A DNA stretch of 64,000 bases from an uncultured Bifidobacteriaceae bacterium (lineage in GTDB: Bacteria > Actinomycetota > Actinomycetes > S36-B12): assembly GCA_964597445.1 (NCBI GenBank), contig CAZQXO010000002.1:10304-74303 (forward strand), written 5' to 3'. The notes under the pieces are model-generated. The model did no database searches. It saw only the letters and a list, made by a program, of their open reading frames with translations, and was not told where the DNA came from. The position numbers and the translations under genes are program-made. Positions 1-64,000 of this stretch are shown one piece after another (within the stretch, counting starts at the first letter, position 1; the number at the start of each line of letters is the position of its first letter).

Positions 1-173
1 CTGGAGATCAGCAGGTCGGTGGCCACCTTCGACTCGGTATCGGGCAGGTCGAAGGAGTCGTTGAACGCGCCTCCGAGCTGGGTGCCCAGCCCCAGAAGGG
101 CGACCAGGGCCACGAACCACGAGATCAGGGCGAGCACGGGCCGGCGCACGGCCCAGGCGGACAGGACAGGCAT
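1..173 (-). CDS. MMPL-family (RND-type) membrane transporter, N-terminal fragment; gene continues past the left window edge
   Basis: Absent from the ORF track because it is truncated by the window edge. My reverse-strand translation from ATG (173-171) gives MPVLSAWAVRRPVLALISWFVALVALLGLGTQLGGAFNDSFDLPDTESKVATDLLIS. This is a short N-terminus, TM1 and the start of the first extracytoplasmic loop, as in MmpL-type proteins. A divergent TetR gene is the usual partner. Confidence 0.45.
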   Translation of the reverse strand, partial: MPVLSAWAVRRPVLALISWFVALVALLGLGTQLGGAFNDSFDLPDTESKVATDLLIS

Positions 174-240
174 GTGGCCTCTTCCGGGACGGGGGACATC
201 GAACGTCACTGCGTACGACTAGCGAACGCTACCGTCCCCT

Positions 241-266
241 CGGTGTCAAATCAGAGAACGACACCG
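241..266. promoter_or_regulatory. Inverted repeat CGGTGTC-N12-GACACCG in the MMPL/TetR divergent intergenic region; candidate TetR operator
   Basis: Read directly: cggtgtc (241-247) and gacaccg (260-266) are perfect reverse complements. They lie between divergent starts at 173 and 293. No functional evidence. Confidence 0.2.
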
Positions 267-292
267 TCCACTCCCACTGTTAGCCTGCGTCC

Positions 293-919
293 GTGCCTCC
301 CCCCGCCTCTCCCCTCGCGAGCGCCTCCGTGCGTCGTCGCGGTGCGGCGTTCCAGCAGGCGGTCAGGGCGGCGACCCTCGCGGAGATCGCCGAGAAGGGG
401 CTCCGGGGCGCCTCCATGGAGGGCATCGCGCGCCGCGCCGGAACGGGGAAGTCCTCGCTGTACCGACGCTGGGACGACGTGCGTGCGCTGGCGCTGGACG
501 TCTTCATCGACACGATGAAGGAGACCTTGCCCTCCCCCGAGGCCACCAGTGGAAGCCTGCGTCAGGACCTCCTCACCTCCATGACGACCTTGGCGCGCGA
601 ACTCGAGGGCGATCTCGGCGTCGTGCTCCGGGAGCTGATCTCCGAGGGTGCCCATGACCCGTCGCTCGTCGCTGAGTTCCAGACGCGCTTCGGTCTCCCC
701 AAGCAGGCCGAACTCGTCACCATGCTCCACCTGGCGATCACCCGCGGCGACATTCCTCCGCAGGCGATCGACCCCTACGTCGTGCAGCTTCCTGCCGCAC
801 TCGTGATGTACCGGCTCGTCCTGACCGGCTCCTGCCCGTCTGAGGAGGAGGTGGAGCACATCGTCGATCGGGTCGTCCTGCCTCTTCTGCTCCTGGGCGG
901 AACCGCTGCGCCGTCCTGA
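293..919 (+). CDS. TetR/AcrR family transcriptional regulator
   Basis: The N-terminal HTH signature AATLAEIAEKGLRGASMEGIARRAGTGKSSLYRRWDD is typical of TetR_N. It is ~200 aa long, has a GTG start at 293, and is divergent from the MMPL transporter. Confidence 0.85.
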   Translation: MPPPASPLASASVRRRGAAFQQAVRAATLAEIAEKGLRGASMEGIARRAGTGKSSLYRRWDDVRALALDVFIDTMKETLPSPEATSGSLRQDLLTSMTTLARELEGDLGVVLRELISEGAHDPSLVAEFQTRFGLPKQAELVTMLHLAITRGDIPPQAIDPYVVQLPAALVMYRLVLTGSCPSEEEVEHIVDRVVLPLLLLGGTAAPS

Positions 920-965
920 CACCCGACCAGCCCGCCAGCCGGCCGGCCGGCACGGGTGTCGGGTG
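920..965. terminator. GC-rich hairpin between convergent TetR and recX genes (candidate bidirectional terminator)
   Basis: cacccgac (920-927) pairs with gtcgggtg (958-965), with an internal palindromic gccggccggccggc. No U-tract, which is common in high-GC actinobacteria. Confidence 0.3.
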
Positions 966-968
966 GCC

Positions 969-1556
969 TCACCCCTCGGCGTCCTCGACGAGCGAGAACT
1001 CACCGACCCCCACATCAGTGTCGTCATCCCGCGCGTCGTCGCGCACCACGTCGCGCACCACGGCGTACGCCACCCCGGCGGAGTACCCCCGACGCTGGAG
1101 CATGCCCACGAGGCGACGAACCCGGGCCTCCGGCTCCAGCCGCGTCAGACTCCGCGCCTTGACCCGCACCAGCTGGACGGCCCGCTCGCGCTCGGCCTCC
1201 GCCGACACGGACGACACCGCCTCCTCAGCCAACTCCGGCGACACGCCCTTGCGCCGCAACTCCTGGCGGAGCACCGAGCGCGCGGCTCCGCGAGTGCGAT
1301 GCCGGGACTCCACCCAGAGGGACGCGAAGGCCGCGTCGTCGACGAGGCCCACCTCGACGAAACGATCGAGGACCCGGTCCGCCACGTCCGCGGGTATCCC
1401 CCTCGTCAGGAGATCGCCGCGAAGATCCGCACGCGTGCGAGGTGAAGCCGTCAGGCGCCGCAACAGGATCGTCCGAGCCACCTGCTCCGGATCAGCCTCT
1501 GGCTGTCGATCAGCGGGGGAACCCGGTGTCGGCTCCGAGGCGCGGGGCCGCGCCAC
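969..1556 (-). CDS. recX: RecX, regulator of RecA
   Basis: Lies immediately downstream of recA, with its GTG start sharing one nt with the recA TAG. Repeated three-helix-type segments (LLRRLTASPRTRADLRGDLLTRGIPADVADRVLDRFVEVGLVDDAAFA...RQELRRKGVSPELAEEAV) are typical of RecX. Confidence 0.85.
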   Translation of the reverse strand: MARPRASEPTPGSPADRQPEADPEQVARTILLRRLTASPRTRADLRGDLLTRGIPADVADRVLDRFVEVGLVDDAAFASLWVESRHRTRGAARSVLRQELRRKGVSPELAEEAVSSVSAEAERERAVQLVRVKARSLTRLEPEARVRRLVGMLQRRGYSAGVAYAVVRDVVRDDARDDDTDVGVGEFSLVEDAEG

Positions 1557-2605
1557 TAGTCGATCGGAGCCGGCGCAGGAGCCTCCTCAGCCGGTGCGTC
1601 GACCTGAGCTCCGATACCGAGGGACTCCTTGATCCGCTTCTCGATCTCATTGGCCAGATCCGGATTGTCCTTGAGGAAGGCGCGAGCGTTCTCCTTGCCC
1701 TGACCGAGCTGGTCGCCCTCGTAGGTGTACCAGGCACCGGACTTGCGGACGATGCCCGCGTCGACGCCGATATCGATCAGGGAGCCCTCGCGGGAGATTC
1801 CCTCCCCGTAGAGGATGTCGAACTCCGCCTGCTTGAACGGCGGGGCGACCTTGTTCTTGACGACCTTGATGCGCGTGCGGTTACCCACGGCCTCCGTGCC
1901 GCCCTTGAGGGTCTCGATACGACGGACGTCGAGGCGGACCGAGGAGTAGAACTTCAGCGCCTTGCCGCCCGTGGTCGTCTCGGGCGAGCCGAACATGACG
2001 CCGATCTTCTCGCGCAGCTGATTGATGAAGATGGCGGTTGTGCCGGTGTTCGACAGCGCGCCCGCCATCTTGCGCAGGGCCTGGCTCATGAGTCGAGCCT
2101 GCAGGCCCACATGGGAGTCGCCCATCTCGCCCTCGATCTCCGCCCGCGGCACGAGGGCCGCCACCGAGTCGATGACGATGAGGTCGATGGCACCCGAGCG
2201 CACGAGAGTGTCGGCGATCTCGAGGGCCTGCTCGCCCGTGTCCGGCTGCGAGACGTACAGGTTGTCGAGATCGACACCCAGGCGCTGCGCGTAGTCCGGA
2301 TCAAGAGCGTGCTCGGCGTCGATGAAGGCCGCCAGGCCGCCCTGCGCCTGGACATTGGCGATGGCGTGGAGCGCGACGGTCGTCTTGCCCGAGGACTCCG
2401 GGCCGTAGATCTCGACGATGCGCCCGCGCGGCAGGCCTCCGATCCCGAGGGCGATGTCGAGGGCGATGGATCCGGTCGGGATGACATCGATCGGTGCGCG
2501 CCCCTCGTCGCCGAGTCGCATGACCGACCCCTTGCCGAACTGACGCTCGATCTGGGCGAGGGCGGCGTCGAGGGCCTTCTCGCGGTCCTGGGCTGCGGTG
2601 GCCAT
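1556..2605 (-). CDS. recA: Recombinase RecA
   Basis: [33 protein letters not shown]...Walker [10 protein letters not shown]...; unmistakable RecA. I chose the internal ATG at 2605 (MATAAQ) because an AGGAG sits ~8 nt upstream; the ORF-track start at 2632 adds 9 non-conserved residues. Confidence 0.97.
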
Positions 2606-2739
2606 GCTGGTCTCCTGTCGTCGGATGGACATCTCGCGGGTCGTGCACGGGGCACGCTAGGCCGGGGGCCTGACATCCCCGCCTCACCGAGGCGACCGGT
2701 GGAGGGCCGACGCGATGGGGCGACACCCGTGAAACTACA

Positions 2740-2755
2740 TCGAACGCATGTTCGA
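2740..2755. promoter_or_regulatory. LexA SOS box (TCGAAC-N4-GTTCGA) upstream of recA
   Basis: tcgaacgcatgttcga is read directly and matches perfectly the actinobacterial/Gram-positive LexA consensus palindrome. It lies 135-150 nt upstream of the recA ATG. On the recA strand a TAGTTT (-10-like, TANNNT) follows directly after the box. Confidence 0.8.
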
Positions 2756-2850
2756 ATGCATGCGACACGCCGGGGCGGACCCGACCACCCCCCAGCGACC
2801 GGGGTCGGTGGCGTCCTCGGGAGTGGGGAGGGCCCCCACCACCGTCGTCG

Positions 2851-3555
2851 TCATGCCGGATCCCCGTGCGCTCCGTGGTCGAGGCGGGTCCGCCAAGCGC
2901 CCAGCAGGGCATCGTCGTCGCGCGGCAGGCCCACCCGCTCCAGCTCCGACGCCAGGCGCATCGGATCCGTGGACCACTCCGCGTAGTCGAGGAGGGCGAC
3001 CCGATCCGGTCCGAACGCCTCGGCGAGATCCCCTGCCGCGCGCACGAGTCGGTCCTGCGTCGTCCGGAGGACCGACGGGGCGTCTCCGTGATCGGGCCAC
3101 CAGCCGCTCCGAGCCACCTCCTGCGGATCCCGCACGTTCACCAGGAAGACGATGCCGGGAAGCAGCAGATCGAGGAACAGCAGGTACTGGAGGAGCTCGT
3201 CGTAGTCGGGGAAGTGACCGGGCTCGTATCGCACCTCCTTGAAGCCGGTCCAGCGCGTGCCCCGTGGCGGCCGCAGGACCGTGGAGAGCAGATGCTCACG
3301 CAGGCTGCCGACGACGTCGTCGGGCTCCAGGCGAGCCGAGCCGAACCAGGGATGTGCGGGATTGCCGGCGTGATGCCGATCCGCCGTCTCGGCTATCGCC
3401 TGGACGTAGTCGTGGAGGCCGCGCACGGCCCCGTAGTTCTCGCCTCGGACCACGACACCCGGCAGCGCGTTGAGCATGGACTGCAGGGCCGTGCTGCCCG
3501 TGCGCCCGTACGTCACCACGGTCAGGTATCGCGCGTCCTCGCTCCCACGCCTCAT
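2851..3555 (-). CDS. Sulfotransferase family protein (PAPS-dependent type)
   Basis: The N-terminal YLTVVTYGRTGSTALQSML resembles the 5'-PSB P-loop-like motif of sulfotransferases. Size ~234 aa. I chose the ATG at 3555 because it forms an ATGA overlap with the DUF3046 stop (3552-3554). Confidence 0.65.
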   Translation of the reverse strand: MRRGSEDARYLTVVTYGRTGSTALQSMLNALPGVVVRGENYGAVRGLHDYVQAIAETADRHHAGNPAHPWFGSARLEPDDVVGSLREHLLSTVLRPPRGTRWTGFKEVRYEPGHFPDYDELLQYLLFLDLLLPGIVFLVNVRDPQEVARSGWWPDHGDAPSVLRTTQDRLVRAAGDLAEAFGPDRVALLDYAEWSTDPMRLASELERVGLPRDDDALLGAWRTRLDHGAHGDPA

Positions 3556-3761
3556 GCGAGGGTCCCCGGGACCTCGACCGTCGCACACACGGCGCGCCAG
3601 ACCTCACGGGTGTCGATACCCGCCGCGAGGGCATCCTCCACGGTGACGCCCAGGACCGGGAGCACGACGTCCCGAGACCAGGATCGCGCGTACTCGGACC
3701 CGAACACGAGGTCCATTCGCTCCCAGAAGTCCGTCAGCCGCACGTCGGCAGTCTGCCGCAT
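3552..3761 (-). CDS. DUF3046 domain protein (small conserved actinobacterial protein normally found upstream of recA)
   Basis: The 69-aa product MRQTADVRLTDFWERMDLVFGSEYARSWSRDVVLPVLGVTVEDALAAGIDTREVWRAVC matches my memory of DUF3046, and the recA-proximal position fits. Confidence 0.75.
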   Translation of the reverse strand: MRQTADVRLTDFWERMDLVFGSEYARSWSRDVVLPVLGVTVEDALAAGIDTREVWRAVCATVEVPGTLA

Positions 3762-3781
3762 CGCCCGCGCTGACCGCGGCG

Positions 3782-4045
3782 TCAGACGGAGGTGAGGGTT
3801 CGGGGCGTCGACTCCGCCTCGGCCACCTGGCTGCTCACCGACGCCAGCACGTCGGACAGCGAGACCTCCAGCGCGTCGCAGATGGCCGCGAGCAACTCGC
3901 TCGACGCCTCCTTCTGCCCCCGCTCCACCTCGGAGAGGTACCCGAGGGAGACGGCTGCGGCTCCGGAGACGTCTCGAAGGGTGCGTCCCTGATCCTGACG
4001 GCGACGACGAAGTTCGTCACCGATGACCTGACGCAGGACGATCAT
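3782..4045 (-). CDS. clgR: XRE-family helix-turn-helix regulator, ClgR-like
   Basis: [63 protein letters not shown] is a Cro/C1-type HTH. The order ftsK-HTH-rimO-pgsA-cinA-clgR matches the Streptomyces/Corynebacterium arrangement. I chose the internal ATG (4045) because the upstream extension is Arg/Pro-rich. Confidence 0.7.
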
Positions 4046-4176
4046 GTCGCCTCCTCTCCGCAACCGTGGGCCTTCAGGGTACCTCGCAGGTGGGCAGGGT
4101 GCCCCTCGGTCCGGCCGGGCATCGTGCCTCATGAGCCGCAACACGGGGTCCCCGGCCGGTATTCCGGGATCCAGGA

Positions 4177-4668
4177 TCAGGCGAGCTGTCGGAGCAGGAG
4201 GTTCAGGCTCGCCGACACCGTTCCCCGTCGGATCGAGTCTCGATCGCCCGTCAGGTCATGATGCGCACTGACGACCCCGGACGGAGTCGCGACGGCGATC
4301 CAGACGGAGCCGACCGGCTCCCCGGCGTGGGCGTCGGGCCCCGCAACACCCGTCGTGGCCAGGGCGACATCGGCCCCCAGGAGCGCACGTGCGCCTCGGG
4401 CCATCTCCTCCGCGACCTGCTGTCGCACGACACCCGCGTCGACCTCGGCGCGGGGCACGCCGAGGACGATGGTCTTGACGTCAGGCTGGTAGGCGATGAC
4501 ACCTCCTCGCAGCACGTCCGAGCATCCCGGCACCTCCGCCAGGGTCGAACCCAGGAGCCCCGCCGTCAGGGACTCCGCCGTCGCGACCGTCCATCCCCGC
4601 AGGCGCAGCAGGTCGATCGCTCGCCGTGCGGCGTCCTCCACCTCCACGACAGCCAGGTCAGGTGACAC
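4177..4668 (-). CDS. cinA: CinA-family nicotinamide-nucleotide amidohydrolase (PncC domain only)
   Basis: [34 protein letters not shown] is the CinA C-terminal-domain signature; ~160 aa. Confidence 0.85.
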
Positions 4669-5263
4669 TCACGGCCTCCCGTCGCAGTCGCCAGGCCCGA
4701 ACGGCGTAGTCGATGCCGGTGGCGACCGTCAGGACAACAGCGGCACCCATCACGACCGAGCGCGTGACATCCCACCAGGCCCAAGGAACATCGGCCAAGT
4801 ACATCGCGATGGCGATCGTCTGGACCAGCGTCTTCGCCTTGCCACCGCGACTGGCCGGGATGACGCCGTGCTCGAGCACCCAGAACCGCAGCACGGTCAC
4901 GCCCACCTCGCGGACGAGGATGACGACCGTCACCCACCACGGCAGTTGGCCGAGGAGCGAGAGACCGATGAGCGCGACGCCCGTCAGCGCCTTGTCGGCG
5001 ATCGGATCGGCGACCTTGCCGAAGGTGGTGACGAGGCCGTAGCGCCGCGCTATCGCCCCGTCCGCCAGGTCGGTCACTGCCGCCAGCACGAACAGGAGTG
5101 CCGCAGCATCGCGGGCCGCCTCATTCCCGTCGGCCGACCTCCACAGCAGCCACGCGATGACGGGGACGAGCAGGACGCGCAGGACCGTCAGGGCATTCGG
5201 CAGGTTGACGATCCTGGTGCTGGTGGCAGGCGCCCCCGCCGGGTCCGGAACCGGAGGCCTCAC
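4658..5263 (-). CDS. pgsA: CDP-diacylglycerol--glycerol-3-phosphate 3-phosphatidyltransferase
   Basis: CDP-alcohol phosphatidyltransferase motif D(L)ADGAIARR...G...D..ADK ([28 protein letters not shown]) in a polytopic membrane protein. GTGA overlap with the rimO stop. Confidence 0.9.
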
Positions 5264-6741
5264 GACCGGACCGCCTCCGCATCCGCCACGCGTTCCGCGA
5301 CGAGGTCGACGCCCTCGGTGTCCACGACAACAGCGGCCACGAGGGATCCCACCGCAAGGGTGTCGACGTCACCCACGAGGACCGTCGACCCGTCGTCGGG
5401 GCCCTGGTGACCGGCCCGGCCCACCGCGACACGCGCGCCGGAGTCGTCCGACTCGATCGACTCCACGAGAACGTGGACCGACTCCCCCACGCGCTCCTCG
5501 GCCCGCTGTGCCATGAGCTCCTCCACCAACCCGGTCACCGTCTCCACCCGCTCGGCGATCACCGACTCGGAGAGCTTGCCCGGGAGCGTGGCCGCCTCCG
5601 TGCCTTCCTCATCGCTGTAGCCGAAGACGCCCACCGCGTCGAGGTGCGCCTCCTCGAGGAAGCCGACCAGATCCGCGAACTCCTCATCCGTCTCCCCGGG
5701 AAAGCCCACGATGACGTTGCTGCGGATTCCCGCCGTCGGGGCGAGATGGCGGATCTGCGCGATCAGGTCGAGGAACTCGGAGCGGCCGCCGAACCGGCGC
5801 ATGCGCCGCAGGAGCGTGGGACTCGCGTGCTGGAACGACAGGTCGAAGTAGTCAGCGACACGCGCCTCGCGGGCCATCACCTCGAGGAGACCCGGTCGCA
5901 CCTCGGCCGGCTGCAGATAGGCGACGCGCACCCGCTCCATGCCGGTCGCCTCCACCTGCGCCAGCAGACCTTCGAGGAGTCGGATGTCCCCGAGGTCCTT
6001 TCCGTAGGACGTCGAGTTCTCACTCACGAGAACCACCTCGCTGACTCCCTCGGACGCGAGCCAGCGCATCTCGGCGAGGACGTCCTGAGGGGGCCGTGAC
6101 ACGAAGGACCCGCGGAACGTGGGAATCGCGCAGAAGGAGCAGCGTCGGTCGCAGCCGGACGCCAGCTTCACCGGCGCGACGGGGCTGCCGTCGAGGCGCC
6201 GCCTCAGGACGGGAGGGGACCATCCCACTGATGCCTCGAGCGGTGAGACCTCCTGCCGCTGACCATGGCCGGGGATGCCGCTTGCGGCCGCCGGACGCTC
6301 CACGGGCGTGAGCGGAAGCAGGGTGCGGCGATCCCGCGGCGCGTGCGCCTGGACCGAGTCGCCCGCGAGGACGCTCCGCAATCGGGCATCGATGTCGCCG
6401 TAGGAGTCGAATCCCAGTACCGCATCGGCCTCCGGCAGACTGGCGGCGAGATCGCGTCCGTACCGCTCGGCCAGGCAGCCCACCGCGACCACGGACGTGG
6501 GCCCACCACCCTCACCCTTCAGCTCGGCTGCTGCGAGGATGGTGTCGATCGAGTCCTTCTTCGCGACGTCGACGAACCCGCATGTGTTGACGAGGACAGT
6601 GTCGGCGTCATCCGGCTCGTCGACGATCAGCCATCCCGCCTCCGTCAGGCGACCCGCGAGCTCCTCGGAGTCCACCTCGTTGCGGGCACAGCCCAGGGTG
6701 ACGAATGCGACCTTGGGCGGGTTCGGAGCATCGGTCACCAC
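5260..6741 (-). CDS. rimO: Ribosomal protein S12 methylthiotransferase RimO
   Basis: MTTase N-domain ([16 protein letters not shown]), radical-SAM CDRRCSFC cluster and a C-terminal TRAM-like domain; conserved position next to pgsA. Confidence 0.92.
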
Positions 6742-6786
6742 ACCAGCCTACGGAGTGGGCCGAACCACGACCCGAGGGCCTTAGTG

Positions 6787-7098
6787 CTAGGCGCTGCGCT
6801 CGTAGGCGAGCACGAGCTCCTCAGGATCCAGGCCGATGACGGCGGCGATGGAACGAAGCTGACCGCGGGCATAGACATCGCCGCCGCAGTGGGAGAAATC
6901 GTCCTGCTCCATGGCCGCCAGGATCGATGCCCGAACCTTGGTGGCACTCGCGACGTCGTCCAGGGTCATGCCCGCCGACTCCCGGGCCGCGTGCATCATC
7001 GCACCAGCCGACATCGCCACCTCCCGGGCTCGCCCCGCCTCCGATGCTACGGCCATTGGGCGAGGAGCGCTGTCCAAGTTGATACCGGACTCGCCCAC
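6787..7098 (-). CDS. Small helix-turn-helix domain protein (RodZ-N-like)
   Basis: AARESAGMTLDDVASATKVRASILAAMEQDDFSHCGGDVYARGQLRSIA resembles the HTH_25/RodZ N-terminal domain. It sits in the conserved slot between ftsK and rimO. The start codon is uncertain because there are several in-frame Met codons. Confidence 0.6.
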   Translation of the reverse strand: MGESGINLDSAPRPMAVASEAGRAREVAMSAGAMMHAARESAGMTLDDVASATKVRASILAAMEQDDFSHCGGDVYARGQLRSIAAVIGLDPEELVLAYERSA

Positions 7099-7133
7099 GT
7101 CCCCCGAACTCAGGAGGCCGAGGCGTGGCCGTT

Positions 7134-9680
7134 CTACTCCCCGCCCCCGCGCAGCGTCAGGATCAGGCCGGGGAGGTCGTCTGCCGTCACGAGCACCTCG
7201 CGTGCCTTGCTGCCCTCGCTGGGACCCACGACGCCGCGGCTCTCCATGAGGTCCATGAGTCGACCGGCCTTCGCGAACCCCACCCGGAGCTTGCGCTGCA
7301 GCATGGAGGTCGATCCGAACTGGGTCGACACGACGAGCTCGACGGCCTGGAGGAGCAGATCGAGGTCATCCCCGATCTCCTCGTCGATCTCCTTCGACGA
7401 GGAGGGTGCCGCCACGACCTCCTCCAGGTACTCAGCCTCACCCTGCTGGCGGCAGTGGGCGACCACGGCAGCGATCTCGGACTCGGACACGTACGCGCCC
7501 TGGATCCGCAGCGGCTTATTGGCACCCATCGGGAGGAAGAGCCCGTCCCCCTGCCCCACGAGCTTCTCCGCCCCGGGCTGGTCGAGGATGACCCGACTGT
7601 CGGCCAGGCTCGATGTGGCGAACGCGAGCCGACTCGGCACGTTGGCCTTGATCAGTCCGGTCACGACATCGACGCTCGGACGCTGGGTGGCCAGCACCAG
7701 GTGGATGCCAGCGGCGCGGGCCAGCTGCGTGATGCGGACGATGGCATCCTCGACATCACGAGGGGCCACCATCATGAGGTCCGCAAGCTCATCGACGATC
7801 ACGAGCAGGTAGGGATAGGGCTCGACGACGCGCTCGCTGCCCGGGAGCGGCGTGACCTTGCCACTTCGCACGGCCTTGTTGAACTCATCGATGTGCCGGA
7901 AGCCGAAATGCGCGAGGTCGTCGTACCGGCGATCCATCTCCTTGACGACCCACTGGAGGGCATCCGCTGCCTTCTTGGGGTTCGTGATGATCGGCGTGAT
8001 CAGGTGGGGTACCCCCTCGTACGCCGACAGCTCCACCCGCTTGGGATCGACGAGGATCATGCGCACCTCGTCGGGTGTCGCCCGGATGAGGATGCTCGTG
8101 ATGAGACTGTTGATGCAGCTGGACTTGCCAGCCCCCGTGGCACCCGCGACGAGCACGTGCGGCATGCGCGCGAGGTTGGCGATGACGAATCCGCCCTCGA
8201 CGTCCTTGCCCAGGGCAACGGCCATGGGGTGCTGATCGCTCGTGGCCGTGCTGCTGCGCAGGACGTCGCCCAGCGCAACAAGCTCGCGATCGGCGTTCGG
8301 GATCTCGACACCGATGGCCTTCTTGCCCGGAATCGGACTCAGAATGCGGACATCAGCACTCGCGACGGCGTAGGCGATGTTCTTGGACAGCGCCGTGACC
8401 CGCTCCACCTTGACGCTCGGACCCAGCTCGATCTCGTACCGCGTCACCGTGGGACCCCGCATGAAGCCGGTGACCTCGGCGTCGATGCCGAACTGCTCCA
8501 GCACCTCCGTCAGCGCCGCGACGACCTGGTCGTTCGAGCGGGTCGCCTTGCGATGAGCCGGTCCGGACGACAGAAGGTCCTTCTTGGGCAGTCGGTAGGC
8601 CGTGCGACGCGGGGCTCGGCGAGCGGGCGACGCCGACGGACTCTCGGCCGACACGATGACCGTGTCCTGCCGTGCAGGATGGCCCTGGGGCTCGACCGTC
8701 TCCTCCTCGCGGGGGGTCACGCCCGACATCAGCACCGCGGCGGGGCGCTCCTCGTCCTCGAGGATCACTGTGTGGTGCTCGACGAACACGGGCTCGCCCA
8801 TCTCGTCATCCTCGGCACCCGCAGGGGCCCCGAAGGGCTGCTCCCACGGTGCCTGCAGCCGCTCGCGTCCGTCCTCCTCGACGTCATCCCCCGCGGAGGT
8901 CGCCTCCTGCAACGTGCGGCCGTGGCCACGACGCAGGAGGCGACCCATCCACCGGAGGGACGTGACGATGCGCTCGCGCACCGTCTGGACGGGTGTGGCG
9001 GTCAGCACCATGAGACCGAAGGCGATAAGGACGACCAGACCAAGCGCTGCCACGATCGGGCCGACGGCCGAGACCACGGGCGCCGTGGCCAGCCAGCCGA
9101 CCACGCCGCCACCGGATGACATGGCCTCGGCGCCATCGCTCGGCGTGGCCGCCCCCATGACCAAGTGCCACAGGCCGATCACGCCGACGAGCACCGAGGC
9201 GGCACCGATGGCCAGACGCCCCGTCGTGGCGTTCTGGTCCGGGTGTCGCAGGAAGCGCCACGCCAGCCCGAGGCAGAGCAGCGGGGCGAGCCACGCCAGG
9301 GATCCGACGATGGCCGTGACCACCATGTCGGCCCACGCGAGGAACCAGCCGTCCACGCCGAACCAGGTGGCGGCCACCAGCGCGGCGGCCACCACGATCA
9401 GGGTCAGGCCGAGGCCATCGCGCCGGTGCGCCGGATCGAGATCCCGAGCGCCCCGGCCGAAGGCCCGAGCGCCCGAGCCCAGCAGGTGCGCGAGCGCCAG
9501 CCAGGCCTGCCGCAGCCCCCGGCCGAGCGCGGACACCCCGCGCACGAGAGGCCCCGGACCCGACGACCGGCTCCGGGACGACGAGGAACGCCCGGAAGGG
9601 CGCGTGCTCGCTCGGGATGACGCCGACCGCCGGGCGGCGGGTCGCTTGGGGCGCGCGGGGGCAGACGTGCGGGAAGCCAT
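7134..9680 (-). CDS. ftsK: DNA translocase FtsK
   Basis: N-terminal polytopic membrane domain, Pro/Ala-rich linker, motor domain with Walker A GATGAGKSS, and a C-terminal gamma wHTH (LLLQAVELVVSTQFGSTSMLQRKLRVGFAKAGRLMDLME). Confidence 0.95.
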   Translation of the reverse strand: MASRTSAPARPKRPAARRSASSRASTRPSGRSSSSRSRSSGPGPLVRGVSALGRGLRQAWLALAHLLGSGARAFGRGARDLDPAHRRDGLGLTLIVVAAALVAATWFGVDGWFLAWADMVVTAIVGSLAWLAPLLCLGLAWRFLRHPDQNATTGRLAIGAASVLVGVIGLWHLVMGAATPSDGAEAMSSGGGVVGWLATAPVVSAVGPIVAALGLVVLIAFGLMVLTATPVQTVRERIVTSLRWMGRLLRRGHGRTLQEATSAGDDVEEDGRERLQAPWEQPFGAPAGAEDDEMGEPVFVEHHTVILEDEERPAAVLMSGVTPREEETVEPQGHPARQDTVIVSAESPSASPARRAPRRTAYRLPKKDLLSSGPAHRKATRSNDQVVAALTEVLEQFGIDAEVTGFMRGPTVTRYEIELGPSVKVERVTALSKNIAYAVASADVRILSPIPGKKAIGVEIPNADRELVALGDVLRSSTATSDQHPMAVALGKDVEGGFVIANLARMPHVLVAGATGAGKSSCINSLITSILIRATPDEVRMILVDPKRVELSAYEGVPHLITPIITNPKKAADALQWVVKEMDRRYDDLAHFGFRHIDEFNKAVRSGKVTPLPGSERVVEPYPYLLVIVDELADLMMVAPRDVEDAIVRITQLARAAGIHLVLATQRPSVDVVTGLIKANVPSRLAFATSSLADSRVILDQPGAEKLVGQGDGLFLPMGANKPLRIQGAYVSESEIAAVVAHCRQQGEAEYLEEVVAAPSSSKEIDEEIGDDLDLLLQAVELVVSTQFGSTSMLQRKLRVGFAKAGRLMDLMESRGVVGPSEGSKAREVLVTADDLPGLILTLRGGGE

Positions 9681-9755
9681 GGGGCGACACTAGCGGGGAA
9701 ATCCCACGTGTCACGGTAGTCACACGCGCCTCAGGGGACCCGCGTGTCCCCGAGG

Positions 9756-9895
9756 CCCGGAGATCTCCCCCTCACCCCGAGCCTCCGCTGGCGGAGCCCC
9801 AGGCCTCCACCACGATCTCCCGGTGGCAGAGCCCTAGGCCTCCGCCACGATCCCCCGCTGGCAGAGCCCTAGGCCTCCACCACGACCGGAATGAT
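9756..9895. repeat. Tandem repeat, period 35 nt, three clear copies (9791-9825, 9826-9860, 9861-9895) plus a degenerate fourth; the last copy contains the 3' end and stop of rnj
   Basis: Aligned by eye: gcggagccccaggcctccaccacgatctcccggtg / gcagagccctaggcctccgccacgatcccccgctg / gcagagccctaggcctccaccacgaccggaatgat. Copies are contiguous, with no spacers. Confidence 0.75.
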
Positions 9896-11548
9896 CATGG
9901 GCCGGCGCCGATGGGCCGAGTTCGCCCACTTGCCGACCACTCGCCGGATGCGCTGCTGCAGCTCGTGCGTCTCGTCGGCTCCGTCATCCAGTGCCCGCTG
10001 GACCGCCTGCGTCACCTGTTCCACCAACTCCGCTGACAGCGCGTCATCCGGGCCGAATCCCCGAGCGTGGATCTCCGGTCCCGCGACGATGGCCCCGTCG
10101 ACGATGTCGACGGCGACGAAGACGGAGATGAAGCCCTCCTCGCCGAGCACGCGTCGATCCTTCAATGAGGTCTCTGTCACGTCACCGACCCCCGAGCCAT
10201 CGACGTAGACGAAACCGACGGGATGCTGACCGACGACCTCGAGTCGCCCGTCGACCAGGTCCATGACAGTGCCGTCCTCGGCGATCGTGATGCGCTCGCG
10301 CGGGATGCCGACACTGGAGGCCACCTCGGCATTGGCTCTCATGTGCCGCCATTCGCCGTGGATGGGCAGGACGTTGCGAGGCTTGACGATGTTGTAGACG
10401 TAGCGCAGCTCACCGGCTGCCGCATGGCCGGAGACATGGACAAGTGCGTTGCCCTTGTGCACGACATGAGCACCCAGTCTCGTCAGCCCGTTGATCACAC
10501 GGAAGACGGCGTTCTCGTTCCCGGGAATCAGGGACGACGCCAGGACGACAGTGTCGCTCGGGCCCACACTGATCGGATGGTCTCGGTTGGCGATGCGTGA
10601 CAGCACCGCCATGGGCTCCCCCTGCGACCCCGTGCAGATCAGCACCGCCTCGTCGTCAGGAAGGTTCGGGAGATCATCGGAGGCCACGAGCATGCCCCCC
10701 GGAATCGTCAGGTACCCGAGGTCTCGAGCGATGCCCATGTTGCGAACCATGGAACGTCCCACGAAGGCGATCTTGCGTCCGTGAAGCGCGGCCATGTCGA
10801 TGATCTGCTGGATGCGATGGACGTGGGATGCGAAGGACGCCACGATGATGCGCCCCTCAGCGCGGAGGAACACGGCATCCAGCACCGGAACGATGTCACG
10901 CTCACTGTCAACGAACCCGGGCACCTCCGCATTGGTGCTGTCGACCATGAGCAGATCGACGCCCTCGTCACCGAGCCGTGCGAAACCGTTGAGATCGGTC
11001 ACGCGCCCGTCGAGAGGAAGTTGGTCCATCTTGAAGTCACCTGTGTGCAGCACGAGTCCGCCCGGGGTGCGGATGGCGAGCGCCATGGCATCGGGGATCG
11101 AGTGATTCACCGCGAGGAACTCGACGGTGAAGGGGCCCCAGGTCGCCGTCTCGCCGTCGGTGACCGTCCGGAGATCCGGGGAGATCCTGTGCTCGCGCAT
11201 CTTCGCCTCGACCAGGGCGAGGGTCAGAGTCGAACCCACGACGGGGATGTCCGCTCGCAGGCGGAGCAGGTAGGGCAGAGCACCGATGTGGTCCTCGTGG
11301 CCATGAGTCAGGACGACGGCGACGATGTCGTCCAGGCGATCCTTGATGGGACCGAAGTCGGGGAGGATGAGATCGACGCCCGGTTGGTTCTCCTCGGGGA
11401 ACAGCACCCCGCAGTCGACGATGAGCAGACGCCCATCGCACTCGAAGACCGTCATGTTGCGACCGATCTCACCGAGCCCACCAAGGGCATAGATGCGAAG
11501 TGCTCCTTCGCGGAGCTCGGGAGGGGCAGGCAGCGTGACGTGACTCAT
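9869..11548 (-). CDS. rnj: Ribonuclease J
   Basis: Metallo-beta-lactamase HGHEDHIGALPYLL, beta-CASP region and RNase J C-terminal domain; 559 aa; conserved dapA-rnj-ftsK synteny. Confidence 0.95.
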   Translation of the reverse strand: MSHVTLPAPPELREGALRIYALGGLGEIGRNMTVFECDGRLLIVDCGVLFPEENQPGVDLILPDFGPIKDRLDDIVAVVLTHGHEDHIGALPYLLRLRADIPVVGSTLTLALVEAKMREHRISPDLRTVTDGETATWGPFTVEFLAVNHSIPDAMALAIRTPGGLVLHTGDFKMDQLPLDGRVTDLNGFARLGDEGVDLLMVDSTNAEVPGFVDSERDIVPVLDAVFLRAEGRIIVASFASHVHRIQQIIDMAALHGRKIAFVGRSMVRNMGIARDLGYLTIPGGMLVASDDLPNLPDDEAVLICTGSQGEPMAVLSRIANRDHPISVGPSDTVVLASSLIPGNENAVFRVINGLTRLGAHVVHKGNALVHVSGHAAAGELRYVYNIVKPRNVLPIHGEWRHMRANAEVASSVGIPRERITIAEDGTVMDLVDGRLEVVGQHPVGFVYVDGSGVGDVTETSLKDRRVLGEEGFISVFVAVDIVDGAIVAGPEIHARGFGPDDALSAELVEQVTQAVQRALDDGADETHELQQRIRRVVGKWANSAHRRRPMIIPVVVEA

Positions 11549-11559
11549 GAGACGCCCTT

Positions 11560-12471
11560 TCAGGGAGTGAAGCCCACGACACCGCCGGCCGCGAGATCGG
11601 CACGCAGCACTTCACGCTGCTCGGGGGTGGCATCGACGAGCGGAAGTCGCACGGGGCCCGCCGGGAGACCCTGCATGTCGAGTGCGGCCTTGGTCAGGAT
11701 GACGCCCTGCGTACGGAAGCACCCGGTGTAGACCGGCAGGAGCCCTCGGTTGATCTCGGCTGCTCGGGCACGATCGCCGGCGGCCATCGCCTCGGCCATC
11801 GCCTTGAGGCGATCGCCCACCAGGTGTCCGACGACCGAGATCATTCCGGCCGCACCGACCGACAGGAGCGGCAGGTTGAGGATGTCATCGCCGGAGTACC
11901 ACGCCAGGCCGGTGGTGGCCATGCCCCACTGGGCGAACTCGAGATCACCTTTCGCGTCCTTGTTCGCCACGATGCGCGGGTGCTCCGCCAGCCTCTGGAG
12001 GGTGCTCAACTCGATCGCCGTCCCCGTGCGCTTGGGGATGTCGTACGTGATCATCGGCAGGTCGGTCGCATCGGCGATCGCCGTGAAGTGCCGCAGGAGG
12101 CCCTCCTGAGGGGGCCGGTTGTAGTACGGCGTGACAGCCATGACGCCGTGGGCACCCGCTCGAGCGGCCGCACGGGCAGCTTCCACGGAGTGACGGGTGT
12201 CGTTCGTGCCGACACCAGCCACGACCGTCGCCCGGTCACCGACAGCACCGAGCACGGCCCGCAGGACCGCGAGGTCCTCTTCATCGGACTTGGTGGCCGA
12301 CTCCCCCGTGGTGCCGTTGACCACGAGACCGTCATGAGCAAGATCATCGACGAGATGAGCAGCCAGCGCCTGCGCCCCGTCGAGATCGAGGGAGCCATCG
12401 GGGTGGAAGGGGCTCACCATCGCCGTCAGCAGAACACCGAACGGCTGAGACGGACTCATGGGACCGGGCAT
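11560..12471 (-). CDS. dapA: 4-hydroxy-tetrahydrodipicolinate synthase
   Basis: NGTTGESATKSDEE and the VTPYYNRP region are typical of DapA; ~300 aa. Confidence 0.93.
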   Translation of the reverse strand: MPGPMSPSQPFGVLLTAMVSPFHPDGSLDLDGAQALAAHLVDDLAHDGLVVNGTTGESATKSDEEDLAVLRAVLGAVGDRATVVAGVGTNDTRHSVEAARAAARAGAHGVMAVTPYYNRPPQEGLLRHFTAIADATDLPMITYDIPKRTGTAIELSTLQRLAEHPRIVANKDAKGDLEFAQWGMATTGLAWYSGDDILNLPLLSVGAAGMISVVGHLVGDRLKAMAEAMAAGDRARAAEINRGLLPVYTGCFRTQGVILTKAALDMQGLPAGPVRLPLVDATPEQREVLRADLAAGGVVGFTP

Positions 12472-12493
12472 GGGCGAAGGCTACCGTGGGCCG

Positions 12494-13219
12494 CTACGGA
12501 GCCACCCTGCCGTTGGCCACGAATGCCGTGTGCGTGAGCGGCATCAGCCGAGACCACTCCTCCTCGTAACGCTCGGCCACCATCTCGATCTCACGCTGCG
12601 GGTAGGACGGGAAGTGCGAGCCGTCCGCCTTCCGGCGCAGGGAGAGAAAGTTCATGAGCGATCGTGCGTTGAGGGTCACATAGGCGCTGGAGTAGATCGA
12701 CACGGGAAGCACCATTCGGGCCACCTCCCGCGCGATACCTGCGTCCAGCATGTCCTTGTAGGCCCGATAGGACGATGAACAGGCCTCGCGCATGCGCTTC
12801 TCGATCAGGTCGTACTGACCTGCGTCTCCGGCGAGGAACTCGTACGCTCCCGTCTTGCCCACCTGGACGATCGCCCGATCCCGCGCGGGTACGTAGAAGA
12901 CTGGCTCGAGCTCCCGGTAACGGCCCGACTCCTCGTTGTAGCTGGCGATCCGATGGCGCATGTGCTCACGCCACACGAAGATCGGAGCCTGGACGAAGAA
13001 CGTGAGCGAGTTGTGCTCAAAGGGGCTGCCGTGCCTCTCGCGCATGAGGTAATTGATGAGCCCGCTCGAGCGCTGGGCATCCGCGTCGACGTCCTCGAGG
13101 GACTGCTCCCCCACGGTGGAGACACGTGCGGCGTACACGACGTCCGCATCGGACGCGCTGGCCCTCACCAGCTCGACTGTCACATCACTGCGGAAGGAGA
13201 TCCTGTCGTCATCGGTCAC
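12494..13219 (-). CDS. thyX: FAD-dependent thymidylate synthase ThyX
   Basis: ThyX motif RHRxxSxxxxSxRY (REHMRHRIASYNEESGRY); 241 aa. Confidence 0.93.
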   Translation of the reverse strand: MTDDDRISFRSDVTVELVRASASDADVVYAARVSTVGEQSLEDVDADAQRSSGLINYLMRERHGSPFEHNSLTFFVQAPIFVWREHMRHRIASYNEESGRYRELEPVFYVPARDRAIVQVGKTGAYEFLAGDAGQYDLIEKRMREACSSSYRAYKDMLDAGIAREVARMVLPVSIYSSAYVTLNARSLMNFLSLRRKADGSHFPSYPQREIEMVAERYEEEWSRLMPLTHTAFVANGRVAP

Positions 13220-13278
13220 GAAGGAACCCTACCGAGCGCCGATTCGCTCGGACCCCAGGCGACGACGACAATGTTGGC

Positions 13279-13851
13279 ATGTCGGAAGCCCCGCCCCCCA
13301 CGAACCCAGCGGACACCGTGCGTCTCGCCTCGATGCTCGACTGCGAGCGGGTCGGGGAGATCAACGTGGACGCGTGGCAGGCTCGACTGCGCGCCATCCT
13401 CCCCAGCGCGGTCCTGGACTCCCTGAGCGCACCCGACCTCGCCCTGGCCTGGGCCGGCGCCCTCATCAACCCGCCGTCACCCGCGCATCGTCTCCTCGTC
13501 GCCGTCACGACGGATGCGGTTGTCGGCTACGCGGCCATCGGCCCGTCATCAGACCCGGACGCGGAACCCCGAACCAGCGAGCTCCTCGCCCTGGAGGTCG
13601 ACCCACGTCACCACCGAGCCGGCCATGGATCGCGACTCATGACCGCTGCCGTGGATCTCGCCCGCCAGTCAGGGTTCGAGGAGATGTCGGTGTGGTGCCC
13701 AGTGGCCGACGAGGTGCGTCGCGCCTTCCTGCAGTCCGCCGGCTGGGCACCGGACTCCGCCCTGCGCGACCTCGAGATCCCCGGCGCCCCCGCGGACGAT
13801 GCCGTTCTCCGCGAAGCACGACTCGTGACGGACATCCGCACGGGAGCCTGA
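13279..13851 (+). CDS. GNAT family N-acetyltransferase
   Basis: An acetyl-CoA-binding-type segment LALEVDPRHHRAGHGSRLMTAAVDLARQSGF in a ~190 aa protein. I chose the internal ATG at 13279 because the upstream part of the ORF overlaps thyX and is Arg-rich. Confidence 0.7.
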   Translation: MSEAPPPTNPADTVRLASMLDCERVGEINVDAWQARLRAILPSAVLDSLSAPDLALAWAGALINPPSPAHRLLVAVTTDAVVGYAAIGPSSDPDAEPRTSELLALEVDPRHHRAGHGSRLMTAAVDLARQSGFEEMSVWCPVADEVRRAFLQSAGWAPDSALRDLEIPGAPADDAVLREARLVTDIRTGA

Positions 13852-13909
13852 GCGCTCCACGTCCCGGGCGCCGTCGCCGGGGTTTCCCGCGCACACCACG
13901 GCCGGCGAG

Positions 13910-13938
13910 TCCCCCGCCCTCGCCGGCCTCCCTCATCC
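13910..13938. terminator. Perfect 10-bp GC stem / 9-nt loop hairpin between convergent GNAT and response-regulator genes
   Basis: ggccggcgag (13910-13919), loop tcccccgcc, ctcgccggcc (13929-13938) read directly. A second small hairpin gtcccc-ggcga-ggggac follows near 13972. No U-tract. Confidence 0.45.
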
Positions 13939-14009
13939 TGAGGCACCGCCGCGCGATGCTGACACCCTCACCTGTCCCCCGGCGAGGGGACATCCCGGAC
14001 ATGTCCCGG

Positions 14010-14657
14010 TCAGGACCGGTCGAGCGGCTCGAGGAGCAGTCCGTCCCGACTGGCCTCGGCGTAGAGCTCCGTCCGCGTGCGCGCCGGTCGACCGACCTGC
14101 TGGTACTTCGCACGAACACGGTCCAGGTACTCCTTGACGGTGTGCGGTGAGATCTCCATGCGACGCGCCACCGCCGTGAGTTTGAGCCCGGATGCGTACA
14201 GCCGCAGGGCATCACGCTCACGCGGACTCAGCTCAGGAACCTCCGGGCCCGAGGCGAGCAGGGCCGCGAGATCGACCGAGAGGTACATCTCGTCCGCCGC
14301 GACAGAGCGAAGTGCCTCGAGCAGGTCATCGAGGGACACGCGCTTGGGCACGAAACCGAGGGCACCTGACGCCAGACCTGCGCGGATCGCCGCAGGCTCA
14401 TCGAAGGCACTGATCAGCAGTACCCCCACGTCGGCAGCAGCAAGAGCGCGGCAGTTCGTGGCGACATCCGGCTGGTCGGCCCCGAGCTCGACATCGAGCA
14501 GCGCGACATCTGCCCCGCTCGCGATCGCATCCCCCACCGAGTCACCGGAGTAGCTCACCGCGTAGCCGCCATGGCTGCCGCCCGCACCCGAGGTGAGCAG
14601 GGCCCTGAGACCCTCGCGCACCAGTTCGTGGTCATCAATGATGGCAAGCCGTGTCAC
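14010..14657 (-). CDS. NarL/FixJ (LuxR-type) two-component response regulator
   Basis: Receiver domain (RLAIIDDHELVREGLRALL...DVALLDVEL) plus a C-terminal LuxR HTH (LSPRERDALRLYASGLKLTAVARRMEISPHTVKEYLDRVRAKY). I chose the GTG at 14657 because it forms a GTGA overlap with the kinase stop. Confidence 0.88.
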   Translation of the reverse strand: MTRLAIIDDHELVREGLRALLTSGAGGSHGGYAVSYSGDSVGDAIASGADVALLDVELGADQPDVATNCRALAAADVGVLLISAFDEPAAIRAGLASGALGFVPKRVSLDDLLEALRSVAADEMYLSVDLAALLASGPEVPELSPRERDALRLYASGLKLTAVARRMEISPHTVKEYLDRVRAKYQQVGRPARTRTELYAEASRDGLLLEPLDRS

Positions 14658-17014
14658 GAGTCCCCCTGATCCGTGTGGACCACAGTCTCGCACAGCCACA
14701 GGGGCCCAGCCGGATCATCGGGGTCGACGAGGAGCACGCGCATGCGAGCACGCTCCTCGTCGATGTCCGGGGCATCGCACAGCGGGACTAGCAGCCTGAC
14801 CGCCACGCCATCACCCTCATGGCGGACCGAGAAGCGGGCAGTCGAGCCCACGCTCTGCCCGTCACGGAACCTCGTCCCGCACGCGCCACCCATGAGGGCG
14901 ACGAGCCGAGCCTCCCCCTCCGGATCCATGCCACGAGTCAACGGCACGTCGGGCCCTACCTCCACGTCGAGCAGGCAGCGACGTCGATGGGCGACGGCGA
15001 CCAGGGTCGATGCGAGGTGGTGATAGGAGCCTCCCTGCGGATCGAGCCTCATCACATTGCGAATGAACCGCTCCTCGAGGGCAGCTGCCTCGCGGACACC
15101 GTCGGTTGTCGGATCCGCCCCTCCCTCGGCTATCGCCGCCAGCAGCTCCGGGGCAGCCGAATCCGACAGCGCCCGATACCGGGTGTGCACACGTTCGATC
15201 GCCTGACGTGCCACCTGAGCCGCGTCGCTCTGTCGCATCTCCTCCGAGCGCTGCTGCCACGCGATCTGCGCATTGCGTCGCAGACTCCGACCGAGCAGCG
15301 CGCCGATGAAGATCATCGCTGTCCCGGCCTGCGTCAGCTCGAACAGCGGGTCACCCTGGAAGACGAGCCAGGTGACGAGAAGGAGGATCCATCCCCACCG
15401 TGGCCCTGCCGCTGCCACCACGAGGAAAAGTCCTGCGATGGCGGGAGACGACCATCCCCCTGCTGAACCCGGCGCCAGGGACGACTCCTGCATCACGTAC
15501 ACGAGCCAGCCGCCGACGGCCGATGCCATCAGGACCGGGACCCCGAGCTGCCCGCGTGTGCTCATCCATGCCACGAGCAGGGCGAGGAGAAGCCAGAGGA
15601 CGAAGGCTCCGGCATTCACGCCCACGGACACCACATCGACGCGAGTGCCCAGCACCAGAGCCGCCGCGTACAGGATCATCGCTCCGAGAACCGGGATCGC
15701 GAGATCCGCAGGCGCAGGCACGAGGAAGGCATCCAGTCCCGGTGCATCGTCGTCACGCACACGAGACGTCAGAACGACCTCCGTGCCGACATCAGAGCCA
15801 CGCCGGACATCAGCGGACCCTCCGACCTCGGCCATCGAGCCCACGATGGCATCAGCGATGCCGAACCTGCCCTCGGGCGGCTCTGCCGGCAAGCCGATCC
15901 CGTCGTCCGTCACTCGTACGGTGTGCACATCTGCTGAACGAGATCGCGCATAGCCGATACGAACCGTCACGACACTCGCCTGCGCATGTCGACCCACGTT
16001 GATCAGCGCTTCCGTGGCTGCGGTGCGCATTGCCGCGCGTACAGCGCTCGGCATCTCCCGACCCTCGTCGACGATGATCACCTCGACGCCCGAATCCCGA
16101 AGATCGACCAGGACAGGAGCGAGGTCCTCCACGAGACCACCGCTCCACGGGTCGTCGAGCACCGGCGGCATCGATCGGCTTCGCAGCGCAGCCAGGAGTC
16201 GGCTCACCTCGCCACATCGATGTCGGAGCCGCCGAGTCATGGCATCGTCGAGCCCACCCCGAGCAACGGCCACGAGCGTATTGAGAACCGACTCGTGCAA
16301 GGTTCGCTCTGTTGAGCGGAGGCCCTGCTCCACCAGGTCGGCTGTGCGGCGCTCCTGCTCCATCGCGAGCGCGGCCATGACAGCGTCGTCAGCAGCACGC
16401 GCGTGCACGAGCAGGGCTCGACGCGCTACAGCGCTGGAGATCCCGACCGCTAGGACGTAAACCGGGTCGAGGAACACCTCGAAGGAGAGCTGAAGACCCT
16501 CCGCCACATCAGGGATGAGCGTGTCCTTCGCCAGCAGCGCCGTCATCGCCGCTGTCGCGATGAGGCTCCAGCGGAAGGACAGCAGCAAGCCGGCGATGCC
16601 CGCTGCCAGCGCAGCCAGCTCCGCCACGCCGTGCCAATTGGGCACCGTCGCGCTGGCCTGACCCACATTCACGACGATGGTCGCCACCAGGACGACGGAC
16701 GCATCCACCGTCGCCATGCGTCGACCCGCTGACACGGGCCCCAGAAGATGCGCTCCCAGAAGGACGACCGCGGCGATGGGAATCGAGACGATGGCCAGTC
16801 CCGCGGCGACGGTCGGCTGCGCCCAGGGCCACAGCGTCGGCTGAGCCAGGATCCACAGCAACTGCCACAGGACCGCCGCTGGAACAAGGCCGCGACGCAC
16901 GGCCTGCTCCGCTGTCAGCACTCGTGCACGGGATCCCGAGCGTCGCCGTTCACGATCCTCATCGCGCAACCCGACACTCCGGCGGAGTACGGGGGCCGAG
17001 ACACCCGGGGCCAT
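14654..17014 (-). CDS. Sensor histidine kinase with atypical two-module architecture (TM block + HisKA_3-like/HATPase, then a second TM block + ~170 aa C-terminal domain)
   Basis: Module 1 (about 15755-17014) has ~5-6 predicted TM helices, the H-box-like TERTLHESVLNTL, the N-box-like TEALINVGRHA and the G1-like VTDDGIGLP. Module 2 (about 14657-15754) has another hydrophobic block, then ...ERVHTRYRALSD...ARFSVRHEGDGVAVRLLVP without clear ATP-lid boxes. I chose the ATG at 17014 because the longer ORF would overlap divergent azlC. Confidence 0.7.
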   Translation of the reverse strand: MAPGVSAPVLRRSVGLRDEDRERRRSGSRARVLTAEQAVRRGLVPAAVLWQLLWILAQPTLWPWAQPTVAAGLAIVSIPIAAVVLLGAHLLGPVSAGRRMATVDASVVLVATIVVNVGQASATVPNWHGVAELAALAAGIAGLLLSFRWSLIATAAMTALLAKDTLIPDVAEGLQLSFEVFLDPVYVLAVGISSAVARRALLVHARAADDAVMAALAMEQERRTADLVEQGLRSTERTLHESVLNTLVAVARGGLDDAMTRRLRHRCGEVSRLLAALRSRSMPPVLDDPWSGGLVEDLAPVLVDLRDSGVEVIIVDEGREMPSAVRAAMRTAATEALINVGRHAQASVVTVRIGYARSRSADVHTVRVTDDGIGLPAEPPEGRFGIADAIVGSMAEVGGSADVRRGSDVGTEVVLTSRVRDDDAPGLDAFLVPAPADLAIPVLGAMILYAAALVLGTRVDVVSVGVNAGAFVLWLLLALLVAWMSTRGQLGVPVLMASAVGGWLVYVMQESSLAPGSAGGWSSPAIAGLFLVVAAAGPRWGWILLLVTWLVFQGDPLFELTQAGTAMIFIGALLGRSLRRNAQIAWQQRSEEMRQSDAAQVARQAIERVHTRYRALSDSAAPELLAAIAEGGADPTTDGVREAAALEERFIRNVMRLDPQGGSYHHLASTLVAVAHRRRCLLDVEVGPDVPLTRGMDPEGEARLVALMGGACGTRFRDGQSVGSTARFSVRHEGDGVAVRLLVPLCDAPDIDEERARMRVLLVDPDDPAGPLWLCETVVHTDQGDS

Positions 17015-17067
17015 GCGCTCACTCTGGCATACCCGCGCGCCAGAGTCCCCCCGCCCGATACGGTCCG

Positions 17068-17763
17068 ATGGTGGGCCGGGACGCGAACGCAAGTCAGCGC
17101 CAGCGCATCCGAACGCAGGCCTCGAGCATCGCGATCGCCACAGGCGCCTACGCCCTCTCCTTCGGGGCAATCTCCGTGTCGACGGGTCTCGACGTCTGGC
17201 AGACGCAGGCGATGTCACTGCTCATGTTCACGGGAGCATCACAGTTCGCGTTCGTCGGGATCGTCGGCGCAGGCGGTGGGATCGTCGCTGCCGTCCTGAC
17301 GGCTTGGCTGCTCGGTGCGCGGAACAGCATGTACGCGGTCGGTCTCGGTCCTGTCCTGCGCCCGAGGGGACCACGGCGCCTGCTCGCAGCCCAGCTCACG
17401 ATCGACGAGTCCACAGCCATGGCCCTCGCGCATCCTGACCCACCGGAGGCAGCGAGGTACGCGTTCTGGAGCACGGGCATCCTCATCTACGTCCTGTGGA
17501 ATCTCGGGACCCTGATCGGGGCCATCACAGCCCACGCCATCGGAGATCCGAGCACCCTCGGCCTGGACGCAGCAACGGCTGCCGCGCTCCTAGCGCTGCT
17601 CTGGCCGCGCCTCATCGACCGGCAGATGTGGGCCGTCGCCCTGGCCGCCGCGGGTGTCGCCGTCGTGCTCACACCCGTGCTGCAGCCGGGCCTGCCCGTC
17701 CTTGCCGCCGCCCTCGTGGCCCTCGCCGCGGGCACCCTCGGTGGTCGCGGGAGCACTCGATGA
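17068..17763 (+). CDS. azlC: AzlC-family branched-chain amino acid exporter subunit
   Basis: LSFGAISVSTGLDVWQTQAMSLLMFTGASQFAFVGI and the overall polytopic pattern are typical of AzlC. ATGA overlap with the following AzlD gene. I chose the internal ATG at 17068 because the upstream extension overlaps the kinase start. Confidence 0.82.
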   Translation: MVGRDANASQRQRIRTQASSIAIATGAYALSFGAISVSTGLDVWQTQAMSLLMFTGASQFAFVGIVGAGGGIVAAVLTAWLLGARNSMYAVGLGPVLRPRGPRRLLAAQLTIDESTAMALAHPDPPEAARYAFWSTGILIYVLWNLGTLIGAITAHAIGDPSTLGLDAATAAALLALLWPRLIDRQMWAVALAAAGVAVVLTPVLQPGLPVLAAALVALAAGTLGGRGSTR

Positions 17764-18071
17764 TGTGGGCAGGGGTGATTGCCGGCTCGCTCGGCTGCTA
17801 CCTGGAGAAGCTCGTGGGCTACCTGCTTCCTGCGAGCGTCGCCGAGAACCCCGCCCTGCGTCGCATCTTCGGGCTCATGCCAGTCGCCCTGCTTGCAGCG
17901 CTGGTGGCGGTCCAGACCTTCGCCACAGGGACGACCCTCACCCTCGATGCCCGTGCAGCAGGCTTGGCCGTGGCCGTTGTGGCGCTCATCCTTCGAGCAC
18001 CCTTCTTGGCGGTGGTCATCTTGGCCGGCGTCACTGCCGCGGGACTTCGCGCGCTGGGGTGGGCCGCATGA
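17760..18071 (+). CDS. azlD: AzlD-family small membrane protein
   Basis: ~103 aa with 3-4 TM helices (MMWAGVIAGSLGCYLEKLVGYLLP...), translationally coupled to azlC (ATGA at 17760-17763). Confidence 0.78.
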   Translation: MMWAGVIAGSLGCYLEKLVGYLLPASVAENPALRRIFGLMPVALLAALVAVQTFATGTTLTLDARAAGLAVAVVALILRAPFLAVVILAGVTAAGLRALGWAA

Positions 18072-18619
18072 AGCGTCACCAGCGTCCCATCTTCGGCTTC
18101 CTGTGGCCATCACCCGATCCCCATGCGCCCGTGGATCACGACTACCGTCAAGCGCGACTGGTGCGCATCACTCCGCGAGGCCCGTTCCGCCTCCTGGCGC
18201 TGGGACTCGGCACCATCCTCACGGTGTTCCTGACGACGGCCTCCCTGCTCACCGCCATCGCCGCACCGCTCAGTGCGGCCACCTTCGTGTCTGCAGGCAT
18301 CGCAGCCACCTGCGTGGGCCTCGTCCTGCGTGGCTGGGTCGTGGGGACCTACGTCAACGATGACGAGGTCGTCGTGGACAGGCTCCTGCGACGTCAGCGC
18401 ATCCCCTGGAGTGCTGTGTCATCCGTGGCCTGCCTCGACGGCCGCGCGCGCCTGCTCGGTTCACCCCTGCGGGTTCCTGGACGCCGGGTGGTCCTGCGCA
18501 CCACGTCCGGGCAGACCGTCGAGACGCATGTGCAGAGCACCTCCCCCGACCTCCTCTGGCGGCCGGAGTCCTTCACGATCGCCTGCGAACGCCTGAAGAA
18601 CTGGGCCTCCCGCGCCTGA
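18068..18619 (+). CDS. Hypothetical membrane protein (two TM helices + bacterial PH-like C-terminal domain)
   Basis: The start ATG at 18068 overlaps the azlD stop. The product MKRHQRPIFGF...two hydrophobic helices...YVNDDEVVVDRLLRRQRIPWSAVSSV resembles bPH/DUF-type 'PH domain-containing' proteins. Domain assignment is from memory only. Confidence 0.5.
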   Translation: MKRHQRPIFGFLWPSPDPHAPVDHDYRQARLVRITPRGPFRLLALGLGTILTVFLTTASLLTAIAAPLSAATFVSAGIAATCVGLVLRGWVVGTYVNDDEVVVDRLLRRQRIPWSAVSSVACLDGRARLLGSPLRVPGRRVVLRTTSGQTVETHVQSTSPDLLWRPESFTIACERLKNWASRA

Positions 18620-18635
18620 CCTGCAACCCGGGTGC

Positions 18636-19079
18636 TCAGGCCGGGGTGGAGAAGAGCCGAATGGCGGTGCGCATCGCCTCCCGCGCGCGGCGCCGATCAC
18701 GTGCATCGTCGTAGGCGATGGCCAACCGGTACCAGCCCCGCCAGTCGTCTGGCGCCGCCGCGACCTCCACCCGGCACTCCTCGAAACGCTGGTCGGCCGC
18801 CTCGCGCTCGATGCGCCCCGAGGGCGTGCGGGGCAGATCATCGCGCGGCAGACCTCCCTCCGCCGCAAGGGTGCGGCCGAGGTGCTGCGACCGTACGCCG
18901 AACATCAGCTCCCGACCCAGCATCCACGCCCCCAGCACCGGGATCACGATGACGCTGATGCCCAGCAGCACAGGAACCGGATCACCGGACGAGATGAGGA
19001 CCCACGCACGGGCTGCGACGAAGATCAGGTACACCCCGACGGCAAGCGCCAGGATCCACGCGATCGTGCGCGCGCTCAT
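18636..19079 (-). CDS. Conserved hypothetical membrane protein downstream of dapB
   Basis: ATGA overlap with the dapB stop. Two N-terminal TM helices are followed by a helical soluble tail (WRGWYRLAIAYDDARDRRRAREAMRTAIRLF, TPR-like). No recognisable catalytic motif. Confidence 0.55.
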   Translation of the reverse strand: MSARTIAWILALAVGVYLIFVAARAWVLISSGDPVPVLLGISVIVIPVLGAWMLGRELMFGVRSQHLGRTLAAEGGLPRDDLPRTPSGRIEREAADQRFEECRVEVAAAPDDWRGWYRLAIAYDDARDRRRAREAMRTAIRLFSTPA

Positions 19080-19816
19080 GGGAGGTCGAGGTAGTTGTCC
19101 AGGCCGACCGTCAGGCCCGGTCGTGCCGTCACCTCGCGAACGCCCAGCAGCACGCCCGGCATGAAGGAGGAGCGGTCGAGGGAGTCGTGACGCAGGGACA
19201 GGATCTCGCCGTCCCCTCCGAACAGGATCTCCTGGTGGGCCACGAGGCCCCGGAGGCGGATCGAGTGCACAGGCACGCCTTCGACCGAGGCCCCGCGCGC
19301 GCCCTCCATGGCACTCGCGGTGGCGTCAGGCTGCGACGGCAGATGAGTGCGTGCCTCCGCGATCGCACGGGCGGTGTGCACAGCCGTGCCGGAGGGCGCA
19401 TCGACCTTGTCGGGGTGGTGGAGCTCAACCACCTCCACCGACTCGAAGTAGGGCGCCGCCATCGCCGCGAAACGCATCATGAGCACCGCTCCGATGCCGA
19501 AGTTCGGAGCGATGAGGACACCGACCTCAGGGTGCTGGGCGCAGAGGTCCCGAACCTCCTGCAGGCGATCGGGAGTGAAGCCGGTCGTGCCCACCACGCA
19601 GTGGATTCCGCTCGCGATGCACGCGCGCAGGGTCGTCATCACAGCATCGGGAGTCGTGAAGTCGATGACGACTTCCGGTGCGGCCTCCACGACCGCCGAG
19701 ATGGGCACGCCTATGTCGATCGCCGCGACCACCTGCATGTCCTCCGCAGTCTCGACCGCCCTCACGCACGCCTCACCCATGCGCCCGCGCGCACCGACGA
19801 CCGCAACCTTGATCAC
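19076..19816 (-). CDS. dapB: 4-hydroxy-tetrahydrodipicolinate reductase
   Basis: MIKVAVVGARGRMG Rossmann start and the EVVELHHPDKVDAPSGTA signature (E-x-HH-x-K-x-DAPSGTA). Confidence 0.93.
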   Translation of the reverse strand: MIKVAVVGARGRMGEACVRAVETAEDMQVVAAIDIGVPISAVVEAAPEVVIDFTTPDAVMTTLRACIASGIHCVVGTTGFTPDRLQEVRDLCAQHPEVGVLIAPNFGIGAVLMMRFAAMAAPYFESVEVVELHHPDKVDAPSGTAVHTARAIAEARTHLPSQPDATASAMEGARGASVEGVPVHSIRLRGLVAHQEILFGGDGEILSLRHDSLDRSSFMPGVLLGVREVTARPGLTVGLDNYLDLP

Positions 19817-19856
19817 GACCGCAGCCTACCGACCCGCGGGCACGAGCCCGGGAGGC

Positions 19857-21167
19857 TCAACTCACTGCAGCGAAGGCGGCGCCCTCGTCGAAGGGGCCGA
19901 TGACGGCCAGGGTCCTCGGCGCCTCCAGGAGGTCCTGCGCGACTGCCCTGATGTCGTCCGACTCGACGGCATCCACCCGGCGAAGGACCTCATCGACGGC
20001 CAGCAGCGGCTCATGGAGCAGTTCGCTCTTCGCGATGCGGCTCATGCGCGATCCGGTGTCCTCCTGGCCGAGGACAGTGGCGCCACGCACCTGCCCCTTG
20101 CCCCGACGGATCTCATCCGCCGTCAGCCCGTGTCGGGCAACGTCGTCGAGCTGGCTCATGCACACATCCAGCACCGTGTCGACCTTGGACGGCAGGCATC
20201 CCGCGTAGACCCCGAACATGCCGTCGTCGGAGAATCCCTGGGCGTAGGAGTAGACGGAGTAGGCCAGTCCGCGCTTCTCGCGCACCTCCTGGAACAGGCG
20301 ACTGCTCATGCCGCCGCCCAACGCCGTCGAGAGCACCGACAGCGCGTAGCGCCGCGGGTCTGACCGGGTGAGTCCAGGAACGCCCAGCACCACGTGCGCC
20401 TGCTCCGTGGCACGAGAGGTGACCGCCGTGCCGGCGGGCTCCCGGGTCAGAGGTCGAGCCGCCCGCGGCCCGTCGGGCTCGGACATGCCGTCCAGGACAT
20501 CCGAGAAGGCCGCCCGGACCCGGCGAACCACCTTGTCATGATCGACATTGCCCGCCGCCGAGACGACCATCGACTCCGGTCGGTAGTGCTTGCGATAGAA
20601 GCGGCTGATCGTCCCGCGGGAGATCCCCTCGATCGTGTCCACGGTCCCGAGGATCGGACGTCCCAGGGGCGAGTCACCGAACATCGCCTGGGCGAAGAGG
20701 TCGTGCACGACGTCACCCGGATCGTCCTCGTGCATGGCGATCTCCTCGAGGATCACACCACGTTCGGCTTCCACATCCCCGGATCGGAGCAGGGCGCCGA
20801 TGACCACGTCCGACACGACGTCGATGGCCAGATCGGCGTCCTCGTCCAGTACGCGTGCGTAGTAGCACGTGTACTCCTTGGTGGTGAAGGCGTTGAGGTC
20901 ACCTCCCACGGCCTCGATCGAGGATGAGATGTCCATCGCTGACCGGCGAGCCGTCCCCTTGAACAGGAGGTGCTCGAGGTAGTGCGCAGAACCCATCTGT
21001 GCTGCCGTCTCATCCCTGGAGCCGGCATTGACCCAGATGCCGAAGGCGACGGAGCGCACACCGGGCACCTGCTCCGTGATGACCCTGAGGCCACCCGGCA
21101 GGAGGGTGCGGCGGACGATGCCGCCATCACCCTCCCGCAGGAGTGTGCGAGTCTGCGCCCTAGGCAT
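19857..21167 (-). CDS. M16-family (pitrilysin/insulinase) zinc peptidase
   Basis: Inverted zinc motif [11 protein letters not shown] (HxxEH); ~436 aa; standard position immediately downstream of pnp. I chose the internal ATG at 21167, 2 nt after the pnp TAG. Confidence 0.9.
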
Positions 21168-23361
21168 CGGCGCCAGCAGCGCCTTCCTCGACGACCGGCA
21201 CCAGCGACAGCTTGCCTCGCGAGTCGATCTCCTTGATCTCGACCTCGAGCTTGGTGCCCACGGAGAGGACGTCCTCGACGTTCTCGACGCGCTTGCCACC
21301 GTTCAGCTTCTTGATCTCGGTGATGTGCAGGAGTCCGTCCTTGCCCGGCATCAGGGACACGAATGCGCCGAACGTGGTGGTCTTAACGACCGTGCCCAGG
21401 TAGCGCTCCCCCACCTCGGGCATGGTCGGGTTGGCGATCGCATTGATGGCAGCCCGAGCGGCCTCTGCAGACGGGCCGTCCACGGCACCGATGTAGATCG
21501 TGCCGTCGTCCTCGATGGTGATGTCAGCGCCAGTGTCCTCCTGGATCTGGTTGATGATCTTGCCCTTGGGCCCGATCACCTCGCCGATCTTGTCGACGGG
21601 CACGGTGATGCTGATGACTCGCGGTGCCGTCGGCGCCATCTCGTCGGGGGCGTCGATCGCCTCGGTCATGACATCGAGGATCGTCATGCGTGCATCGCGC
21701 GCCTGCTGGAGCGCCTCGCCCAGGACCTCGGCGGGGATGCCGTCCAGCTTGGTGTCGAGCTGGAGCGCCGTGACGAAGTCACGGGTGCCGGCGACCTTGA
21801 AGTCCATGTCGCCGAAGGCATCCTCGGCACCGAGGATGTCGGTGATCGCCACGTACTCCGTGGAGCCGTCGACGTCGCCCGAGATCAGGCCCATGGCGAT
21901 GCCCGCCACAGGTGCCCTCAGGGGCACACCAGCGTTCAGCAGGGACATGGTGGAGGCACAGACCGAGCCCATCGAGGTGGATCCGTTGGACCCCAGCGCC
22001 TCCGAGACCTGCCGGATGGCGTACGGGAACTCCTCACGTGACGGCAGCACGGGCAGGAGCGCCCGCTCGGCGAGCGCGCCATGGCCGATCTCGCGACGCT
22101 TGGGCGAACCCACGCGACCCGTCTCACCCGTGGAGTACGGCGGGAAGTTGTAGTTGTGCATGTAGCGCTTGCGGTTGTCCGGATTGAGGGTGTCGAGCTG
22201 CTGCTCCATGCGCAGCATGTTGAGTGTCGTGACTCCCAGGATCTGGGTCTCGCCGCGCTCGAACAGGGCCGAGCCGTGGACGCGCGGGAGGACGTCGACC
22301 TCGGCGCCGAGGGTGCGGATGTCGGTGATGCCGCGACCGTCGATGCGCACCTTGTCGCGCAGCACGCGATCACGGACGACCTTCTTCGTGACCGAGCGGA
22401 CCGCAGCCGAGATCTCCTTCTCACGGCCCTCGAACTCGACGGCCAACTCCGCCGTGACGACCTTCTTGATGTCGTCGAGACGCGCCTCACGATCGGCCTT
22501 GCTCACGATCGTCATCGCCTCGCGGATGTCAGCGAGCGACAGTCGCTCCACCGCGTCGTAGACATCGGCCTGGTAGTCCAGGAAGAGCGGGAAGTCCGCC
22601 GTCGGCTTGGCTGCGACCTTCGCCAGCTCGATCTGCGCCTCGCACAGCACGCGGATGAACGCCTTCGAGGCGTCGAGCCCCTGCGCGACGACCTCCTCGG
22701 TCGGCGCCGTGGCACCGCCCGCGATCAGCTCGATGGTGCGGTCAGTGGCCTCGGCCTCGACCATCATGATGGCGACATCGTCGCCCGCGATCCGACCCGC
22801 GACGACCATGTCGAACACGGCCTCCTCGAGCTGTGCGTGGGTCGGGAAGGCCACCCACTGACCGCGGATGAGAGCCACGCGCACTCCGCCGACCGGACCA
22901 CTGAAGGGCAGGCCGGCCAGCTGGGTCGACGCGGATGCCGCGTTGATCGCCACCACGTCGTAGAGATCCTGCGGATTGAGGGCCATGACGGTGATGACGA
23001 CCTGGACCTCATTGCGCAGGCCCTTGGTGAAGGTCGGGCGCAGCGGGCGGTCGATGAGGCGGCAGGTGAGGATGGCATCCTCCGAGGGCCGTCCCTCGCG
23101 CCGGAAGAAGGAACCGGGGATGCGACCGACGGAGTACATCCGCTCCTCGACGTCGACCGTCAGCGGGAAGAAGTCGAACTGGTCCTTCGGCTGCTTGCCG
23201 GCCGTCGTGGCCGAGAGCAGCATCGTGTCGTCATCGAGGTAGACAGCGACCGAGCCGGCTGCCTGGCGGGCGAGCCGCCCGGTCTCGAAGCGGATCGTGC
23301 GAGTGCCGAGCGCGCCATTGTCGATGACGGCCTCGGTGGTTGAGATCTGGGAACCCTCCAC
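21160..23361 (-). CDS. pnp: Polyribonucleotide nucleotidyltransferase (PNPase)
   Basis: Two RNase PH domains plus KH ([23 protein letters not shown]) and S1 ([32 protein letters not shown]-like). I chose the GTG at 23361 because AGGAGG (23367-23372 on the gene strand) lies 5 nt upstream. Confidence 0.95.
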
Positions 23362-23598
23362 GGGTGCCTCCTGTTCACGAGAGGGGAACAGGGACGTCAC
23401 GCTGGGCGACCGGTGGCGGTCTTCGATCGAGGCCCACGGGCGCATCACGATGCTCCCGGAGGTCACTACCGAGGACCGACGACTGGCGCGCTCGTTGCGA
23501 CGCCCCGGATCCGGTACGAGCCTGATTGTCGGCTCCTGGTTCTTGGCTATGGAGTTGTGGTGCGGTCAGGCCCACCGGAGTCGGCCCGACCGTCGGAA
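23362..23598 (-). promoter_or_regulatory. rpsO-pnp intergenic leader; candidate Actino-pnp-type autoregulatory RNA, including a 9-bp hairpin at 23564-23591
   Basis: A 237-nt untranslated gap sits directly 5' of pnp. The hairpin (gene strand) is GGTCGGGCC-loop-GGGCCTGACC, just after the rpsO stop. A conserved structured pnp leader is known in Actinobacteria (Rfam Actino-pnp). I cannot run a covariance model. Confidence 0.4.
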
Positions 23599-23868
23599 CT
23601 AGCGACGCAGGCCGAGCTTCTCGATGATCGCCCGGTAGCGCTCGATGTCGGTCTTGGTCAGGTACTGCAGCAGGCGGCGGCGCTGGCCCACGAGGATCAG
23701 CAGGCCACGACGACTGTGGTGATCGTGCTTGTGCTGCTTCAGGTGCTCCGTCAGGTCGGAGATGCGACGGGTCAGCATCGCGATCTGGACCTCAGGGCTG
23801 CCCGTGTCTCCGGGCTTGGAGCCGAACTCGGCGATGATCTGCTGCTTCGTGGCGCTGTCGAGCGGCAT
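23599..23868 (-). CDS. rpsO: 30S ribosomal protein S15
   Basis: [70 protein letters not shown]; classic S15, 89 aa from the ATG at 23868. Confidence 0.95.
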
Positions 23869-23989
23869 AGGAATTCCTTCACTCGCCCCGGAGGGCGGTC
23901 GAGATGACACGAACCACTGCGCTCGGGTGAGCCCGGTGGCCGTCGGAGCCCCGAGGCTACCAGCACGGGGCCCGGGCGACCGACACCGG

Positions 23990-24904
23990 TCAGGTGGCCA
24001 GCAGGCTCCGGGCCGCGGCGACGTCGCGGCTCATCTGGTCCACGAGGGCGTCCACGTCGTCGAAGCGCTGCTGTCCACGCAGCCGTTCGAGGAACTCCAG
24101 CCGCACGGCGCGGCCGTAGAGGTCCAGGTCGGCCCGATCCAGCACGTAGGCCTCGACCCTCGTCTCCCGCCCGTCGAACTGGGGATTGGTGCCCACCGAG
24201 ATCGCCGCCGGGAGGCGGTCCCGACCTTCGGTCAGCCAGCCGGCATACACCCCGTCCGCTGGCAGGACGGGGTCATCGGACCACGAGAGGTTGGCCGTGG
24301 GGTAGCCGAGCTCCCGGCCCCGGTGATCCCCGTGGACGACGTCGCCGTCGAGTGCATAGGGACGGTCGAGCGCCACGCCCGCCTCCTTCACGCGTCCCTG
24401 CTCGATCAGGGCCCGGATCCCCGTGGACGACCATCGGTCGCCGTCCTCACCGACCAGCCCCAGCCCGGTCACCGTGAAGCCCTCACCCCTGCCCAGCTCC
24501 TCCAGCGTTGCCACCGATCCGGCAGCCCCACGACCGAACCGGAAGTCCTCCCCCACGACGATGTGTCGGGCAGCGAGCGAGCCCACCAGCACGTCACGGG
24601 CGAACTCCTCAGGAGGCATGGACGCCAGGGACGCGTCGAAGCCCAGCACCGCGACCTCGTCCGCCCCCGCCGAGCGCAGCAGCTCGCACCGGTGCGCGAG
24701 GGTCGCGAGGGACTCCGGTGCGACGCGGGGACCCACGACGGACATCGGATGGGGATCGAAGGTCACCGCCACGAGGGGCAGCCCCAGACGATCCGCATGC
24801 CGACGACCCTCGGCGATGAGCGCCCGATGCCCACGGTGCACCCCGTCGAAGACGCCGATCGTCAGCACGCTCCCCTGGGCCACGGCGCCACTGTAGGAGG
24901 TCAC
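23990..24904 (-). CDS. ribF: Bifunctional riboflavin kinase / FMN adenylyltransferase
   Basis: [17 protein letters not shown] nucleotidyltransferase motif and a C-terminal riboflavin kinase domain (PTANL...GVYAG...ISVGTNPQF). Confidence 0.93.
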
Positions 24905-25809
24905 GACACGAAGACAGCCAGGTAGACCGGGCCTTGCGGGGACGGGCCCACGAGAGCCAGGAGCTCCCCACCCGCCGACAGCACCGCCGTCGGTGCGGTG
25001 ATCGTCGCAGGGAGAAGATCGGCCAGGGGTCGTCCGTGGCGGATCCCGTCCGCACCCGTCGTCGGCACGGTCACGACCGGGAAGGCACGTCGCGCCAACT
25101 CCCCGAGCGGGAGGAGCAGGTCCTGCGGTCGCACTGCCGAGGTCAACTCTTCCAGCGAGCAGGCCTCATCGACATGCCACCCTCCGACACGCGTGCGCCG
25201 CAGCGCCGTGAGGTGACCGCCCACACCCAGCATGGCCCCGAGATCCCGGGCAAGGGCTCGGACGTAGGTGCCCGTGCTGCACGTGACGCTCACCTCGACA
25301 TCGAGAGCACCCGGCGAGCGGTCGACAGAGAGGATCTCGAAGCGATCGACACGCACGCGGCGGGCCGCGAGCTCCACCTTCTCCCCGGCCCGCACGAGCG
25401 CGTGCGCGCGCTTGCCCTCGACCTTGATGGCGCTGACCGCCGTGGGCACCTGATCGATGTCGCCGGTGAGGGAGGCGACCCCGCGATCGAGGGACTCGCG
25501 GGTGACAGCGGACAGCGCAGCCTCATTGGCCACAGCGAGGACGTCACCCTCGCGATCATCCGTGACCGTGGTCGCACCGAGCCTGATCGTGGCGACGTAG
25601 TCCTTGTCGCGCAGGGCGAGATGGCCCAGGAGCCGCGTGGCGCGCCCCACTCCCACCAGGAGAACGCCCGTGGCCATCGGATCGAGAGTGCCCGCATGCC
25701 CGACCTTGCGGGTGCCGAGCGAGCGCCGCACGATCCCGACCACCCCGTGCGACGTGATGCCCTCCGGCTTGTCGATCACGAGCAGCCCGGACGGCCCCGA
25801 GTCGCTCAC
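24901..25809 (-). CDS. truB: tRNA pseudouridine(55) synthase TruB
   Basis: GLLVIDKPEGITSHGVV and the catalytic GHAGTLDPMATGVLLVG motif. Confidence 0.93.
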   Translation of the reverse strand: MSDSGPSGLLVIDKPEGITSHGVVGIVRRSLGTRKVGHAGTLDPMATGVLLVGVGRATRLLGHLALRDKDYVATIRLGATTVTDDREGDVLAVANEAALSAVTRESLDRGVASLTGDIDQVPTAVSAIKVEGKRAHALVRAGEKVELAARRVRVDRFEILSVDRSPGALDVEVSVTCSTGTYVRALARDLGAMLGVGGHLTALRRTRVGGWHVDEACSLEELTSAVRPQDLLLPLGELARRAFPVVTVPTTGADGIRHGRPLADLLPATITAPTAVLSAGGELLALVGPSPQGPVYLAVFVS

Positions 25810-26243
25810 TCCTCGATCCGCTCCTCGTGGGGGTGCCGGTAGGGGTCGGCCTCACCCGCGGGAGTCGCGTGGGCGGCCAGCTCGTGGACGGCGGCGTCCG
25901 ACTCGGCCGCTTGGCGGAGGAGGTCCTCAACGTGCCGTGCGGTGTCGGGGATCGCATCCGGGATGAATGCCAGGGTCGGCGTGAACTTGATTCCCGTCTG
26001 CCGGCCCACCTCCGACCGGAGGATGCCGCGTGCGGACTCCAAGGCAGCCGCTGTCGCCTGCCGCGCCTCGTCATCGCCGAGGACGGTGTAGAAGACGGAC
26101 GCCTCGCGGAGGTCCGGCGTGACCCGAACATCGGTGACCGTGATGAAGCCCAGACGGGGATCCTTGATCTTCATCTCCAGCGTCTCCGCCACGATGACCT
26201 TGATCCGATCGGCCAGCTTCCGCTGACGAGCCTCGCTTGCCAC
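25806..26243 (-). CDS. rbfA: Ribosome-binding factor A
   Basis: RQRKLADRIKVIVAETLEMKIKDPRLGFITVTDVRVTPDLREASVFYT; canonical infB-rbfA-truB order. Confidence 0.9.
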   Translation of the reverse strand: MASEARQRKLADRIKVIVAETLEMKIKDPRLGFITVTDVRVTPDLREASVFYTVLGDDEARQATAAALESARGILRSEVGRQTGIKFTPTLAFIPDAIPDTARHVEDLLRQAAESDAAVHELAAHATPAGEADPYRHPHEERIEE

Positions 26244-26245
26244 GG

Positions 26246-29032
26246 TCAGACCTTCCTGGGCTTCTCACGCATCTCGAAGGTCTCGATCACGTCGTCGACC
26301 TTGAGGTCCTGGTAGTTGCCGAGGTTGATGCCGCACTCGAAGCCCTCACGCACCTCCGTGACATCGTCCTTGAAGCGACGCAGGCCCGCGAGAGTGAGGT
26401 CGTCAGCGACCACCGCACCGTCGCGGATGAGCCGGGCCTTCGCATTGCGACGCACCTCACCCGACTTCACGATGCAGCCGGCGATCGTGCCGAACTTCGA
26501 CGACTTGAACACCTCACGCACCTCGGCAGTACCGAGCTGCACCTCTTCGAACTCCGGCTTCAGCATGCCGCGCAGGGCCGCCTCGACCTCCTCGATCGCC
26601 TGGTAGATGACGCTGTAGTAGCGCACATCCACGCCCTCCTCGGCGGCCAGCTCGGCGACCTTGCCCTCTGGGCGGACGTTGAATCCGATGATGACGGCCT
26701 TGGACGCACTGGCCAGGGTCACATCGTTCTTGTTGATGGCACCGACGCCACGATGGATGACGCGCAGGTTGACCTCGTCGCCGACGTCGATCTTGAGCAG
26801 GGCATCCTCGAGAGCCTCGACGGAGCCGGAGACGTCGCCCTTGATGATCAGCGTGAGCTCGGCGACCTCTCCCTTCTCGAGGGACTCCAGGAAGTCCTCG
26901 AGGGACCGCTTCACCCGGTTCCGCGCCAGCAGCGCATTGCGCTCCCGCGCCTGACGGGTCTGGGCGATCTGGCGAGCGACCCGATCCTCAGCCACGACCA
27001 TGAAACTGTCACCAGCACCCGGCACCGAGGTGAGACCGAGCACCTGCACCGGCATGGACGGACCCGCCTCCTCGACCGGGTTGCCGTCATCGTCGAGCAT
27101 GGCGCGCACACGACCGAAGGCATCGCCCGCCACGATCGAGTCGCCAGGACGCAGCGTGCCACGCTGGACGAGCACCGTCGCCACGGGGCCACGACCGCGG
27201 TCGAGGTGGGCCTCGATGGCCACACCCTGGGCGTCCTGGTCCGGGTTCGCCCGCAGATCGAGAGCCGCGTCCGCCGTGAGGAGGACCGCCTCAAGCAGCT
27301 CCTCCAGGCCCGTGCCCTTCGTTGCCGAGACATCGACGAACATCGTGTCGCCGCCGTACTCCTCCGCCACGAGCCCGTACTCCGTGAGCTGACCACGCAC
27401 CTTCTGCGGGTCTGCGCCCTCCTTGTCGATCTTGTTGACCGCCACCACAATCGGCACGCCTGCTGCCTGAGCATGGTTCAGCGCCTCGATGGTCTGAGGC
27501 TTCACGCCGTCATCCGCGGCCACCACGAGGATCGAGATGTCGGTCACCTGCGCACCTCGAGCGCGCATCGCCGTGAAGGCCTCGTGTCCCGGGGTGTCGA
27601 TGAAGGTGATCCGACGCTCCACGCCCTCGGACGTGCGCGTCCCGACCTGGTAGGCCCCGATGTGCTGGGTGATCCCGCCAGCCTCGCCGCTGACGACGTT
27701 CGTCGAACGGATCGCATCGAGGAGCTTCGTCTTGCCATGGTCGACGTGACCCATGACCGTGACGACCGGCGGGCGGATCTCGAGATCCTCGTCCTCGCCC
27801 TCGTGCTCTCCGAACTCCAGATCGAAGGACTCCAGCAGTTCGCGGTCCTCGTCCTCGGGCGAGACGACCTGAACGTCGTAGTTGAGTTCGCTGCCCAGCA
27901 GGCGAAGCGTGTCATCGTCGATGGACTGCGTTGCGGTGACCATCTCACCCAGGCCGATCAGCACCTTGACGAGGTCCGCCGGAAGAGCGTCGATGCGCTC
28001 AGCGAAATCGGTCAGGCTGGCACCGCGCGGAAGGCGCACGGTCTCGCCACTGCCCCGCTTGATGCGAACGCCATCCATGATGGGCGCCTGCATGTTGTCG
28101 AACTCCTGGCGCTTCGCGCGCTTGGACTTCCGTCCTCGCGACGGCCGACCGCCGGGCTTGCCGAAGGCGCCCGCCGTCGTTCCACGACCGCCCGGGCCAC
28201 CGGGACGACCGCCGGGACCACCGGGACGACCGCCGGGACCACCGGGCGCGCCCGGACCGCCCGGGCCTGCCGGGCCGCGACCGTAGCCACCGGGCCCACC
28301 CGGGCCACCGGGACGGGCACCCGGGCCACCGGGACCGCGACCGTAGCCACCGGGCCCACCCGGTCCACCGGGTCGAGCACCCGGGCCACCGGGACGGGCC
28401 CCTGGACCTGCGGGACCGCCCGGGCGTGCGGGGCGTGGAGGCATCATGCCGGGATTCGGGCGCGGCGCCCCCGGCACCGCGGGAGCCGGGCGACCCATGC
28501 CCGTGCCAGGGCCGCTGCTGAAGGGGTTGTTGCCCGGACGGGGTCCGGCCGGGCGGCCCATGCCGGTGCCGGTGCCGAACGGATTGTTGCCCGGACGGGG
28601 TCCGGCCGGGCGGGGTGCCGGCCGCGGAGCGGACTCGGCGCCCGGGGCAGCTGCGGGAGCCTCCGCCGTCGCAGCGTCGGTCGCCTCGGCTGCGGGAGCG
28701 GCAGCAGGGGGCGTCGGAGGGACGGGGACGGCGGCGGGTGCGGGAGCAGGAACGGGAGCAGGCTCCGCCGCCACCGGTGGGGCGGGAGTCTCCTCCGGAG
28801 CGCTCGGCACGGTGGTCGTCTTCGCGGCGGTGGCCTTCTTGGCTGCCGTCTTCTTCGCCGCGGGCTTGGCCTCCGCCGGGGGCATGGCCTCGCGGAGTCG
28901 TCGCGCGACGGGCGCCTCGACCGTGGACGAGGCGGACTTCACGAACTCGCCCATGTCCTGCAGTTTGGCGAGGACATCCTTGCTGGTTACCCCGAGCTCC
29001 TTGGCGAGCTCATGGACCCGAACCTTCGACAC
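26246..29032 (-). CDS. infB: Translation initiation factor IF-2
   Basis: [16 protein letters not shown]-terminus, long Pro/Gly/Ala-rich disordered region, and a G domain [17 protein letters not shown]...DTPGHEAF...NKID. Confidence 0.97.
28190..28400. repeat. In-frame tandem repeats inside infB (60-nt unit x2 at 28277-28336 / 28337-28396 with 3 mismatches, plus shorter ~21-nt repeats at ~28195-28250) encoding [20 protein letters not shown] repeats
   Basis: Units aligned by eye on the plus strand. The protein shows [20 protein letters not shown] twice, followed by [18 protein letters not shown]. Confidence 0.75.
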
Positions 29033-29116
29033 AACTCTCCTGTCTTGGTCCGGGCAGGGTGCTCCGGACCGTCAGTGCACGTGAGACACGTTCATCGTCG
29101 CGCGCTCATGGGGTGT

Positions 29117-29440
29117 TCATCCTCGAACTCCCGGTCCGTTCGACCGGCGACCATCGCCGGTGACGTGCGGCCCGAGCGGGTGCTCGAGCCGGTCGTTCTC
29201 GTGTCCGCTCCCGAGGACGAGGACCGCGCGGAGGGCGCTGGTGTCCAGCGGTCCCTCCACTCGCAGCGCCCGGCCCCAGGCCCTGGCACGTTCCGCTCGA
29301 TCGAGGCACTGCAGGGAGGGGTGCACGTGAGCACCGCGACCCGGCAGCCGTCGAGCGGGATCTGGGACGACCCTGCCCAACTGCGCCACGACCCTGATGA
29401 GCGTCGCCGCATCGTCCCTGACCCGACATCCCACGCACAT
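29117..29440 (-). CDS. ylxR: YlxR-family (DUF448) RNA-binding protein
   Basis: [18 protein letters not shown]...[34 protein letters not shown] matches the R-x-C-x-x-C ... GRGAY ... C ... A pattern of YlxR, and it sits in the conserved slot between nusA and infB. The start is uncertain: ATG at 29440, or an upstream GTG. Confidence 0.7.
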
Positions 29441-29496
29441 GCGCAGGAACCCGACTGGGGCGACCGTCGCCGAGTGTACTCCTCCAGCCACCTCGC

Positions 29497-30522
29497 TCAG
29501 TCCACCGACGCTGCAGGAGGGACGTCCGAGCCCCGCGCAGCGGGATCCTCGACCGCCGTGTCCGGCCGAATGTCGATGCGCCACCCCGTGAGCCGGGCGG
29601 CCAGCCGGGCATTCTGGCCCTCCCGGCCGATGGCGAGCGACAGCTGGTAGTCCGGGACGATCACCCGAGCTGCCCGAGCCACGGGGTCCACGATCTGCAC
29701 TCCCACCACGCGCGCGGGTGACAGGGCGTGAGCGATCATCTCCGCCGGGTCATCGCTGCTGTCGACGATGTCGATCTTCTCTCCGTTGAGCTCCGACATG
29801 ACCTGCCGGACCCGCTGGCCGAGAGGACCGATGCAGGCCCCCTTGGCATTGACACCGGGGGCGTGCGAGCGGACCGCGATCTTCGTCCGGTGACCCGCCT
29901 CGCGAGCGATGGCCGTGATCTCCACGGTGCCGTCGGCGATCTCGGGCACCTCGAGGGCGAAGAGCTGCTTGACGAGCGCCGGGTGCGTCCGGGACACCGT
30001 CACCTGAGGGCCCTTGAAGCCACGTCGGACCCCCGTCACCACGGCCTTGATCCGCGTGCCGTGCGGGTATGACTCCCCCGGCGGCTGCTCCTCGGGCGGG
30101 AGATTGGCCTCGACCTTGCCGATGTCGACGCGGACCATGCGTGGGTTGCTGGACTGCTGCACGACACCGGAGACGAGATCCCCCTCGCGGCCGGTGAACT
30201 CCGTCATGGTGACGTCGCCCTCAGCCTCGCGCAGACGCGTGAGGAGCACCTGCTTCGCCGTCGTCGCCGCGATGCGCCCGAAACCGTCGGGAGTGTCGTC
30301 GAACTCACGGAGGACGACTCCGTCCTCGTCGGTCTCCGCTGCCCACACCGTCACATGCCCGGTCTTGCGATCGAGCACCGCCCTGGCCCGGGACGCTGCG
30401 CCCTCGGTGCGGTGATACGCGACGAGAAGGGCCTGCTCGATGCTCTCCACCACCAGGTCCAGTGACAGGTCCTTCTCGCGCACAAGGGCCTTGAGGGCAC
30501 TGACGTCGATATCCATGGTCAC
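29497..30522 (-). CDS. nusA: Transcription termination/antitermination factor NusA
   Basis: N-terminal domain, S1 ([11 protein letters not shown]...[13 protein letters not shown]) and two KH domains ([12 protein letters not shown]...[11 protein letters not shown]; [25 protein letters not shown]). Confidence 0.95.
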
Positions 30523-31025
30523 TCCTCCCGTGCTGACGGCATCGCGGCATCCTCGTCGGCCGATGTCGGACGCGTGAACTCCACCTGCACCACCGCGCGG
30601 GCCACCTGCGAGGGAGCGATGCTCACGGGTGAACCGTCGACGTCGAGCTCCACCAGCCCGTCGTCCCCGACCGAGACGATGCGCCCTTCGATCACACTCG
30701 CATCAGCATGCTCGACTCGCACGCGACGGTCGAGGGCTCGACGCCAATGGCGCACGTCCGTCAGCGGCCGATCGACGCCCGGGGACGTCACCTCGAGCAC
30801 GAAGGGCCCCGACAGCAGGGCATTGAGTGGCGGCTCGTCGAGCAGCCCGGAGACCCGCTGGCTCACGCTGGCGACGAGGTCGAGATCGACGCCGCCATCG
30901 CGGTCGATGATGATCCGGACGAGGTCCCGCCGACCGGCCCTGGCCACCTCGACGTCCTCGAGGTCCACGCCCAGTTCCCGGAGCGGACCGTCGAGTCCCT
31001 CCCGCAACCCTTGGCGCACGGACAT
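30519..31025 (-). CDS. rimP: Ribosome maturation factor RimP
   Basis: [12 protein letters not shown] motif; 168 aa; 4-nt overlap with nusA. Confidence 0.9.
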
Positions 31026-31120
31026 CGATCCTCCCGAATCCTGTTGTCGTGAAGCGGTTGTGGGTGCGAGTCAGTCAACGAGCGTTCACCACTGTACCGA
31101 GTGCATGCCATCCTTGGCAC

Positions 31121-31657
31121 ATGCCGAGCGCAGGGCTTCCGAGGCCGCTGATGGTCACCCCCTCCGTCGGCCGCCAGGAGTTCACGCGCCGCCACGGGCT
31201 TGCGCTGCTGACCCTGCTCGGACCCATCGGACTCCTCGCAGCCTGCGGCTCGGACACCGGGAGCGGGCCCACGGCGAGCGCTTCCGGCGAGGCCCCGAAT
31301 CCCTCGAATCCCGCGAGTCCCGCAAGCGGCGTGGCGGCCGAGGAGGCCGAGATGATCGCCCTCTACGACGCGGCGCTCTCCGCCCTGCCCACCGGGCCAT
31401 CGCAGGAACGGACCCTCCTGGAACGGATCCGAGGCGAGCACGCGGCCCACCACGCCGCCCTGACGGACGCTCCCCTCCCCGTCGACGTCATGGCCGTTCC
31501 CGTGTCGCGCCGCGACCTCATCGCGGCCGAGCGACGTGCCAGCAGAAGCCGCGTCAGCGCCTGCCTCGAGGCATCGGATCAGGAGCTCGCTCGCGTGCTC
31601 GCCCTCCTGGGGGCCTCCGAGGCCGGGCACGCCGCAGCACTGCGGGCACTGGCATGA
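31121..31657 (+). CDS. Putative lipoprotein, Ala-rich, ferritin-like (DUF4439-type) C-terminal region
   Basis: Signal peptide with lipobox LLAACGS. The C-terminal EEAEMIALYDAALSAL...RIRGEHAAHHAAL resembles the next ORF. The position equals the Ala-rich pair between rimP and proS in mycobacteria. I chose the ATG at 31121. Confidence 0.5.
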   Translation: MPSAGLPRPLMVTPSVGRQEFTRRHGLALLTLLGPIGLLAACGSDTGSGPTASASGEAPNPSNPASPASGVAAEEAEMIALYDAALSALPTGPSQERTLLERIRGEHAAHHAALTDAPLPVDVMAVPVSRRDLIAAERRASRSRVSACLEASDQELARVLALLGASEAGHAAALRALA

Positions 31658-31667
31658 CGGGACCTCG

Positions 31668-32090
31668 ATGGCGTCCCTGACCGAGGTCGAGGCCTGGACG
31701 GCCGTCGTCGTCGGCGAGGACGCGGCCGTGCGGGCCTACGGCATCGCCGGTGCCCAGCTCTCCGGATCCGACCGCCGTTTCGCTCAATCGGGCCTGGACG
31801 CCCATCGCCGACGCCGCACCCGGGCAGCCGAGGCCGTCACGGCGGCAGGCGGGACGGCCCCGCCCGCATCGGATGTCTTCGCCCTCCCCCCGCGCCTGCG
31901 TCGCCCCCGCGTGGCCCGCGCGCTGCTCGCCGAGGTCGACCTCGCACTCGTCGGGGTGTACGCGGATGCCGCCGCAGCGAGCGAGGGTGAGGATCGGAGG
32001 TGGGCCGCTCGCTCCGCAGCCGAGTGCGCAGCGGCTGCGGTGTCCTGGGGCGCACCCACGCAGGCCTTCCCGGCGCTGCCCGAGGGGTGA
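31668..32090 (+). CDS. DUF4439 (ferritin-like) domain protein
   Basis: EVEAWTAVVVGEDAAVRAYGIAGAQL...GLDAHRRRRTRAAEAV...ALLAEVDLALVGVYADAAA is the pattern I associate with DUF4439. I chose the ATG at 31668, 11 nt after the preceding stop. Confidence 0.55.
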   Translation: MASLTEVEAWTAVVVGEDAAVRAYGIAGAQLSGSDRRFAQSGLDAHRRRRTRAAEAVTAAGGTAPPASDVFALPPRLRRPRVARALLAEVDLALVGVYADAAAASEGEDRRWAARSAAECAAAAVSWGAPTQAFPALPEG

Positions 32091-32100
32091 CTCCTTCCGC

Positions 32101-32886
32101 TCAGGCCACGAGGTCCCAGCCCAGCCGCAGGATCAGCACGCCGACGACGGCGAGGAAGACCACGCGGACGAAGCCGCTGCCCCGGCGCACCGCGGTTCGG
32201 GCGCCGATGGCGCCCCCCAGCACATTGCCCGCAGCCATGGCCAGACCGAGCACCCACAGGACGGAGCCGGACAGCGCGAACACGATCATGGCGGCAGCGT
32301 TGGTGCCGAGGTTCACGACCTTGGCCGTCGAGGAGGCGCTCAGGAACGAGTAGCCCAGGAGGCCGACGAGCAGGATGAGCAGGAACGAGCCCGTGCCCGG
32401 CCCGAGCATGCCGTCGTAGAAGCCGATGCCGAGTCCACCGAGGGCGGCAACCCAGTAGTGGCGGGGGCGCCCCGCCCATCGGAGCCTCTGCTCCATGCCC
32501 ATCGCTGGCCGCAGGAGCGTCCAGAGCCAGACCGCCGCGAGCAGCACGACGATGATCGGGCGAAAGACCTCCGCCGGCAGGCTGCGGGCGGTCACCGCAC
32601 CCAGGGCGCTGCCCACGATGGCCGCTGCCACCATAGGCACGGCCGTGCGCACGTCCGGTCTGACCCGGCTCGCGTAGGTGGCCGTAGCGGCAGCGGTGCC
32701 CCCGATGCTCGACATCTTGTTCGTCGCAAGGGCCTGGACCGGCGTCGCCTCAGGCACGACGAGCAGGAGGGTCGGCAGCTGCAGGAGCCCTCCGCCCCCG
32801 GCCACAGCATCGACCCAGCCCGCCACGAAGGCGACCGCGACGAGCAGGGCCACGGTGCCCGCGTCAGGCAGGGCGAACGGATCCAC
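32101..32886 (-). CDS. TSUP-family (TauE/SafE) anion exporter
   Basis: A 261-aa polytopic protein with internal duplication and the GGGGLLQLPTLL / GPGTGSFLL motifs typical of TauE/SafE. Confidence 0.85.
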   Translation of the reverse strand: MDPFALPDAGTVALLVAVAFVAGWVDAVAGGGGLLQLPTLLLVVPEATPVQALATNKMSSIGGTAAATATYASRVRPDVRTAVPMVAAAIVGSALGAVTARSLPAEVFRPIIVVLLAAVWLWTLLRPAMGMEQRLRWAGRPRHYWVAALGGLGIGFYDGMLGPGTGSFLLILLVGLLGYSFLSASSTAKVVNLGTNAAAMIVFALSGSVLWVLGLAMAAGNVLGGAIGARTAVRRGSGFVRVVFLAVVGVLILRLGWDLVA

Positions 32887-32888
32887 GG

Positions 32889-33653
32889 CTAGGCACCGGT
32901 GTACAGCCCCGGCACCGTGCCGGCTCTCCAGGCACGCACCACGGCGGCGACGTCCGCCAGGCGCTCGACGGTGGCGTCAGGTCGAGCCGACGCGTCCGGG
33001 ACCTCCTCGGCGGGGACTCGCGAGTGCGGCACCCAGATCGTGCGCATGCCCACGCCGGCAGCCCCCGCGATGTCGTCCCACAGTCGATCCCCGACGAAGA
33101 CCACCGTGGAGATCGGGACGCCCAAGGCGTCGACAGCGGAGGTGAAGGCCTCCGCATGAGGCTTGGCCACGGGCATCTCGCTCGTGTAGCAGGCCGCATC
33201 GATGAGATCGGCCAGGTCATCTCGTTCGAAGACCTCGCGATGGTGACTGCTCGGCCACAGCGTGTTGCTCAGGACGCCGATCCGCAGACCGTCAGCACGA
33301 AGGGCCTCGAGAAGCGGACGGGCATCCGGATCCGCGCACGTGTGCGGGGCCCAGAAGTCCAGGTAGCTGCCCAGGGCGCGCAGGTGGCGTGCACCGCCGA
33401 TGTCGATGCCCTCATCGAGGAAGATCTGGTCAAGTGCGCCCGCCGACCTCGAACCGCCGGAATCGCGCTGATCCTGCCAGCGACGCAGCTCGGCATCGGC
33501 CAGTCGGTGGGCCAGGGGACGCGCGTTCTCCGGGTCGTAGATCTCGGCGTAGGCGTACCACTGCGACACGAGGTCGATGTCGTGCCAGGGCGTGAGCGTC
33601 CCGCCCCAGTCGAAGACGACAGCTCGGATGTCCACCACAGACCTGGTCGTCAC
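32889..33653 (-). CDS. HAD-superfamily hydrolase
   Basis: Motif [11 protein letters not shown], motif III/IV ...KPHAEAF...[15 protein letters not shown]. Confidence 0.8.
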
Positions 33654-35419
33654 GAGCCCACGAGAGCCCGGATCTCCTGAGCCGCATCACCGACGGGCAC
33701 ATCGACCCGGTCGCCGGAGCGGCGATCCTTGATCTCGACGAAGCCCTCGGCCAGACGCTTACCGACCACCACGATGGTGGGCACTCCGAGGAGCTCCGAG
33801 TCGTTGAACTTCACTCCGGGGGACACCCCTCGACGATCGTCGTAGAGCACCCGAACGCCGAGGGAGTCGAGTTCCTGCGCCAGCGCCTCGGCGGCATCGA
33901 AGGCCTCATCCGACTTCCCGGTCGCCACGAGATGCACGTCGGCAGGGGCCACTTCCCGTGGCCAGATCAGACCGCGATCGTCGTGCGATTGCTCCGCAAT
34001 GGCGGCGACGGCACGGGACACCCCGATGCCGTACGAGCCCATTGTCACCGTCACGAGCCGGCCGTTCTCGTCGAGGACCTTGAGGTCCAGCGCCTCGGCA
34101 TACTTGCGGCCCAACTGGAAGATGTGACCGATCTCGATTCCCCGAGCGAGGGTGAGCGATCCCCCGCACTCAGGGCAGGCATCACCCTCCCTCACCTCGG
34201 CGACGTCGATGACGCCATCACCGGTGAAGTCACGCCCCGCGACGAGGTCGAACACGTGACGACCGGCGACGTTGGCTCCCGTGATCCAACGGCTGCCCTC
34301 GACGACCCTCGGGTCGAGGAGATACCGAACTCCTGAATCCGATGCCCGACCGAGCACTCCCGGTCCGATGTACCCCTTGACGAGCGACGGGTGCGCCGCG
34401 AAGTCGGCCTCGTCGAACACCGAGGCGACTCCCGGCTGCAGGACTGCCTCCAGCCTCTTCAGGTCGACCTCCCGATCACCCGGAACACCCACGGCCAGCG
34501 CCTCACGCGTGCCATCCGGTGCCGTCACCATGAAGAGCACGTTCTTGAGCGTGTCCTCGGCGGTCCAGTCACGATCCTGTCGAGCCAGGTCCGGTCGCGC
34601 GTTGGCGAGTGCCACGAGGGTCTCGATCGTCGCCGTGTCCGGGGTGTCCTCCGCATGCGCCGCTGGGACCTCCCCGGGTGCCGACGGAGGCGGCGCCGTC
34701 GTGCGCACCGCCTCGACATTGGCGGCGTAGGAGCACGACGTGCATCGCACGAAGGAGTCCTCTCCCACCTCCGTCGGGGCGAGGAACTCCTCGCTCGCCG
34801 ATCCCCCCATGGCCCCCGACATCGCCGACACGATGACGAACTCGAGCCCCAGCCTCGTGAACGTGGCGATGTACGCGTCGCGATGCCGCCCGTATGACAC
34901 CGCGAGACCGGCATCATCGACGTCGAAGGAGTACGAATCCTTCATGACGAACTCACGGCCGCGGAGGATTCCCGCGCGGGGCCGCGCCTCATCTCGGTAC
35001 TTCGTCTGAATCTGATAGATCACGAGGGGAAGGTCCTTGTAGGACGAGTACTCCCCCTTCACGAGGAGGGTGAACATCTCCTCGTGCGTGGGCCCGAGCA
35101 GGTAGTCGGCCCCCTTGCGGTCCTGGAGGCGGAAGAGAGTGTCGCCGTACTCGGTCCACCGGTGGGTCTGCTCGTAGGGCTCCCGCGGAAGGAGAGCGGG
35201 GAAGTGCACCTCCTGGAAGCCGGCCCGATTCATCTCATCGCGCACGATCGCCTCGACATTGCGGTAGACAAGATGGCCCAGCGGCAGCCAGGTGAACACC
35301 CCCGGCGCCACTCGACGGACGTATCCCCCGCGCACGAGAAGGCGATGACTCGGAACCTCGGCATCGGCAGGATCGTCACGCAGGGTGCGCAGGAACAGGG
35401 TCGACATCCGCAGGATCAC
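33650..35419 (-). CDS. proS: Proline--tRNA ligase (bacterial type with INS editing domain)
   Basis: [33 protein letters not shown]-terminus and class II motifs ([21 protein letters not shown]; GSYGIGVSR). The true start may be the Met four codons inside the ORF. Confidence 0.95.
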
Positions 35420-35478
35420 GGGGTCACCCTAGCCACCCCGGACGCGGGCGCCGGGCCGACGCTGCGGCTCTGGCTCGG

Positions 35479-36330
35479 CTAGAACAGGACTGTGGCGAAC
35501 TCGCCGCACTGCCGGAAGCCCACGGCCTCGTAGCAGCGTCGGGCAGGGATGTTGAAGTCGTTGACATAGAGGGAGACGGTCGGCGCGATCCACTGGTGCG
35601 CCAGGGCGACCACCGCAGCCATCGCCGGCTCCGAGATCCCCGTCCCGCGCCGTTCGTGAGCGACCCAGACTCCCTGCACCTGGCATGCCTGATCGGTGGA
35701 GGCACCGACCTCAGCCTTGAAGGTCACCGCACCCGCATCGCTGCGGATGAAGGACCGACGCTGCGCGATGAGTTCGGCGATGCGTGCCCGATAGGCGGCC
35801 GACATCCCCCCGGCCACCGGCGACACCCCGACCTCGCCCAGGAACATGTCGATGCAGGCGGGCAGCAGCATCTCTAGGTCCGCGTTCTCGCTGAACCTCA
35901 CCGCCGGATCAGGCTCGACCACCGGAGGTCCGCTGGTCGCCATGAGCGGCTGCGACGCACGCACCTCCCGGGCGCGGCCCCATCGAGGCTCCAGACGGCG
36001 CCACAGATCCAGGACCTCCTCGCGGGGGCCCACGATGGACGAGCATCGCCGGCCCGTCTGCCGCAGTCGCTGGGCGAATGCCTCGCGCGCCTCGTCGTTC
36101 GTGCCCACCGGCACGAGGTTGGCGCCGCAGTAGAGAAGGGACACCACCGTGCCACGCTCGACGTAGCCCAGGAGTTCACCACCCATGCGCCAGGGGTCCA
36201 CATCTCCCGAACGCACCCGGGAGGCCACGAAGCAGTGGGCCACCGGATCCCGCGCCAGGACGTGCTCGATGGACGGGAGGTCCTTGGCCGACAGGGTCCG
36301 AACTGACGCGATGTCGGCGGTGACCGTCAT
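35479..36330 (-). CDS. GNAT N-acetyltransferase with N-terminal DUF4081-like domain
   Basis: C-terminal GNAT core (VQGVWVAHERRGTGISEPAMAAVVALAHQ...VSLYVNDFNIPARRCYEAVGF). It sits in the conserved slot next to ispG, as in mycobacteria. Confidence 0.72.
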   Translation of the reverse strand: MTVTADIASVRTLSAKDLPSIEHVLARDPVAHCFVASRVRSGDVDPWRMGGELLGYVERGTVVSLLYCGANLVPVGTNDEAREAFAQRLRQTGRRCSSIVGPREEVLDLWRRLEPRWGRAREVRASQPLMATSGPPVVEPDPAVRFSENADLEMLLPACIDMFLGEVGVSPVAGGMSAAYRARIAELIAQRRSFIRSDAGAVTFKAEVGASTDQACQVQGVWVAHERRGTGISEPAMAAVVALAHQWIAPTVSLYVNDFNIPARRCYEAVGFRQCGEFATVLF

Positions 36331-36331
36331 G

Positions 36332-37489
36332 TCAGTCGACCGTCACGATGGGATCGCCCGTCTCGCCCGCCATGCCCTCGGCCAGGATCATGGCCTGCTC
36401 GATGAGGGTCTCGACGATCTGAGACTCCGGGACCGTGGCGATCACCTCTCCGCGGACGAAGATCTGTCCCTTGCCGTTGCCCGAGGCGACGCCGAGATCC
36501 GCTTCGCGCGCCTCCCCCGGGCCATTGACGACGCAGCCCATGACGGCCACGCGCAGGGGGACATCAAGACCCTCGAGGCCCGCCGTGACCTGCTCGGCCA
36601 GCGTGTACACGTCCACCTGGGCTCGACCGCAGGACGGGCACGACACGATCTCCAAGCCGCGCTGGCGCAGGTTGAGGGATTCGAGGATCGCGATTCCGAC
36701 CTTGACCTCCTCGACCGGCGGCGCCGAGAGCGAGACGCGGATGGTGTCGCCGATGCCACGGCTCAGAAGCCCTCCGAAGGCCACCGCCGACTTGATGGTC
36801 CCCTGAAAGGCCGGACCGGCCTCCGTCACTCCCAAATGCAGCGGGTAGTCGCACTGCTCCGCCAACTGCATGTACGCCTGCATCATGATCACCGGATCGT
36901 GATGCTTCACCGAGATCTTGATGTCGCGGAAGTCATGCTCCTCGAACAGCGAGGCCTCCCACAGCGCAGACTCCACCAGCGCTTCGGGAGTGGCCTTGCC
37001 GTACTTCTCCAGCAGCCGCTTGTCCAGCGAGCCTGCGTTGACGCCAATGCGGATGGGCGTGCCGGCGTCCTTCGCCGCTCGGGCGATCTCGCCGACCTTG
37101 TCATCGAACTGCTTGATGTTGCCCGGATTGACACGCACGCCGGCACAGCCCGCGTCGATGGCCGCGAAGACGTACTTCGGCTGGAAGTGGATGTCGGCGA
37201 CGACGGGGATGCCGCTCTTGCGCGCGATCTGCGGGAGCGCATCCGCATCGTCCTGGCTGGGAACCGCAACCCGCACCACCTGGCACCCGGCAGCCGTCAG
37301 CTCCGCGATCTGCTGCAATGTCGCGTTGACATCCGACGTGAGCGTGGTGCACATCGACTGGACGCTGACCGGTGCATCGCCTCCCACCCGCACCGGATGG
37401 GTCGGGTGGCGCAGCAGGATCTGACGCGACACCCGTCGAGGGGACACGACCGGAGGCGGGGCGGCAGGCATGCCGAGGGAGACGGACAC
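36332..37489 (-). CDS. ispG: 4-hydroxy-3-methylbut-2-en-1-yl diphosphate synthase (flavodoxin)
   Basis: VSVQSMCTT..., [11 protein letters not shown], and the C-terminal 4Fe-4S ligands SCPSCGR...[10 protein letters not shown]. Confidence 0.95.
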
Positions 37490-37559
37490 CTCCTCATTAT
37501 GCCGCGGGACGCGGTGGTCCGCCGGACTGCTGCACCGCGGCGCCCGTACCGTGCGTGGA

Positions 37560-38882
37560 TCAGCCGAGGGAGATCGGCTTGATGAGATCCGCCCAGATCA
37601 CGATGACGCCCATCGCGAGCAGGACCCCCGCCATGACGTAGGCCACCGGCAGGAGCCGGGCGGTGTCCACAGGACCGGGATCGGGTCGGCCCATCGCGCG
37701 GGCGATCCGGCGTCGCACGCCCTCGTACGCCGCTCCCGCGACATGGCCTCCGTCGAGCGGCAGGATCGGCAGCAGGTTGAAGAGGAAGAGGAACAGGTTC
37801 AGGGAGGCCGCGAGTCCCAGGAACGTGGCCACCTTGGCGCGCAGGGGCTGATCCATCGCAGCCACCTCACCTCCGATGCGGCTCACGCCGACCACGCTCA
37901 CCGGGCTGTCCACCTGGCGCTCGCCACCCCCCACGAGCGTCTCGGTGACCAGCTCGTACAGGCGGACCGGCAAGGAGACCAGCGCTTCGACCGAGCGGAC
38001 CGTGATGTCCCACATGTAGCCGGGAACAGCCGTCCAGGACTGGAGCTCCCAGGCCGCCACGGGCGCGAGGCCGACGAATCCCGCCGTGACCACCTCATCC
38101 GTCGGCGCACCGGACTCGTCGTAGACCGGGCGCGTCGCCTCACCGATCGTGACGCCCAGATCGACCGGCTGGCCGTCGCGCTCCACGGCGACCGTGACCG
38201 TCGCCCCGGGATGGGCGCGGATCCAGTCCGTCGCGGCCTCCCAGTCCGTGTACGGCGTGCCGTTGATGCTGACGATGACGTCACCCGGCTGGAAGCCTGC
38301 TGCGGCGGCGGGCGCGGCCACGCTGCCCGTCGGACACTCCCCGGACGGGAGCGGCTCCCCGGCGGGCTGCGCCACCGTGGGCGTGCACCGACCAACGGAG
38401 GCCACCTCCATCGACGGTGTCGGGATGCCCACGACCATCAGCAGGATGGTGAACAGGACGAAGCCGAAGATCAGGTTCATGACCGGGCCGCCGAGCATGA
38501 TCACCATGCGCTTGCGCACCGGCAGCCGGTAGAAGACTCGATCGGCATCCCCCGGCCCAATCTCCTCGAGGGACTGCTGACGCGCCTGCGCCACCATGGT
38601 CGCGAAGCGCCCGGTCGTCATCGATCGGGCCGTGCCCTCCGGATCACCCGGTGCCGGGGGGAGCATGCCGATCATGCGGATGTAGCCGCCGACCGGGATG
38701 GCCTTGATGCCGTAGCGCGTCTCCCCGCGCACGCGCGACCAGAGAGTCGGGCCGAAGCCGATCATGTAGTCGGTCACCTTGACGCCGAACCGCTTCGCCG
38801 GCCACAGGTGCCCCCACTCGTGCAGGGCGATCGACAGGCCGATGAGGAGGACGAAGATCAGGATGCCCAGCAGCTCGAGCAT
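37560..38882 (-). CDS. M50-family site-2 protease (RseP/Rip1-like) with PDZ domain
   Basis: HEWGH zinc motif in TM1 ([15 protein letters not shown]), a central PDZ ([15 protein letters not shown]) and a C-terminal [12 protein letters not shown] motif; dxr-rip-ispG synteny. Confidence 0.9.
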
Positions 38883-38883
38883 G

Positions 38884-40116
38884 TCACCCTCCTGCCCTCA
38901 GGGATCCCGCTCCCTCGCGGATCAGCTCGTCCGCGCGCCGGCGAGCCCAGGCGTCTGCAGAGAGGACGTCCGCGAGGGTCGTGGCGTTCCCGTCGACCCA
39001 GCAGGCACCGTCCTCGTTACCTGACCCCTGCAGGTGCTCGTCCAGCACGCGAGCGACCGTGTCGACGATTCCGGTGAAGGGGAGATCCCCGGCGAGGAAC
39101 GCGCCGACACTGGCCTCATCGGCCGCATTGAAGACCGCCGGAGCCGTGCCGCCCGCTGATCCGGCCGTTCGAGCCCAGTGCACGGCGGGGAACGCCTCCT
39201 CGTCGAGGGGGAGGAACTCCCACGTCGTGGCCTGCGACCAATCGCACGCCGGTGCCGCCTCCGGCACGCGCTCAGGCCACCCCATTCCCCACGCGATCGG
39301 GATGCGCATGTCCGGGGGACTCGCCTGCAGCACGGTGGACCCGTCCACGAACTCCACCATCGAGTGGACCACCGACTGCGGGTGCACGACCACGTCGATG
39401 CGGGTGAACGGGACATCGAAGAGGAGGTGCGCCTCGATGACCTCGAGGCCCTTGTTGACGAGGGTCGCGGAGTTGATCGTGACCAGGGGCCCCATCGTCC
39501 ACGTCGGATGGGCCAGCGCCTCCTGCGCCGTGACGCCTGACAGGGACGCGCGCGATCGCCCTCGAAAGGGCCCTCCGCTCGCCGTCAGGACGAGGCGCTG
39601 GACCTCGTTCGGCTCCCCTGCCAGCAGGCACTGCGCCAGCGCCGAGTGCTCGGAGTCCACCGGGATGATCTGCCCCGGACGCGCCAGGCCCTTCACAAGC
39701 GGGCCCCCGATGATCAGGGACTCCTTGTTGGCCAGAGCCACCGTGCGTCCCGCCTCCAGGGCCGCGAGGGTCGGAGTCAGTCCTGCCGCTCCGGCCAGGC
39801 CATTCACGACCGTGTGGCAGTCCCATGCCGCGACGAGGTCGTTCGCCTGCGGGCCGGTGACGAGGCGGACATCGCCGCCGGTGGGCGTCCGGGCCTCGAG
39901 GAGATCTCGCAGTCGCGATGCTGCACGCTCATCCGGAACACCGACGACCTCGACACCGAACTCGATCGCCTGTGCGGCCACGTCCTCCAGTCTCGATGCT
40001 CCGGCAGAGAGCCCGACGATCTCGAACCGGTCGGGGTGCCTCCTCGCCACGTCCAGGCTCTGCGTACCGATCGATCCCGTGCTGCCGAGGATCACGATGC
40101 GCCGACGCTCGGTCAT
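38884..40116 (-). CDS. dxr: 1-deoxy-D-xylulose 5-phosphate reductoisomerase
   Basis: RIVILGSTGSIGTQSLDV NADPH motif, ...LANKESL..., PVDSEHSA..., NKGLEVIEA. Confidence 0.95.
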   Translation of the reverse strand: MTERRRIVILGSTGSIGTQSLDVARRHPDRFEIVGLSAGASRLEDVAAQAIEFGVEVVGVPDERAASRLRDLLEARTPTGGDVRLVTGPQANDLVAAWDCHTVVNGLAGAAGLTPTLAALEAGRTVALANKESLIIGGPLVKGLARPGQIIPVDSEHSALAQCLLAGEPNEVQRLVLTASGGPFRGRSRASLSGVTAQEALAHPTWTMGPLVTINSATLVNKGLEVIEAHLLFDVPFTRIDVVVHPQSVVHSMVEFVDGSTVLQASPPDMRIPIAWGMGWPERVPEAAPACDWSQATTWEFLPLDEEAFPAVHWARTAGSAGGTAPAVFNAADEASVGAFLAGDLPFTGIVDTVARVLDEHLQGSGNEDGACWVDGNATTLADVLSADAWARRRADELIREGAGSLRAGG

Positions 40117-40125
40117 GCTCGCAGG

Positions 40126-41679
40126 CTACCCCGCAGGCTGGTCGCAGTCGGCGCCCGCGCTCTCCCACCCGCCATGGGCGTCCCGTACCCGGATGGCGAA
40201 CCACAGGTCCGCCCGGACCGTGGTGTCCTCGAGTGATCGACCGAGCACGGCCTCGATGCGACGAAGGCGATGCCGCACCGTGTGGCGGTGGATGCCGAGC
40301 TCCTGCGCGGTCGCATCGACCTGGCCATGATGCGACAGCCAGGCGCGCAGGGTGGCCACCATGTCGGTGCCGTCGGAGGTCGACAGGAGGGCACCCAGGC
40401 ACGCGTTCGCCCAGGCCACGGCCACATCGCCATCGATCAGCGAGTCCATGCTGCGACCCGGCACGTCACCGTGCCGCGTCCACCCGCGTCCGGTGCGCGC
40501 GGCAGTGCGGGCCTGAACCAGAGCCGTGCGCACCTGATGAGGAGAGGTGATCCGGATCGGCTCGGAGACGCCGACGGAGCGGCCGCCCCCTCCCTCGAGG
40601 ACGGCACGGGCAGCCGACGTCGGCGATCCGTCGTCGTCGACCGGGACGAATCCCACGACACCACCGTCACCGTCCGGGCCCAGGACGGCTCCTGGGATGG
40701 CGGGCACGGTGACCGGCCCCGCCGTGCCCGGCATGACGGCCACGGCCACCGCCGATCCGGCGGCGAGGTCGCCGAGGTCGATCGAGGCCAGCACCTCGCT
40801 GGTCAGGGCGCCGGACTGCGCATGAGCGATGAGGAGGGCATGCCAGGCGCCCATCGGGCCGCCGCGATGCGAGGCATCCCCCACCTCCCACGAGAGGAGG
40901 GAGACGGCCAGGTTCATCACGGCCTGGTCGCCGGGACTCAGCGGTCGAGGGCTGCCCACCACGAGGAAGCCCCGGACCGTGTCGTGCTCGCCCACAGGGA
41001 CGAGGGACACGTGCTCATCCGCGCGAGCGAGGGACCCGGAGGCCAGCAGGCCGCGGGGGCGCAGGCGATCGATCTCCCCGAGGAGCTCACCCGCCCGCGC
41101 TGCGGCATCCGGCGGATGGGCGCCCAGGACATCCCCCGAGGGTGCGAGGTGCAGGGCGAACCCCCGCACGTGACGACTCACGACCGCGAGCAGCGCGCGG
41201 ACCCGCGATCCGGACTCCTCGCCTGCGGGAACCGAGAGAAGGGACCGGATCATGCGTCGCTGACTGGTGAACGACGCACCCGCGTCCGCGTACTCCTCGG
41301 CAGCGAGCAGCCGGGACACGGCACGGCTCACGGCGACGAAGGGCACGGGCTCGCCCACCTCGACCACGGGCAGCCCCGCGGACTCCGCCGCCACGATGAG
41401 CTCCTTCGGCACCTGCGCGTGGTGCAGGCCGATGCCGAAGCCGATGCCAGCGGCATCAGCGCGGTGGAGGCGATCGACATAGGCCCGGCACTCCTCGCGG
41501 GCACCTGAGAGGGTCAGCCCCGTGGTCAGGACGAGATCGCCCGCCTCGATCCACGGCGTCGGATCCACCTGCTCGGACACGGCGACCCACCGCAGCGGCC
41601 GATCCAGGTCAGCCGACCGGGTCACCGGCCGCAGCGCCAGCTCGGCGAGATCCACCACCTGAGAGAGCGTGATCGTCAC
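40126..41679 (-). CDS. PucR-family transcriptional regulator
   Basis: N-terminal PucR-like domain (TLSQVVDLAELALRPVT...WIEAGDLVLTTG) and a C-terminal PucR HTH (VDATAQELGIHRHTVRHRLRRIEAVLG). Divergent from gabT. Confidence 0.85.
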   Translation of the reverse strand: MTITLSQVVDLAELALRPVTRSADLDRPLRWVAVSEQVDPTPWIEAGDLVLTTGLTLSGAREECRAYVDRLHRADAAGIGFGIGLHHAQVPKELIVAAESAGLPVVEVGEPVPFVAVSRAVSRLLAAEEYADAGASFTSQRRMIRSLLSVPAGEESGSRVRALLAVVSRHVRGFALHLAPSGDVLGAHPPDAAARAGELLGEIDRLRPRGLLASGSLARADEHVSLVPVGEHDTVRGFLVVGSPRPLSPGDQAVMNLAVSLLSWEVGDASHRGGPMGAWHALLIAHAQSGALTSEVLASIDLGDLAAGSAVAVAVMPGTAGPVTVPAIPGAVLGPDGDGGVVGFVPVDDDGSPTSAARAVLEGGGGRSVGVSEPIRITSPHQVRTALVQARTAARTGRGWTRHGDVPGRSMDSLIDGDVAVAWANACLGALLSTSDGTDMVATLRAWLSHHGQVDATAQELGIHRHTVRHRLRRIEAVLGRSLEDTTVRADLWFAIRVRDAHGGWESAGADCDQPAG

Positions 41680-41802
41680 CTCATCCTCCTACGTTCTGGA
41701 CAACCCTAGGGTGCCCTATGTTCCACATCGGCACCTCGCATGCGTCCGGTCTCCCTCTACCCTGAGGGCAGCGCCCTCCTGCGCCCGGACCCGAGGAGCC
41801 CG

Positions 41803-43149
41803 ATGTCCCCCGTCGCCACCCCCACCGAGCTCGTCCAGGAGCGTCGCCTCGTCACCGCGATCCCCGGACCCCGGTCGCAGGCGCTCCAGGCCCGCAAGGT
41901 CGCCGCCGTGTCGAACGGCGTCGGCGTCACCCTCCCCGTGTACGTCGTCCGGGCAGGGGGCGGAGTCCTCGTCGACGCTGACGGAAACTCGCTGATCGAC
42001 ATGGGGTCGGGCATCGCCGTGACCACCGTCGGCAACGCGAATCCGGAGGTCGTCTCCGCGGTCCAGGCCCAGGTGGCGGAGTTCACGCACACCTGCTTCA
42101 TGGTCACCCCCTACGCCGGATACGTCGAGGTGTGCGAGGCCTTGAATCGCGTGACTCCCGGTGATCACGACAAGCGCTCAGCCCTCTTCAACTCTGGAGC
42201 CGAGGCTGTCGAGAACGCCGTCAAGATCGCCCGCGCCCATACCCGTCGGCAGGCCGTCGTCGTCGTGGAGCACGGGTATCACGGTCGCACCAACCTCACC
42301 ATGGGCATGACCGCGAAGAACATGCCCTACAAGCAGTCCTTCGGACCCTTCGCGCCCGAGATCTACCGCGTGCCCGCGTCCTACCCCTACCGCGACCGTG
42401 GCCTCAAGGGCCCTGAGATGGCTCAGATCGCGATCACGCGGATCGAGCGCGAGCTGGGTGCCTCCAACGTCGCAGCAATCGTGATCGAGCCGGTTCAGGG
42501 CGAAGGTGGCTTCATCGTCCCCGATCCGGGCTATTTCCGGGCCATGGCGGACTTCGCCGCCGCACACGGCATCGTCTTCATCGCCGACGAGATCCAGTCG
42601 GGCTTCTGCCGTACGGGACAGTGGTTCGCGTCGGAGTACGAGGACGTCGTGCCCGACCTCATCACGACGGCCAAGGGCATCGCTGACGGCATGCCGCTCG
42701 CGGCCGTCACCGGACGCGCCGAGATCATGGACTCGGTGCACGCCGGCGGGCTGGGCGGGACGTACGGCGGCAACCCCGTGGCGTGCGCCGCAGCCCTCGC
42801 CGCCATCGACTGGATGGAGCGCAACGACGCCCCCGCCCTCGCCCGCGACATCGAGGCCGTCATGATGCCCCGCCTGCGCGACATGGCTCTGCGCTACCCC
42901 GCCATCGGAGACATCCGCGGACGAGGCGCGATGATCGCCATCGAGCTGGTGGTCCCGGGAACCATGGATCCGGATGCAGACCTCGCCGCCACCCTCAACC
43001 GCTTCTGCCACCAGCACGGCGTCGTCACCCTGACGACCGGAACGCACGGGAACGTGTTCCGCTTCCTTCCCCCGCTGACGATGCCGCGGCACCTGCTCGA
43101 GGAGGCGCTCTCGATCCTGGAGCAGGCGTTCGAGTCCGCGCAGACCTGA
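41803..43149 (+). CDS. gabT: 4-aminobutyrate--2-oxoglutarate transaminase (class III PLP aminotransferase)
   Basis: LVTAIPGPRSQALQARK..., NSGAEAVENAVKIAR, DEIQSGFCRTG, TTAKGIADGMPL (PLP Lys). I chose the ATG at 41803 (MSPVATPTELV). Confidence 0.9.
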   Translation: MSPVATPTELVQERRLVTAIPGPRSQALQARKVAAVSNGVGVTLPVYVVRAGGGVLVDADGNSLIDMGSGIAVTTVGNANPEVVSAVQAQVAEFTHTCFMVTPYAGYVEVCEALNRVTPGDHDKRSALFNSGAEAVENAVKIARAHTRRQAVVVVEHGYHGRTNLTMGMTAKNMPYKQSFGPFAPEIYRVPASYPYRDRGLKGPEMAQIAITRIERELGASNVAAIVIEPVQGEGGFIVPDPGYFRAMADFAAAHGIVFIADEIQSGFCRTGQWFASEYEDVVPDLITTAKGIADGMPLAAVTGRAEIMDSVHAGGLGGTYGGNPVACAAALAAIDWMERNDAPALARDIEAVMMPRLRDMALRYPAIGDIRGRGAMIAIELVVPGTMDPDADLAATLNRFCHQHGVVTLTTGTHGNVFRFLPPLTMPRHLLEEALSILEQAFESAQT

Positions 43150-43219
43150 TCGGCAGTCCTGTCCACAGGCCGCAGGACGCCGGTGTCGTGGCGATGCCAC
43201 GTCGACATACGGTCACCGT

Positions 43220-43654
43220 GTGGCGCGATTCCGGGTGTGGGCGGTGCTGTCCCTGGCGAGCAGCGGACTGCTCCTCGTCCCGGGGCCCTGGATCCCGTCC
43301 GCGGAGGCACGTGAGCGGCCCTCCTGGTTCTGGGAGTGGAGCGACGGCTCGACATCGCGCGACCGAACCCTGAACGAGGCGCGCTACGGCGTCTGGTCAC
43401 GCCTGCCGAGGATCGCGGTCGCGAGCGCTCCAGCAGCAGCCGGTCGGACCGTGCGACTCCAGGTCCAGCAGTCGGGAGGCTGGGTGACCGAGGACACCGT
43501 TCGCACGGACCTCGACGGCCGCGCTGAACTGACGATCAACCCCTACTGCCATCACGGCGACTGGTGCTCCGGCACCGCGGAGTACCGCATCGTGGCCGAC
43601 GGCGATCAGGCACTCCTCCGGGTGAGCTTCACCCCGACGCGGACATCTCCCTGA
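43220..43654 (+). CDS. Hypothetical small secreted protein
   Basis: N-terminal signal-peptide-like MARFRVWAVLSLASSGLLLVPGPWIPSAEA, then a beta-rich ~110 aa domain (TVRLQVQQSGGWVTEDTVRTDLDGRAELTINPY). No family recognised. The 3' end overlaps the convergent gene by 26 nt. Coding status is not proven. Confidence 0.4.
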   Translation: MARFRVWAVLSLASSGLLLVPGPWIPSAEARERPSWFWEWSDGSTSRDRTLNEARYGVWSRLPRIAVASAPAAAGRTVRLQVQQSGGWVTEDTVRTDLDGRAELTINPYCHHGDWCSGTAEYRIVADGDQALLRVSFTPTRTSP

Positions 43655-44855
43655 GGCCGAAGGACTGCCCGTAGCCGCTCTCCATGAGCTGCAGATAGGG
43701 GACGGCATCGAAGGCCTCCGGACCCAGCACCCCCACTCCAGTCCAAGCCCCGGTCGCCAGCAGTTCCAGGGCGATCACCGGATTCATGGCCGTCTGCCAT
43801 ACGACCGCCTGCGTTCCGTACTCGCGCATGGTCCACTCGTTGTCCGCCACGTGGTAGAGGTAGACCTCGCGCGGCTCGCCATCGAGGCCCGTGCCCGTCA
43901 CCCACGTGCCGGCGCACGTCTTGCCGCTCATGCGGTCGCCCAGCGTCGCGGGGTCGGGGAGCACGGCCGCTACGACATCGCGAGGACTCACCGGCACGCC
44001 CTTGACCGTCACCGGGTCGGTTCGGTCGAGCCCGAGCTTGTGCAGGGTTCGGAGGACGTCGATGAACTCCTCGCCGAGACCGTACTTGAAGGTGACCCGC
44101 CTGCAGTCGATCCACCGTGGCACGAGGAGCACCTCCTCGTGCTCGACGTTGATGACCTCGACCGGCCCGATGCCCTCGGGGAAGTCGAAGACCTCAGGCT
44201 CAGAGAAGGGCTCGGTGGTGAACCAGCCGCGCTCGCGCTCCCAGATGACCGGAGGGTTCAGGCATTCCTCGATCGTCGTCCAGATGGAGAACGAGGGGGC
44301 GAAGTCATGACCCTCGACCAGGAGATTCGCACCATCCCGAATGCCGATCTCGTCGATCTCGCGGAAGAGGTGATCCGCCGCATAACGGGCGAACACGTCG
44401 GCGAGACCGGGCTCGACCCCCATTCCGCACAGCGCGAGCCGACCGGCACCGATCCAGGCCTGCTCCTGCGCGAACTGCTCGTCACCCAACTTCACCCCCA
44501 CCTGCGAGTAGGCATCGGTGGCATGCGGTCGCGAGAGGCTCATCGCCGTGTCGAGGTAGTCGGCTCCCGCCTCGAAGGCTCCCTCGAAGATGGGCATCAC
44601 GAATCGCGGATCCACCACATTGAGGACATGGGTGATGCGGTGCTCCCGGCACAGGGCGGCAACGGACTTCGCACTCGAGGCGTCCACCTGGGCTGCCGCG
44701 AATCGCGCATCATCGACGCGAGCGACCACCGACTGCGACCGCTCGAGGTCGTAGTCGGCGATGACGATGTGCTCGAAGAAGTCCCGTCGCGCGGCGATGA
44801 GAGCCGCAGAGGTCCCCACGCCACCCGCTCCCACGATGAGGATCCGCATCACCAC
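43629..44855 (-). CDS. Saccharopine dehydrogenase-family NAD(P)-dependent oxidoreductase
   Basis: MRILIVGAGGVGTSAALIAARRDFFEHIVIADYD Rossmann start; ~408 aa, the size and layout of Sacchrp_dh_NADP + Sacchrp_dh_C proteins (carboxynorspermidine-DH/homospermidine-synthase-like). AAGGAG lies upstream of the start. Confidence 0.82.
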   Translation of the reverse strand: MVMRILIVGAGGVGTSAALIAARRDFFEHIVIADYDLERSQSVVARVDDARFAAAQVDASSAKSVAALCREHRITHVLNVVDPRFVMPIFEGAFEAGADYLDTAMSLSRPHATDAYSQVGVKLGDEQFAQEQAWIGAGRLALCGMGVEPGLADVFARYAADHLFREIDEIGIRDGANLLVEGHDFAPSFSIWTTIEECLNPPVIWERERGWFTTEPFSEPEVFDFPEGIGPVEVINVEHEEVLLVPRWIDCRRVTFKYGLGEEFIDVLRTLHKLGLDRTDPVTVKGVPVSPRDVVAAVLPDPATLGDRMSGKTCAGTWVTGTGLDGEPREVYLYHVADNEWTMREYGTQAVVWQTAMNPVIALELLATGAWTGVGVLGPEAFDAVPYLQLMESGYGQSFGLREMSASG

Positions 44856-44949
44856 TCCTTGATCGCTCGGGGCAGCACACGGCTGCTGTCATCTACGCCA
44901 CGTTACGTCGTCACGGCCGGGTGAGGACGGTGACACGGGCTGCACGACA

Positions 44950-46368
44950 TCACGAGTCGAAGCCCATGCCGAGTCGATCCAGGGTCCGCAGCCACAGGTC
45001 TCTGCGTCCCTCGTTGCGGTCCGCACGCTGCAGCGCAGCGGTCGTCAGCCGGATTCCCCAGCCGCGCAGGGGCTCGGGCGGGAAGGGCACCGGCATGGAG
45101 CGCACCATCTCCAGCGCCGTGCGCTCGGTCGACAGTCCATCGATCAGGTCGAGCATCGTTGCCGCGCCGAACCGGGATGCCCCCACGCCGAGGCCGGTGT
45201 AGCCCGCAACGTAGGCGAGCCGACCGGCATAGGCGGTTCCCCAGAAGGAGCTGAAGCGCGAACAGGTGTCGATGGCACCGCCCCACGCATGCGAGAAGCG
45301 CACATCCATGAGCTGGGGAAACGTCTGAAGGAAGTGCTCTGCCAGCAGCTCGTAGGACTCCTCGCGATTCTCGTGCTCACGACGGAAACCACGTCCCGCG
45401 TGGTAGATCGCGTCATAGCCACCCCACAGGATGCGTCCGTCAGCTGTCACGCGGTAGTAGTGGAACCGGTTGCCGCTGTCACTCACGCCCTCACGACCGG
45501 ACCAGCCGATCCGACTCCAGTCGTCGTCGCTCAAGGGCTCCGTGACGAGGACATAGTCGTAGACCGGCACGACGAGGTACGAGAGTCGCCGCAGGAGCGG
45601 CGGGTAGGCGTTCGTGCCGAGGGCGACCTTCGACGCCCGGATCACACCACGATCGGTGCGAGCGAGCAGGTCCCCGGGCGTCGCCTCCAGGTGGCGAACC
45701 GGAGTGCCCTCGGCGATCCGGACGCCCCTCTCCCGACAGGCGCGCTGGAGGCCCCACGCGAGACGGGCCGGATCCACCAGCGCCACGCCGGACCGGTCAT
45801 AGGCCCCAGCGAGATACGAGGGCGATGCGACCCTCGACTGCACCTCCCGCTGGTCGAGGAACTCGACGGACTCCCCCATGCCCGAGGCGGCGGAGACGAA
45901 CTCTCGAAGGCCCTCGATCTGGTGCGGGGCCACGGCGACGTCGATCTCACCCGTGCGGACGAAGTCGCATTCGATGCCGAACTCGTGAATCGTCCTCTCG
46001 ATTCCCTCGAGGTTGTCACGACCCAGACGCAGCAGTGTGGGCATGTCCCCAGGCCAGCGCTCCATGCCGTTGGCGAAGCCGTGCGTCAGTGAGGCCGCGA
46101 CGAATCCTCCGTTGCGCCCTGTCGCCCCTTCAGCCACGCGCCCGCCCTCGACGAGCAGGACGTCTCGATCCGGGTCGCGCTCCTTCGCCTGCAGAGCCGT
46201 CCAGAGTCCCGTGAAGCCTCCTCCCACCACGAGAAGGTCCGTTGCCGTATCCCCGTCCAACGGAGGAAGGGAGTCGGGCCGATCATCACGATCGAGCCAG
46301 AAGACGGACCTGCGAGCGTGCGCCACGGCTGCCCGGGCCTGAGGGGTGGGATGCTGCGCGAACTCCAT
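44950..46368 (-). CDS. FAD-dependent oxidoreductase, DAO family (PuuB/OrdL-like)
   Basis: DLLVVGGGFTGLWTALQAKE dinucleotide-binding motif; 472 aa; overall similarity in layout to gamma-glutamylputrescine oxidase-type enzymes; polyamine gene context. Confidence 0.82.
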   Translation of the reverse strand: MEFAQHPTPQARAAVAHARRSVFWLDRDDRPDSLPPLDGDTATDLLVVGGGFTGLWTALQAKERDPDRDVLLVEGGRVAEGATGRNGGFVAASLTHGFANGMERWPGDMPTLLRLGRDNLEGIERTIHEFGIECDFVRTGEIDVAVAPHQIEGLREFVSAASGMGESVEFLDQREVQSRVASPSYLAGAYDRSGVALVDPARLAWGLQRACRERGVRIAEGTPVRHLEATPGDLLARTDRGVIRASKVALGTNAYPPLLRRLSYLVVPVYDYVLVTEPLSDDDWSRIGWSGREGVSDSGNRFHYYRVTADGRILWGGYDAIYHAGRGFRREHENREESYELLAEHFLQTFPQLMDVRFSHAWGGAIDTCSRFSSFWGTAYAGRLAYVAGYTGLGVGASRFGAATMLDLIDGLSTERTALEMVRSMPVPFPPEPLRGWGIRLTTAALQRADRNEGRRDLWLRTLDRLGMGFDS

Positions 46369-46482
46369 GATTCTCCTGCGGGCGCATCGGCGCCTGGACG
46401 TAGCGGATCGGAGAGCGGGGCCGTCGCGCCCCGTCGTCCCACCAGTCCCTTCCGCGTGAGCAGGTGCCCCCAGACTACCTCG

Positions 46483-47655
46483 TCAGCCGGAGACGACGGT
46501 GTCGAAGGCACGGTCGAGCGCGACCGATCGCTCCACCGTCAGGGCCTCGGTGACGAAGCAGGAGTCCAGAACGTCCTGCGGCGGGAAGATCCACGGATCG
46601 TCCGCGAGCGCCGGATCGATCCTCGCCATGACCTCCCGGGCTCCGTTCACCGGACACACGTACTGGATCCACGACGCCAGGCGCGCGGCGACCTCGGGGT
46701 CGTAGTAGAAGTCCATCAGCGACTCGGCACTGGCCTTGTTCGGCGAGACGGCGGGGATGAGCATGGAGTCCGCCCAGACCAGCCCCCCGCTCTCGGGAAG
46801 GCCGAAACCGAAGTTCTCCCCCAGGGCGAGCACGTCTCCTGACCATCCGAGCACGGCGATGAGATCACCCGAGGCGAGGCCACCGATGTAGTCGTTGCCC
46901 GTGACCTGGCGGATCTGGCCCGAGTCGACCTGCTGCTGCAGCAGCCCGAGAGCCCGATCGAACTCGGCATCGGTGAAGGCTGACGGATCGAATCCCGCCC
47001 AGGCCAGCATCAGACCCATCGTGTCCATCGTCTCGGACAGGACCGACACCCGGCCGGCCAGACGAGGATCGAAGAACTGATCGAGGGACTCGAGGCGATC
47101 GATTCCCATGCGCTCCTGGAGCAGGGAGCCGTTCCAGCCGATGCCGGTGAACCCCGACTGCCACGGGAGCGTGTAGCGCCGATCCGGATCGAAGGACGCC
47201 TCCTGAAGCCTGGGGAGGAGGTTGACCGCGTTGGGAATGCGGGCGTAGTCCAGCGGAGCCGCGAAGCCCAGCTCGATGAACTCCCGAGCGGTCTCCTCGG
47301 ACAGGACGACGATGTCGCGGTCGATGTCCTGTCCCTGCTCGAGGGGCGTGCGCACCTTGGCCAGGAACTCGTTGCCGTCATTGATGTCAGAGGTGTACAC
47401 GACGTCGATTCCGGAGGACGCCGTGAAGTCCTCGAGCGTCGTCGGCTCCCCGTCCTCGGACTCGTCGATATAGCCCGGCCAGTTGGAGAACCGCACGAGG
47501 GCGTCCGTCTCCTCCGGTAGCGGGGACGGTGTCGCTCCGGCCGTTGATGGGGCCTCCGGAGCTCCGGCACCTGCTCCACAGGCGCTCGAGGCCGCAGCCG
47601 CACCTCCCAGGGCAGCCGTCCACAGGAGCCGTCGCCGCGTCAGTCGGGGAGCCAC
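46483..47655 (-). CDS. Polyamine (spermidine/putrescine-type) ABC transporter substrate-binding lipoprotein
   Basis: Tat-like RRRLLW + lipobox SSACG signal and a PotD/PotF-like body (FSNWPGYID..., LPWQSGFTGIGWN, WADSMLIP). Confidence 0.86.
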   Translation of the reverse strand: MAPRLTRRRLLWTAALGGAAAASSACGAGAGAPEAPSTAGATPSPLPEETDALVRFSNWPGYIDESEDGEPTTLEDFTASSGIDVVYTSDINDGNEFLAKVRTPLEQGQDIDRDIVVLSEETAREFIELGFAAPLDYARIPNAVNLLPRLQEASFDPDRRYTLPWQSGFTGIGWNGSLLQERMGIDRLESLDQFFDPRLAGRVSVLSETMDTMGLMLAWAGFDPSAFTDAEFDRALGLLQQQVDSGQIRQVTGNDYIGGLASGDLIAVLGWSGDVLALGENFGFGLPESGGLVWADSMLIPAVSPNKASAESLMDFYYDPEVAARLASWIQYVCPVNGAREVMARIDPALADDPWIFPPQDVLDSCFVTEALTVERSVALDRAFDTVVSG

Positions 47656-47661
47656 CCGAGG

Positions 47662-48495
47662 CTACGAACGGGGAAGCGCCGCGTCGGCGGCTGCGGTCGG
47701 CAGGGACTCGAGTGACTTGCGGCGCCGATGGTTCACGAACTGTGCCGTGAGCACGATGGCCAGCGCGACGACGAACACGATCGTGGCCAGGGCATTCACC
47801 TGGACCGGGATACCGCGCTGCGCGGCACCCCAGATGTAGATCGGGAAGGTGACCAGGGTTCCCGCGTTGAAGAAGCTGATGATGAAGTCGTCGAACGACA
47901 GGGAGAAGCCGAGCAGCGCTGCGCCCGCGATCCCGGGCAGAACGAGGGGGAAGGTCACGTACCGGAACACCGCCCGGGGGTTGGCGTAGAGATCCCTCGC
48001 CGCCTCCTCAAGCCTCGGATCCATGCCCTGCAGACGCGCCTTCACGGTCACGACCACGAAGGAGATGATGAACATGATGTGGGCGATGATGACGGTGATC
48101 TCGCCGAGCGGGAAGCGGAGATTGAGGAAGAGGGCGAGCAGGCTCGCACCCATCACCACCTCCGGGGTCGCCATGGGCAGGAAGATCAGCAGGTTCGTCG
48201 TGCTCCTGCCCCGGAACCGATAGCGGACGAGCGCGAAGGCGATCATCGACCCCAGGAGGGTGGCCACCAGTGTCGAGACGATGCCGATCTGGATGCTCGT
48301 CACGAACGAGGAGCAGACACCGGGAACACCGCAGAGATTCGTCCACGCCTCGAGCGAGAACTCGTTCCAGCTGAGGTTGTACTTGCCTGACGGCTTGTTG
48401 AACGACAGCACAATGATGACGGCGATCGGGATGAACAGGTAGACGAGCACCGCGAAAGCAGCGATGCCGACGAGATTCCTCCTTAGCCAGCGCAT
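47662..48495 (-). CDS. Polyamine ABC transporter permease (PotC/PotI-like)
   Basis: Six-TM BPD_transp_1 permease with an EAA-type loop (LEEAARDLYANPRAVFRYVTFPL). TGATG overlap with the upstream permease. Confidence 0.88.
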   Translation of the reverse strand: MRWLRRNLVGIAAFAVLVYLFIPIAVIIVLSFNKPSGKYNLSWNEFSLEAWTNLCGVPGVCSSFVTSIQIGIVSTLVATLLGSMIAFALVRYRFRGRSTTNLLIFLPMATPEVVMGASLLALFLNLRFPLGEITVIIAHIMFIISFVVVTVKARLQGMDPRLEEAARDLYANPRAVFRYVTFPLVLPGIAGAALLGFSLSFDDFIISFFNAGTLVTFPIYIWGAAQRGIPVQVNALATIVFVVALAIVLTAQFVNHRRRKSLESLPTAAADAALPRS

Positions 48496-49391
48496 CAGAC
48501 GAGGTCCTCGGTGCCGGAGCGTCGGATGTAGAAGAAGACCAGCAGGACGATGGCCGCCATGAGCACGAAGGACAGGGCACTTGCGGTCGGATAGTCGCGG
48601 AACTGGATGAAGTTGATCTGGATGGCGTTGCCGATCATGCGATTGCCTGTCGAACCCAGCAGGGCCGCATTGATGTAGTCACCGGATGCCGGGATGAACG
48701 TGAGCAGCGTGCCTGCCACCACACCTGGCATCGAGAGCGGCCAGGTCACCTTGCGGAAGGCCGTCCTGGGCGAGGCGTAGAGGTCACCGGCAGCCTCGAT
48801 CAGGCGCGGGTCGATCTTCTCGAGCGCGGCATACAGGGGCAGGATCATGAAGGGCAGGAAGTTGTAGGTGAGCCCGGCGACCACGGCTATCCCCGTGTTC
48901 AGGACCCGATCATCCGGCAGCAGGTGCATGGCATTGAGGATCCCGGTGATGAAGCCCTCGTCCGACAGGATCGTCTTCCAGGCGTAGGTGCGCAGGAGGA
49001 AGGAGGCGAACGAGGGAGCGATCACGAGCACCAGCAGGAGGGAACGCCACCTTCCGCCCCGGAAGGCGATGAAGTAGGCCAGTGGGTACGCGATCACGAG
49101 AGCCAGGACGGTGGCGATGCCCGCGTAGAGGAAGGAGCGCACGAACAGGGGCCAGTACTCGGCGAGAGCGCTGGCGTAGTTCCCGAACTCCAGGCCGAAC
49201 ATGTAGCGGCCGGACTGCCCGGGCACGGGCTGCTGAAGACTCGTGAGGAACAGCGTGACGAAAGGGATCGCGAAGAAGATGGCGAGCCACGCGATTCCCG
49301 GGAAGAGGAGCAGGTAGCCCGTTCGGGACGATCGCTGCGCACGTGCGGGAGGCGACGTGCTCGACCCCGTCGTCGGGACGACAGCGACCAT
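48495..49391 (-). CDS. Polyamine ABC transporter permease (PotB/PotH-like)
   Basis: EAA loop LIEAAGDLYASPRTAFRKVTWPL; polytopic. Confidence 0.88.
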   Translation of the reverse strand: MVAVVPTTGSSTSPPARAQRSSRTGYLLLFPGIAWLAIFFAIPFVTLFLTSLQQPVPGQSGRYMFGLEFGNYASALAEYWPLFVRSFLYAGIATVLALVIAYPLAYFIAFRGGRWRSLLLVLVIAPSFASFLLRTYAWKTILSDEGFITGILNAMHLLPDDRVLNTGIAVVAGLTYNFLPFMILPLYAALEKIDPRLIEAAGDLYASPRTAFRKVTWPLSMPGVVAGTLLTFIPASGDYINAALLGSTGNRMIGNAIQINFIQFRDYPTASALSFVLMAAIVLLVFFYIRRSGTEDLV

Positions 49392-49393
49392 CG

Positions 49394-50581
49394 TCAGGCA
49401 CCGACCTCGTCGGACAGCAGCTGTGTGCTGACCCGCTCCGCCTCGACCTCCTGAGGATCGCGACCGGCATTCACGCCCGGAGCGGAGTCGAGGCCGAAGG
49501 TGTGCTCCGGTGCCCAGTGGACTGTGACGTCATCGCCGACGTCGCACCTGTCCCCCACGATCACGTTCTGCTCGAACACGATGAGTTCCTGGCCCCACGC
49601 TGTCTCGACCAGGTACTGCGTCGAGACGCCCGTGTAGGAGACGTCCGTGACCTTGCCCTCCAGCCGGTTGTGACCATCCGGGACACGGTGGGCATCCACG
49701 CGGTCGAGGACCGTGATCTTCTCGGGCCGCACCCCGACGATCACCTCGGATCCCGTGCTGAAGCACCGGTCGTTCGGCACCGCGAACGTGACTCCATGCG
49801 CCTCGACGAGAGTCGTGCCTCCCGAGGGACCGGACCGTCGCCCGGGGATCAGGTTGGACTGGCCCAGGAAGTTGGCCACGAACACCGTGCGCGGCGTCTC
49901 GTAGATGTCCGCTGGGTGCCCCATCTGCTCGATCCGTCCCGCGTTCATGACGGCCACGGTGTCGGCCATCGTCATGGCCTCCTCCTGGTCGTGGGTGACG
50001 TGAACGAAGGTGGTCCCCACGTCCACCTGGATCCGCTTGAGCTCGATCTGCATCTGACGACGCAGCTTGAGGTCCAGCGCGCCCAAGGGCTCATCGAGGA
50101 GGAGCACGTCCGGCTGGTTGATCAGCGCCCTCGCCACCGCCACGCGCTGCTGCTGGCCACCCGACAGCTGGGCCGGCTTGCGTCGAGCGAGCGGCCCGAG
50201 TTCGACCAGATCGAGCATCGCCTCGACCTGAGGGCGGACATCCTTGATCCCGCGCCGCCTCAGACCGAAGGCGACGTTCTCGAAGATGTCGAGGTGCGGG
50301 AAGAGCGCATAGGACTGGAACACCGTGTTGACCGGGCGCTCGAAGGCCCGGAGGCGCGTCACGTCCCGATCACCGATGCGGATGGAGCCGGCCGTGGGGT
50401 CCTCCAGGCCGGCAACCATCCGCAGCGTCGTGGTCTTGCCGCACCCGGACGCACCAAGTAGGGCGAAGAAGGATCCTGCAGGAATCGTCAGCGTCAGATC
50501 GTCCACGGCGACGAAGTCCCCGAAGCTCTTGGTGAGATTCCGCAGGTGGAGATCCTCCACCTGCCGATCCTTGTTCGTCAC
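49394..50581 (-). CDS. potA: Polyamine ABC transporter ATP-binding protein (PotA/PotG-like)
   Basis: Walker [10 protein letters not shown], signature [15 protein letters not shown], Walker [12 protein letters not shown], and a C-terminal TOBE-like regulatory domain. Confidence 0.92.
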
Positions 50582-50617
50582 GAGCCCTGCCCTCCTGATC
50601 GACCGTTGCTCGGCGGC

Positions 50618-51835
50618 CTAGTTGCCGATAGCCGACTGGAACTCCCGCTCGTACTTCTCGTTCTGCTCCGGGGTGAGAGTCATGAACACGTAGCTGTTCG
50701 AGAGCGTCTCGTCGGAGGGGAAGATCCACTGGTTGTCCACGAGCGAGGGATCGACCTCCGCCATGGCCTCCTTGGCACCCTTCACCGGGGTGATGTACTG
50801 CACGTAGGCAGCAACCTGGGCCGCCACCACCGGGTCGTAGTAGTAGTTCATCGCGAGCTCAGCGTTCTTCTTGTGCTGGGCCATGGCGGGAACGAGCATG
50901 TTGTCGGTCCACAGGGTGGCACCGGTCTCGGGAAGGGCCACGCCGTAGTCCTCACCGAGCTGGATCATGTCGCCCGACCAGCCGATGACCGCGATCACGT
51001 CGCCGCTCTCGAGCGCCGCGAGGTAATCGTTGCCGGTCACCTGTCGGATCTGGCCGCTGTCGACCTGCTGGGTCAGCAGCTCGATCGCGGCGCTGAACTC
51101 GTCATCGGTGAAGCTCGTCGGATCGGCTCCCTGGTAGGCCATGAGGATGCCCATGGTGTCGCGCATCTCCGACAGCACTGTGATCCGGCCCTTCAGAGCC
51201 GGATCGAAGAGCTGGTCGAGCGAGTTCATGGTGTCGGTGCCGATGGCCGCCTGGAGTCCGGACTTGTTCCAGCCCAGGGCACCGAATCCGGACTGCCACG
51301 GAAGGGTGTACTCGCGGTTGGGATCGAACGACACGCCCTGCCAGGCGGGGAGCAGGTTCGCGGAGTTGGGAATGAGTGCCGGATCCAGCTTCTGCGCGTA
51401 GCCGTTCTGAATCCACAGCGCCGCCATCCAGTCGGTGAGCACGACGAGGTCGCGGCCGATGTCCTGGCCCTGCTCGAGCTGCGTGCGCACCTTGGCGAAG
51501 AACTCGTTGTTGTCGTTGACATCCTCGGTGTAGGTGACCGTGATGCCGGTCTGCTCCTGGAAGGCCTCCAGGGTCGGCCGCGAGCCGGTCGCCTCGTCGA
51601 CATCGAGGTAGGCCACCCACGTCGACCAGTTCAGCGTCTTGTCGGTGTCGCTCAGATCCTCGGCCGCCGCCGCCTCTCCCGCCGTGCCGGTGCCGCTGTC
51701 ACCGCCGGCACCACAGGCGGCGGCAACCATGGCCGCGCTTCCGATCCCCGCGGCCTGCAGAAGCCGCCGTCGGGAGACGGATGACCGCATCGTCCCGGCG
51801 ATGGCGGCGATGGCCTGCGAACGGTGGTTGCTCAT
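50618..51835 (-). CDS. Second polyamine-type ABC substrate-binding lipoprotein (paralog of 46483-47655)
   Basis: Tat-like SRRRLLQAAG + lipobox AAACG. Clearly alignable with the other SBP (LPWQSGFGALGWN vs LPWQSGFTGIGWN; WTDNMLVP vs WADSMLIP). I chose the ATG at 51835 to avoid overlapping the aldehyde DH gene. Confidence 0.84.
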   Translation of the reverse strand: MSNHRSQAIAAIAGTMRSSVSRRRLLQAAGIGSAAMVAAACGAGGDSGTGTAGEAAAAEDLSDTDKTLNWSTWVAYLDVDEATGSRPTLEAFQEQTGITVTYTEDVNDNNEFFAKVRTQLEQGQDIGRDLVVLTDWMAALWIQNGYAQKLDPALIPNSANLLPAWQGVSFDPNREYTLPWQSGFGALGWNKSGLQAAIGTDTMNSLDQLFDPALKGRITVLSEMRDTMGILMAYQGADPTSFTDDEFSAAIELLTQQVDSGQIRQVTGNDYLAALESGDVIAVIGWSGDMIQLGEDYGVALPETGATLWTDNMLVPAMAQHKKNAELAMNYYYDPVVAAQVAAYVQYITPVKGAKEAMAEVDPSLVDNQWIFPSDETLSNSYVFMTLTPEQNEKYEREFQSAIGN

Positions 51836-51899
51836 GAGTCCTCCTGCGGTCGGATCGGATGCTGTGGTCGGGTCGTACGGGAGAGTGCTGGAGCGAACG

Positions 51900-53387
51900 T
51901 TACGCGGTGTCGGTGAAGATCGTGCGGTGCCATGGCTTGCGCGCCACACCCGTGATGTCGAGGGAGACGTGCTTCACGTGGGTGTACTCCTCGAATGAGT
52001 AGTCGGACATGTCCTTGCCGAAGCCGGACTGGCCGTACCCGCCATGGGGCATCTCGCTCACGATCGGGATGTGGTCGTTGATCCACACGCAGCCAGCGCG
52101 GATCTCGCGCTGGGCGCGCAGCGCCCGGAACACGTCACGCGTCCAGGCCGAGGCCGCCAGTCCGTAGACCGTGTCGTTGGCCAGGGCCAGACCCTCGTCG
52201 TCCGAGCCGAAGGGCAGCGCAGCGAGGACAGGTCCGAAGACCTCGTCCCGCACGATCTCCGAGTCCTGGCCCGCCCCCGTGATGAGGGTCGGCAGGTAGT
52301 AGGCGCCCCGCGCGAGCTCTCCACCCGGTGCGGCCCCGCCCGTCACGATGCTGGCTCCCGACGCGCGGGCGCGGTCGACGAATCCCGCCACGCGATCGGC
52401 CTGACGCTGGGACACCAGAGGACCGAGGTCCGTTGCCGGATCTTCCGGGGGTCCGACCCGGATCGTGCGGTACAGATCTGCGACGCCGTCCACGAAGGCC
52501 TGGTAGAGCGGCCTCTGGACATAGGCCCGCGTCGCGGCCGTGCAGTCCTGTCCGGAGTTGATCAGGCTGGCCGCGACGGCGCCATGGACGGCCGCCTCGA
52601 GATCGGCATCGTCGAAGACGACGAAGGGTGCCTTGCCGCCCAGTTCCAGATGGACCCGCTTGATCCCCCCCGTGGCGAGCTCCATGACCCGCTGACCCAC
52701 GGGCGTCGACCCTGTGAAGGACACCATGTCGACGTCAGGATGCGAGACCAGGTGCTCCCCGACGGTCGGACCCGGGCCCACCACCACGTTGACGACGCCC
52801 GGCGGGATGCCGACCGCCGCGCAGTCCTCGGCCAGGAGCAGCGTGGTGAGCGGCGTGATCTCCGCAGGCTTGAGCACGATGGTGTTCCCGGCCGCGATGG
52901 CGGGCAGCATCTTCCACATGGCCATCTGGAGGGGGTAGTTCCACGGCGCGATGGAGCCCACGACCCCGATGGCCTCGCGCCGGATGAGTGACGTGTGCAC
53001 CCCGTCCCACTCGGCCGAGGCCTTGCCCTCCAGCCGCCGAGCAGCGCCGGCGAAGAAGGCGACGTTGTCGATCGACCCCGGGACGTCGAACTCCGTCGTG
53101 AGCCGGATGGGCTTGCCCGTCTGCCGGGTCTCCGTCTCGGCGTACTCGGCCGCGCGCGTGCCGAGCCGGTCGGCGAGTCGCAGCAGGGCCGACGATCGTT
53201 CGACGGGGGCTGCGGAGGACCACTCCGGGAAGGCGCTCCGAGCAGCGGAGACCGCAGCATCCACGTCCGACGGGTCAGCCCAGGTGAAGGAGTCCAGTAC
53301 CTCCGCGGTGGCGGGATCGACCACGTGACCGACGGCGTCCGAGGATCCCGCCCGAGGGGCCCCCGCGACGAACACGGCCTTCGTCAT
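51900..53387 (-). CDS. NAD(P)-dependent aldehyde dehydrogenase (aminobutyraldehyde-DH-like)
   Basis: ALDH motifs ...IAPWNYPL..., ELGGKAP, and a catalytic Cys region NSGQDCTAATR. It is the first gene of the polyamine operon. Confidence 0.9.
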   Translation of the reverse strand: MTKAVFVAGAPRAGSSDAVGHVVDPATAEVLDSFTWADPSDVDAAVSAARSAFPEWSSAAPVERSSALLRLADRLGTRAAEYAETETRQTGKPIRLTTEFDVPGSIDNVAFFAGAARRLEGKASAEWDGVHTSLIRREAIGVVGSIAPWNYPLQMAMWKMLPAIAAGNTIVLKPAEITPLTTLLLAEDCAAVGIPPGVVNVVVGPGPTVGEHLVSHPDVDMVSFTGSTPVGQRVMELATGGIKRVHLELGGKAPFVVFDDADLEAAVHGAVAASLINSGQDCTAATRAYVQRPLYQAFVDGVADLYRTIRVGPPEDPATDLGPLVSQRQADRVAGFVDRARASGASIVTGGAAPGGELARGAYYLPTLITGAGQDSEIVRDEVFGPVLAALPFGSDDEGLALANDTVYGLAASAWTRDVFRALRAQREIRAGCVWINDHIPIVSEMPHGGYGQSGFGKDMSDYSFEEYTHVKHVSLDITGVARKPWHRTIFTDTA

Positions 53388-53581
53388 GGGCTCGGTGCTC
53401 CGTCCCTTCGCTTCGGCTGCTGCTGGGCCGTGTCGGTCCGACCGGCGCCTTCTCCGCGCCGCGGGATTGCCCGGCGTGCGGTGCTTGCCATCGAACCACG
53501 CGAATCGCCTGCCAGCAAGGAATTCGCCGAGGATTCCCGCGACGTCAGTCCGCGAGGCGACGGATTGCGTGGCAGGAGGGG

Positions 53582-54976
53582 TCAGACTCCCCTCAGCGTG
53601 GGACCGGTGGCCGCCGCGGTCGCGAGCGCGTCGATGACATGCGACAGGAGGGTGGTGTCGTGCTCATCGAGGATCCCGGTCGTGACGCGGACGTGCCCGG
53701 ACCCCGCCTCGGGTCGCACCATGAAGGGAGAGCCGGGTGACACCCGAACCCCGAGCGCGGCCAGCGTGATCAGCGCCGAGCGCTCGTCCGCCACGCGGAC
53801 CCAAGCATTGATCCCATCGCCCGTCGTGCTCTCCACGCCCCTCCCGGCCAGGCCCGCCCGGAGTGCCAGTCCGCGCATGGCATAGGCGCTCCGGGCCCGC
53901 CCGACAGCGGCGATGGCAGCCGGATCCGTCAGCAGCTCGAGCAGGACCGCCTGCAGGAGACGGCTGGTCCAGCCCGGTCCCAGCATGCGCCGCGCGACGA
54001 GTGGATCCAGCACCTCCGCGGCTCCTGCGACAGCGGCGATGCGGAGGTCCGGCCCATGGGACTTCGAGTAGCTGCGGATGTGCACGGTGCGATCCGGCAG
54101 GTACCGGCCCATGCTGACGTCCTCGCCAGTGGCGATCGTGCCCGAGTGATCGTCCTCGATCACCCAGGCCGAGGACCCGGCCATGGCCTCGGCCAGGTCC
54201 GATGCTCGGATCAGGCTCATGCTGATCCCGGTGGGGTTCTGGGCTCGCGGCTGGAGGAACACCGCCACGGGTTCCGCGAGAAGCGCCTCGCGGAGGCTGC
54301 TGACGACCACGCCCTCGGCATCCATCTCGAGGGGCAGGATCTCTGCGCCGGCGCGCTCGAGCAGGTCGATGAGAGGCGGGAACCCCGGATTCTCCATGGC
54401 GACGCGATCCCCGAGGCGCACGAGCTGGTCGACGACGCGGGAGAGGGCATCGAGCGCGCCGTCGACCACGGTCAGGCGCTGGGGCGGGAACGGCCAGTCG
54501 GCTCGCAGCACCTCCTCGAGGGCGGGCAGGACGGGATCGTCGAGATAGCTCGTGGTCCAGTCGGCCGAGCCGGCGAGCACGCGTTCGACCGCCTCGCGCA
54601 GAGGAGGGAGCAGGGAGGGATCCGGAGTGCCGGACGACAGGTTGATCCCCTCGGACATCGGGGCGCCGCCGATCCCCAGGTAGCGGATCGGCCGGGTCGG
54701 CTCCGCTGACTCCAGGACGAAGGTTCCCGCTCGACCGCGCGCCTGGATGGCCCCCACCGCGGCCAGCGCCTGCCAGGCCTCGCTGACCGTCGCCGGACTC
54801 ACCGCGAGTTCGCGCGCGAGGACCCGGACGGTGGGCAGCCGGTCACCCGTGGTCAGGTGACCGGCACGGATCAGTCGATGGACGCCGGCAGCGATGCCCC
54901 GAGGGGAGCGGTCGCTGACGGCGGCCGCCACCACATCGAGCAGGGCACTGTCGTCCGACACCGCATCCAGGCTCAT
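53582..54976 (-). CDS. MocR/GabR-type regulator (GntR wHTH fused to a fold-type I aminotransferase-like domain)
   Basis: The N-terminal GDRLPTVRVLARELAVSPATVSEAWQAL is a GntR HTH. The remaining ~350 aa are AAT-like (...YSKSHGPDLRIAAV... PLP-Lys region). I chose the ATG at 54976 (MSLDAV). Confidence 0.85.
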   Translation of the reverse strand: MSLDAVSDDSALLDVVAAAVSDRSPRGIAAGVHRLIRAGHLTTGDRLPTVRVLARELAVSPATVSEAWQALAAVGAIQARGRAGTFVLESAEPTRPIRYLGIGGAPMSEGINLSSGTPDPSLLPPLREAVERVLAGSADWTTSYLDDPVLPALEEVLRADWPFPPQRLTVVDGALDALSRVVDQLVRLGDRVAMENPGFPPLIDLLERAGAEILPLEMDAEGVVVSSLREALLAEPVAVFLQPRAQNPTGISMSLIRASDLAEAMAGSSAWVIEDDHSGTIATGEDVSMGRYLPDRTVHIRSYSKSHGPDLRIAAVAGAAEVLDPLVARRMLGPGWTSRLLQAVLLELLTDPAAIAAVGRARSAYAMRGLALRAGLAGRGVESTTGDGINAWVRVADERSALITLAALGVRVSPGSPFMVRPEAGSGHVRVTTGILDEHDTTLLSHVIDALATAAATGPTLRGV

Positions 54977-55008
54977 CGCACCTCCCCCGCACGCTCGGGC
55001 ACCTGACC

Positions 55009-55042
55009 GTCTCTTTGTTGAAAAGCCGTTGTAACAGAGATC
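55009..55042. promoter_or_regulatory. Locally AT-rich imperfect palindrome in the MocR / pyrimidine-cluster divergent intergenic region (candidate operator/promoter)
   Basis: gtctctttgttgaaaagccgttgtaacagagatc: the arms tctct...agaga and ttgtt/aaca are roughly symmetric. It stands out against ~70% GC surroundings and lies between divergent starts at 54976 and 55117. Confidence 0.2.
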
Positions 55043-55116
55043 CGATTGTCTAGAGTCCGGAATCACACATCCCGCACCGGTTTCGATGATCGCATCATCG
55101 CCACGAGGAGGAATCC

Positions 55117-55953
55117 ATGACCGTCATCCGTGCAGCCCTCGTCCAGACGGACTGGACCGGCGACAAGGAGTCCATGATCGTCAAGCACGAGGACTACGCA
55201 CGGGAGGCCGCCGCGCAGGGGGCTCAGGTCATCTGCTTCCAGGAGCTCTTCTACGGCCCCTACTTCTGCCAGGTGCAGGACAAGCAGTTCTACGAGTACG
55301 CCGAGGCGATCCCCGGCCCGATCACGGAGCGGTTCCAGGCACTGGCCAAGGAACTCGGCATGGTCATGGTGCTGCCCATGTACGAGGAGGAGCAGCCCGG
55401 CGTCCTCTACAACACGGCTGCCGTCATCGATGCGGACGGCAGCTACCTCGGCAAGTACCGCAAGCAGCACATCCCGCACGTCGCCGGATTCTGGGAGAAG
55501 TTCTACTTCCGTCCCGGCAACGGCGGCTACCCGGTCTTCGACACGGCCGTGGGCAAGATCGGCGTGTACATCTGCTACGACCGGCACTTCCCCGAGGGCT
55601 GGCGTGCCCTGGGCCTGAACGGGGCCCAAATCGTCTTCAATCCCTCGGCCACGTCACGCGGCCTGTCCCAGTACCTCTGGAGCATCGAGCAGCCTGCCGC
55701 AGCCGTGGCCAACGAGTACTTCGTGGGTGCCATCAACCGCGTCGGTGTCGAGCCCCTCGGCGACGATGACTTCTACGGCCAGTCCTACTTCGTCGATCCC
55801 GAGGGCAGCTACGTCGGCGACAAGGGCGATCCGTACGCCTCCGAGCTCATCGTCCGGGACCTGAACATGGACCTCCTGACTGAGGTGCGCAACCGCTGGC
55901 AGTTCTACCGGGACCGCCGCCCGGACGCCTACGACGATCTCGTCCGCCCCTAG
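55117..55953 (+). CDS. Carbon-nitrogen hydrolase, beta-ureidopropionase (N-carbamoyl-beta-alanine amidohydrolase) type
   Basis: Nitrilase-superfamily Glu-Lys-Cys triad contexts VICFQELF, YRKQHIP and VYICYDRHFPE, plus EKFYFRPGN. Directly upstream of dihydropyrimidinase. GAGGAGG SD before the ATG. Confidence 0.85.
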   Translation: MTVIRAALVQTDWTGDKESMIVKHEDYAREAAAQGAQVICFQELFYGPYFCQVQDKQFYEYAEAIPGPITERFQALAKELGMVMVLPMYEEEQPGVLYNTAAVIDADGSYLGKYRKQHIPHVAGFWEKFYFRPGNGGYPVFDTAVGKIGVYICYDRHFPEGWRALGLNGAQIVFNPSATSRGLSQYLWSIEQPAAAVANEYFVGAINRVGVEPLGDDDFYGQSYFVDPEGSYVGDKGDPYASELIVRDLNMDLLTEVRNRWQFYRDRRPDAYDDLVRP

Positions 55954-55991
55954 GCAGCACGAACCCCGCACGCCACTCGAAGGGATCAGTC

Positions 55992-57410
55992 ATGACCATC
56001 CTCATCACCAACGGCACCGTGATCTCGGCTCAGGGCAGCACCCGTGCCGACGTGCTGGTCGACGGCGAGACCATCGCTGCCGTCCTCGCTCCGGGGGACA
56101 CGTCGCTCGGAGCCGATCTCGCCCGCAGCGCGGATCGCGTGATCGACGCAACCGGCAAGTACGTCGTGCCCGGCGGCGTCGACGGGCACACGCACATGGA
56201 GATGCCCTTCGGTGGCACGGTCGCCTCCGACACCTTCGAGACCGGAACCCGGGCCGCCGCCTGGGGTGGCACGACCACGATCATCGACTTCGCCGTCCAG
56301 AAGCAGGGCGAGCGCGTGCAGGACTGCCTCGCAGAGTGGCACCGGAAGGCCGCCGGGAACTGCGCCATCGACTACGGCTTCCACCAGGTCATCGGCGGCG
56401 TCGACAGCGATTCCCTCAAGGCGATGGACGAGCTCGTCGACGAGGGGGTGACGACCTTCAAGCTCTTCATGGCCTACCCGGGGGTGTTCCTGAGCTCGGA
56501 CGGCCAGATCCTGCAGGCCATGCAGCAGGCGGCGAGCAACGGCTCGATGATCATGATGCACGCCGAGAACGGCAGCGCCATCGACGTCCTCGTGGCTCAG
56601 GCCCTCGCCGAGGGCAAGACCGATCCCAAGTACCACTCGCTCACCCGACCCTGGGAGACGGAGGCGGAGGCGGTCAACCGTGCCGTGATGCTCGCCCGCA
56701 TGACCGGGGCGCCCCTCTACATCGTCCACATGTCGGCCAAGCAGGCAGTGGAGGTCCTGCAGAAGCACCGCGACGAGGGCTGGAACGTCTTCGGCGAGAC
56801 CTGCCCGCAGTACCTGTACCTCTCGGTGGAGGAGCACCTCGCGCAGGCGGGATTCGAGGGCGCCAAGTGGGTCTGCTCGACACCCCTGCGCGAGCGGGCC
56901 GAGCACCATCAGGACGAGCTGTGGCGCTACCTGCGCACGAACGACCTGTCCGTCATCAGCACCGACCACTGCCCCTTCTGCTTCAAGGAGCAGAAGGAGA
57001 TGGGGCTCGGCGACTTCTCGAGGATCCCGAACGGCATCGGCGGAGTCGAGCATCGGATGGACCTCATCTACCAGGGCGTCGTCGAGGGGAAGATCTCCCG
57101 CGAGCGCTGGGTCGAGCTCTGCTCCACCACGCCGGCACGCATGTTCGGTCTCTACGGCCGCAAGGGCGACATTCGACCCGGGTTCGATGCCGACATCGTC
57201 ATCTACGACCCGGCAGGACGCACCGAGATCGGCGTCGGGAAGACCCACCACATGAACATGGATCACTCCGCCTACGAGGGGTTCGTCATCGACGGCCATG
57301 TGGACACCGTGCTGTCGCGCGGCAAGGTGGTCGTCGACGACAACCAGTACCTCGGGACCAAGGGCGACGGCCAGTTCCTCAAGCGCGGACTGTCCCAGTA
57401 CCTGCTCTGA
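55992..57410 (+). CDS. hydA: Dihydropyrimidinase / D-hydantoinase
   Basis: Cyclic amidohydrolase pattern: VVPGGVDGHTHMEMPF (HxH), TTFKLFMAY (carboxylated Lys), MIMMHAENG, YIVHMS, ISTDHCPF. Confidence 0.92.
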   Translation: MTILITNGTVISAQGSTRADVLVDGETIAAVLAPGDTSLGADLARSADRVIDATGKYVVPGGVDGHTHMEMPFGGTVASDTFETGTRAAAWGGTTTIIDFAVQKQGERVQDCLAEWHRKAAGNCAIDYGFHQVIGGVDSDSLKAMDELVDEGVTTFKLFMAYPGVFLSSDGQILQAMQQAASNGSMIMMHAENGSAIDVLVAQALAEGKTDPKYHSLTRPWETEAEAVNRAVMLARMTGAPLYIVHMSAKQAVEVLQKHRDEGWNVFGETCPQYLYLSVEEHLAQAGFEGAKWVCSTPLRERAEHHQDELWRYLRTNDLSVISTDHCPFCFKEQKEMGLGDFSRIPNGIGGVEHRMDLIYQGVVEGKISRERWVELCSTTPARMFGLYGRKGDIRPGFDADIVIYDPAGRTEIGVGKTHHMNMDHSAYEGFVIDGHVDTVLSRGKVVVDDNQYLGTKGDGQFLKRGLSQYLL

Positions 57411-57478
57411 CCCTCGCTCTCTCGCTCTCGACAGAGACCCAGGCCCCGCCCCAGCACCACGACGAATCAGGAGCACCC

Positions 57479-59092
57479 GTGCGCACCATCGACCACTGGA
57501 TCAAGGGATCGACCGTCCCCTCGACATCGGGGCGCAGCGGCCCCGTCTACGACCCCGCGACCGGCCAGCAGCAGGCCGTGGTGGGCCTCGCCAGTGCCGA
57601 GGAGGTCGACGACGCCGTCGCCGCCGCGGCCACCGCCTTCCGCACCTGGCGGTCCGCATCGCTCTCGAAGCGCGCCGAGGTGATGTTCCGGTTCCATGAG
57701 CTCGTCGTCCAGCATCGCGACGAGATCGCCGCGCTGCTCTCGTCCGAGCACGGCAAGGTGCCCAGTGACGCGGCAGGCGAGCTCGCCCGGGGTATCGAGA
57801 ACATCGAGTTCGCCTGCGGCATCCCCCAGCTCATGAAGGGAGGCTTCAGCGAGCAGGCCTCGACTGGCGTGGACGTGTACTCCATCCGGCAGCCCCTGGG
57901 CGTGGTCGCCGGCATCACGCCGTTCAACTTCCCCGCCATGGTCCCCATGTGGATGTTCGCGAACGCCATCGCCTGCGGAAACACGTTCGTGCTCAAGCCG
58001 AGCGAGAAGGACCCGTCCGTGGCGATCCTCCTCGCGGATCTGCTCAAGCAGGCGGGACTGCCCGACGGGGTCTTCAACGTCGTCCAGGGCGACAAGGTCG
58101 CTGTCGATCGCATCCTCGAGCATCCGGACATCGCCGCCGTCAGCTTCGTCGGATCAACGCCGATCGCGAAGTACATCTACTCGACGGGCACGGCGAACGG
58201 CAAGCGCGTCCAGGCGCTCGGCGGCGCCAAGAACCACATGGTCGTGCTTCCGGATGCCGACATCGACATGGCTGCCGATGCAGCTGTCAGTGCCGGGTAC
58301 GGCTCCGCCGGTGAGCGGTGCATGGCGATCTCGGTCGTCGTGGCCGTGGGCGGGGTCGGGGGGAGGCACCGGGGGGGGGTCGCCCCCCGCCACCCCCCCC
58401 CGCAGGTGGGGGCCCGCCCCCCAGACACCGGGGGGGTGGGGGGGTTCTTGGTCTTGTGGGTGGGGGGGGGGGGGGGGGGGGGGGCCCTCCGCGGGGCGGC
58501 GCCCCCCGCCGCCCGACTCCCCCAGCTCAAGGTGGGTCCCGGCACCGATCCGACGGCGGAGATGGGTCCTCTCATCACGCGCGAGCACCGAGACAAGGTC
58601 GCCTCGTACATCGCCGGCGCACCGGATGAGGGAGCCCGGGTCGTCGTCGACGGCCGCGACAACAACCTGCCTGCCGACGGCTTCTTCCTCGCTCCGTCAC
58701 TGCTCGACGACGTCAAGCCCGGCATGGCCGCCTACGACGACGAGATCTTCGGGCCCGTGCTCTCCGTGATCCGGGTCAACACCTACGAGGAGGCGGTCGA
58801 CCTGATCAACCGCCACCAGTACGGCAACGGCACGGCCATCTTCACGCGCGACGGCGGAGCCGCCCGGCAGTTCCAGTTCGACATCCAGGTCGGCATGGTC
58901 GGGATCAACGTGCCGATCCCTGTTCCGGTTGCCTACTACAGCTTCGGAGGCTGGAAGGCATCGATCTTCGGTGACTCGAACATCTACGGACCCGCCGGCA
59001 TCGACTTCTACACGCGGACAAAGACGGTCACGTCACGCTGGCCGGATCCGTCGACCTCCTCGGTCGACCTCGGCTTCCCCCGGACTCGCTGA
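57479..59092 (+). CDS. mmsA: CoA-acylating methylmalonate/malonate-semialdehyde dehydrogenase, interrupted in-frame by an anomalous G/C-homopolymer segment
   Basis: VRTIDHWIKG..., ITPFNFPAMVPMWMF, FVLKPSEKDP, ALGGAKNH, catalytic SAGERCMAIS, and C-terminal INVPIPVPVAYYSFGGWKASIFGD...VTSRWP are all MmsA hallmarks. GTG start at 57479 with AGGAG upstream. The product is ~537 aa, versus the ~500 aa I expect for the family. Confidence 0.85.
   Translation: MRTIDHWIKGSTVPSTSGRSGPVYDPATGQQQAVVGLASAEEVDDAVAAAATAFRTWRSASLSKRAEVMFRFHELVVQHRDEIAALLSSEHGKVPSDAAGELARGIENIEFACGIPQLMKGGFSEQASTGVDVYSIRQPLGVVAGITPFNFPAMVPMWMFANAIACGNTFVLKPSEKDPSVAILLADLLKQAGLPDGVFNVVQGDKVAVDRILEHPDIAAVSFVGSTPIAKYIYSTGTANGKRVQALGGAKNHMVVLPDADIDMAADAAVSAGYGSAGERCMAISVVVAVGGVGGRHRGGVAPRHPPPQVGARPPDTGGVGGFLVLWVGGGGGGGALRGAAPPAARLPQLKVGPGTDPTAEMGPLITREHRDKVASYIAGAPDEGARVVVDGRDNNLPADGFFLAPSLLDDVKPGMAAYDDEIFGPVLSVIRVNTYEEAVDLINRHQYGNGTAIFTRDGGAARQFQFDIQVGMVGINVPIPVPVAYYSFGGWKASIFGDSNIYGPAGIDFYTRTKTVTSRWPDPSTSSVDLGFPRTR
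58355..58512 (+). other. Anomalous ~160-nt low-complexity G/C-homopolymer block inside mmsA (G9, C6, C9, G7, G7, G23 runs)
   Basis: Read directly: G9 at 58371-58379, C9 at 58393-58401, G7+G7 at 58430-58444, G23 at 58462-58484. Only ~20 A/T by hand count. It encodes ...GGRHRGGVAPRHPPPQVGARPPDTGGVGGFLVLWVGGGGGGGALRGAAPPAA..., which replaces the short conserved linker before LKVGPGTDP. Confidence 0.9.
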
Positions 59093-59121
59093 CCCCTCAC
59101 CCCTCCACCGGAAGGCAGCAC

Positions 59122-60153
59122 ATGGATATCGGCGTCGTTCTGCAGTGCACACCACCGGCGGCCCGGGTGGTCGACCTCGCCAAGCGGTCGGAGACCTACG
59201 GCTTCTCCTATGTGTGGACATTCGACTCCCACATCCTGTGGGAGGAGCCGTACGTGATCTACAGCAAGATCCTCGATGAGACGCGCAAGGTCATCGTCGG
59301 ACCGATGGTGACCAACCCGGCGACCCGGGACATCACCGTGACGGCCTCCGTGTTCGCCACGCTCAACGAGATGTACGGCAACCGGACGGTCATCGGCATC
59401 GGCCGAGGTGACTCTGCTGTCCGCGTCACCAACGGCAAGCCCGTCAGCGTCGCGGAGCTGCGCGAGGCCGTCGTCGACATCAAGGGCCTGGTCAACGGCG
59501 AGGCGATCGAGTACAAGGGCAACCACCTGCGCCTGCCCTGGGCGGGGGCCTCGCGCACCGACGTCTGGGTGGCGGCCTACGGGCCGAAGGTGCTCGCCCT
59601 CACCGGCGAGGTGGGCGACGGGTTCATCCTCCAGCTGGCGGATCCCTCCATCGCCGCGTGGACCATCCAGGCGGTGCGTGATGCCGCCTCGGCCGCCGGC
59701 CGGGACCCGGACGAGGTCTACATCTGCGTCGCAGCCCCCGCCTACGTCACCGACGGCTCCCCCGAGGCCCTCGCCCATGCCCGTGACCAGCTGAGGTGGT
59801 TCGGCGGCATGGTCGGCAACCACGTCGCCGACATCGTCGCGCGCTACGGCGAGAACGGCGGGGCCGTGCCCCAAGCGCTGACCGACTACATCAAGAACCG
59901 CCAGGGGTACGACTACAACGAGCACGGGCAGGCCGGGAACAGCCACACCGACTTCGTGCCCGACGACATCGTCGACCGGTTCTGCATCATCGGACCCCCG
60001 GAGGAGCACATCAGGCGCCTCGAGGAGCTGAAGGCCCTGGGCGTCGACCAGTTCGCGGTGTACCTCCAGCACGACGACAAGGACCACACCCTCGCCGCAT
60101 ACGGGGAGAAGATCATCCCGGCCGTGCAGGAGCACCTGAAGGCCAAGGAGTGA
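59122..60153 (+). CDS. Luciferase-like monooxygenase (LLM) class oxidoreductase, F420/flavin-dependent, Mer-related
   Basis: MDIGVVLQCTPPAARVVDLAKRSETYGFSYVWTFDSHILWEEPYV...GPMVTNPATRD...IGIGRGDSAVR is the TIM-barrel LLM pattern closest to methylene-H4MPT-reductase-like F420 enzymes; 343 aa. Confidence 0.82.
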   Translation: MDIGVVLQCTPPAARVVDLAKRSETYGFSYVWTFDSHILWEEPYVIYSKILDETRKVIVGPMVTNPATRDITVTASVFATLNEMYGNRTVIGIGRGDSAVRVTNGKPVSVAELREAVVDIKGLVNGEAIEYKGNHLRLPWAGASRTDVWVAAYGPKVLALTGEVGDGFILQLADPSIAAWTIQAVRDAASAAGRDPDEVYICVAAPAYVTDGSPEALAHARDQLRWFGGMVGNHVADIVARYGENGGAVPQALTDYIKNRQGYDYNEHGQAGNSHTDFVPDDIVDRFCIIGPPEEHIRRLEELKALGVDQFAVYLQHDDKDHTLAAYGEKIIPAVQEHLKAKE

Positions 60154-60186
60154 CCGCGTGGGTCACGACTTGATATCGGTTGACGT

Positions 60187-61161
60187 ATGCGCAGCAGGCA
60201 CGACATGACGCTGGGGGATCCTTCGCACGTGTCGAACCCCGCCGGACCGGTCGTCACGTCCGAGGAATCCGCGGCGGCTCGGCCCCGTCCCACCGGCACG
60301 ATCCGTCGACGCCTGCGACGAGGTGCCATCGGACTGCTGTGGGCCTTGGCCGGAGTGGTGCTCGTGGTGCTCATGTGGGAGCTCGTCAAGCTGCTCGGGA
60401 CCGCCATCGAGCTCCCCTTCCGCACGAACGACACGGCCATGCCCCATGTCTGGACGATGGTGCAGGGCTTCGGCCAGCCGGAGGTGCGGGGGTCGGACAC
60501 GACTGTCCTGCAGGCGGTTGCCCTCGCCACGCTGTACTCGCTCCTGATCGCATTCGGGGGGTTCCTGATCGGGGTCTCGATCGGCCTCCTCCTCGCGATC
60601 GTCATGCAGCGTTTCGCCTTCATGGAGCGCGGTCTCCTGCCGTTCGTGATCGCGTCCCAGACCGTCCCGCTCATCGCACTGGCCCCGCTCATCGTCGGGA
60701 TCGGCAATCGCATCAGCATCGGGCCCTTCCAGTGGGGCACGACCCAGTCGGTCATGTTCATCGCGGCCTACCTGGCCTTCTTCCCGATGAGCGTGGGCGC
60801 ACTACGCGGACTCAAGGCCCCCTCTGCGACGGCACTCGAACTCATGCGGTCCTACGCCGCAACGCCGCGCCAGATGCTCTGGAAGCTCCGCTTCCCCTCC
60901 TCCGTGCCGTACCTCGTCCCGGCCTTGAAGGTCTCCGCGGCAGCGTCCGTCGTCGGCACGGTCGTGGCGGAGATCTCCACCGGCGTGCGCGGCGGCATCG
61001 GGCGCCTCATCGTCGAGTACGCCCGAGAGGCCACGGCACAGCCCGCCAAGGTCTATGTCGCCGTGTTCGGCGCCATCCTCCTCGGCCTCATCGCCGCGGG
61101 AATCGTCGCGCTGTTCGACACCTACATCACCCGCAATCTCCCCAAGGAAGGGTCGGCATGA
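60187..61161 (+). CDS. ABC transporter permease (NitT/TauT family)
   Basis: Polytopic BPD_transp_1 protein with an EAA-like loop (ALELMRSYAATPRQMLWKLRFPSSVPYL). ATGA overlap with the ATPase gene. Confidence 0.85.
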   Translation: MRSRHDMTLGDPSHVSNPAGPVVTSEESAAARPRPTGTIRRRLRRGAIGLLWALAGVVLVVLMWELVKLLGTAIELPFRTNDTAMPHVWTMVQGFGQPEVRGSDTTVLQAVALATLYSLLIAFGGFLIGVSIGLLLAIVMQRFAFMERGLLPFVIASQTVPLIALAPLIVGIGNRISIGPFQWGTTQSVMFIAAYLAFFPMSVGALRGLKAPSATALELMRSYAATPRQMLWKLRFPSSVPYLVPALKVSAAASVVGTVVAEISTGVRGGIGRLIVEYAREATAQPAKVYVAVFGAILLGLIAAGIVALFDTYITRNLPKEGSA

Positions 61162-61994
61162 GCATGACCTCGCCCACCGGACACCCGGCCGTCAGCGCCA
61201 CGGGGGTCTGGAAGATCTTCAACGAGGGTCAGCCCAATGAGGTCACCGCCCTGCAGGACGTCACGATCGACGTCGCCGAGGGCGAGTTCGTCTCGCTCAT
61301 CGGCCCATCTGGCTGTGGCAAGAGCACCCTGCTCCGGGTCATCGCCGACCTCACCCATGCGACGCGTGGCGACATGCAGGTGGCGGGACTCTCGGCCGCT
61401 GATGCGCGCCAGCAGCAGAAGTACGGCATGGCCTTCCAGCAGGCCGCGCTCTTCGACTGGCGCACGGTGCGCCGCAACGTCGAACTCCCGCTGGAGCTCC
61501 AGGGCTGGGACAAGTCCCGTCGATCGGCGAGGGCACTGGAACTGCTCGAGATGGTGCAGCTCGCGGACTTCGCCGACCACCGCCCCTGGGAGCTCTCCGG
61601 CGGCATGCAGCAGCGGGTCGCCATCGCACGGTCCCTGGCCGTCGATCCCCCGCTCCTGCTCATGGACGAGCCCTTCGGTGCCCTGGACGAGATGACCCGG
61701 GAGCGCATGCAGAACGAGCTCCTGAGGATCCGTCGGGAGACCGGCAAGAGCATCATCTTCGTGACCCACTCGATTCCCGAGGCGGTCTACCTCTCCGACC
61801 GGGTCGTGGTGATGTCTCCCCGTCCCGGTCGCATCACGGACATCGTCCCGATCACTCTCGGCGATCGGAACGAGGACACCCGCGAGGCCGAGGCGTTCTA
61901 CGCCGGCGTGACGGCCGTGCGGGAGGCTCTCCGGGGCCATCCCCACAGGGGTTCGTCCGGCAGCGACGTTCGGGCTCGGGTGGGCGAGGTCTGA
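61158..61994 (+). CDS. ABC transporter ATP-binding protein (NitT/TauT family)
   Basis: Walker A GPSGCGKST, signature LSGGMQQRVAIARSL, Walker B LLLMDEPFGALD. Only the C-terminal 278 codons of track ORF 60180-61994 are used; the start is the ATG at 61158. Confidence 0.92.
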   Translation: MSMTSPTGHPAVSATGVWKIFNEGQPNEVTALQDVTIDVAEGEFVSLIGPSGCGKSTLLRVIADLTHATRGDMQVAGLSAADARQQQKYGMAFQQAALFDWRTVRRNVELPLELQGWDKSRRSARALELLEMVQLADFADHRPWELSGGMQQRVAIARSLAVDPPLLLMDEPFGALDEMTRERMQNELLRIRRETGKSIIFVTHSIPEAVYLSDRVVVMSPRPGRITDIVPITLGDRNEDTREAEAFYAGVTAVREALRGHPHRGSSGSDVRARVGEV

Positions 61995-61996
61995 AC

Positions 61997-62767
61997 GTGA
62001 CCCGGCGCATCAACCTCATCTGGCCACCCATCCTTGTGGGTGTCCTGTTCCTGGGTGCCTGGCAGCTGCTCGTGGTGAGTCGCGACATCCAGCCGTACCT
62101 GCTGCCTGCGCCCAGCCTCATCGGGGAGAACTTCTTCGGGAACATGGACCTGATGTGGTCCACGGCCATCTACACCGCGGTCACGGCGCTGCTCGGCCTC
62201 GTCTTCGGCACGGCTGCAGGACTCCTGGCTGCCTTCCTCGCCCAGAGATTCATCGTGGTCAACAACATGGTCACCCCCCTGGCCGCCGGACTCGCCGCCG
62301 TGCCCATCGTCGCCCTCACGCCGATCCTCAACAACATGTTCGACATCACCAGTCGAACGCCCAGGGTGCTGGTGACCGCGATCATCGTCTTCTTCCCCGT
62401 GTTCGTGAACGTCACGCGGGGCCTGGTCCAGGTGCAGCCGGTGCAGCTCGAACTCATGCGCTCGATGAGCGCCCAGCCTCGGACGGTCCTTCGGCTGCTG
62501 CGCATCCCGAACGCCATCCCCTTCTTCTTCACGGCCATGAAGATCACCGCACCCATGGCCGTGATCGCCGCCCTCGTTGCCGAGTACTTCGGAGGGCCGC
62601 AACTCGGACTTGGCAGCCGGATCGCGTCATCGGCTGCCAACACTGCCTACGGCCGAGCGTGGGCATACGTCGTCGCAGCGATCATCACGGGACTGCTGTT
62701 CTACCTGGTAGTCCTGCTGGCCGAGCGCTGGGCGGCACCGTGGACGGGTCGATCACGTTCGGCCTGA
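61997..62767 (+). CDS. ABC transporter permease (NitT/TauT family), second subunit
   Basis: Polytopic, with an EAA-like loop LELMRSMSAQPRTVLRLLRIPNAIPFF. It starts 3 nt after the ATPase stop. Confidence 0.85.
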   Translation: MTRRINLIWPPILVGVLFLGAWQLLVVSRDIQPYLLPAPSLIGENFFGNMDLMWSTAIYTAVTALLGLVFGTAAGLLAAFLAQRFIVVNNMVTPLAAGLAAVPIVALTPILNNMFDITSRTPRVLVTAIIVFFPVFVNVTRGLVQVQPVQLELMRSMSAQPRTVLRLLRIPNAIPFFFTAMKITAPMAVIAALVAEYFGGPQLGLGSRIASSAANTAYGRAWAYVVAAIITGLLFYLVVLLAERWAAPWTGRSRSA

Positions 62768-62785
62768 CAACCTAGAGGAGGAAGT

Positions 62786-64000
62786 ATGCGCAAGACCGCA
62801 CGCAGTCGATGGGTCGCCGCCACCGGCGTCGTCATCGCCGGGGCACTTGCCCTCACCGCCTGCAGCAGCGACTCAGGCTCCACGGAGGAGCCCGCCGCTT
62901 CTGCGCCGGCTGAGGAGGCCCCTGCCGAGGAGGCTCCCGCAACGGACGCCGCCGCCAGTGGTGAGTGCACCGAGCTCACACCCGTGAGCCTGCAGCTCCA
63001 GTGGTTCGCCCAGGCCCAGTTCGCCGGCTACTACGCAGCCAAGGACAAGGGCTACTACGAGGCCCAGTGCCTCGATGTCACGATCCTCGAGGGTGGCGTG
63101 GACATCGTCCCGCAGACGGCTCTCGCTCAGGGCAACACCGACTTCGCGATCGCCTGGGTTCCCAAGGCCCTCGCATCGCGGGAGCAGGGCGCCGGCATCG
63201 TGAACGTGGCGCAGGTGTTCCAGCGCTCCGGCACGCTGCAGGTCGCGTGGGCAGACTCCGGCATCACCACGCCGGCGGACTTCAAGGGCAAGAAGATCGG
63301 AAACTGGGGCTTCGGCAACGAGTTCGAGGTCTTCGCAGCCATCACCGAGGCCGGTCTCGACCCGGCCACGGATGTCGAGCTCGTGCAGCAGCAGTTCGAC
63401 ATGCAGGGCCTGCTCAACCGCGAGATCGATGCGGCTGAGGCCATGACCTACAACGAGTACGCCCAGCTGCTCGAGACGAAGAACCCCGAGACAGGTGAGC
63501 TCTACAAGCCTGAGGACTTCAACGTCATCTCCTACGAGGAGGTCGGCGTGGGCATGCTTCAGGACTCCATCTGGGCATCGGAGGAGCGCCTGGCGGATAC
63601 GGCGTATCAGGACATCACGCAGCGCTTCGTGACCGCGTCCCTCCAGGGCTGGATCCACTGCCGCGACAACGCCGAGGAGTGCGCGACCCTGGTCACGGCG
63701 GCGGGCTCCAAGCTCGGTGCCAGCCACCAGCTGTGGATGATGAACGAGGTCAACAAGCTCATCTGGCCCTCCCCGGCCGGCGTGGGCGTGATGAACCCGG
63801 ATGCCTGGGCTCAGACCGTGGCGATCTCGCTCAACACCAAGAACCTCGAGGGCTCGACGGTCATCACGGCCGAGCCGGCTGAGGGCTCTTGGACCAACCA
63901 GTACGCCGTGGCCGCGAACGAGCAGCTCACGGCCGAGGGCCTGAACACCACAGGGGATGCCTTCGCCCCGATCAGCGTCACCCTCAACGAGGGCGGCAAC
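62786..64000 (+). CDS. ABC transporter substrate-binding lipoprotein, NMT1/THI5-like (ThiY/pyrimidine-binding type); 3' end beyond the window
   Basis: Absent from the ORF track because there is no stop inside the window. I translated 405 codons by hand without a stop: MRKTARSRWVAATGVVIAGALALTACSSDSG... (lipobox LTAC), an Ala/Glu/Pro linker, then VSLQLQWFAQAQFAGYYAAKDKGYYEAQCLDVTILEGG..., typical of NMT1/THI5-like SBPs. GAGGAGGAAG SD at 62775-62784. Confidence 0.8.
   Translation, partial: MRKTARSRWVAATGVVIAGALALTACSSDSGSTEEPAASAPAEEAPAEEAPATDAAASGECTELTPVSLQLQWFAQAQFAGYYAAKDKGYYEAQCLDVTILEGGVDIVPQTALAQGNTDFAIAWVPKALASREQGAGIVNVAQVFQRSGTLQVAWADSGITTPADFKGKKIGNWGFGNEFEVFAAITEAGLDPATDVELVQQQFDMQGLLNREIDAAEAMTYNEYAQLLETKNPETGELYKPEDFNVISYEEVGVGMLQDSIWASEERLADTAYQDITQRFVTASLQGWIHCRDNAEECATLVTAAGSKLGASHQLWMMNEVNKLIWPSPAGVGVMNPDAWAQTVAISLNTKNLEGSTVITAEPAEGSWTNQYAVAANEQLTAEGLNTTGDAFAPISVTLNEGGN

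Follow-up and report, generated by a model that had tools for sequence, protein, structure and literature searches.

An operon probably encoding an F420-dependent route for pyrimidine reduction

The last part of the analysed stretch of DNA (64,000 nucleotides, hereafter the window), from an aquatic actinobacterium, carries, from 53582 to 64000, a group of genes which, judged from sequence, is best explained as an operon complete for the import and catabolism of uracil and thymine by the reductive Pyd pathway. Its LLM-class oxidoreductase is probably an F420H2-dependent uracil/thymine reductase replacing PydA/PreTA. The initial annotation had put this enzyme forward as the candidate for the missing uracil/thymine reduction, and the proposal is supported by the F420 class of the protein, by its linkage to pyd genes, by the absence of PreT/PreA and by the slot that it holds in otherwise canonical clusters.

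Organization of the locus

Open reading frames and profile searches confirmed the nine genes between 53582 and 64000 at their coordinates, i.e. a divergent MocR-type regulator on the minus strand and a tightly spaced co-directional string on the plus strand, as initially described. The string begins with a CN-hydrolase-type beta-ureidopropionase (55117..55953; PF00795, 231 bits), followed by the dihydropyrimidinase PydB (55992..57410; TIGR02033, 556 bits for a cut-off of 393), the CoA-acylating malonate/methylmalonate-semialdehyde dehydrogenase MmsA (57479..59092; TIGR01722, 687 bits in two stretches, cut-off 448), the LLM oxidoreductase (59122..60153) and a four-gene NitT/TauT-type ABC importer. 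The latter comprises permease 1 (60187..61161; PF00528), an ATPase (61158..61994; PF00005, the top NCBIfam model being a taurine-type ATPase, under its cut-off), permease 2 (61997..62767; PF00528) and an NMT1/THI5-like substrate-binding lipoprotein (62786..64000), which extends past the end of the window. The successive gaps along the string are 38, 68, 29, 33, -4, 2 and 18 nt, the ATPase start overlapping the stop of permease 1, and no terminator-like site was found on the plus strand inside the string.

The binding protein had been described as NMT1/THI5-like and related to ThiY. This assignment holds: it matches PF09084 (126 bits) and, among solved structures, lies closest to 4nmy and ThiY (3ix1). 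We propose that it is a pyrimidine-binding component. Homologues with 34-41% identity adjoin the LLM and F420-biosynthesis (cof) genes in Cohaesibacter and in an Ensifer MAG; the NMT1-type importer recurs with the LLM gene across phyla, where it alternates with an NCS1 nucleobase permease.

The mmsA gene contains a G/C-homopolymer-rich stretch (about 58363..58505, plus strand), with 126 nt of homopolymer adding 42 residues in frame. This insert is missing from all the relatives examined, whose MmsA is 495 aa long. In two source runs holding 88-94% of the words of the operon, perfect contigs end at 58362/58363 and restart at 58505/58507, with only poly-G junk contigs in between in both runs. 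Because the source runs give it no support, the insert is probably an assembly artefact.

The LLM oxidoreductase belongs to the F420 class

The HMM search suggested at the outset for the 59122..60153 product gave a match to TIGR03842 (572 bits, cut-off 295), a hypothetical-equivalog family of the F420 class related to Mer. The ten matches of a sequence search against the PDB are all F420-dependent LLM enzymes, with Mer, FGD1, FGD2 and Adf among those found, and so are the top 20 Foldseek matches of the AlphaFold2 model (pLDDT 85.6; low confidence at the lid, residues 230-280, and at the H37-W40 loop). The protein had been labelled LLM (F420/flavin): the LLM class and the likeness to Mer stand, while the cofactor class can be narrowed to F420 specifically.

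The closest solved relative is Mer, the F420-dependent 5,10-methylene-tetrahydromethanopterin reductase (8qpl, 8qpm, 1z69, 1f07), with 24-27% identity (phmmer E 2e-32; Foldseek E 5e-22, TM about 0.75). In jMer the loop G59-P-G-V-T-N-P65 carries a non-prolyl cis-peptide, the "backstop" under F420 (PMC11094777). The G-P-x-V-T-N-P loop is common to both proteins, being kept in the LLM enzyme as G60-P-M-V-T-N-P66, whose residues V63, T64, N65 and P66 do not vary within the family; Asp96 of Mer corresponds to D97. Differences nevertheless appear. The catalytic Glu6 of jMer, whose change to Gln leaves 0.4% of kcat (PMC11094777), aligns with Val6, and Val is also the family consensus. The region of Mer corresponding to residues 226-273 is replaced by an invariant, family-specific polar/aromatic segment that Mer lacks. 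The genomic context differs as well, C1 metabolism for Mer and pyrimidine catabolism for the LLM enzyme. The actinobacterial and proteobacterial LLM clades have in common 85 positions with an identity of at least 98%, including the 226-273 segment, a pattern read as a conserved active site.

Conservation of the gene neighbourhood

We examined 163 LLM neighbourhoods totalling about 2.6 Mb, of which 80 are actinobacterial, 80 are proteobacterial and three are located on plasmids. A census for co-occurrence of this clade with hydantoinase and beta-ureidopropionase had been proposed, and the association is clear: PydB adjoins the LLM gene in 49/49 testable actinobacterial loci and the CN hydrolase in 48/49, with MmsA present in 46/49 and permease 1 conserved 3' of the LLM gene in 33 of the 46 loci testable for it. 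In Streptomyces rimosus and Streptomyces sp. BHT-5-2 the LLM gene directly follows PydB. Neither the window nor any of the 80 actinobacterial flanks contains a cof gene.

The proteobacterial orthologue is 44% identical and adjoins cof genes in 77/80 species, mostly as the last gene of cofG-cofH-cofD-cofC-cofE-fno and, in a minority such as Roseibium, divergently from the cof genes; Fno is also found in 70/80 species. Frequent neighbours of the unit are genes for dihydropyrimidinase, for an M20 beta-ureidopropionase and for an NCS1 nucleobase permease; the link with pyrimidine genes recurs in Alpha- and Gammaproteobacteria with non-homologous partners. NCS1, hydA and the M20 hydrolase flank the cof-fno-LLM unit in Leisingera, Paracoccus denitrificans, Pseudovibrio and Thalassovita, and pntAB does so in Leisingera and Limimaricola. 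Marinomonas MED121 has a TetR gene and M20-NCS1-amidohydrolase, divergent from TetR-cofGHDCE-fno-LLM, and its hydA lies beyond the 10-kb flank, as predicted beforehand. The 10 kb on either side of the cof-LLM unit are free of pyd genes in about half of the proteobacterial loci; contig ends truncate 11 of these, and others, Roseibium and Shimia among them, have different neighbours. Gene association alone cannot fix the step of the LLM enzyme or its exact substrate. This comparison with 160 other species suggests that it performs the missing ring reduction.

The LLM gene lies in the cluster slot of PreT-PreA

Known dihydropyrimidine dehydrogenases are PydA/DPD (NADPH), PreT-PreA (NADH; b2146/b2147 of E. 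coli) and a ferredoxin-dependent clostridial form. With E. coli PreT/PreA as queries, the whole 64-kb window was without a tblastn match at E <= 1e-3, in agreement with the initial reading of the cluster, nor did tblastn find them in any of the 163 LLM neighbourhoods. The search was sensitive enough, because the same queries detect their Bacillota and Betaproteobacteria counterparts with E values from 1e-57 to 1e-106. Those canonical clusters are CNhyd-PreT-PreA-hydA-NCS1-PucR-MmsA-aminotransferase in Cytobacillus and TetR, then M20-PreT-PreA-NCS1-hydA, in Burkholderia. The LLM clusters correspond to these gene sets minus PreT-PreA: the window CN hydrolase and MmsA are 65% and 42% identical to those of Cytobacillus, and the Burkholderia and Leisingera proteins share 57% (M20), 57% (NCS1) and 56% (hydA) identity. 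Wherever the initial proposal could be examined here, the outcome agreed with it.

It is unlikely, in our view, that the cluster instead breaks down a related cyclic ureide (a substituted pyrimidine, orotate/dihydroorotate or a hydantoin-type compound) prepared by the LLM redox step for a hydantoinase and a carbamoylase. Dihydropyrimidinase/hydantoinase enzymes are promiscuous and NCS1 permeases also transport hydantoins and allantoin. Paralogues of hydA also occur in other settings: for instance, one on a P. denitrificans plasmid accompanies an Asp/Glu racemase gene, and those in Comamonadaceae and Azospirillum have other companions. The CN hydrolase itself scores equally well against N-carbamoylputrescine amidase: its closest solved structures are 5h8i, an N-carbamoylputrescine amidohydrolase (E 7e-54), and the beta-ureidopropionases of Drosophila (2vhh, E 8e-54) and human (6ftq, E 6e-50), D-carbamoylases being far more distant. 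It may be assigned, from these similarities, as an N-carbamoyl-beta-alanine/beta-aminoisobutyrate amidohydrolase. Against a cyclic ureide, the partner genes are orthologous (56-65% identity) to those clustered with PreT-PreA, a bona fide pyrimidine reductase, the TIGR02033 match is far over its cut-off, and MmsA and an omega-aminotransferase suit beta-alanine and beta-aminoisobutyrate, the products from uracil and thymine.

A canonical PydA/PreTA encoded elsewhere in the genome could also perform the first step, leaving the LLM enzyme another role, e.g. F420-dependent malonate-semialdehyde reduction, yielding 3-hydroxypropionate, or an Adf/FGD-like alcohol/aldehyde redox reaction. Characterised F420-dependent LLM enzymes do include alcohol and sugar dehydrogenases, and the Rut pathway requires a malonate-semialdehyde reductase. 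This arrangement seems quite improbable: the semialdehyde is already consumed by MmsA of the same operon, the linkage of the LLM gene to PydB and PydC persists where MmsA is missing (loci L067, L074 and L080, and Marinomonas), and PreT/PreA, located inside the canonical clusters, are found in 0/163 LLM neighbourhoods. A seven-gene cofactor operon would moreover be unparsimonious for a step open to common NAD(P)H enzymes.

That the LLM enzyme replaces the aminotransferase rather than the reductase, by F420-dependent oxidative deamination of beta-alanine/beta-aminoisobutyrate to the semialdehyde, is very improbable: neither PreTA nor an aminotransferase is encoded in the window operon, whereas the Cytobacillus cluster has both, but in close relatives the transporter binding-protein gene is followed, about 3 kb downstream, by a gene for a class-III omega-aminotransferase (PRK06541, 810 bits), at least 28 actinobacterial loci have one within 10 kb, GabT is encoded in the window (41740-43149), aminotransferase and LLM genes occur together in Leisingera, Limimaricola and one Pseudovibrio cluster, and we know of no F420-dependent LLM enzyme that deaminates amines.

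Proposed pathway and related enzymes

With the LLM enzyme as uracil/thymine reductase, the ABC system and its ThiY-like binding protein would import the base. Hydride would pass from F420H2 to C6 of the C5=C6 bond and an active-site acid would protonate C5, giving 5,6-dihydrouracil or dihydrothymine. The dihydropyrimidinase would open the ring, the CN hydrolase would release beta-alanine or beta-aminoisobutyrate with NH3 and CO2, the omega-aminotransferase would form the semialdehyde, and MmsA would convert it to acetyl- or propionyl-CoA.

The LLM enzyme would here stand in for the FAD/FMN/[4Fe-4S] enzyme PydA/PreT-PreA. The proposed reaction, reduction of the uracil/thymine C5=C6 bond, is identical and the gene holds an equal place among orthologous PydB, PydC, MmsA, aminotransferase and permease genes. 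The proteins have no sequence or fold relationship, a luciferase-family TIM barrel on one side and a DHODH-like FMN barrel with an Fe-S/FAD subunit on the other. In contrast to the NAD(P)H-FAD-[4Fe-4S]-FMN relay, the LLM enzyme would take hydride directly from F420H2, as a single subunit without iron-sulfur clusters.

An LLM/F420-dependent dihydropyrimidine dehydrogenase was initially thought to be uncharacterised, and in the literature searched we found no paper describing an F420-dependent one. A precedent for deazaflavin-type uracil reduction comes from mureidomycin/napsamycin biosynthesis, where genetic and NMR evidence indicates that SSGG-03002/NpsU, a presumed F420/FMN-dependent oxidoreductase, is needed for reduction of the uracil C5=C6 bond; its in-vitro activity was not obtained and its protein family is not stated (PMC10714638). 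Its substrate nevertheless differs, being a uridyl-peptide antibiotic intermediate of secondary metabolism. In Chloroflexota uric-acid clusters an F420 LLM (PF00296), a putative "yanthine reductase", is proposed in place of YgfK/UacX (PMC12507026). Likened by description, this enzyme, itself only predicted, would also substitute for YgfK or the DHODH-like UacX and reduce a pyrimidine-type ring before opening by an amidohydrolase, although in a purine/uric acid pathway.

The MocR-type regulator and the divergent intergenic region

The regulator facing the string (53582..55066, minus strand), first annotated as a MocR, combines a GntR HTH with a PLP aminotransferase-fold domain (PF00392 and PF00155, Aminotran_1_2); MocR-like NCBIfam models match it, all under their cut-offs. 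Of 44 related loci testable for it, 23 have a MocR homologue at the equivalent place. The effector of the regulator is probably a beta-amino-acid product. The true start of the gene is probably the ATG at 54976, which leaves a divergent intergenic region of 140 nt (54977..55116), presumably the promoter/operator region. The sigma-70 consensus had no match there; the region includes a stretch richer in AT, and a ribosome-binding site, AGGAGG, precedes the ATG of the CN hydrolase.

Gene organization of the pyrimidine cluster

The genes of the cluster follow each other closely on the plus strand. The string opens with a CN hydrolase (55117-55953; PF00795, 231 bits) and continues with the dihydropyrimidinase PydB (55992-57410; TIGR02033, 556 bits for a cut-off of 393), the CoA-acylating (methyl)malonate-semialdehyde dehydrogenase MmsA (57479-59092; TIGR01722, 687 bits, cut-off 448) and the luciferase-like oxidoreductase, hereafter LLM (59122-60153; TIGR03842, 572 bits, cut-off 295). 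An ABC system comes next, composed of a permease (60187-61161; PF00528), an ATPase (61158-61994; PF00005), a second permease (61997-62767; PF00528) and an NMT1/THI5-like binding protein (62786 to beyond 64000; PF09084, 126 bits). On the minus strand, a MocR-type regulator (53582-55066) combines a GntR HTH with an aminotransferase fold. Every gene listed in the initial annotation was recovered by the ORF map and by the Pfam and NCBIfam scans. The plus-strand intergenic gaps are, in order, 38, 68, 29, 33, -4, 2 and 18 nt, and no terminator-like site was found on the plus strand inside the string, so that a single transcription unit is the natural reading. The MocR gene probably starts at the ATG at 54976, which leaves a divergent region of 140 nt (54977-55116) where a good ribosome-binding site precedes the CN-hydrolase gene. 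Within this region lies the sole AT-richer stretch nearby, which has repeated TTGT motifs; it is a candidate MocR operator.

No curated model names the CN hydrolase, its best NCBIfam match being AguB, below cut-off. It is about as close to the animal beta-ureidopropionases (2vhh, E = 8e-54; 6ftq, E = 6e-50) as to an N-carbamoylputrescine amidase (5h8i, E = 7e-54), and distant from D-carbamoylases. It fills the PydC role as an enzyme of the CN-hydrolase type and shares 65% identity with its counterpart in a cluster that carries preTA and hydA. The solved structures nearest to the binding protein are 4nmy and the formylaminopyrimidine-binding ThiY (3ix1).

MmsA is present in the operon and an aminotransferase is absent from it up to the end of the window; the GabT encoded at 41740-43149 could also serve beta-alanine. 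The region past 64000 was read from three close relatives (loci L002, L004 and L026) used as proxies. In close relatives, the binding protein is followed by an aldehyde dehydrogenase, an AsnC regulator, a class-III omega-aminotransferase (about 3 kb downstream; PRK06541, 810 bits), a PF12900 protein and a FAD oxidase. Thus an aminotransferase probably lies just beyond 64000 here too. In L002 this segment (15146-20652) reads as a succinate-semialdehyde-dehydrogenase-like enzyme on the minus strand, AsnC, the PRK06541 aminotransferase, the PF12900 (Pyridox_ox_2) protein and a DAO-family oxidase; the PF12900 protein has no NCBIfam match and could be a flavin or deazaflavin enzyme. In L026, the closest relative, whose LLM is 92% identical and which lies on a 1.04-Mb contig, the aldehyde dehydrogenase, aminotransferase and PF12900-DAO frames are split (13500-21000); these breaks resemble the frameshift errors typical of long-read MAGs more than they do real pseudogenes.

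The mmsA gene of the window carries at about 58363-58505 an in-frame G/C-homopolymer stretch of 126 nt, including a 23-nt poly-G run. It adds 42 Gly/Pro/Arg-rich residues that are missing from every relative examined. In the two likely source runs, which otherwise contain the operon, the contigs end at 58362/58363 and restart at 58505/58507, with only poly-G junk in between. The insert probably arose during assembly as an artefact of two-colour Illumina chemistry, and the real mmsA gene is probably intact. The source organism comes from an aquatic metagenome; the exact permease protein of the window matched only a 1.6-kb Logan contig, and 5% of the words of the LLM gene were found, in one metatranscriptome run only.

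The LLM keeps the F420 scaffold of Mer and lacks its catalytic residue

The initial annotation had described the product of 59122-60153 as a Mer-like oxidoreductase of the LLM class. HMM search assigned it over its full length to TIGR03842 (model positions 1-329 of 329; 572.1 bits against a curated cut-off of 295.45; E = 3e-172), a "hypothetical equivalog" (CPS_4043 family) for which NCBI gives no function. All ten PDB sequence matches are F420-dependent LLMs (Mer, FGD2, FGD1, Adf), Mer being the best (E = 2e-32). An AlphaFold2 model was computed with 35 sequences of the family (pLDDT 85.6, pTM 0.88); its 20 highest Foldseek matches were Mer, FGD1, FGD2 or Adf, and FMN enzymes appeared from rank 21 on.

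In jMer, a non-prolyl cis-peptide at Gly61-Val62 forms the backstop beneath F420 (PMC11094777). The HMMER alignment places G60-P-M-V-T-N-P66 of the window LLM on G59-P-G-V-T-N-P65 of jMer, and V63, T64, N65 and P66 are invariant across the family; the backstop loop is thus kept at the level of sequence. Asp96 of jMer is also kept, as D97. The key catalytic residue of jMer is Glu6, at the end of beta-1, which forms the iminium cation and whose E6Q substitution leaves 0.4% of kcat (PMC11094777). Unlike Mer (EC 1.5.98.2), the window LLM has Val at this position (Val6), as does the family consensus. With the NCBIfam Mer models it reaches 127-135 bits, where 276 and 349 would be required. At jMer Gln178, counting along the alignment as printed gave an Asn, and we draw nothing from this residue. 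The LLM thus has the F420 scaffold of Mer without its catalytic device and is not a methylene-H4MPT reductase.

Actinobacterial and proteobacterial LLMs share 40-48% identity, and 85 positions are at least 98% identical over 148 sequences of both clades. The near-invariant residues include D35, S36, H37, W40, the backstop loop, R95, G96, D97 and S98, together with a family-specific segment, W226-N273 (N233, H234, D237, Y256, R260, Y263, D264, Y265, H268 and N273). By superfamily homology, this segment would be an insertion after beta-7 covering the active site. The model is of low confidence at this lid, and we therefore make no claim on substrate fit.

In Actinomycetota the LLM is linked to the ring-processing hydrolases

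A scan of Actinomycetota with one genome per species returned at least 595 relatives, of which the best 80 (72-92% identity) were mapped. They belong to uncultured Actinomycetes, Nanopelagicales, Ilumatobacteraceae and other Acidimicrobiia, and Solirubrobacteraceae; the nearest (91-92%) are Actinomycetes MAGs from soil, sludge and freshwater. Counting only loci with enough flank, the co-occurrence with hydantoinase and beta-ureidopropionase genes, which had been put forward as a check, was found: the dihydropyrimidinase lies upstream of the LLM in 49 of 49 testable loci and the CN hydrolase is linked to it in 48 of 49. MmsA is linked in 46 of 49, the four-gene ABC system lies downstream in 33 of 46 and a divergent MocR accompanies the LLM in 23 of 44. 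The LLM is therefore tied more closely to the two ring-processing hydrolases than to the transporter, the regulator or MmsA. Its linkage to the hydrolases holds without MmsA in three actinobacterial loci (L067, L074 and L080), and in Streptomyces rimosus and Streptomyces sp. BHT-5-2 PydB is directly followed by the LLM. No cof gene (F420 biosynthesis) was found in the window or in the actinobacterial flanks.

The canonical reductase is absent from LLM loci

PreT and PreA of E. coli K-12, taken from the annotated record, were used as tblastn queries (E <= 1e-3). No homologue was found in the 64-kb window, in agreement with the initial annotation, which had seen no PreT/PreA there. The same search found none in 163 LLM neighbourhoods, which include 1.06 Mb of actinobacterial loci and 1.52 Mb of proteobacterial loci. 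As a positive control, PreT/PreA were recovered in clusters of Bacillota and Betaproteobacteria with E values of 1e-57 to 1e-106, thus the test is sensitive enough. The LLM itself is not a member of the PydA/PreTA family, having a different fold and no tblastn match; it may function like PydA.

In Proteobacteria the LLM mostly adjoins F420 biosynthesis genes

A search of plasmid proteins revealed TIGR03842 genes with 43-45% identity in Leisingera and Paracoccus alcaliphilus. In both, according to the RefSeq annotation, the LLM is the last gene of a cofG-cofH-cofD-cofC-cofE-npdG(Fno)-LLM series, Fno being the F420 reductase. The Leisingera operon diverges from a second series, pntAB-aminotransferase-M20 hydrolase-hydA-NCS1 permease. 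With the Leisingera protein as query (at least 393 proteobacterial matches, one genome per species) we obtained 80 further species, including Rhodobacterales, Pseudovibrio, Cohaesibacter, Roseibium and Marinomonas. The cof genes adjoin the LLM in 77 of the 80, and 70 have Fno.

The M20 hydrolase, a beta-ureidopropionase, is within reach of the LLM in 33 of the 80 species, and hydA and the NCS1 permease in 17 each. In seven further loci the Leisingera arrangement is visible only by its pntAB/aminotransferase edge, and in 11 the contig ends right at cofG. In Marinomonas, where hydA was predicted beyond the 10-kb flank, it was found: a TetR gene and M20-NCS1-amidohydrolase (479 aa) precede, in divergent orientation, TetR-cofG-cofH-cofD-cofC-cofE-Fno-LLM. 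Cohaesibacter, an Ensifer MAG and P. alcaliphilus have an ABC system beside the unit instead of NCS1; the binding protein is 34-41% identical to that of the window in the first two, and only the ATPase and one permease match those of the window in P. alcaliphilus.

Roseibium, Shimia and a Pararhizobium MAG have no pyd gene within 10 kb, and their neighbours are uninformative or form a CUT2-type ABC system. In the Roseibium algae locus (L125, 10001-16572) the LLM is divergent from the cof genes and is followed by such a system (Peripla_BP_4, double ATPase, two BPD_transp_2 permeases) and a GntR/FCD regulator. This may be another uptake system for the same substrate, or another use of the enzyme. 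Paracoccus denitrificans has a cof-fno-LLM Pyd cluster, which in strain Pd1222 reads NCS1-hydA-M20 | cofGHDCE-fno-LLM-TetR. The species also has a different hydantoinase system, without PreTA or LLM: at 134785-137710 of plasmid NZ_CP096595.1, another hydA paralogue is accompanied by a GntR regulator and an Asp/Glu racemase of the hydantoin type.

Canonical clusters hold PreT-PreA where LLM clusters do not

Orthologous canonical clusters hold PreT-PreA exactly where LLM clusters do not. That of Cytobacillus spongiae reads CN hydrolase (65% identical to that of the window)-PreT-PreA-hydA-NCS1-PucR-MmsA-aminotransferase. In Burkholderia multivorans, a TetR gene is divergent from M20-PreT-PreA-NCS1-hydA, with identities to the Leisingera proteins of 57% (M20), 57% (NCS1) and 56% (hydA). 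At least 11 plasmid records have preA within 8 kb of hydA, and none of the preA-bearing plasmid records listed carries the LLM.

PydB of the window is 45% identical to the Cytobacillus enzyme versus 39% to that of Leisingera, and hydA of Leisingera is nearest to that of Burkholderia (56%). Two different versions of the pathway, the CN-hydrolase and the M20-hydrolase one, have therefore acquired the LLM, as would be expected if a shared step had undergone non-orthologous displacement.

Proposed function and alternatives

Judging from family and gene neighbourhood, the LLM is probably an F420H2-dependent uracil/thymine reductase. As an obligate hydride donor, F420H2 has a potential close to the NAD(P)H value, and DPD performs hydride transfer to C6 and protonation of C5 at its FMN site. 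The LLM would likewise transfer a hydride to C6 of the alpha,beta-unsaturated amide, protonation at C5 would follow, and the subsequent steps would be those of the known Pyd pathway. In Proteobacteria electrons would pass from NADH through PntAB to NADPH, then through Fno to F420H2 and by the LLM to uracil or thymine. Fgd or Fno would supply the F420H2 in Actinomycetota. Two precedents exist. For mureidomycin, genetic evidence indicates that a putative F420/FMN enzyme reduces the C5=C6 bond of uracil (PMC10714638); the protein family of this enzyme (NpsU/SSGG-03002) is not named in that paper, and the precedent is a chemical one only. In Chloroflexota an F420 LLM has been proposed in place of YgfK/UacX (PMC12507026).

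The true substrate could instead be a related cyclic ureide. This seems unlikely, given that the partner genes are orthologous to those of PreTA-containing clusters and that MmsA and an aminotransferase are present. Slightly less probable still is that PreTA is encoded elsewhere and that the LLM has another role, e.g. reduction of the semialdehyde: MmsA is already there, loss of MmsA does not separate the LLM from PydB and PydC, and a seven-gene cofactor operon would be costly for such a step. That the LLM replaces the aminotransferase is very improbable, since some clusters carry both.

Beyond uracil/thymine reduction by the LLM, a wider proposal can be made, more tentatively and at somewhat less than even chances. 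TIGR03842 would constitute a class of Fe-S-free, F420H2-dependent dihydropyrimidine dehydrogenases that displaced PreT-PreA/PydA at least twice, in CN-hydrolase-type and in M20-type clusters. Many Alpha- and Gammaproteobacteria of the sea and of soils would accordingly keep cofGHDCE-fno-LLM, a self-contained cassette that provides the cofactor, its recharging and the enzyme, mainly or only for pyrimidine catabolism.

The openly accessible literature yielded no F420-dependent pyrimidine reductase and no Pyd role for TIGR03842. Within that scope, the suggestion that an LLM/F420-dependent dihydropyrimidine dehydrogenase is uncharacterised still stands. An Epidermidibacterium paper and papers on GlnR/MtrA of M. 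smegmatis mention dihydropyrimidinases and say nothing on the LLM. According to a 2021 review, no F420-dependent enzyme had been studied in Proteobacteria or other non-actinobacterial bacteria, P. denitrificans contains only traces of F420, and the reason for F420 synthesis in Proteobacteria is an open question (PMC8498797). If true, the cassette proposal would answer why these proteobacteria make F420 at all and would explain its trace amounts in uninduced P. denitrificans. With an inducible cof-fno-LLM unit linked to pyrimidine genes, the question can be tested directly in a laboratory strain. The reductase reading would also give a function to a large and strongly conserved orphan family (at least 595 actinobacterial and at least 393 proteobacterial matches), mean that pyrimidine breakdown can start with a third cofactor solution, unrelated to the others, and extend F420 to core nucleotide catabolism. 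A single-subunit uracil reductase, presumably without iron-sulfur clusters, would be of interest to F420 biocatalysis, and nitrogen scavenging in abundant freshwater and marine bacteria would be better annotated.

Other features of the window

The region from 13.2 to 18.6 kb is without high-GC3 ORF. An rRNA operon was considered there and rejected, as Rfam gave no rRNA match and GC content is unremarkable. On the minus strand, an Actino-pnp RNA leader lies at 23415-23480 (RF01688, 60.9 bits). It overlaps the beginning of the ORF for polynucleotide phosphorylase (21160-23466); translation of that gene probably starts further downstream. Around it extends a conserved actinobacterial housekeeping block with NusA, an IF-2-sized ORF, ProRS, IspG, an RseP-like M50 protease and Dxr.

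Upstream of the pyrimidine genes, the block 40126-53387 looks like polyamine/GABA utilisation. A PucR regulator (40126-41679, minus strand) is divergent from the GabT gene (41740-43149; PRK06058, 734 bits), which is followed by genes for a saccharopine-dehydrogenase-like protein (43629-44855), a FAD amine-oxidase-like DAO protein (44950-46368), a PotABCD-like ABC system with two binding proteins (46483-51949) and an aminobutyraldehyde dehydrogenase (51900-53387; PRK13473, 699 bits). In the closest relatives, synteny with the Pyd operon extends to the PotABCD-like system and the aminobutyraldehyde dehydrogenase.

Follow-up and report, generated by a model that had tools for sequence, protein, structure and literature searches.

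A G/C-homopolymer block inside an mmsA gene is very probably a sequencing or assembly artefact

In the 64,000-nucleotide stretch of DNA analysed here (the window), a gene for a methylmalonate-semialdehyde dehydrogenase, mmsA, is interrupted shortly after the codon for its catalytic cysteine by a block of almost pure G and C. The question that this locus raises is whether the block belongs to the chromosome or arose during sequencing and assembly. A real block of this kind would give a housekeeping catabolic gene a hypermutable tract of unusual length and complexity. The first-pass annotation had ranked a sequencing or assembly artefact highest, and had named a contingency tract and a G-quadruplex/i-motif insertion as alternatives. 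In the present study, we found that the block very probably is such an artefact, in which two low-quality tails were joined head-to-head and produced a pseudo-duplication of 126 nt. Judged from the sequence of the window and its relatives, the block does not appear to be a real feature. The coordinates of the gene and of the parts of the block are given in Table 1.

Table 1. Parts of mmsA and of the G/C block, in window coordinates
Feature	Position	Strand	Remarks
mmsA, CoA-acylating methylmalonate/malonate-semialdehyde dehydrogenase	57479..59092	+	537 codons as assembled; translation and homology
Clean 5' part of mmsA, including Cys281 (GERCMA)	57479..58357	+	Collinear with L081/L082 up to 58359
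Copy 1, substitution-degraded in-register copy of native sequence	58358..58461	+	Gene coordinates 880-983; ungapped match to L082/L081
G23, pure poly-G end of copy 1	58462..58484	+	Gene coordinates 984-1006 overwritten
Degraded head of copy 2, restart of native linker D-R-L-V-E-A-I-A-A	58485..58512	+	Gene coordinates 880-907
Clean 3' part of mmsA, copy 2 continued in native frame	58513..59092	+	Collinearity with L081/L082
G-runs of the block	G6 58358-58363, G9 58371-58379, G5 58408-58412	+	Run scan
C-runs of the block	C6 58383-58388, C9 58393-58401, C6 58417-58422, C6 58502-58507	+	Run scan
Later G-runs of the block	G7 58430-58436, G7 58438-58444, G23 58462-58484	+	Run scan

The mmsA gene and the size of the excess

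The open reading frame of mmsA starts with GTG at 57479 and ends at 59092. Its product shared 94.5-95.6% amino acid identity with homologs of 495 residues, which their sources name methylmalonate-semialdehyde dehydrogenase, and PF00171 was present in the 120 best database homologs, which their sources name MMSDH. Among known structures, PDB 4zz7 matched the product with an E-value of 3.4e-181, and the HMMER match was split into two stretches at the block; further structure matches were 9q0d, 4e4g, 5tjr and 1t90. The catalytic cysteine is Cys281 in the motif GSAGERCMA and was invariant in the alignment of homologs. The block begins at residue 294-295 of the product, which corrects the distance of about 10 residues past the catalytic cysteine given previously.

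The genomic surroundings of the gene were compared with two syntenic loci, both taken with their flanks, namely L081 (ENA contig NODE_1, 630 kb, coverage 4.4) and L082 (from JGI). The L081 contig, from the closest relative, has only about 4.4x coverage, which shows that assemblies of such populations usually rest on thin data. Both loci were about 95% identical to the window at the amino acid level and 87-89% identical at the nucleotide level. The window, L081 and L082 share one gene order, which runs from a MocR-type regulator through a CN-hydrolase, a dihydropyrimidinase, mmsA and a luciferase-like oxidoreductase to an ABC transporter, and mmsA is an ordinary MmsA in a conserved cluster for pyrimidine/beta-amino-acid catabolism. 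By BLAST, 11.5 kb of the window was collinear with both loci. Collinearity was broken only once, where window positions 58359 to 58507/8 stood against 22 nt in L081 and L082, and from 58507/58508 it held as far as the window's end. At 58348-58360 a few wobble positions had changed towards G, and these may already be part of the degraded zone.

The size of the excess was obtained from the proteins and from the DNA. Among the 125 closest full-length homologs, 123 were exactly 495 residues long, and the other two, of 501 and 578 residues, were normally spaced here. GERCM and EMGPL lay 41 apart in all 125 of these proteins, 40-42 apart in 73 loci of diverse phyla, and 83 apart in the window. The net excess was exactly 126 nt, or 42 codons, both against the syntenic L081 and L082 and against L001, and the native gene would probably comprise 495 codons. 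The first-pass annotation had called for the linker to be measured against orthologs. The enlargement it expected was borne out, since 51 residues separate VAVGGVG from RLPQLKVGPG in the window, against 9 (DRLVEAIAA) in close relatives. Its sizes were off: about 58 extra codons had been proposed where the alignment gave 42, and a native linker of 15-20 residues where close relatives have 9. It had also stated that the flanks remain in register and that the net change is a multiple of three, in agreement with the excess of exactly 126 nt. The anomalous stretch covers about 155 nt (58358-58512) and exceeds the 126-nt excess, since the corruption extends into some 28 nt of native linker on its right side.

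Outside 58358-58512, mmsA is a typical and well-conserved member of the MmsA/IolA dehydrogenases (4zz7, 1t90; PF00171). As assembled, however, it departs from this family after the strand that carries the catalytic cysteine, in having 42 additional codons and in the corruption of 5-6 linker residues. The spacing and sequence from this strand to LKVGPG/EMGPL that are typical of the family were lost in the window, where DRLVEAIAA is replaced. We attribute this abnormal spacing to the probable artefact and not to the enzyme.

None of the 125 homologous proteins and none of the 82 loci had extra sequence or a run of at least 15 at the site. The comparison rests on relatives at 87-89% nucleotide and about 95% amino acid identity, and no genome of the same species is among them. 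A window-specific 26-mer from the left flank had 0 matches in a scan of metagenomes, an exact look-up returned no identical proteins on record for MmsA and the neighbouring dihydropyrimidinase, and the 90% clusters of the best homologs held no conspecific protein, with a maximum of 95.6% identity. The contig scan gave, among the at least 600 matches listed, only relatives at up to 75% amino acid identity.

Composition and coding constraint of the block

The composition of the block was then set against that of its genome and relatives. The region 58355-58512 had a G+C content of 86.7%, with A or T at just 21 of 158 nt, and the whole 64-kb window had 68.5%. A six-frame translation of this region contained no stop codon, as had been noted earlier, and the reading frame of mmsA was kept throughout. 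The translated block was rich in Gly, Pro and Arg. With six G-runs of at least 5 and four C-runs of at least 6 within 158 nt, the block has the make-up of a G-quadruplex/i-motif former, a statement about its composition only. The approximately 160-nt in-frame homopolymer block described in the first-pass annotation was thus reproduced in its runs, composition and frame.

The only homopolymer of at least 7 in the 64-kb window outside the block was C7 at 52665. Across 82 related loci (574 kb of DNA), G/C runs did not exceed 8 and no homopolymer of at least 15 was found, so that the earlier description of G23 as extremely unusual was well founded. Because of this scarcity of runs in the window and in the 82 related loci, the block lies far beyond what such a genome normally holds. 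The most complex 23-mer of the block occurred once within the window and had 0 matches in 241 M metagenome records, a collection from which the source contig is evidently absent as well.

The pattern of substitutions also differed between the block and its flanks. In comparison with L082, 10.5% of sites differed in the clean flanks, and 131 of the 150 differences (87%) fell at codon position 3. Differences concentrated at this position are what purifying selection on a functional gene leaves behind. Of the sites in copy 1, 50% differed from L082, with 19, 17 and 16 differences at codon positions 1, 2 and 3; in the head of copy 2, 54% differed, with 4, 6 and 5. The linker segment hardly varies among the closest homologs; in the window its corruption produced the changes L>G, V>A, E>A, A>P and I>P.

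As a control for naturally GC-rich coding DNA, we used the N-terminal part of infB, encoding IF-2 (26246..29032, minus strand), which is Gly/Pro-rich and of low complexity, with 81.6% GC over 170 codons. In this region GGG served for 4 of 63 Gly codons and homopolymers reached at most 5, against GGG for all 17 Gly codons of the block. The genome thus encodes Gly/Pro-rich protein without homopolymers. From codon usage and the spread of differences over codon positions, the block bears no sign of coding constraint.

Anatomy of the block

After ...GTC GG, close relatives read (T/C)GATCG(C/T)CTGGT(C/G)GAGGCGAT(C/T)GC(T/G)GCCCGACT(C/T)CCCCAGTTGAAGGTGGG(T/C)CCCGGCACCGA..., and the block was aligned with this continuation. 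Without gaps and in register, 58358-58445 matched L082 at 48 of 88 positions and L081 at 47 of 88. The in-register position was fixed a priori as the same gene coordinate, and it ranked first among 22,802 positions on both strands in each of the two loci; the null expectation for an 88-nt stretch was 27.7 ± 4.1, which gives a z of about 4.9. For the longer stretch 58358-58461, the match to L082 (52/104) was the best of about 22,800 positions, and the match to L081 (51/104) was tied for best with one other position. Islands of matching sequence stood at the correct offset (TCGC, CCCG, CCCCC, AGGTGGG, CC.G, ACCG and TGGG). An independent, blind repeat search returned a direct repeat of 40 nt with a spacing of exactly 126, between 58381-58420 and 58507-58546.

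A gapped alignment of the block to the window's own continuation also supported the copy, its score being equalled by 1 in 3000 random segments. Other gapped alignments gave a weaker picture. Gapped local alignment of the block to native sequence scored 30, against 20.8 ± 2.3 for shuffles, which is a moderate signal. Gapped scores against relatives were 5-10, compared with -5.6 ± 5.1, and the in-register position was not the top one. Only when the part before G23 was compared in register and without gaps did a decisive signal emerge, and adding G23 diluted it. The reverse strand of the block showed no homology to the gene above shuffles.

Copy 1 decays along its length. Counted per 15 nt, its identity to native sequence ran 12, 8, 8, 10, 10, 6, 8, 4 and 4, and then 2 of 10 inside G23. 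Among 70 mismatches, 42 were changes to G and 16 were changes to C. Native bases were kept unequally, with A retained at 2 of 22 positions, T at 5 of 19 and G at 30 of 41. G23 itself matched native sequence at 6 of 23 positions, which is about chance for an all-G string. Copy 1 also holds C-runs (C6, C9 and C6) and a T-rich piece, GGTTCTTGGTCTTGTGGG.

At 58485 the native sequence restarts. The head of copy 2, 58485-58512, reads CCCTCCGCGGGGCGGCGCCCCCCGCCGC and lies in register with GTGATCGCCTGGTCGAGGCGATCGCTGC of the relatives, with 15 differences in 28 positions from either locus. Thirteen positions differed from both L081 and L082, and 10 of these 13 were changes to C, equivalent to G on the minus strand. 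Changes from AT to GC numbered 8 and changes from GC to AT numbered 0.

Taken together, the substitutions lie in register without indels, the errors rise along the plus strand to pure G, and the tail on the opposite strand is C-biased. The anomaly reads as a 126-nt pseudo-tandem-duplication, in which a decay along the plus strand abuts a mirror-image tail at 58484|58485. On these alignments, the block is a corrupted copy of the adjoining native sequence and not foreign DNA.

Origin of the block and comparison with known systems

The artefact reading is favoured because an in-register copy, a gradient of decay, a bias to G followed by a bias to C, missing coding constraint and absence from relatives occur together; the in-register degraded copy, the lack of constraint and the absence from relatives support the explanation that the first-pass annotation had placed highest. 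In the mechanism that we propose, a plus-strand tail would depart from good sequence at about 58358, run through the true next 126 nt or so with a growing number of miscalls, mostly to G, and end in pure poly-G at 58462-58484. A tail from the opposite strand would contribute its degraded 3' end, which appears on the plus strand as the C-biased corruption of the linker at 58485-58512, since a reverse-strand read with a poly-G defect is C-biased on the plus strand. The true 126-nt overlap of the two tails would have become unrecognisable, so that they were placed end to end. These tails may have been the 3' ends of reads on opposite strands, or contig ends extended by such reads, and the joining step may have been made by an assembler, a scaffolder, a gap-closer or read-pair joining. 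The platform would have been two-colour Illumina, with signal loss called as G, and local coverage was presumably low. In two-colour Illumina chemistry, progressive signal loss leads to G-miscalls and to poly-G tails of reads (fastp paper, PMC6129281). A general literature search on poly-G assembly artefacts gave nothing specific.

Under this reading, the true gene would most likely be a 495-codon mmsA with the linker ...VGGVGDRLVEAIAARLPQLKVGPG..., and the native linker is expected to read GGVGDRLVEAIAARLPQ, encoded by the 27 nt GAT CGC CTG GTG GAG GCC ATC GCC GCC or synonymous codons. The divisibility of the excess by three would be a coincidence, with a chance of 1 in 3. A model in which all errors run to G leaves the C-runs and GGTTCTTGGTCTTGTGGG of copy 1 partly unexplained; these parts point to phasing-type errors, in which neighbouring bases smear, or to a mixed consensus, more than to signal loss alone. 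Degraded tips of this kind are usually clipped by well-behaved assemblers, and this counts against the artefact reading.

Other readings were weighed on the same evidence. A real in-frame tandem duplication of 126 nt in mmsA, with only the base calls of copy 1 and the junction corrupted, for example by assembly or polishing, would account for a period of exactly 126 nt, for the frame and for the homology that copy 1 recognisably shares with copy 2 and with native sequence. It is nevertheless unnecessary, as tails placed end to end should themselves produce a plus-strand decay to poly-G followed directly by a C-biased head. No relative examined carries a duplication at the site, and 42 residues starting 13 past the catalytic cysteine would disrupt the helix after the catalytic loop, at the place where HMMER splits the match to 4zz7. 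We therefore regard this duplication as improbable.

A genuine G/C insertion, through which mmsA is switched or crippled by a slippage-prone contingency tract or by a G-quadruplex/i-motif element, would fit the presence of the runs in the deposited sequence, the open frame, and the proneness of G23 and the other G-runs to slippage and G4 formation. What would be the insert, however, is a degraded copy of adjacent native sequence rather than a distinct element, and it is missing from 125 close homologs, 82 loci and the metagenome contigs. Strong purifying selection acts on the remainder of the gene, yet the adjoining native linker is altered non-synonymously, and the codon usage is unlike that of the genome's own Gly/Pro-rich coding DNA. 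Known contingency tracts also look different from a mixed cluster of G and C runs within the gene for a catabolic enzyme in an environmental actinobacterium. The two alternatives of the first-pass annotation consequently found no support: a tract at the site occurred in none of the 125 proteins or 82 loci while the adjacent 130 nt or so differed at 50-54% of sites, and the G-quadruplex/i-motif motif was missing from all relatives. A genuine insertion is very improbable. Equally slight is the likelihood of a recent in-frame 126-nt duplication of which one copy was driven to G/C homopolymers (G23, G9, C9 and others), giving this core catabolic enzyme a physically real, hypermutable contingency tract able to form a G-quadruplex/i-motif.

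It is scarcely credible that the block is a small mobile or repetitive element, for instance a GC-rich palindrome of the MITE/REP type, or that the protein acquired a natural Gly/Pro loop of low complexity. The many imperfect inverted repeats inside the block recall such an element, but they are merely G-runs facing C-runs; the 23-mer has no second copy in the window and none in the metagenome collection, and apart from the 126-nt self-homology there are no terminal repeats or target duplication. The mobile or palindromic element was rejected on the opposed runs and the missing second copy. The translation rich in Gly, Pro and Arg would suit a loop, and an evolved Gly/Pro loop was rejected on the use of GGG (17/17 against 4/63 in the infB control).

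The main relevance of the artefact reading is quality control of the deposited record. As deposited, the record describes an MmsA of 537 residues with a Gly/Pro/Arg-rich insert of 42 residues, placed 13 residues past the catalytic cysteine, and databases could inherit from it a spurious variant, a spurious loop labelled low-complexity or 'disordered', or a locus wrongly listed as phase-variable or G4-forming. The locus also offers a diagnostic for other homopolymer blocks that requires no reads: an in-register degraded copy of the sequence that follows, together with a poly-G decay and a C-biased restart. Further signs are the loss of codon-position bias and the use of GGG for all Gly codons. 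This diagnostic is cheap and applicable in genome scans.

The block can finally be compared with three known systems. Phase-variable poly-G contingency tracts occur in genes of Neisseria, Haemophilus and Campylobacter. Known contingency tracts consist of one run each, about 8-15 nt long and close to the 5' end or promoter of a surface or restriction-modification gene in a host-adapted bacterium. The block resembles these loci in having a long poly-G, G23, inside an open reading frame, but it differs from them in comprising ten clustered runs of G or C, in its place in the middle of the gene for a conserved catabolic enzyme, in the degraded duplicate that flanks it, and in that no homolog has a tract. 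Contig or scaffold joins in which a true overlap goes undetected lead to junction duplications. The locus is alike in that 126 nt of true sequence would be doubled about a join, with the sequence outside it collinear with relatives; it is unlike in that the presumed junction at 58484/58485 bears no Ns. From the poly-G read tails of NextSeq and NovaSeq, the block departs in that its tails would be embedded mid-contig inside a gene rather than trimmed from reads, and in the errors towards C and the T-rich piece of copy 1. With these read tails (PMC6129281), the block shares the drift to G with a pure poly-G end, substitutions that lie in register and are the only changes, and a C-biased tail on the opposite strand as their mirror image.

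Upstream edge of the degraded zone in mmsA

The methylmalonate-semialdehyde dehydrogenase gene mmsA was compared with L081 and L082, the loci of two close syntenic relatives. It was observed that three wobble positions (58348, 58354, and 58360) differed from both relatives, and all three changes were to G. The first non-synonymous corruption was found at 58362, and the three G-ward wobble changes fell upstream of it, within 12 nt. These differences suggested that the degraded zone may begin about 10 nt upstream of copy 1, the substitution-degraded, in-register copy of native mmsA sequence at 58358..58461.

Low-complexity, repeat and RNA elements

The N-terminal region of IF-2 is naturally Gly/Pro/Arg-rich and is encoded by 9-, 21-, and 60-nt tandem repeats (28184-28625); the N-terminal region was taken as the internal control, from which the coding of low-complexity Gly/Pro stretches in this genome was judged. 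The Actino-pnp RNA was the sole Rfam match at the gathering level in the 64-kb window. It is presumably the leader of a polynucleotide phosphorylase gene, a placement that fits the nusA-infB region nearby. The 35-nt repeat array lies, with slight overlap, between the minus-strand ORFs 7134..9680 and 9869..11548; an Rfam search of the array gave no match, and no copies of its unit were found elsewhere in the 64-kb window.

Features in the window
Feature	Coordinates	Strand	Remarks
35-nt tandem repeat, unit CACCACGATCCCCCGCTGGCAGAGCCCTAGGCCTC	9773-9885	+	3.2 units, ~85% identity
Actino-pnp RNA (RF01688)	23415-23480	-	Rfam, 60.9 bits vs gathering score 47.7
infB (IF-2)	26246-29032	-
nusA	29497-30522	-	adjoins infB
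Conserved gene cluster around mmsA	~52450-64000	+	also in L081 and L082
MocR-type GntR/aminotransferase regulator			mmsA cluster
CN-hydrolase, likely beta-ureidopropionase			mmsA cluster
Dihydropyrimidinase	55992..57410	+	mmsA cluster
Luciferase-like (LLM) oxidoreductase	59122..60153	+	mmsA cluster
NMT1-type ABC transporter			mmsA cluster

Relatives and the mmsA gene cluster

Among the matches listed from a 15-billion-protein collection, no protein was more than 95.6% identical, and thus the species of the window appears to be otherwise unsampled. The nearest named relatives among the matches listed were MAGs labelled Candidatus Nanopelagicales or Actinomycetota. In the cluster around mmsA, the MocR-type regulator is followed by the CN-hydrolase, dihydropyrimidinase, mmsA, the LLM oxidoreductase, and the NMT1-type ABC transporter. 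Synteny of this cluster was complete in both L081 and L082, at 87-90% nucleotide identity, and the cluster looks like a locus for reductive pyrimidine or beta-amino-acid catabolism.
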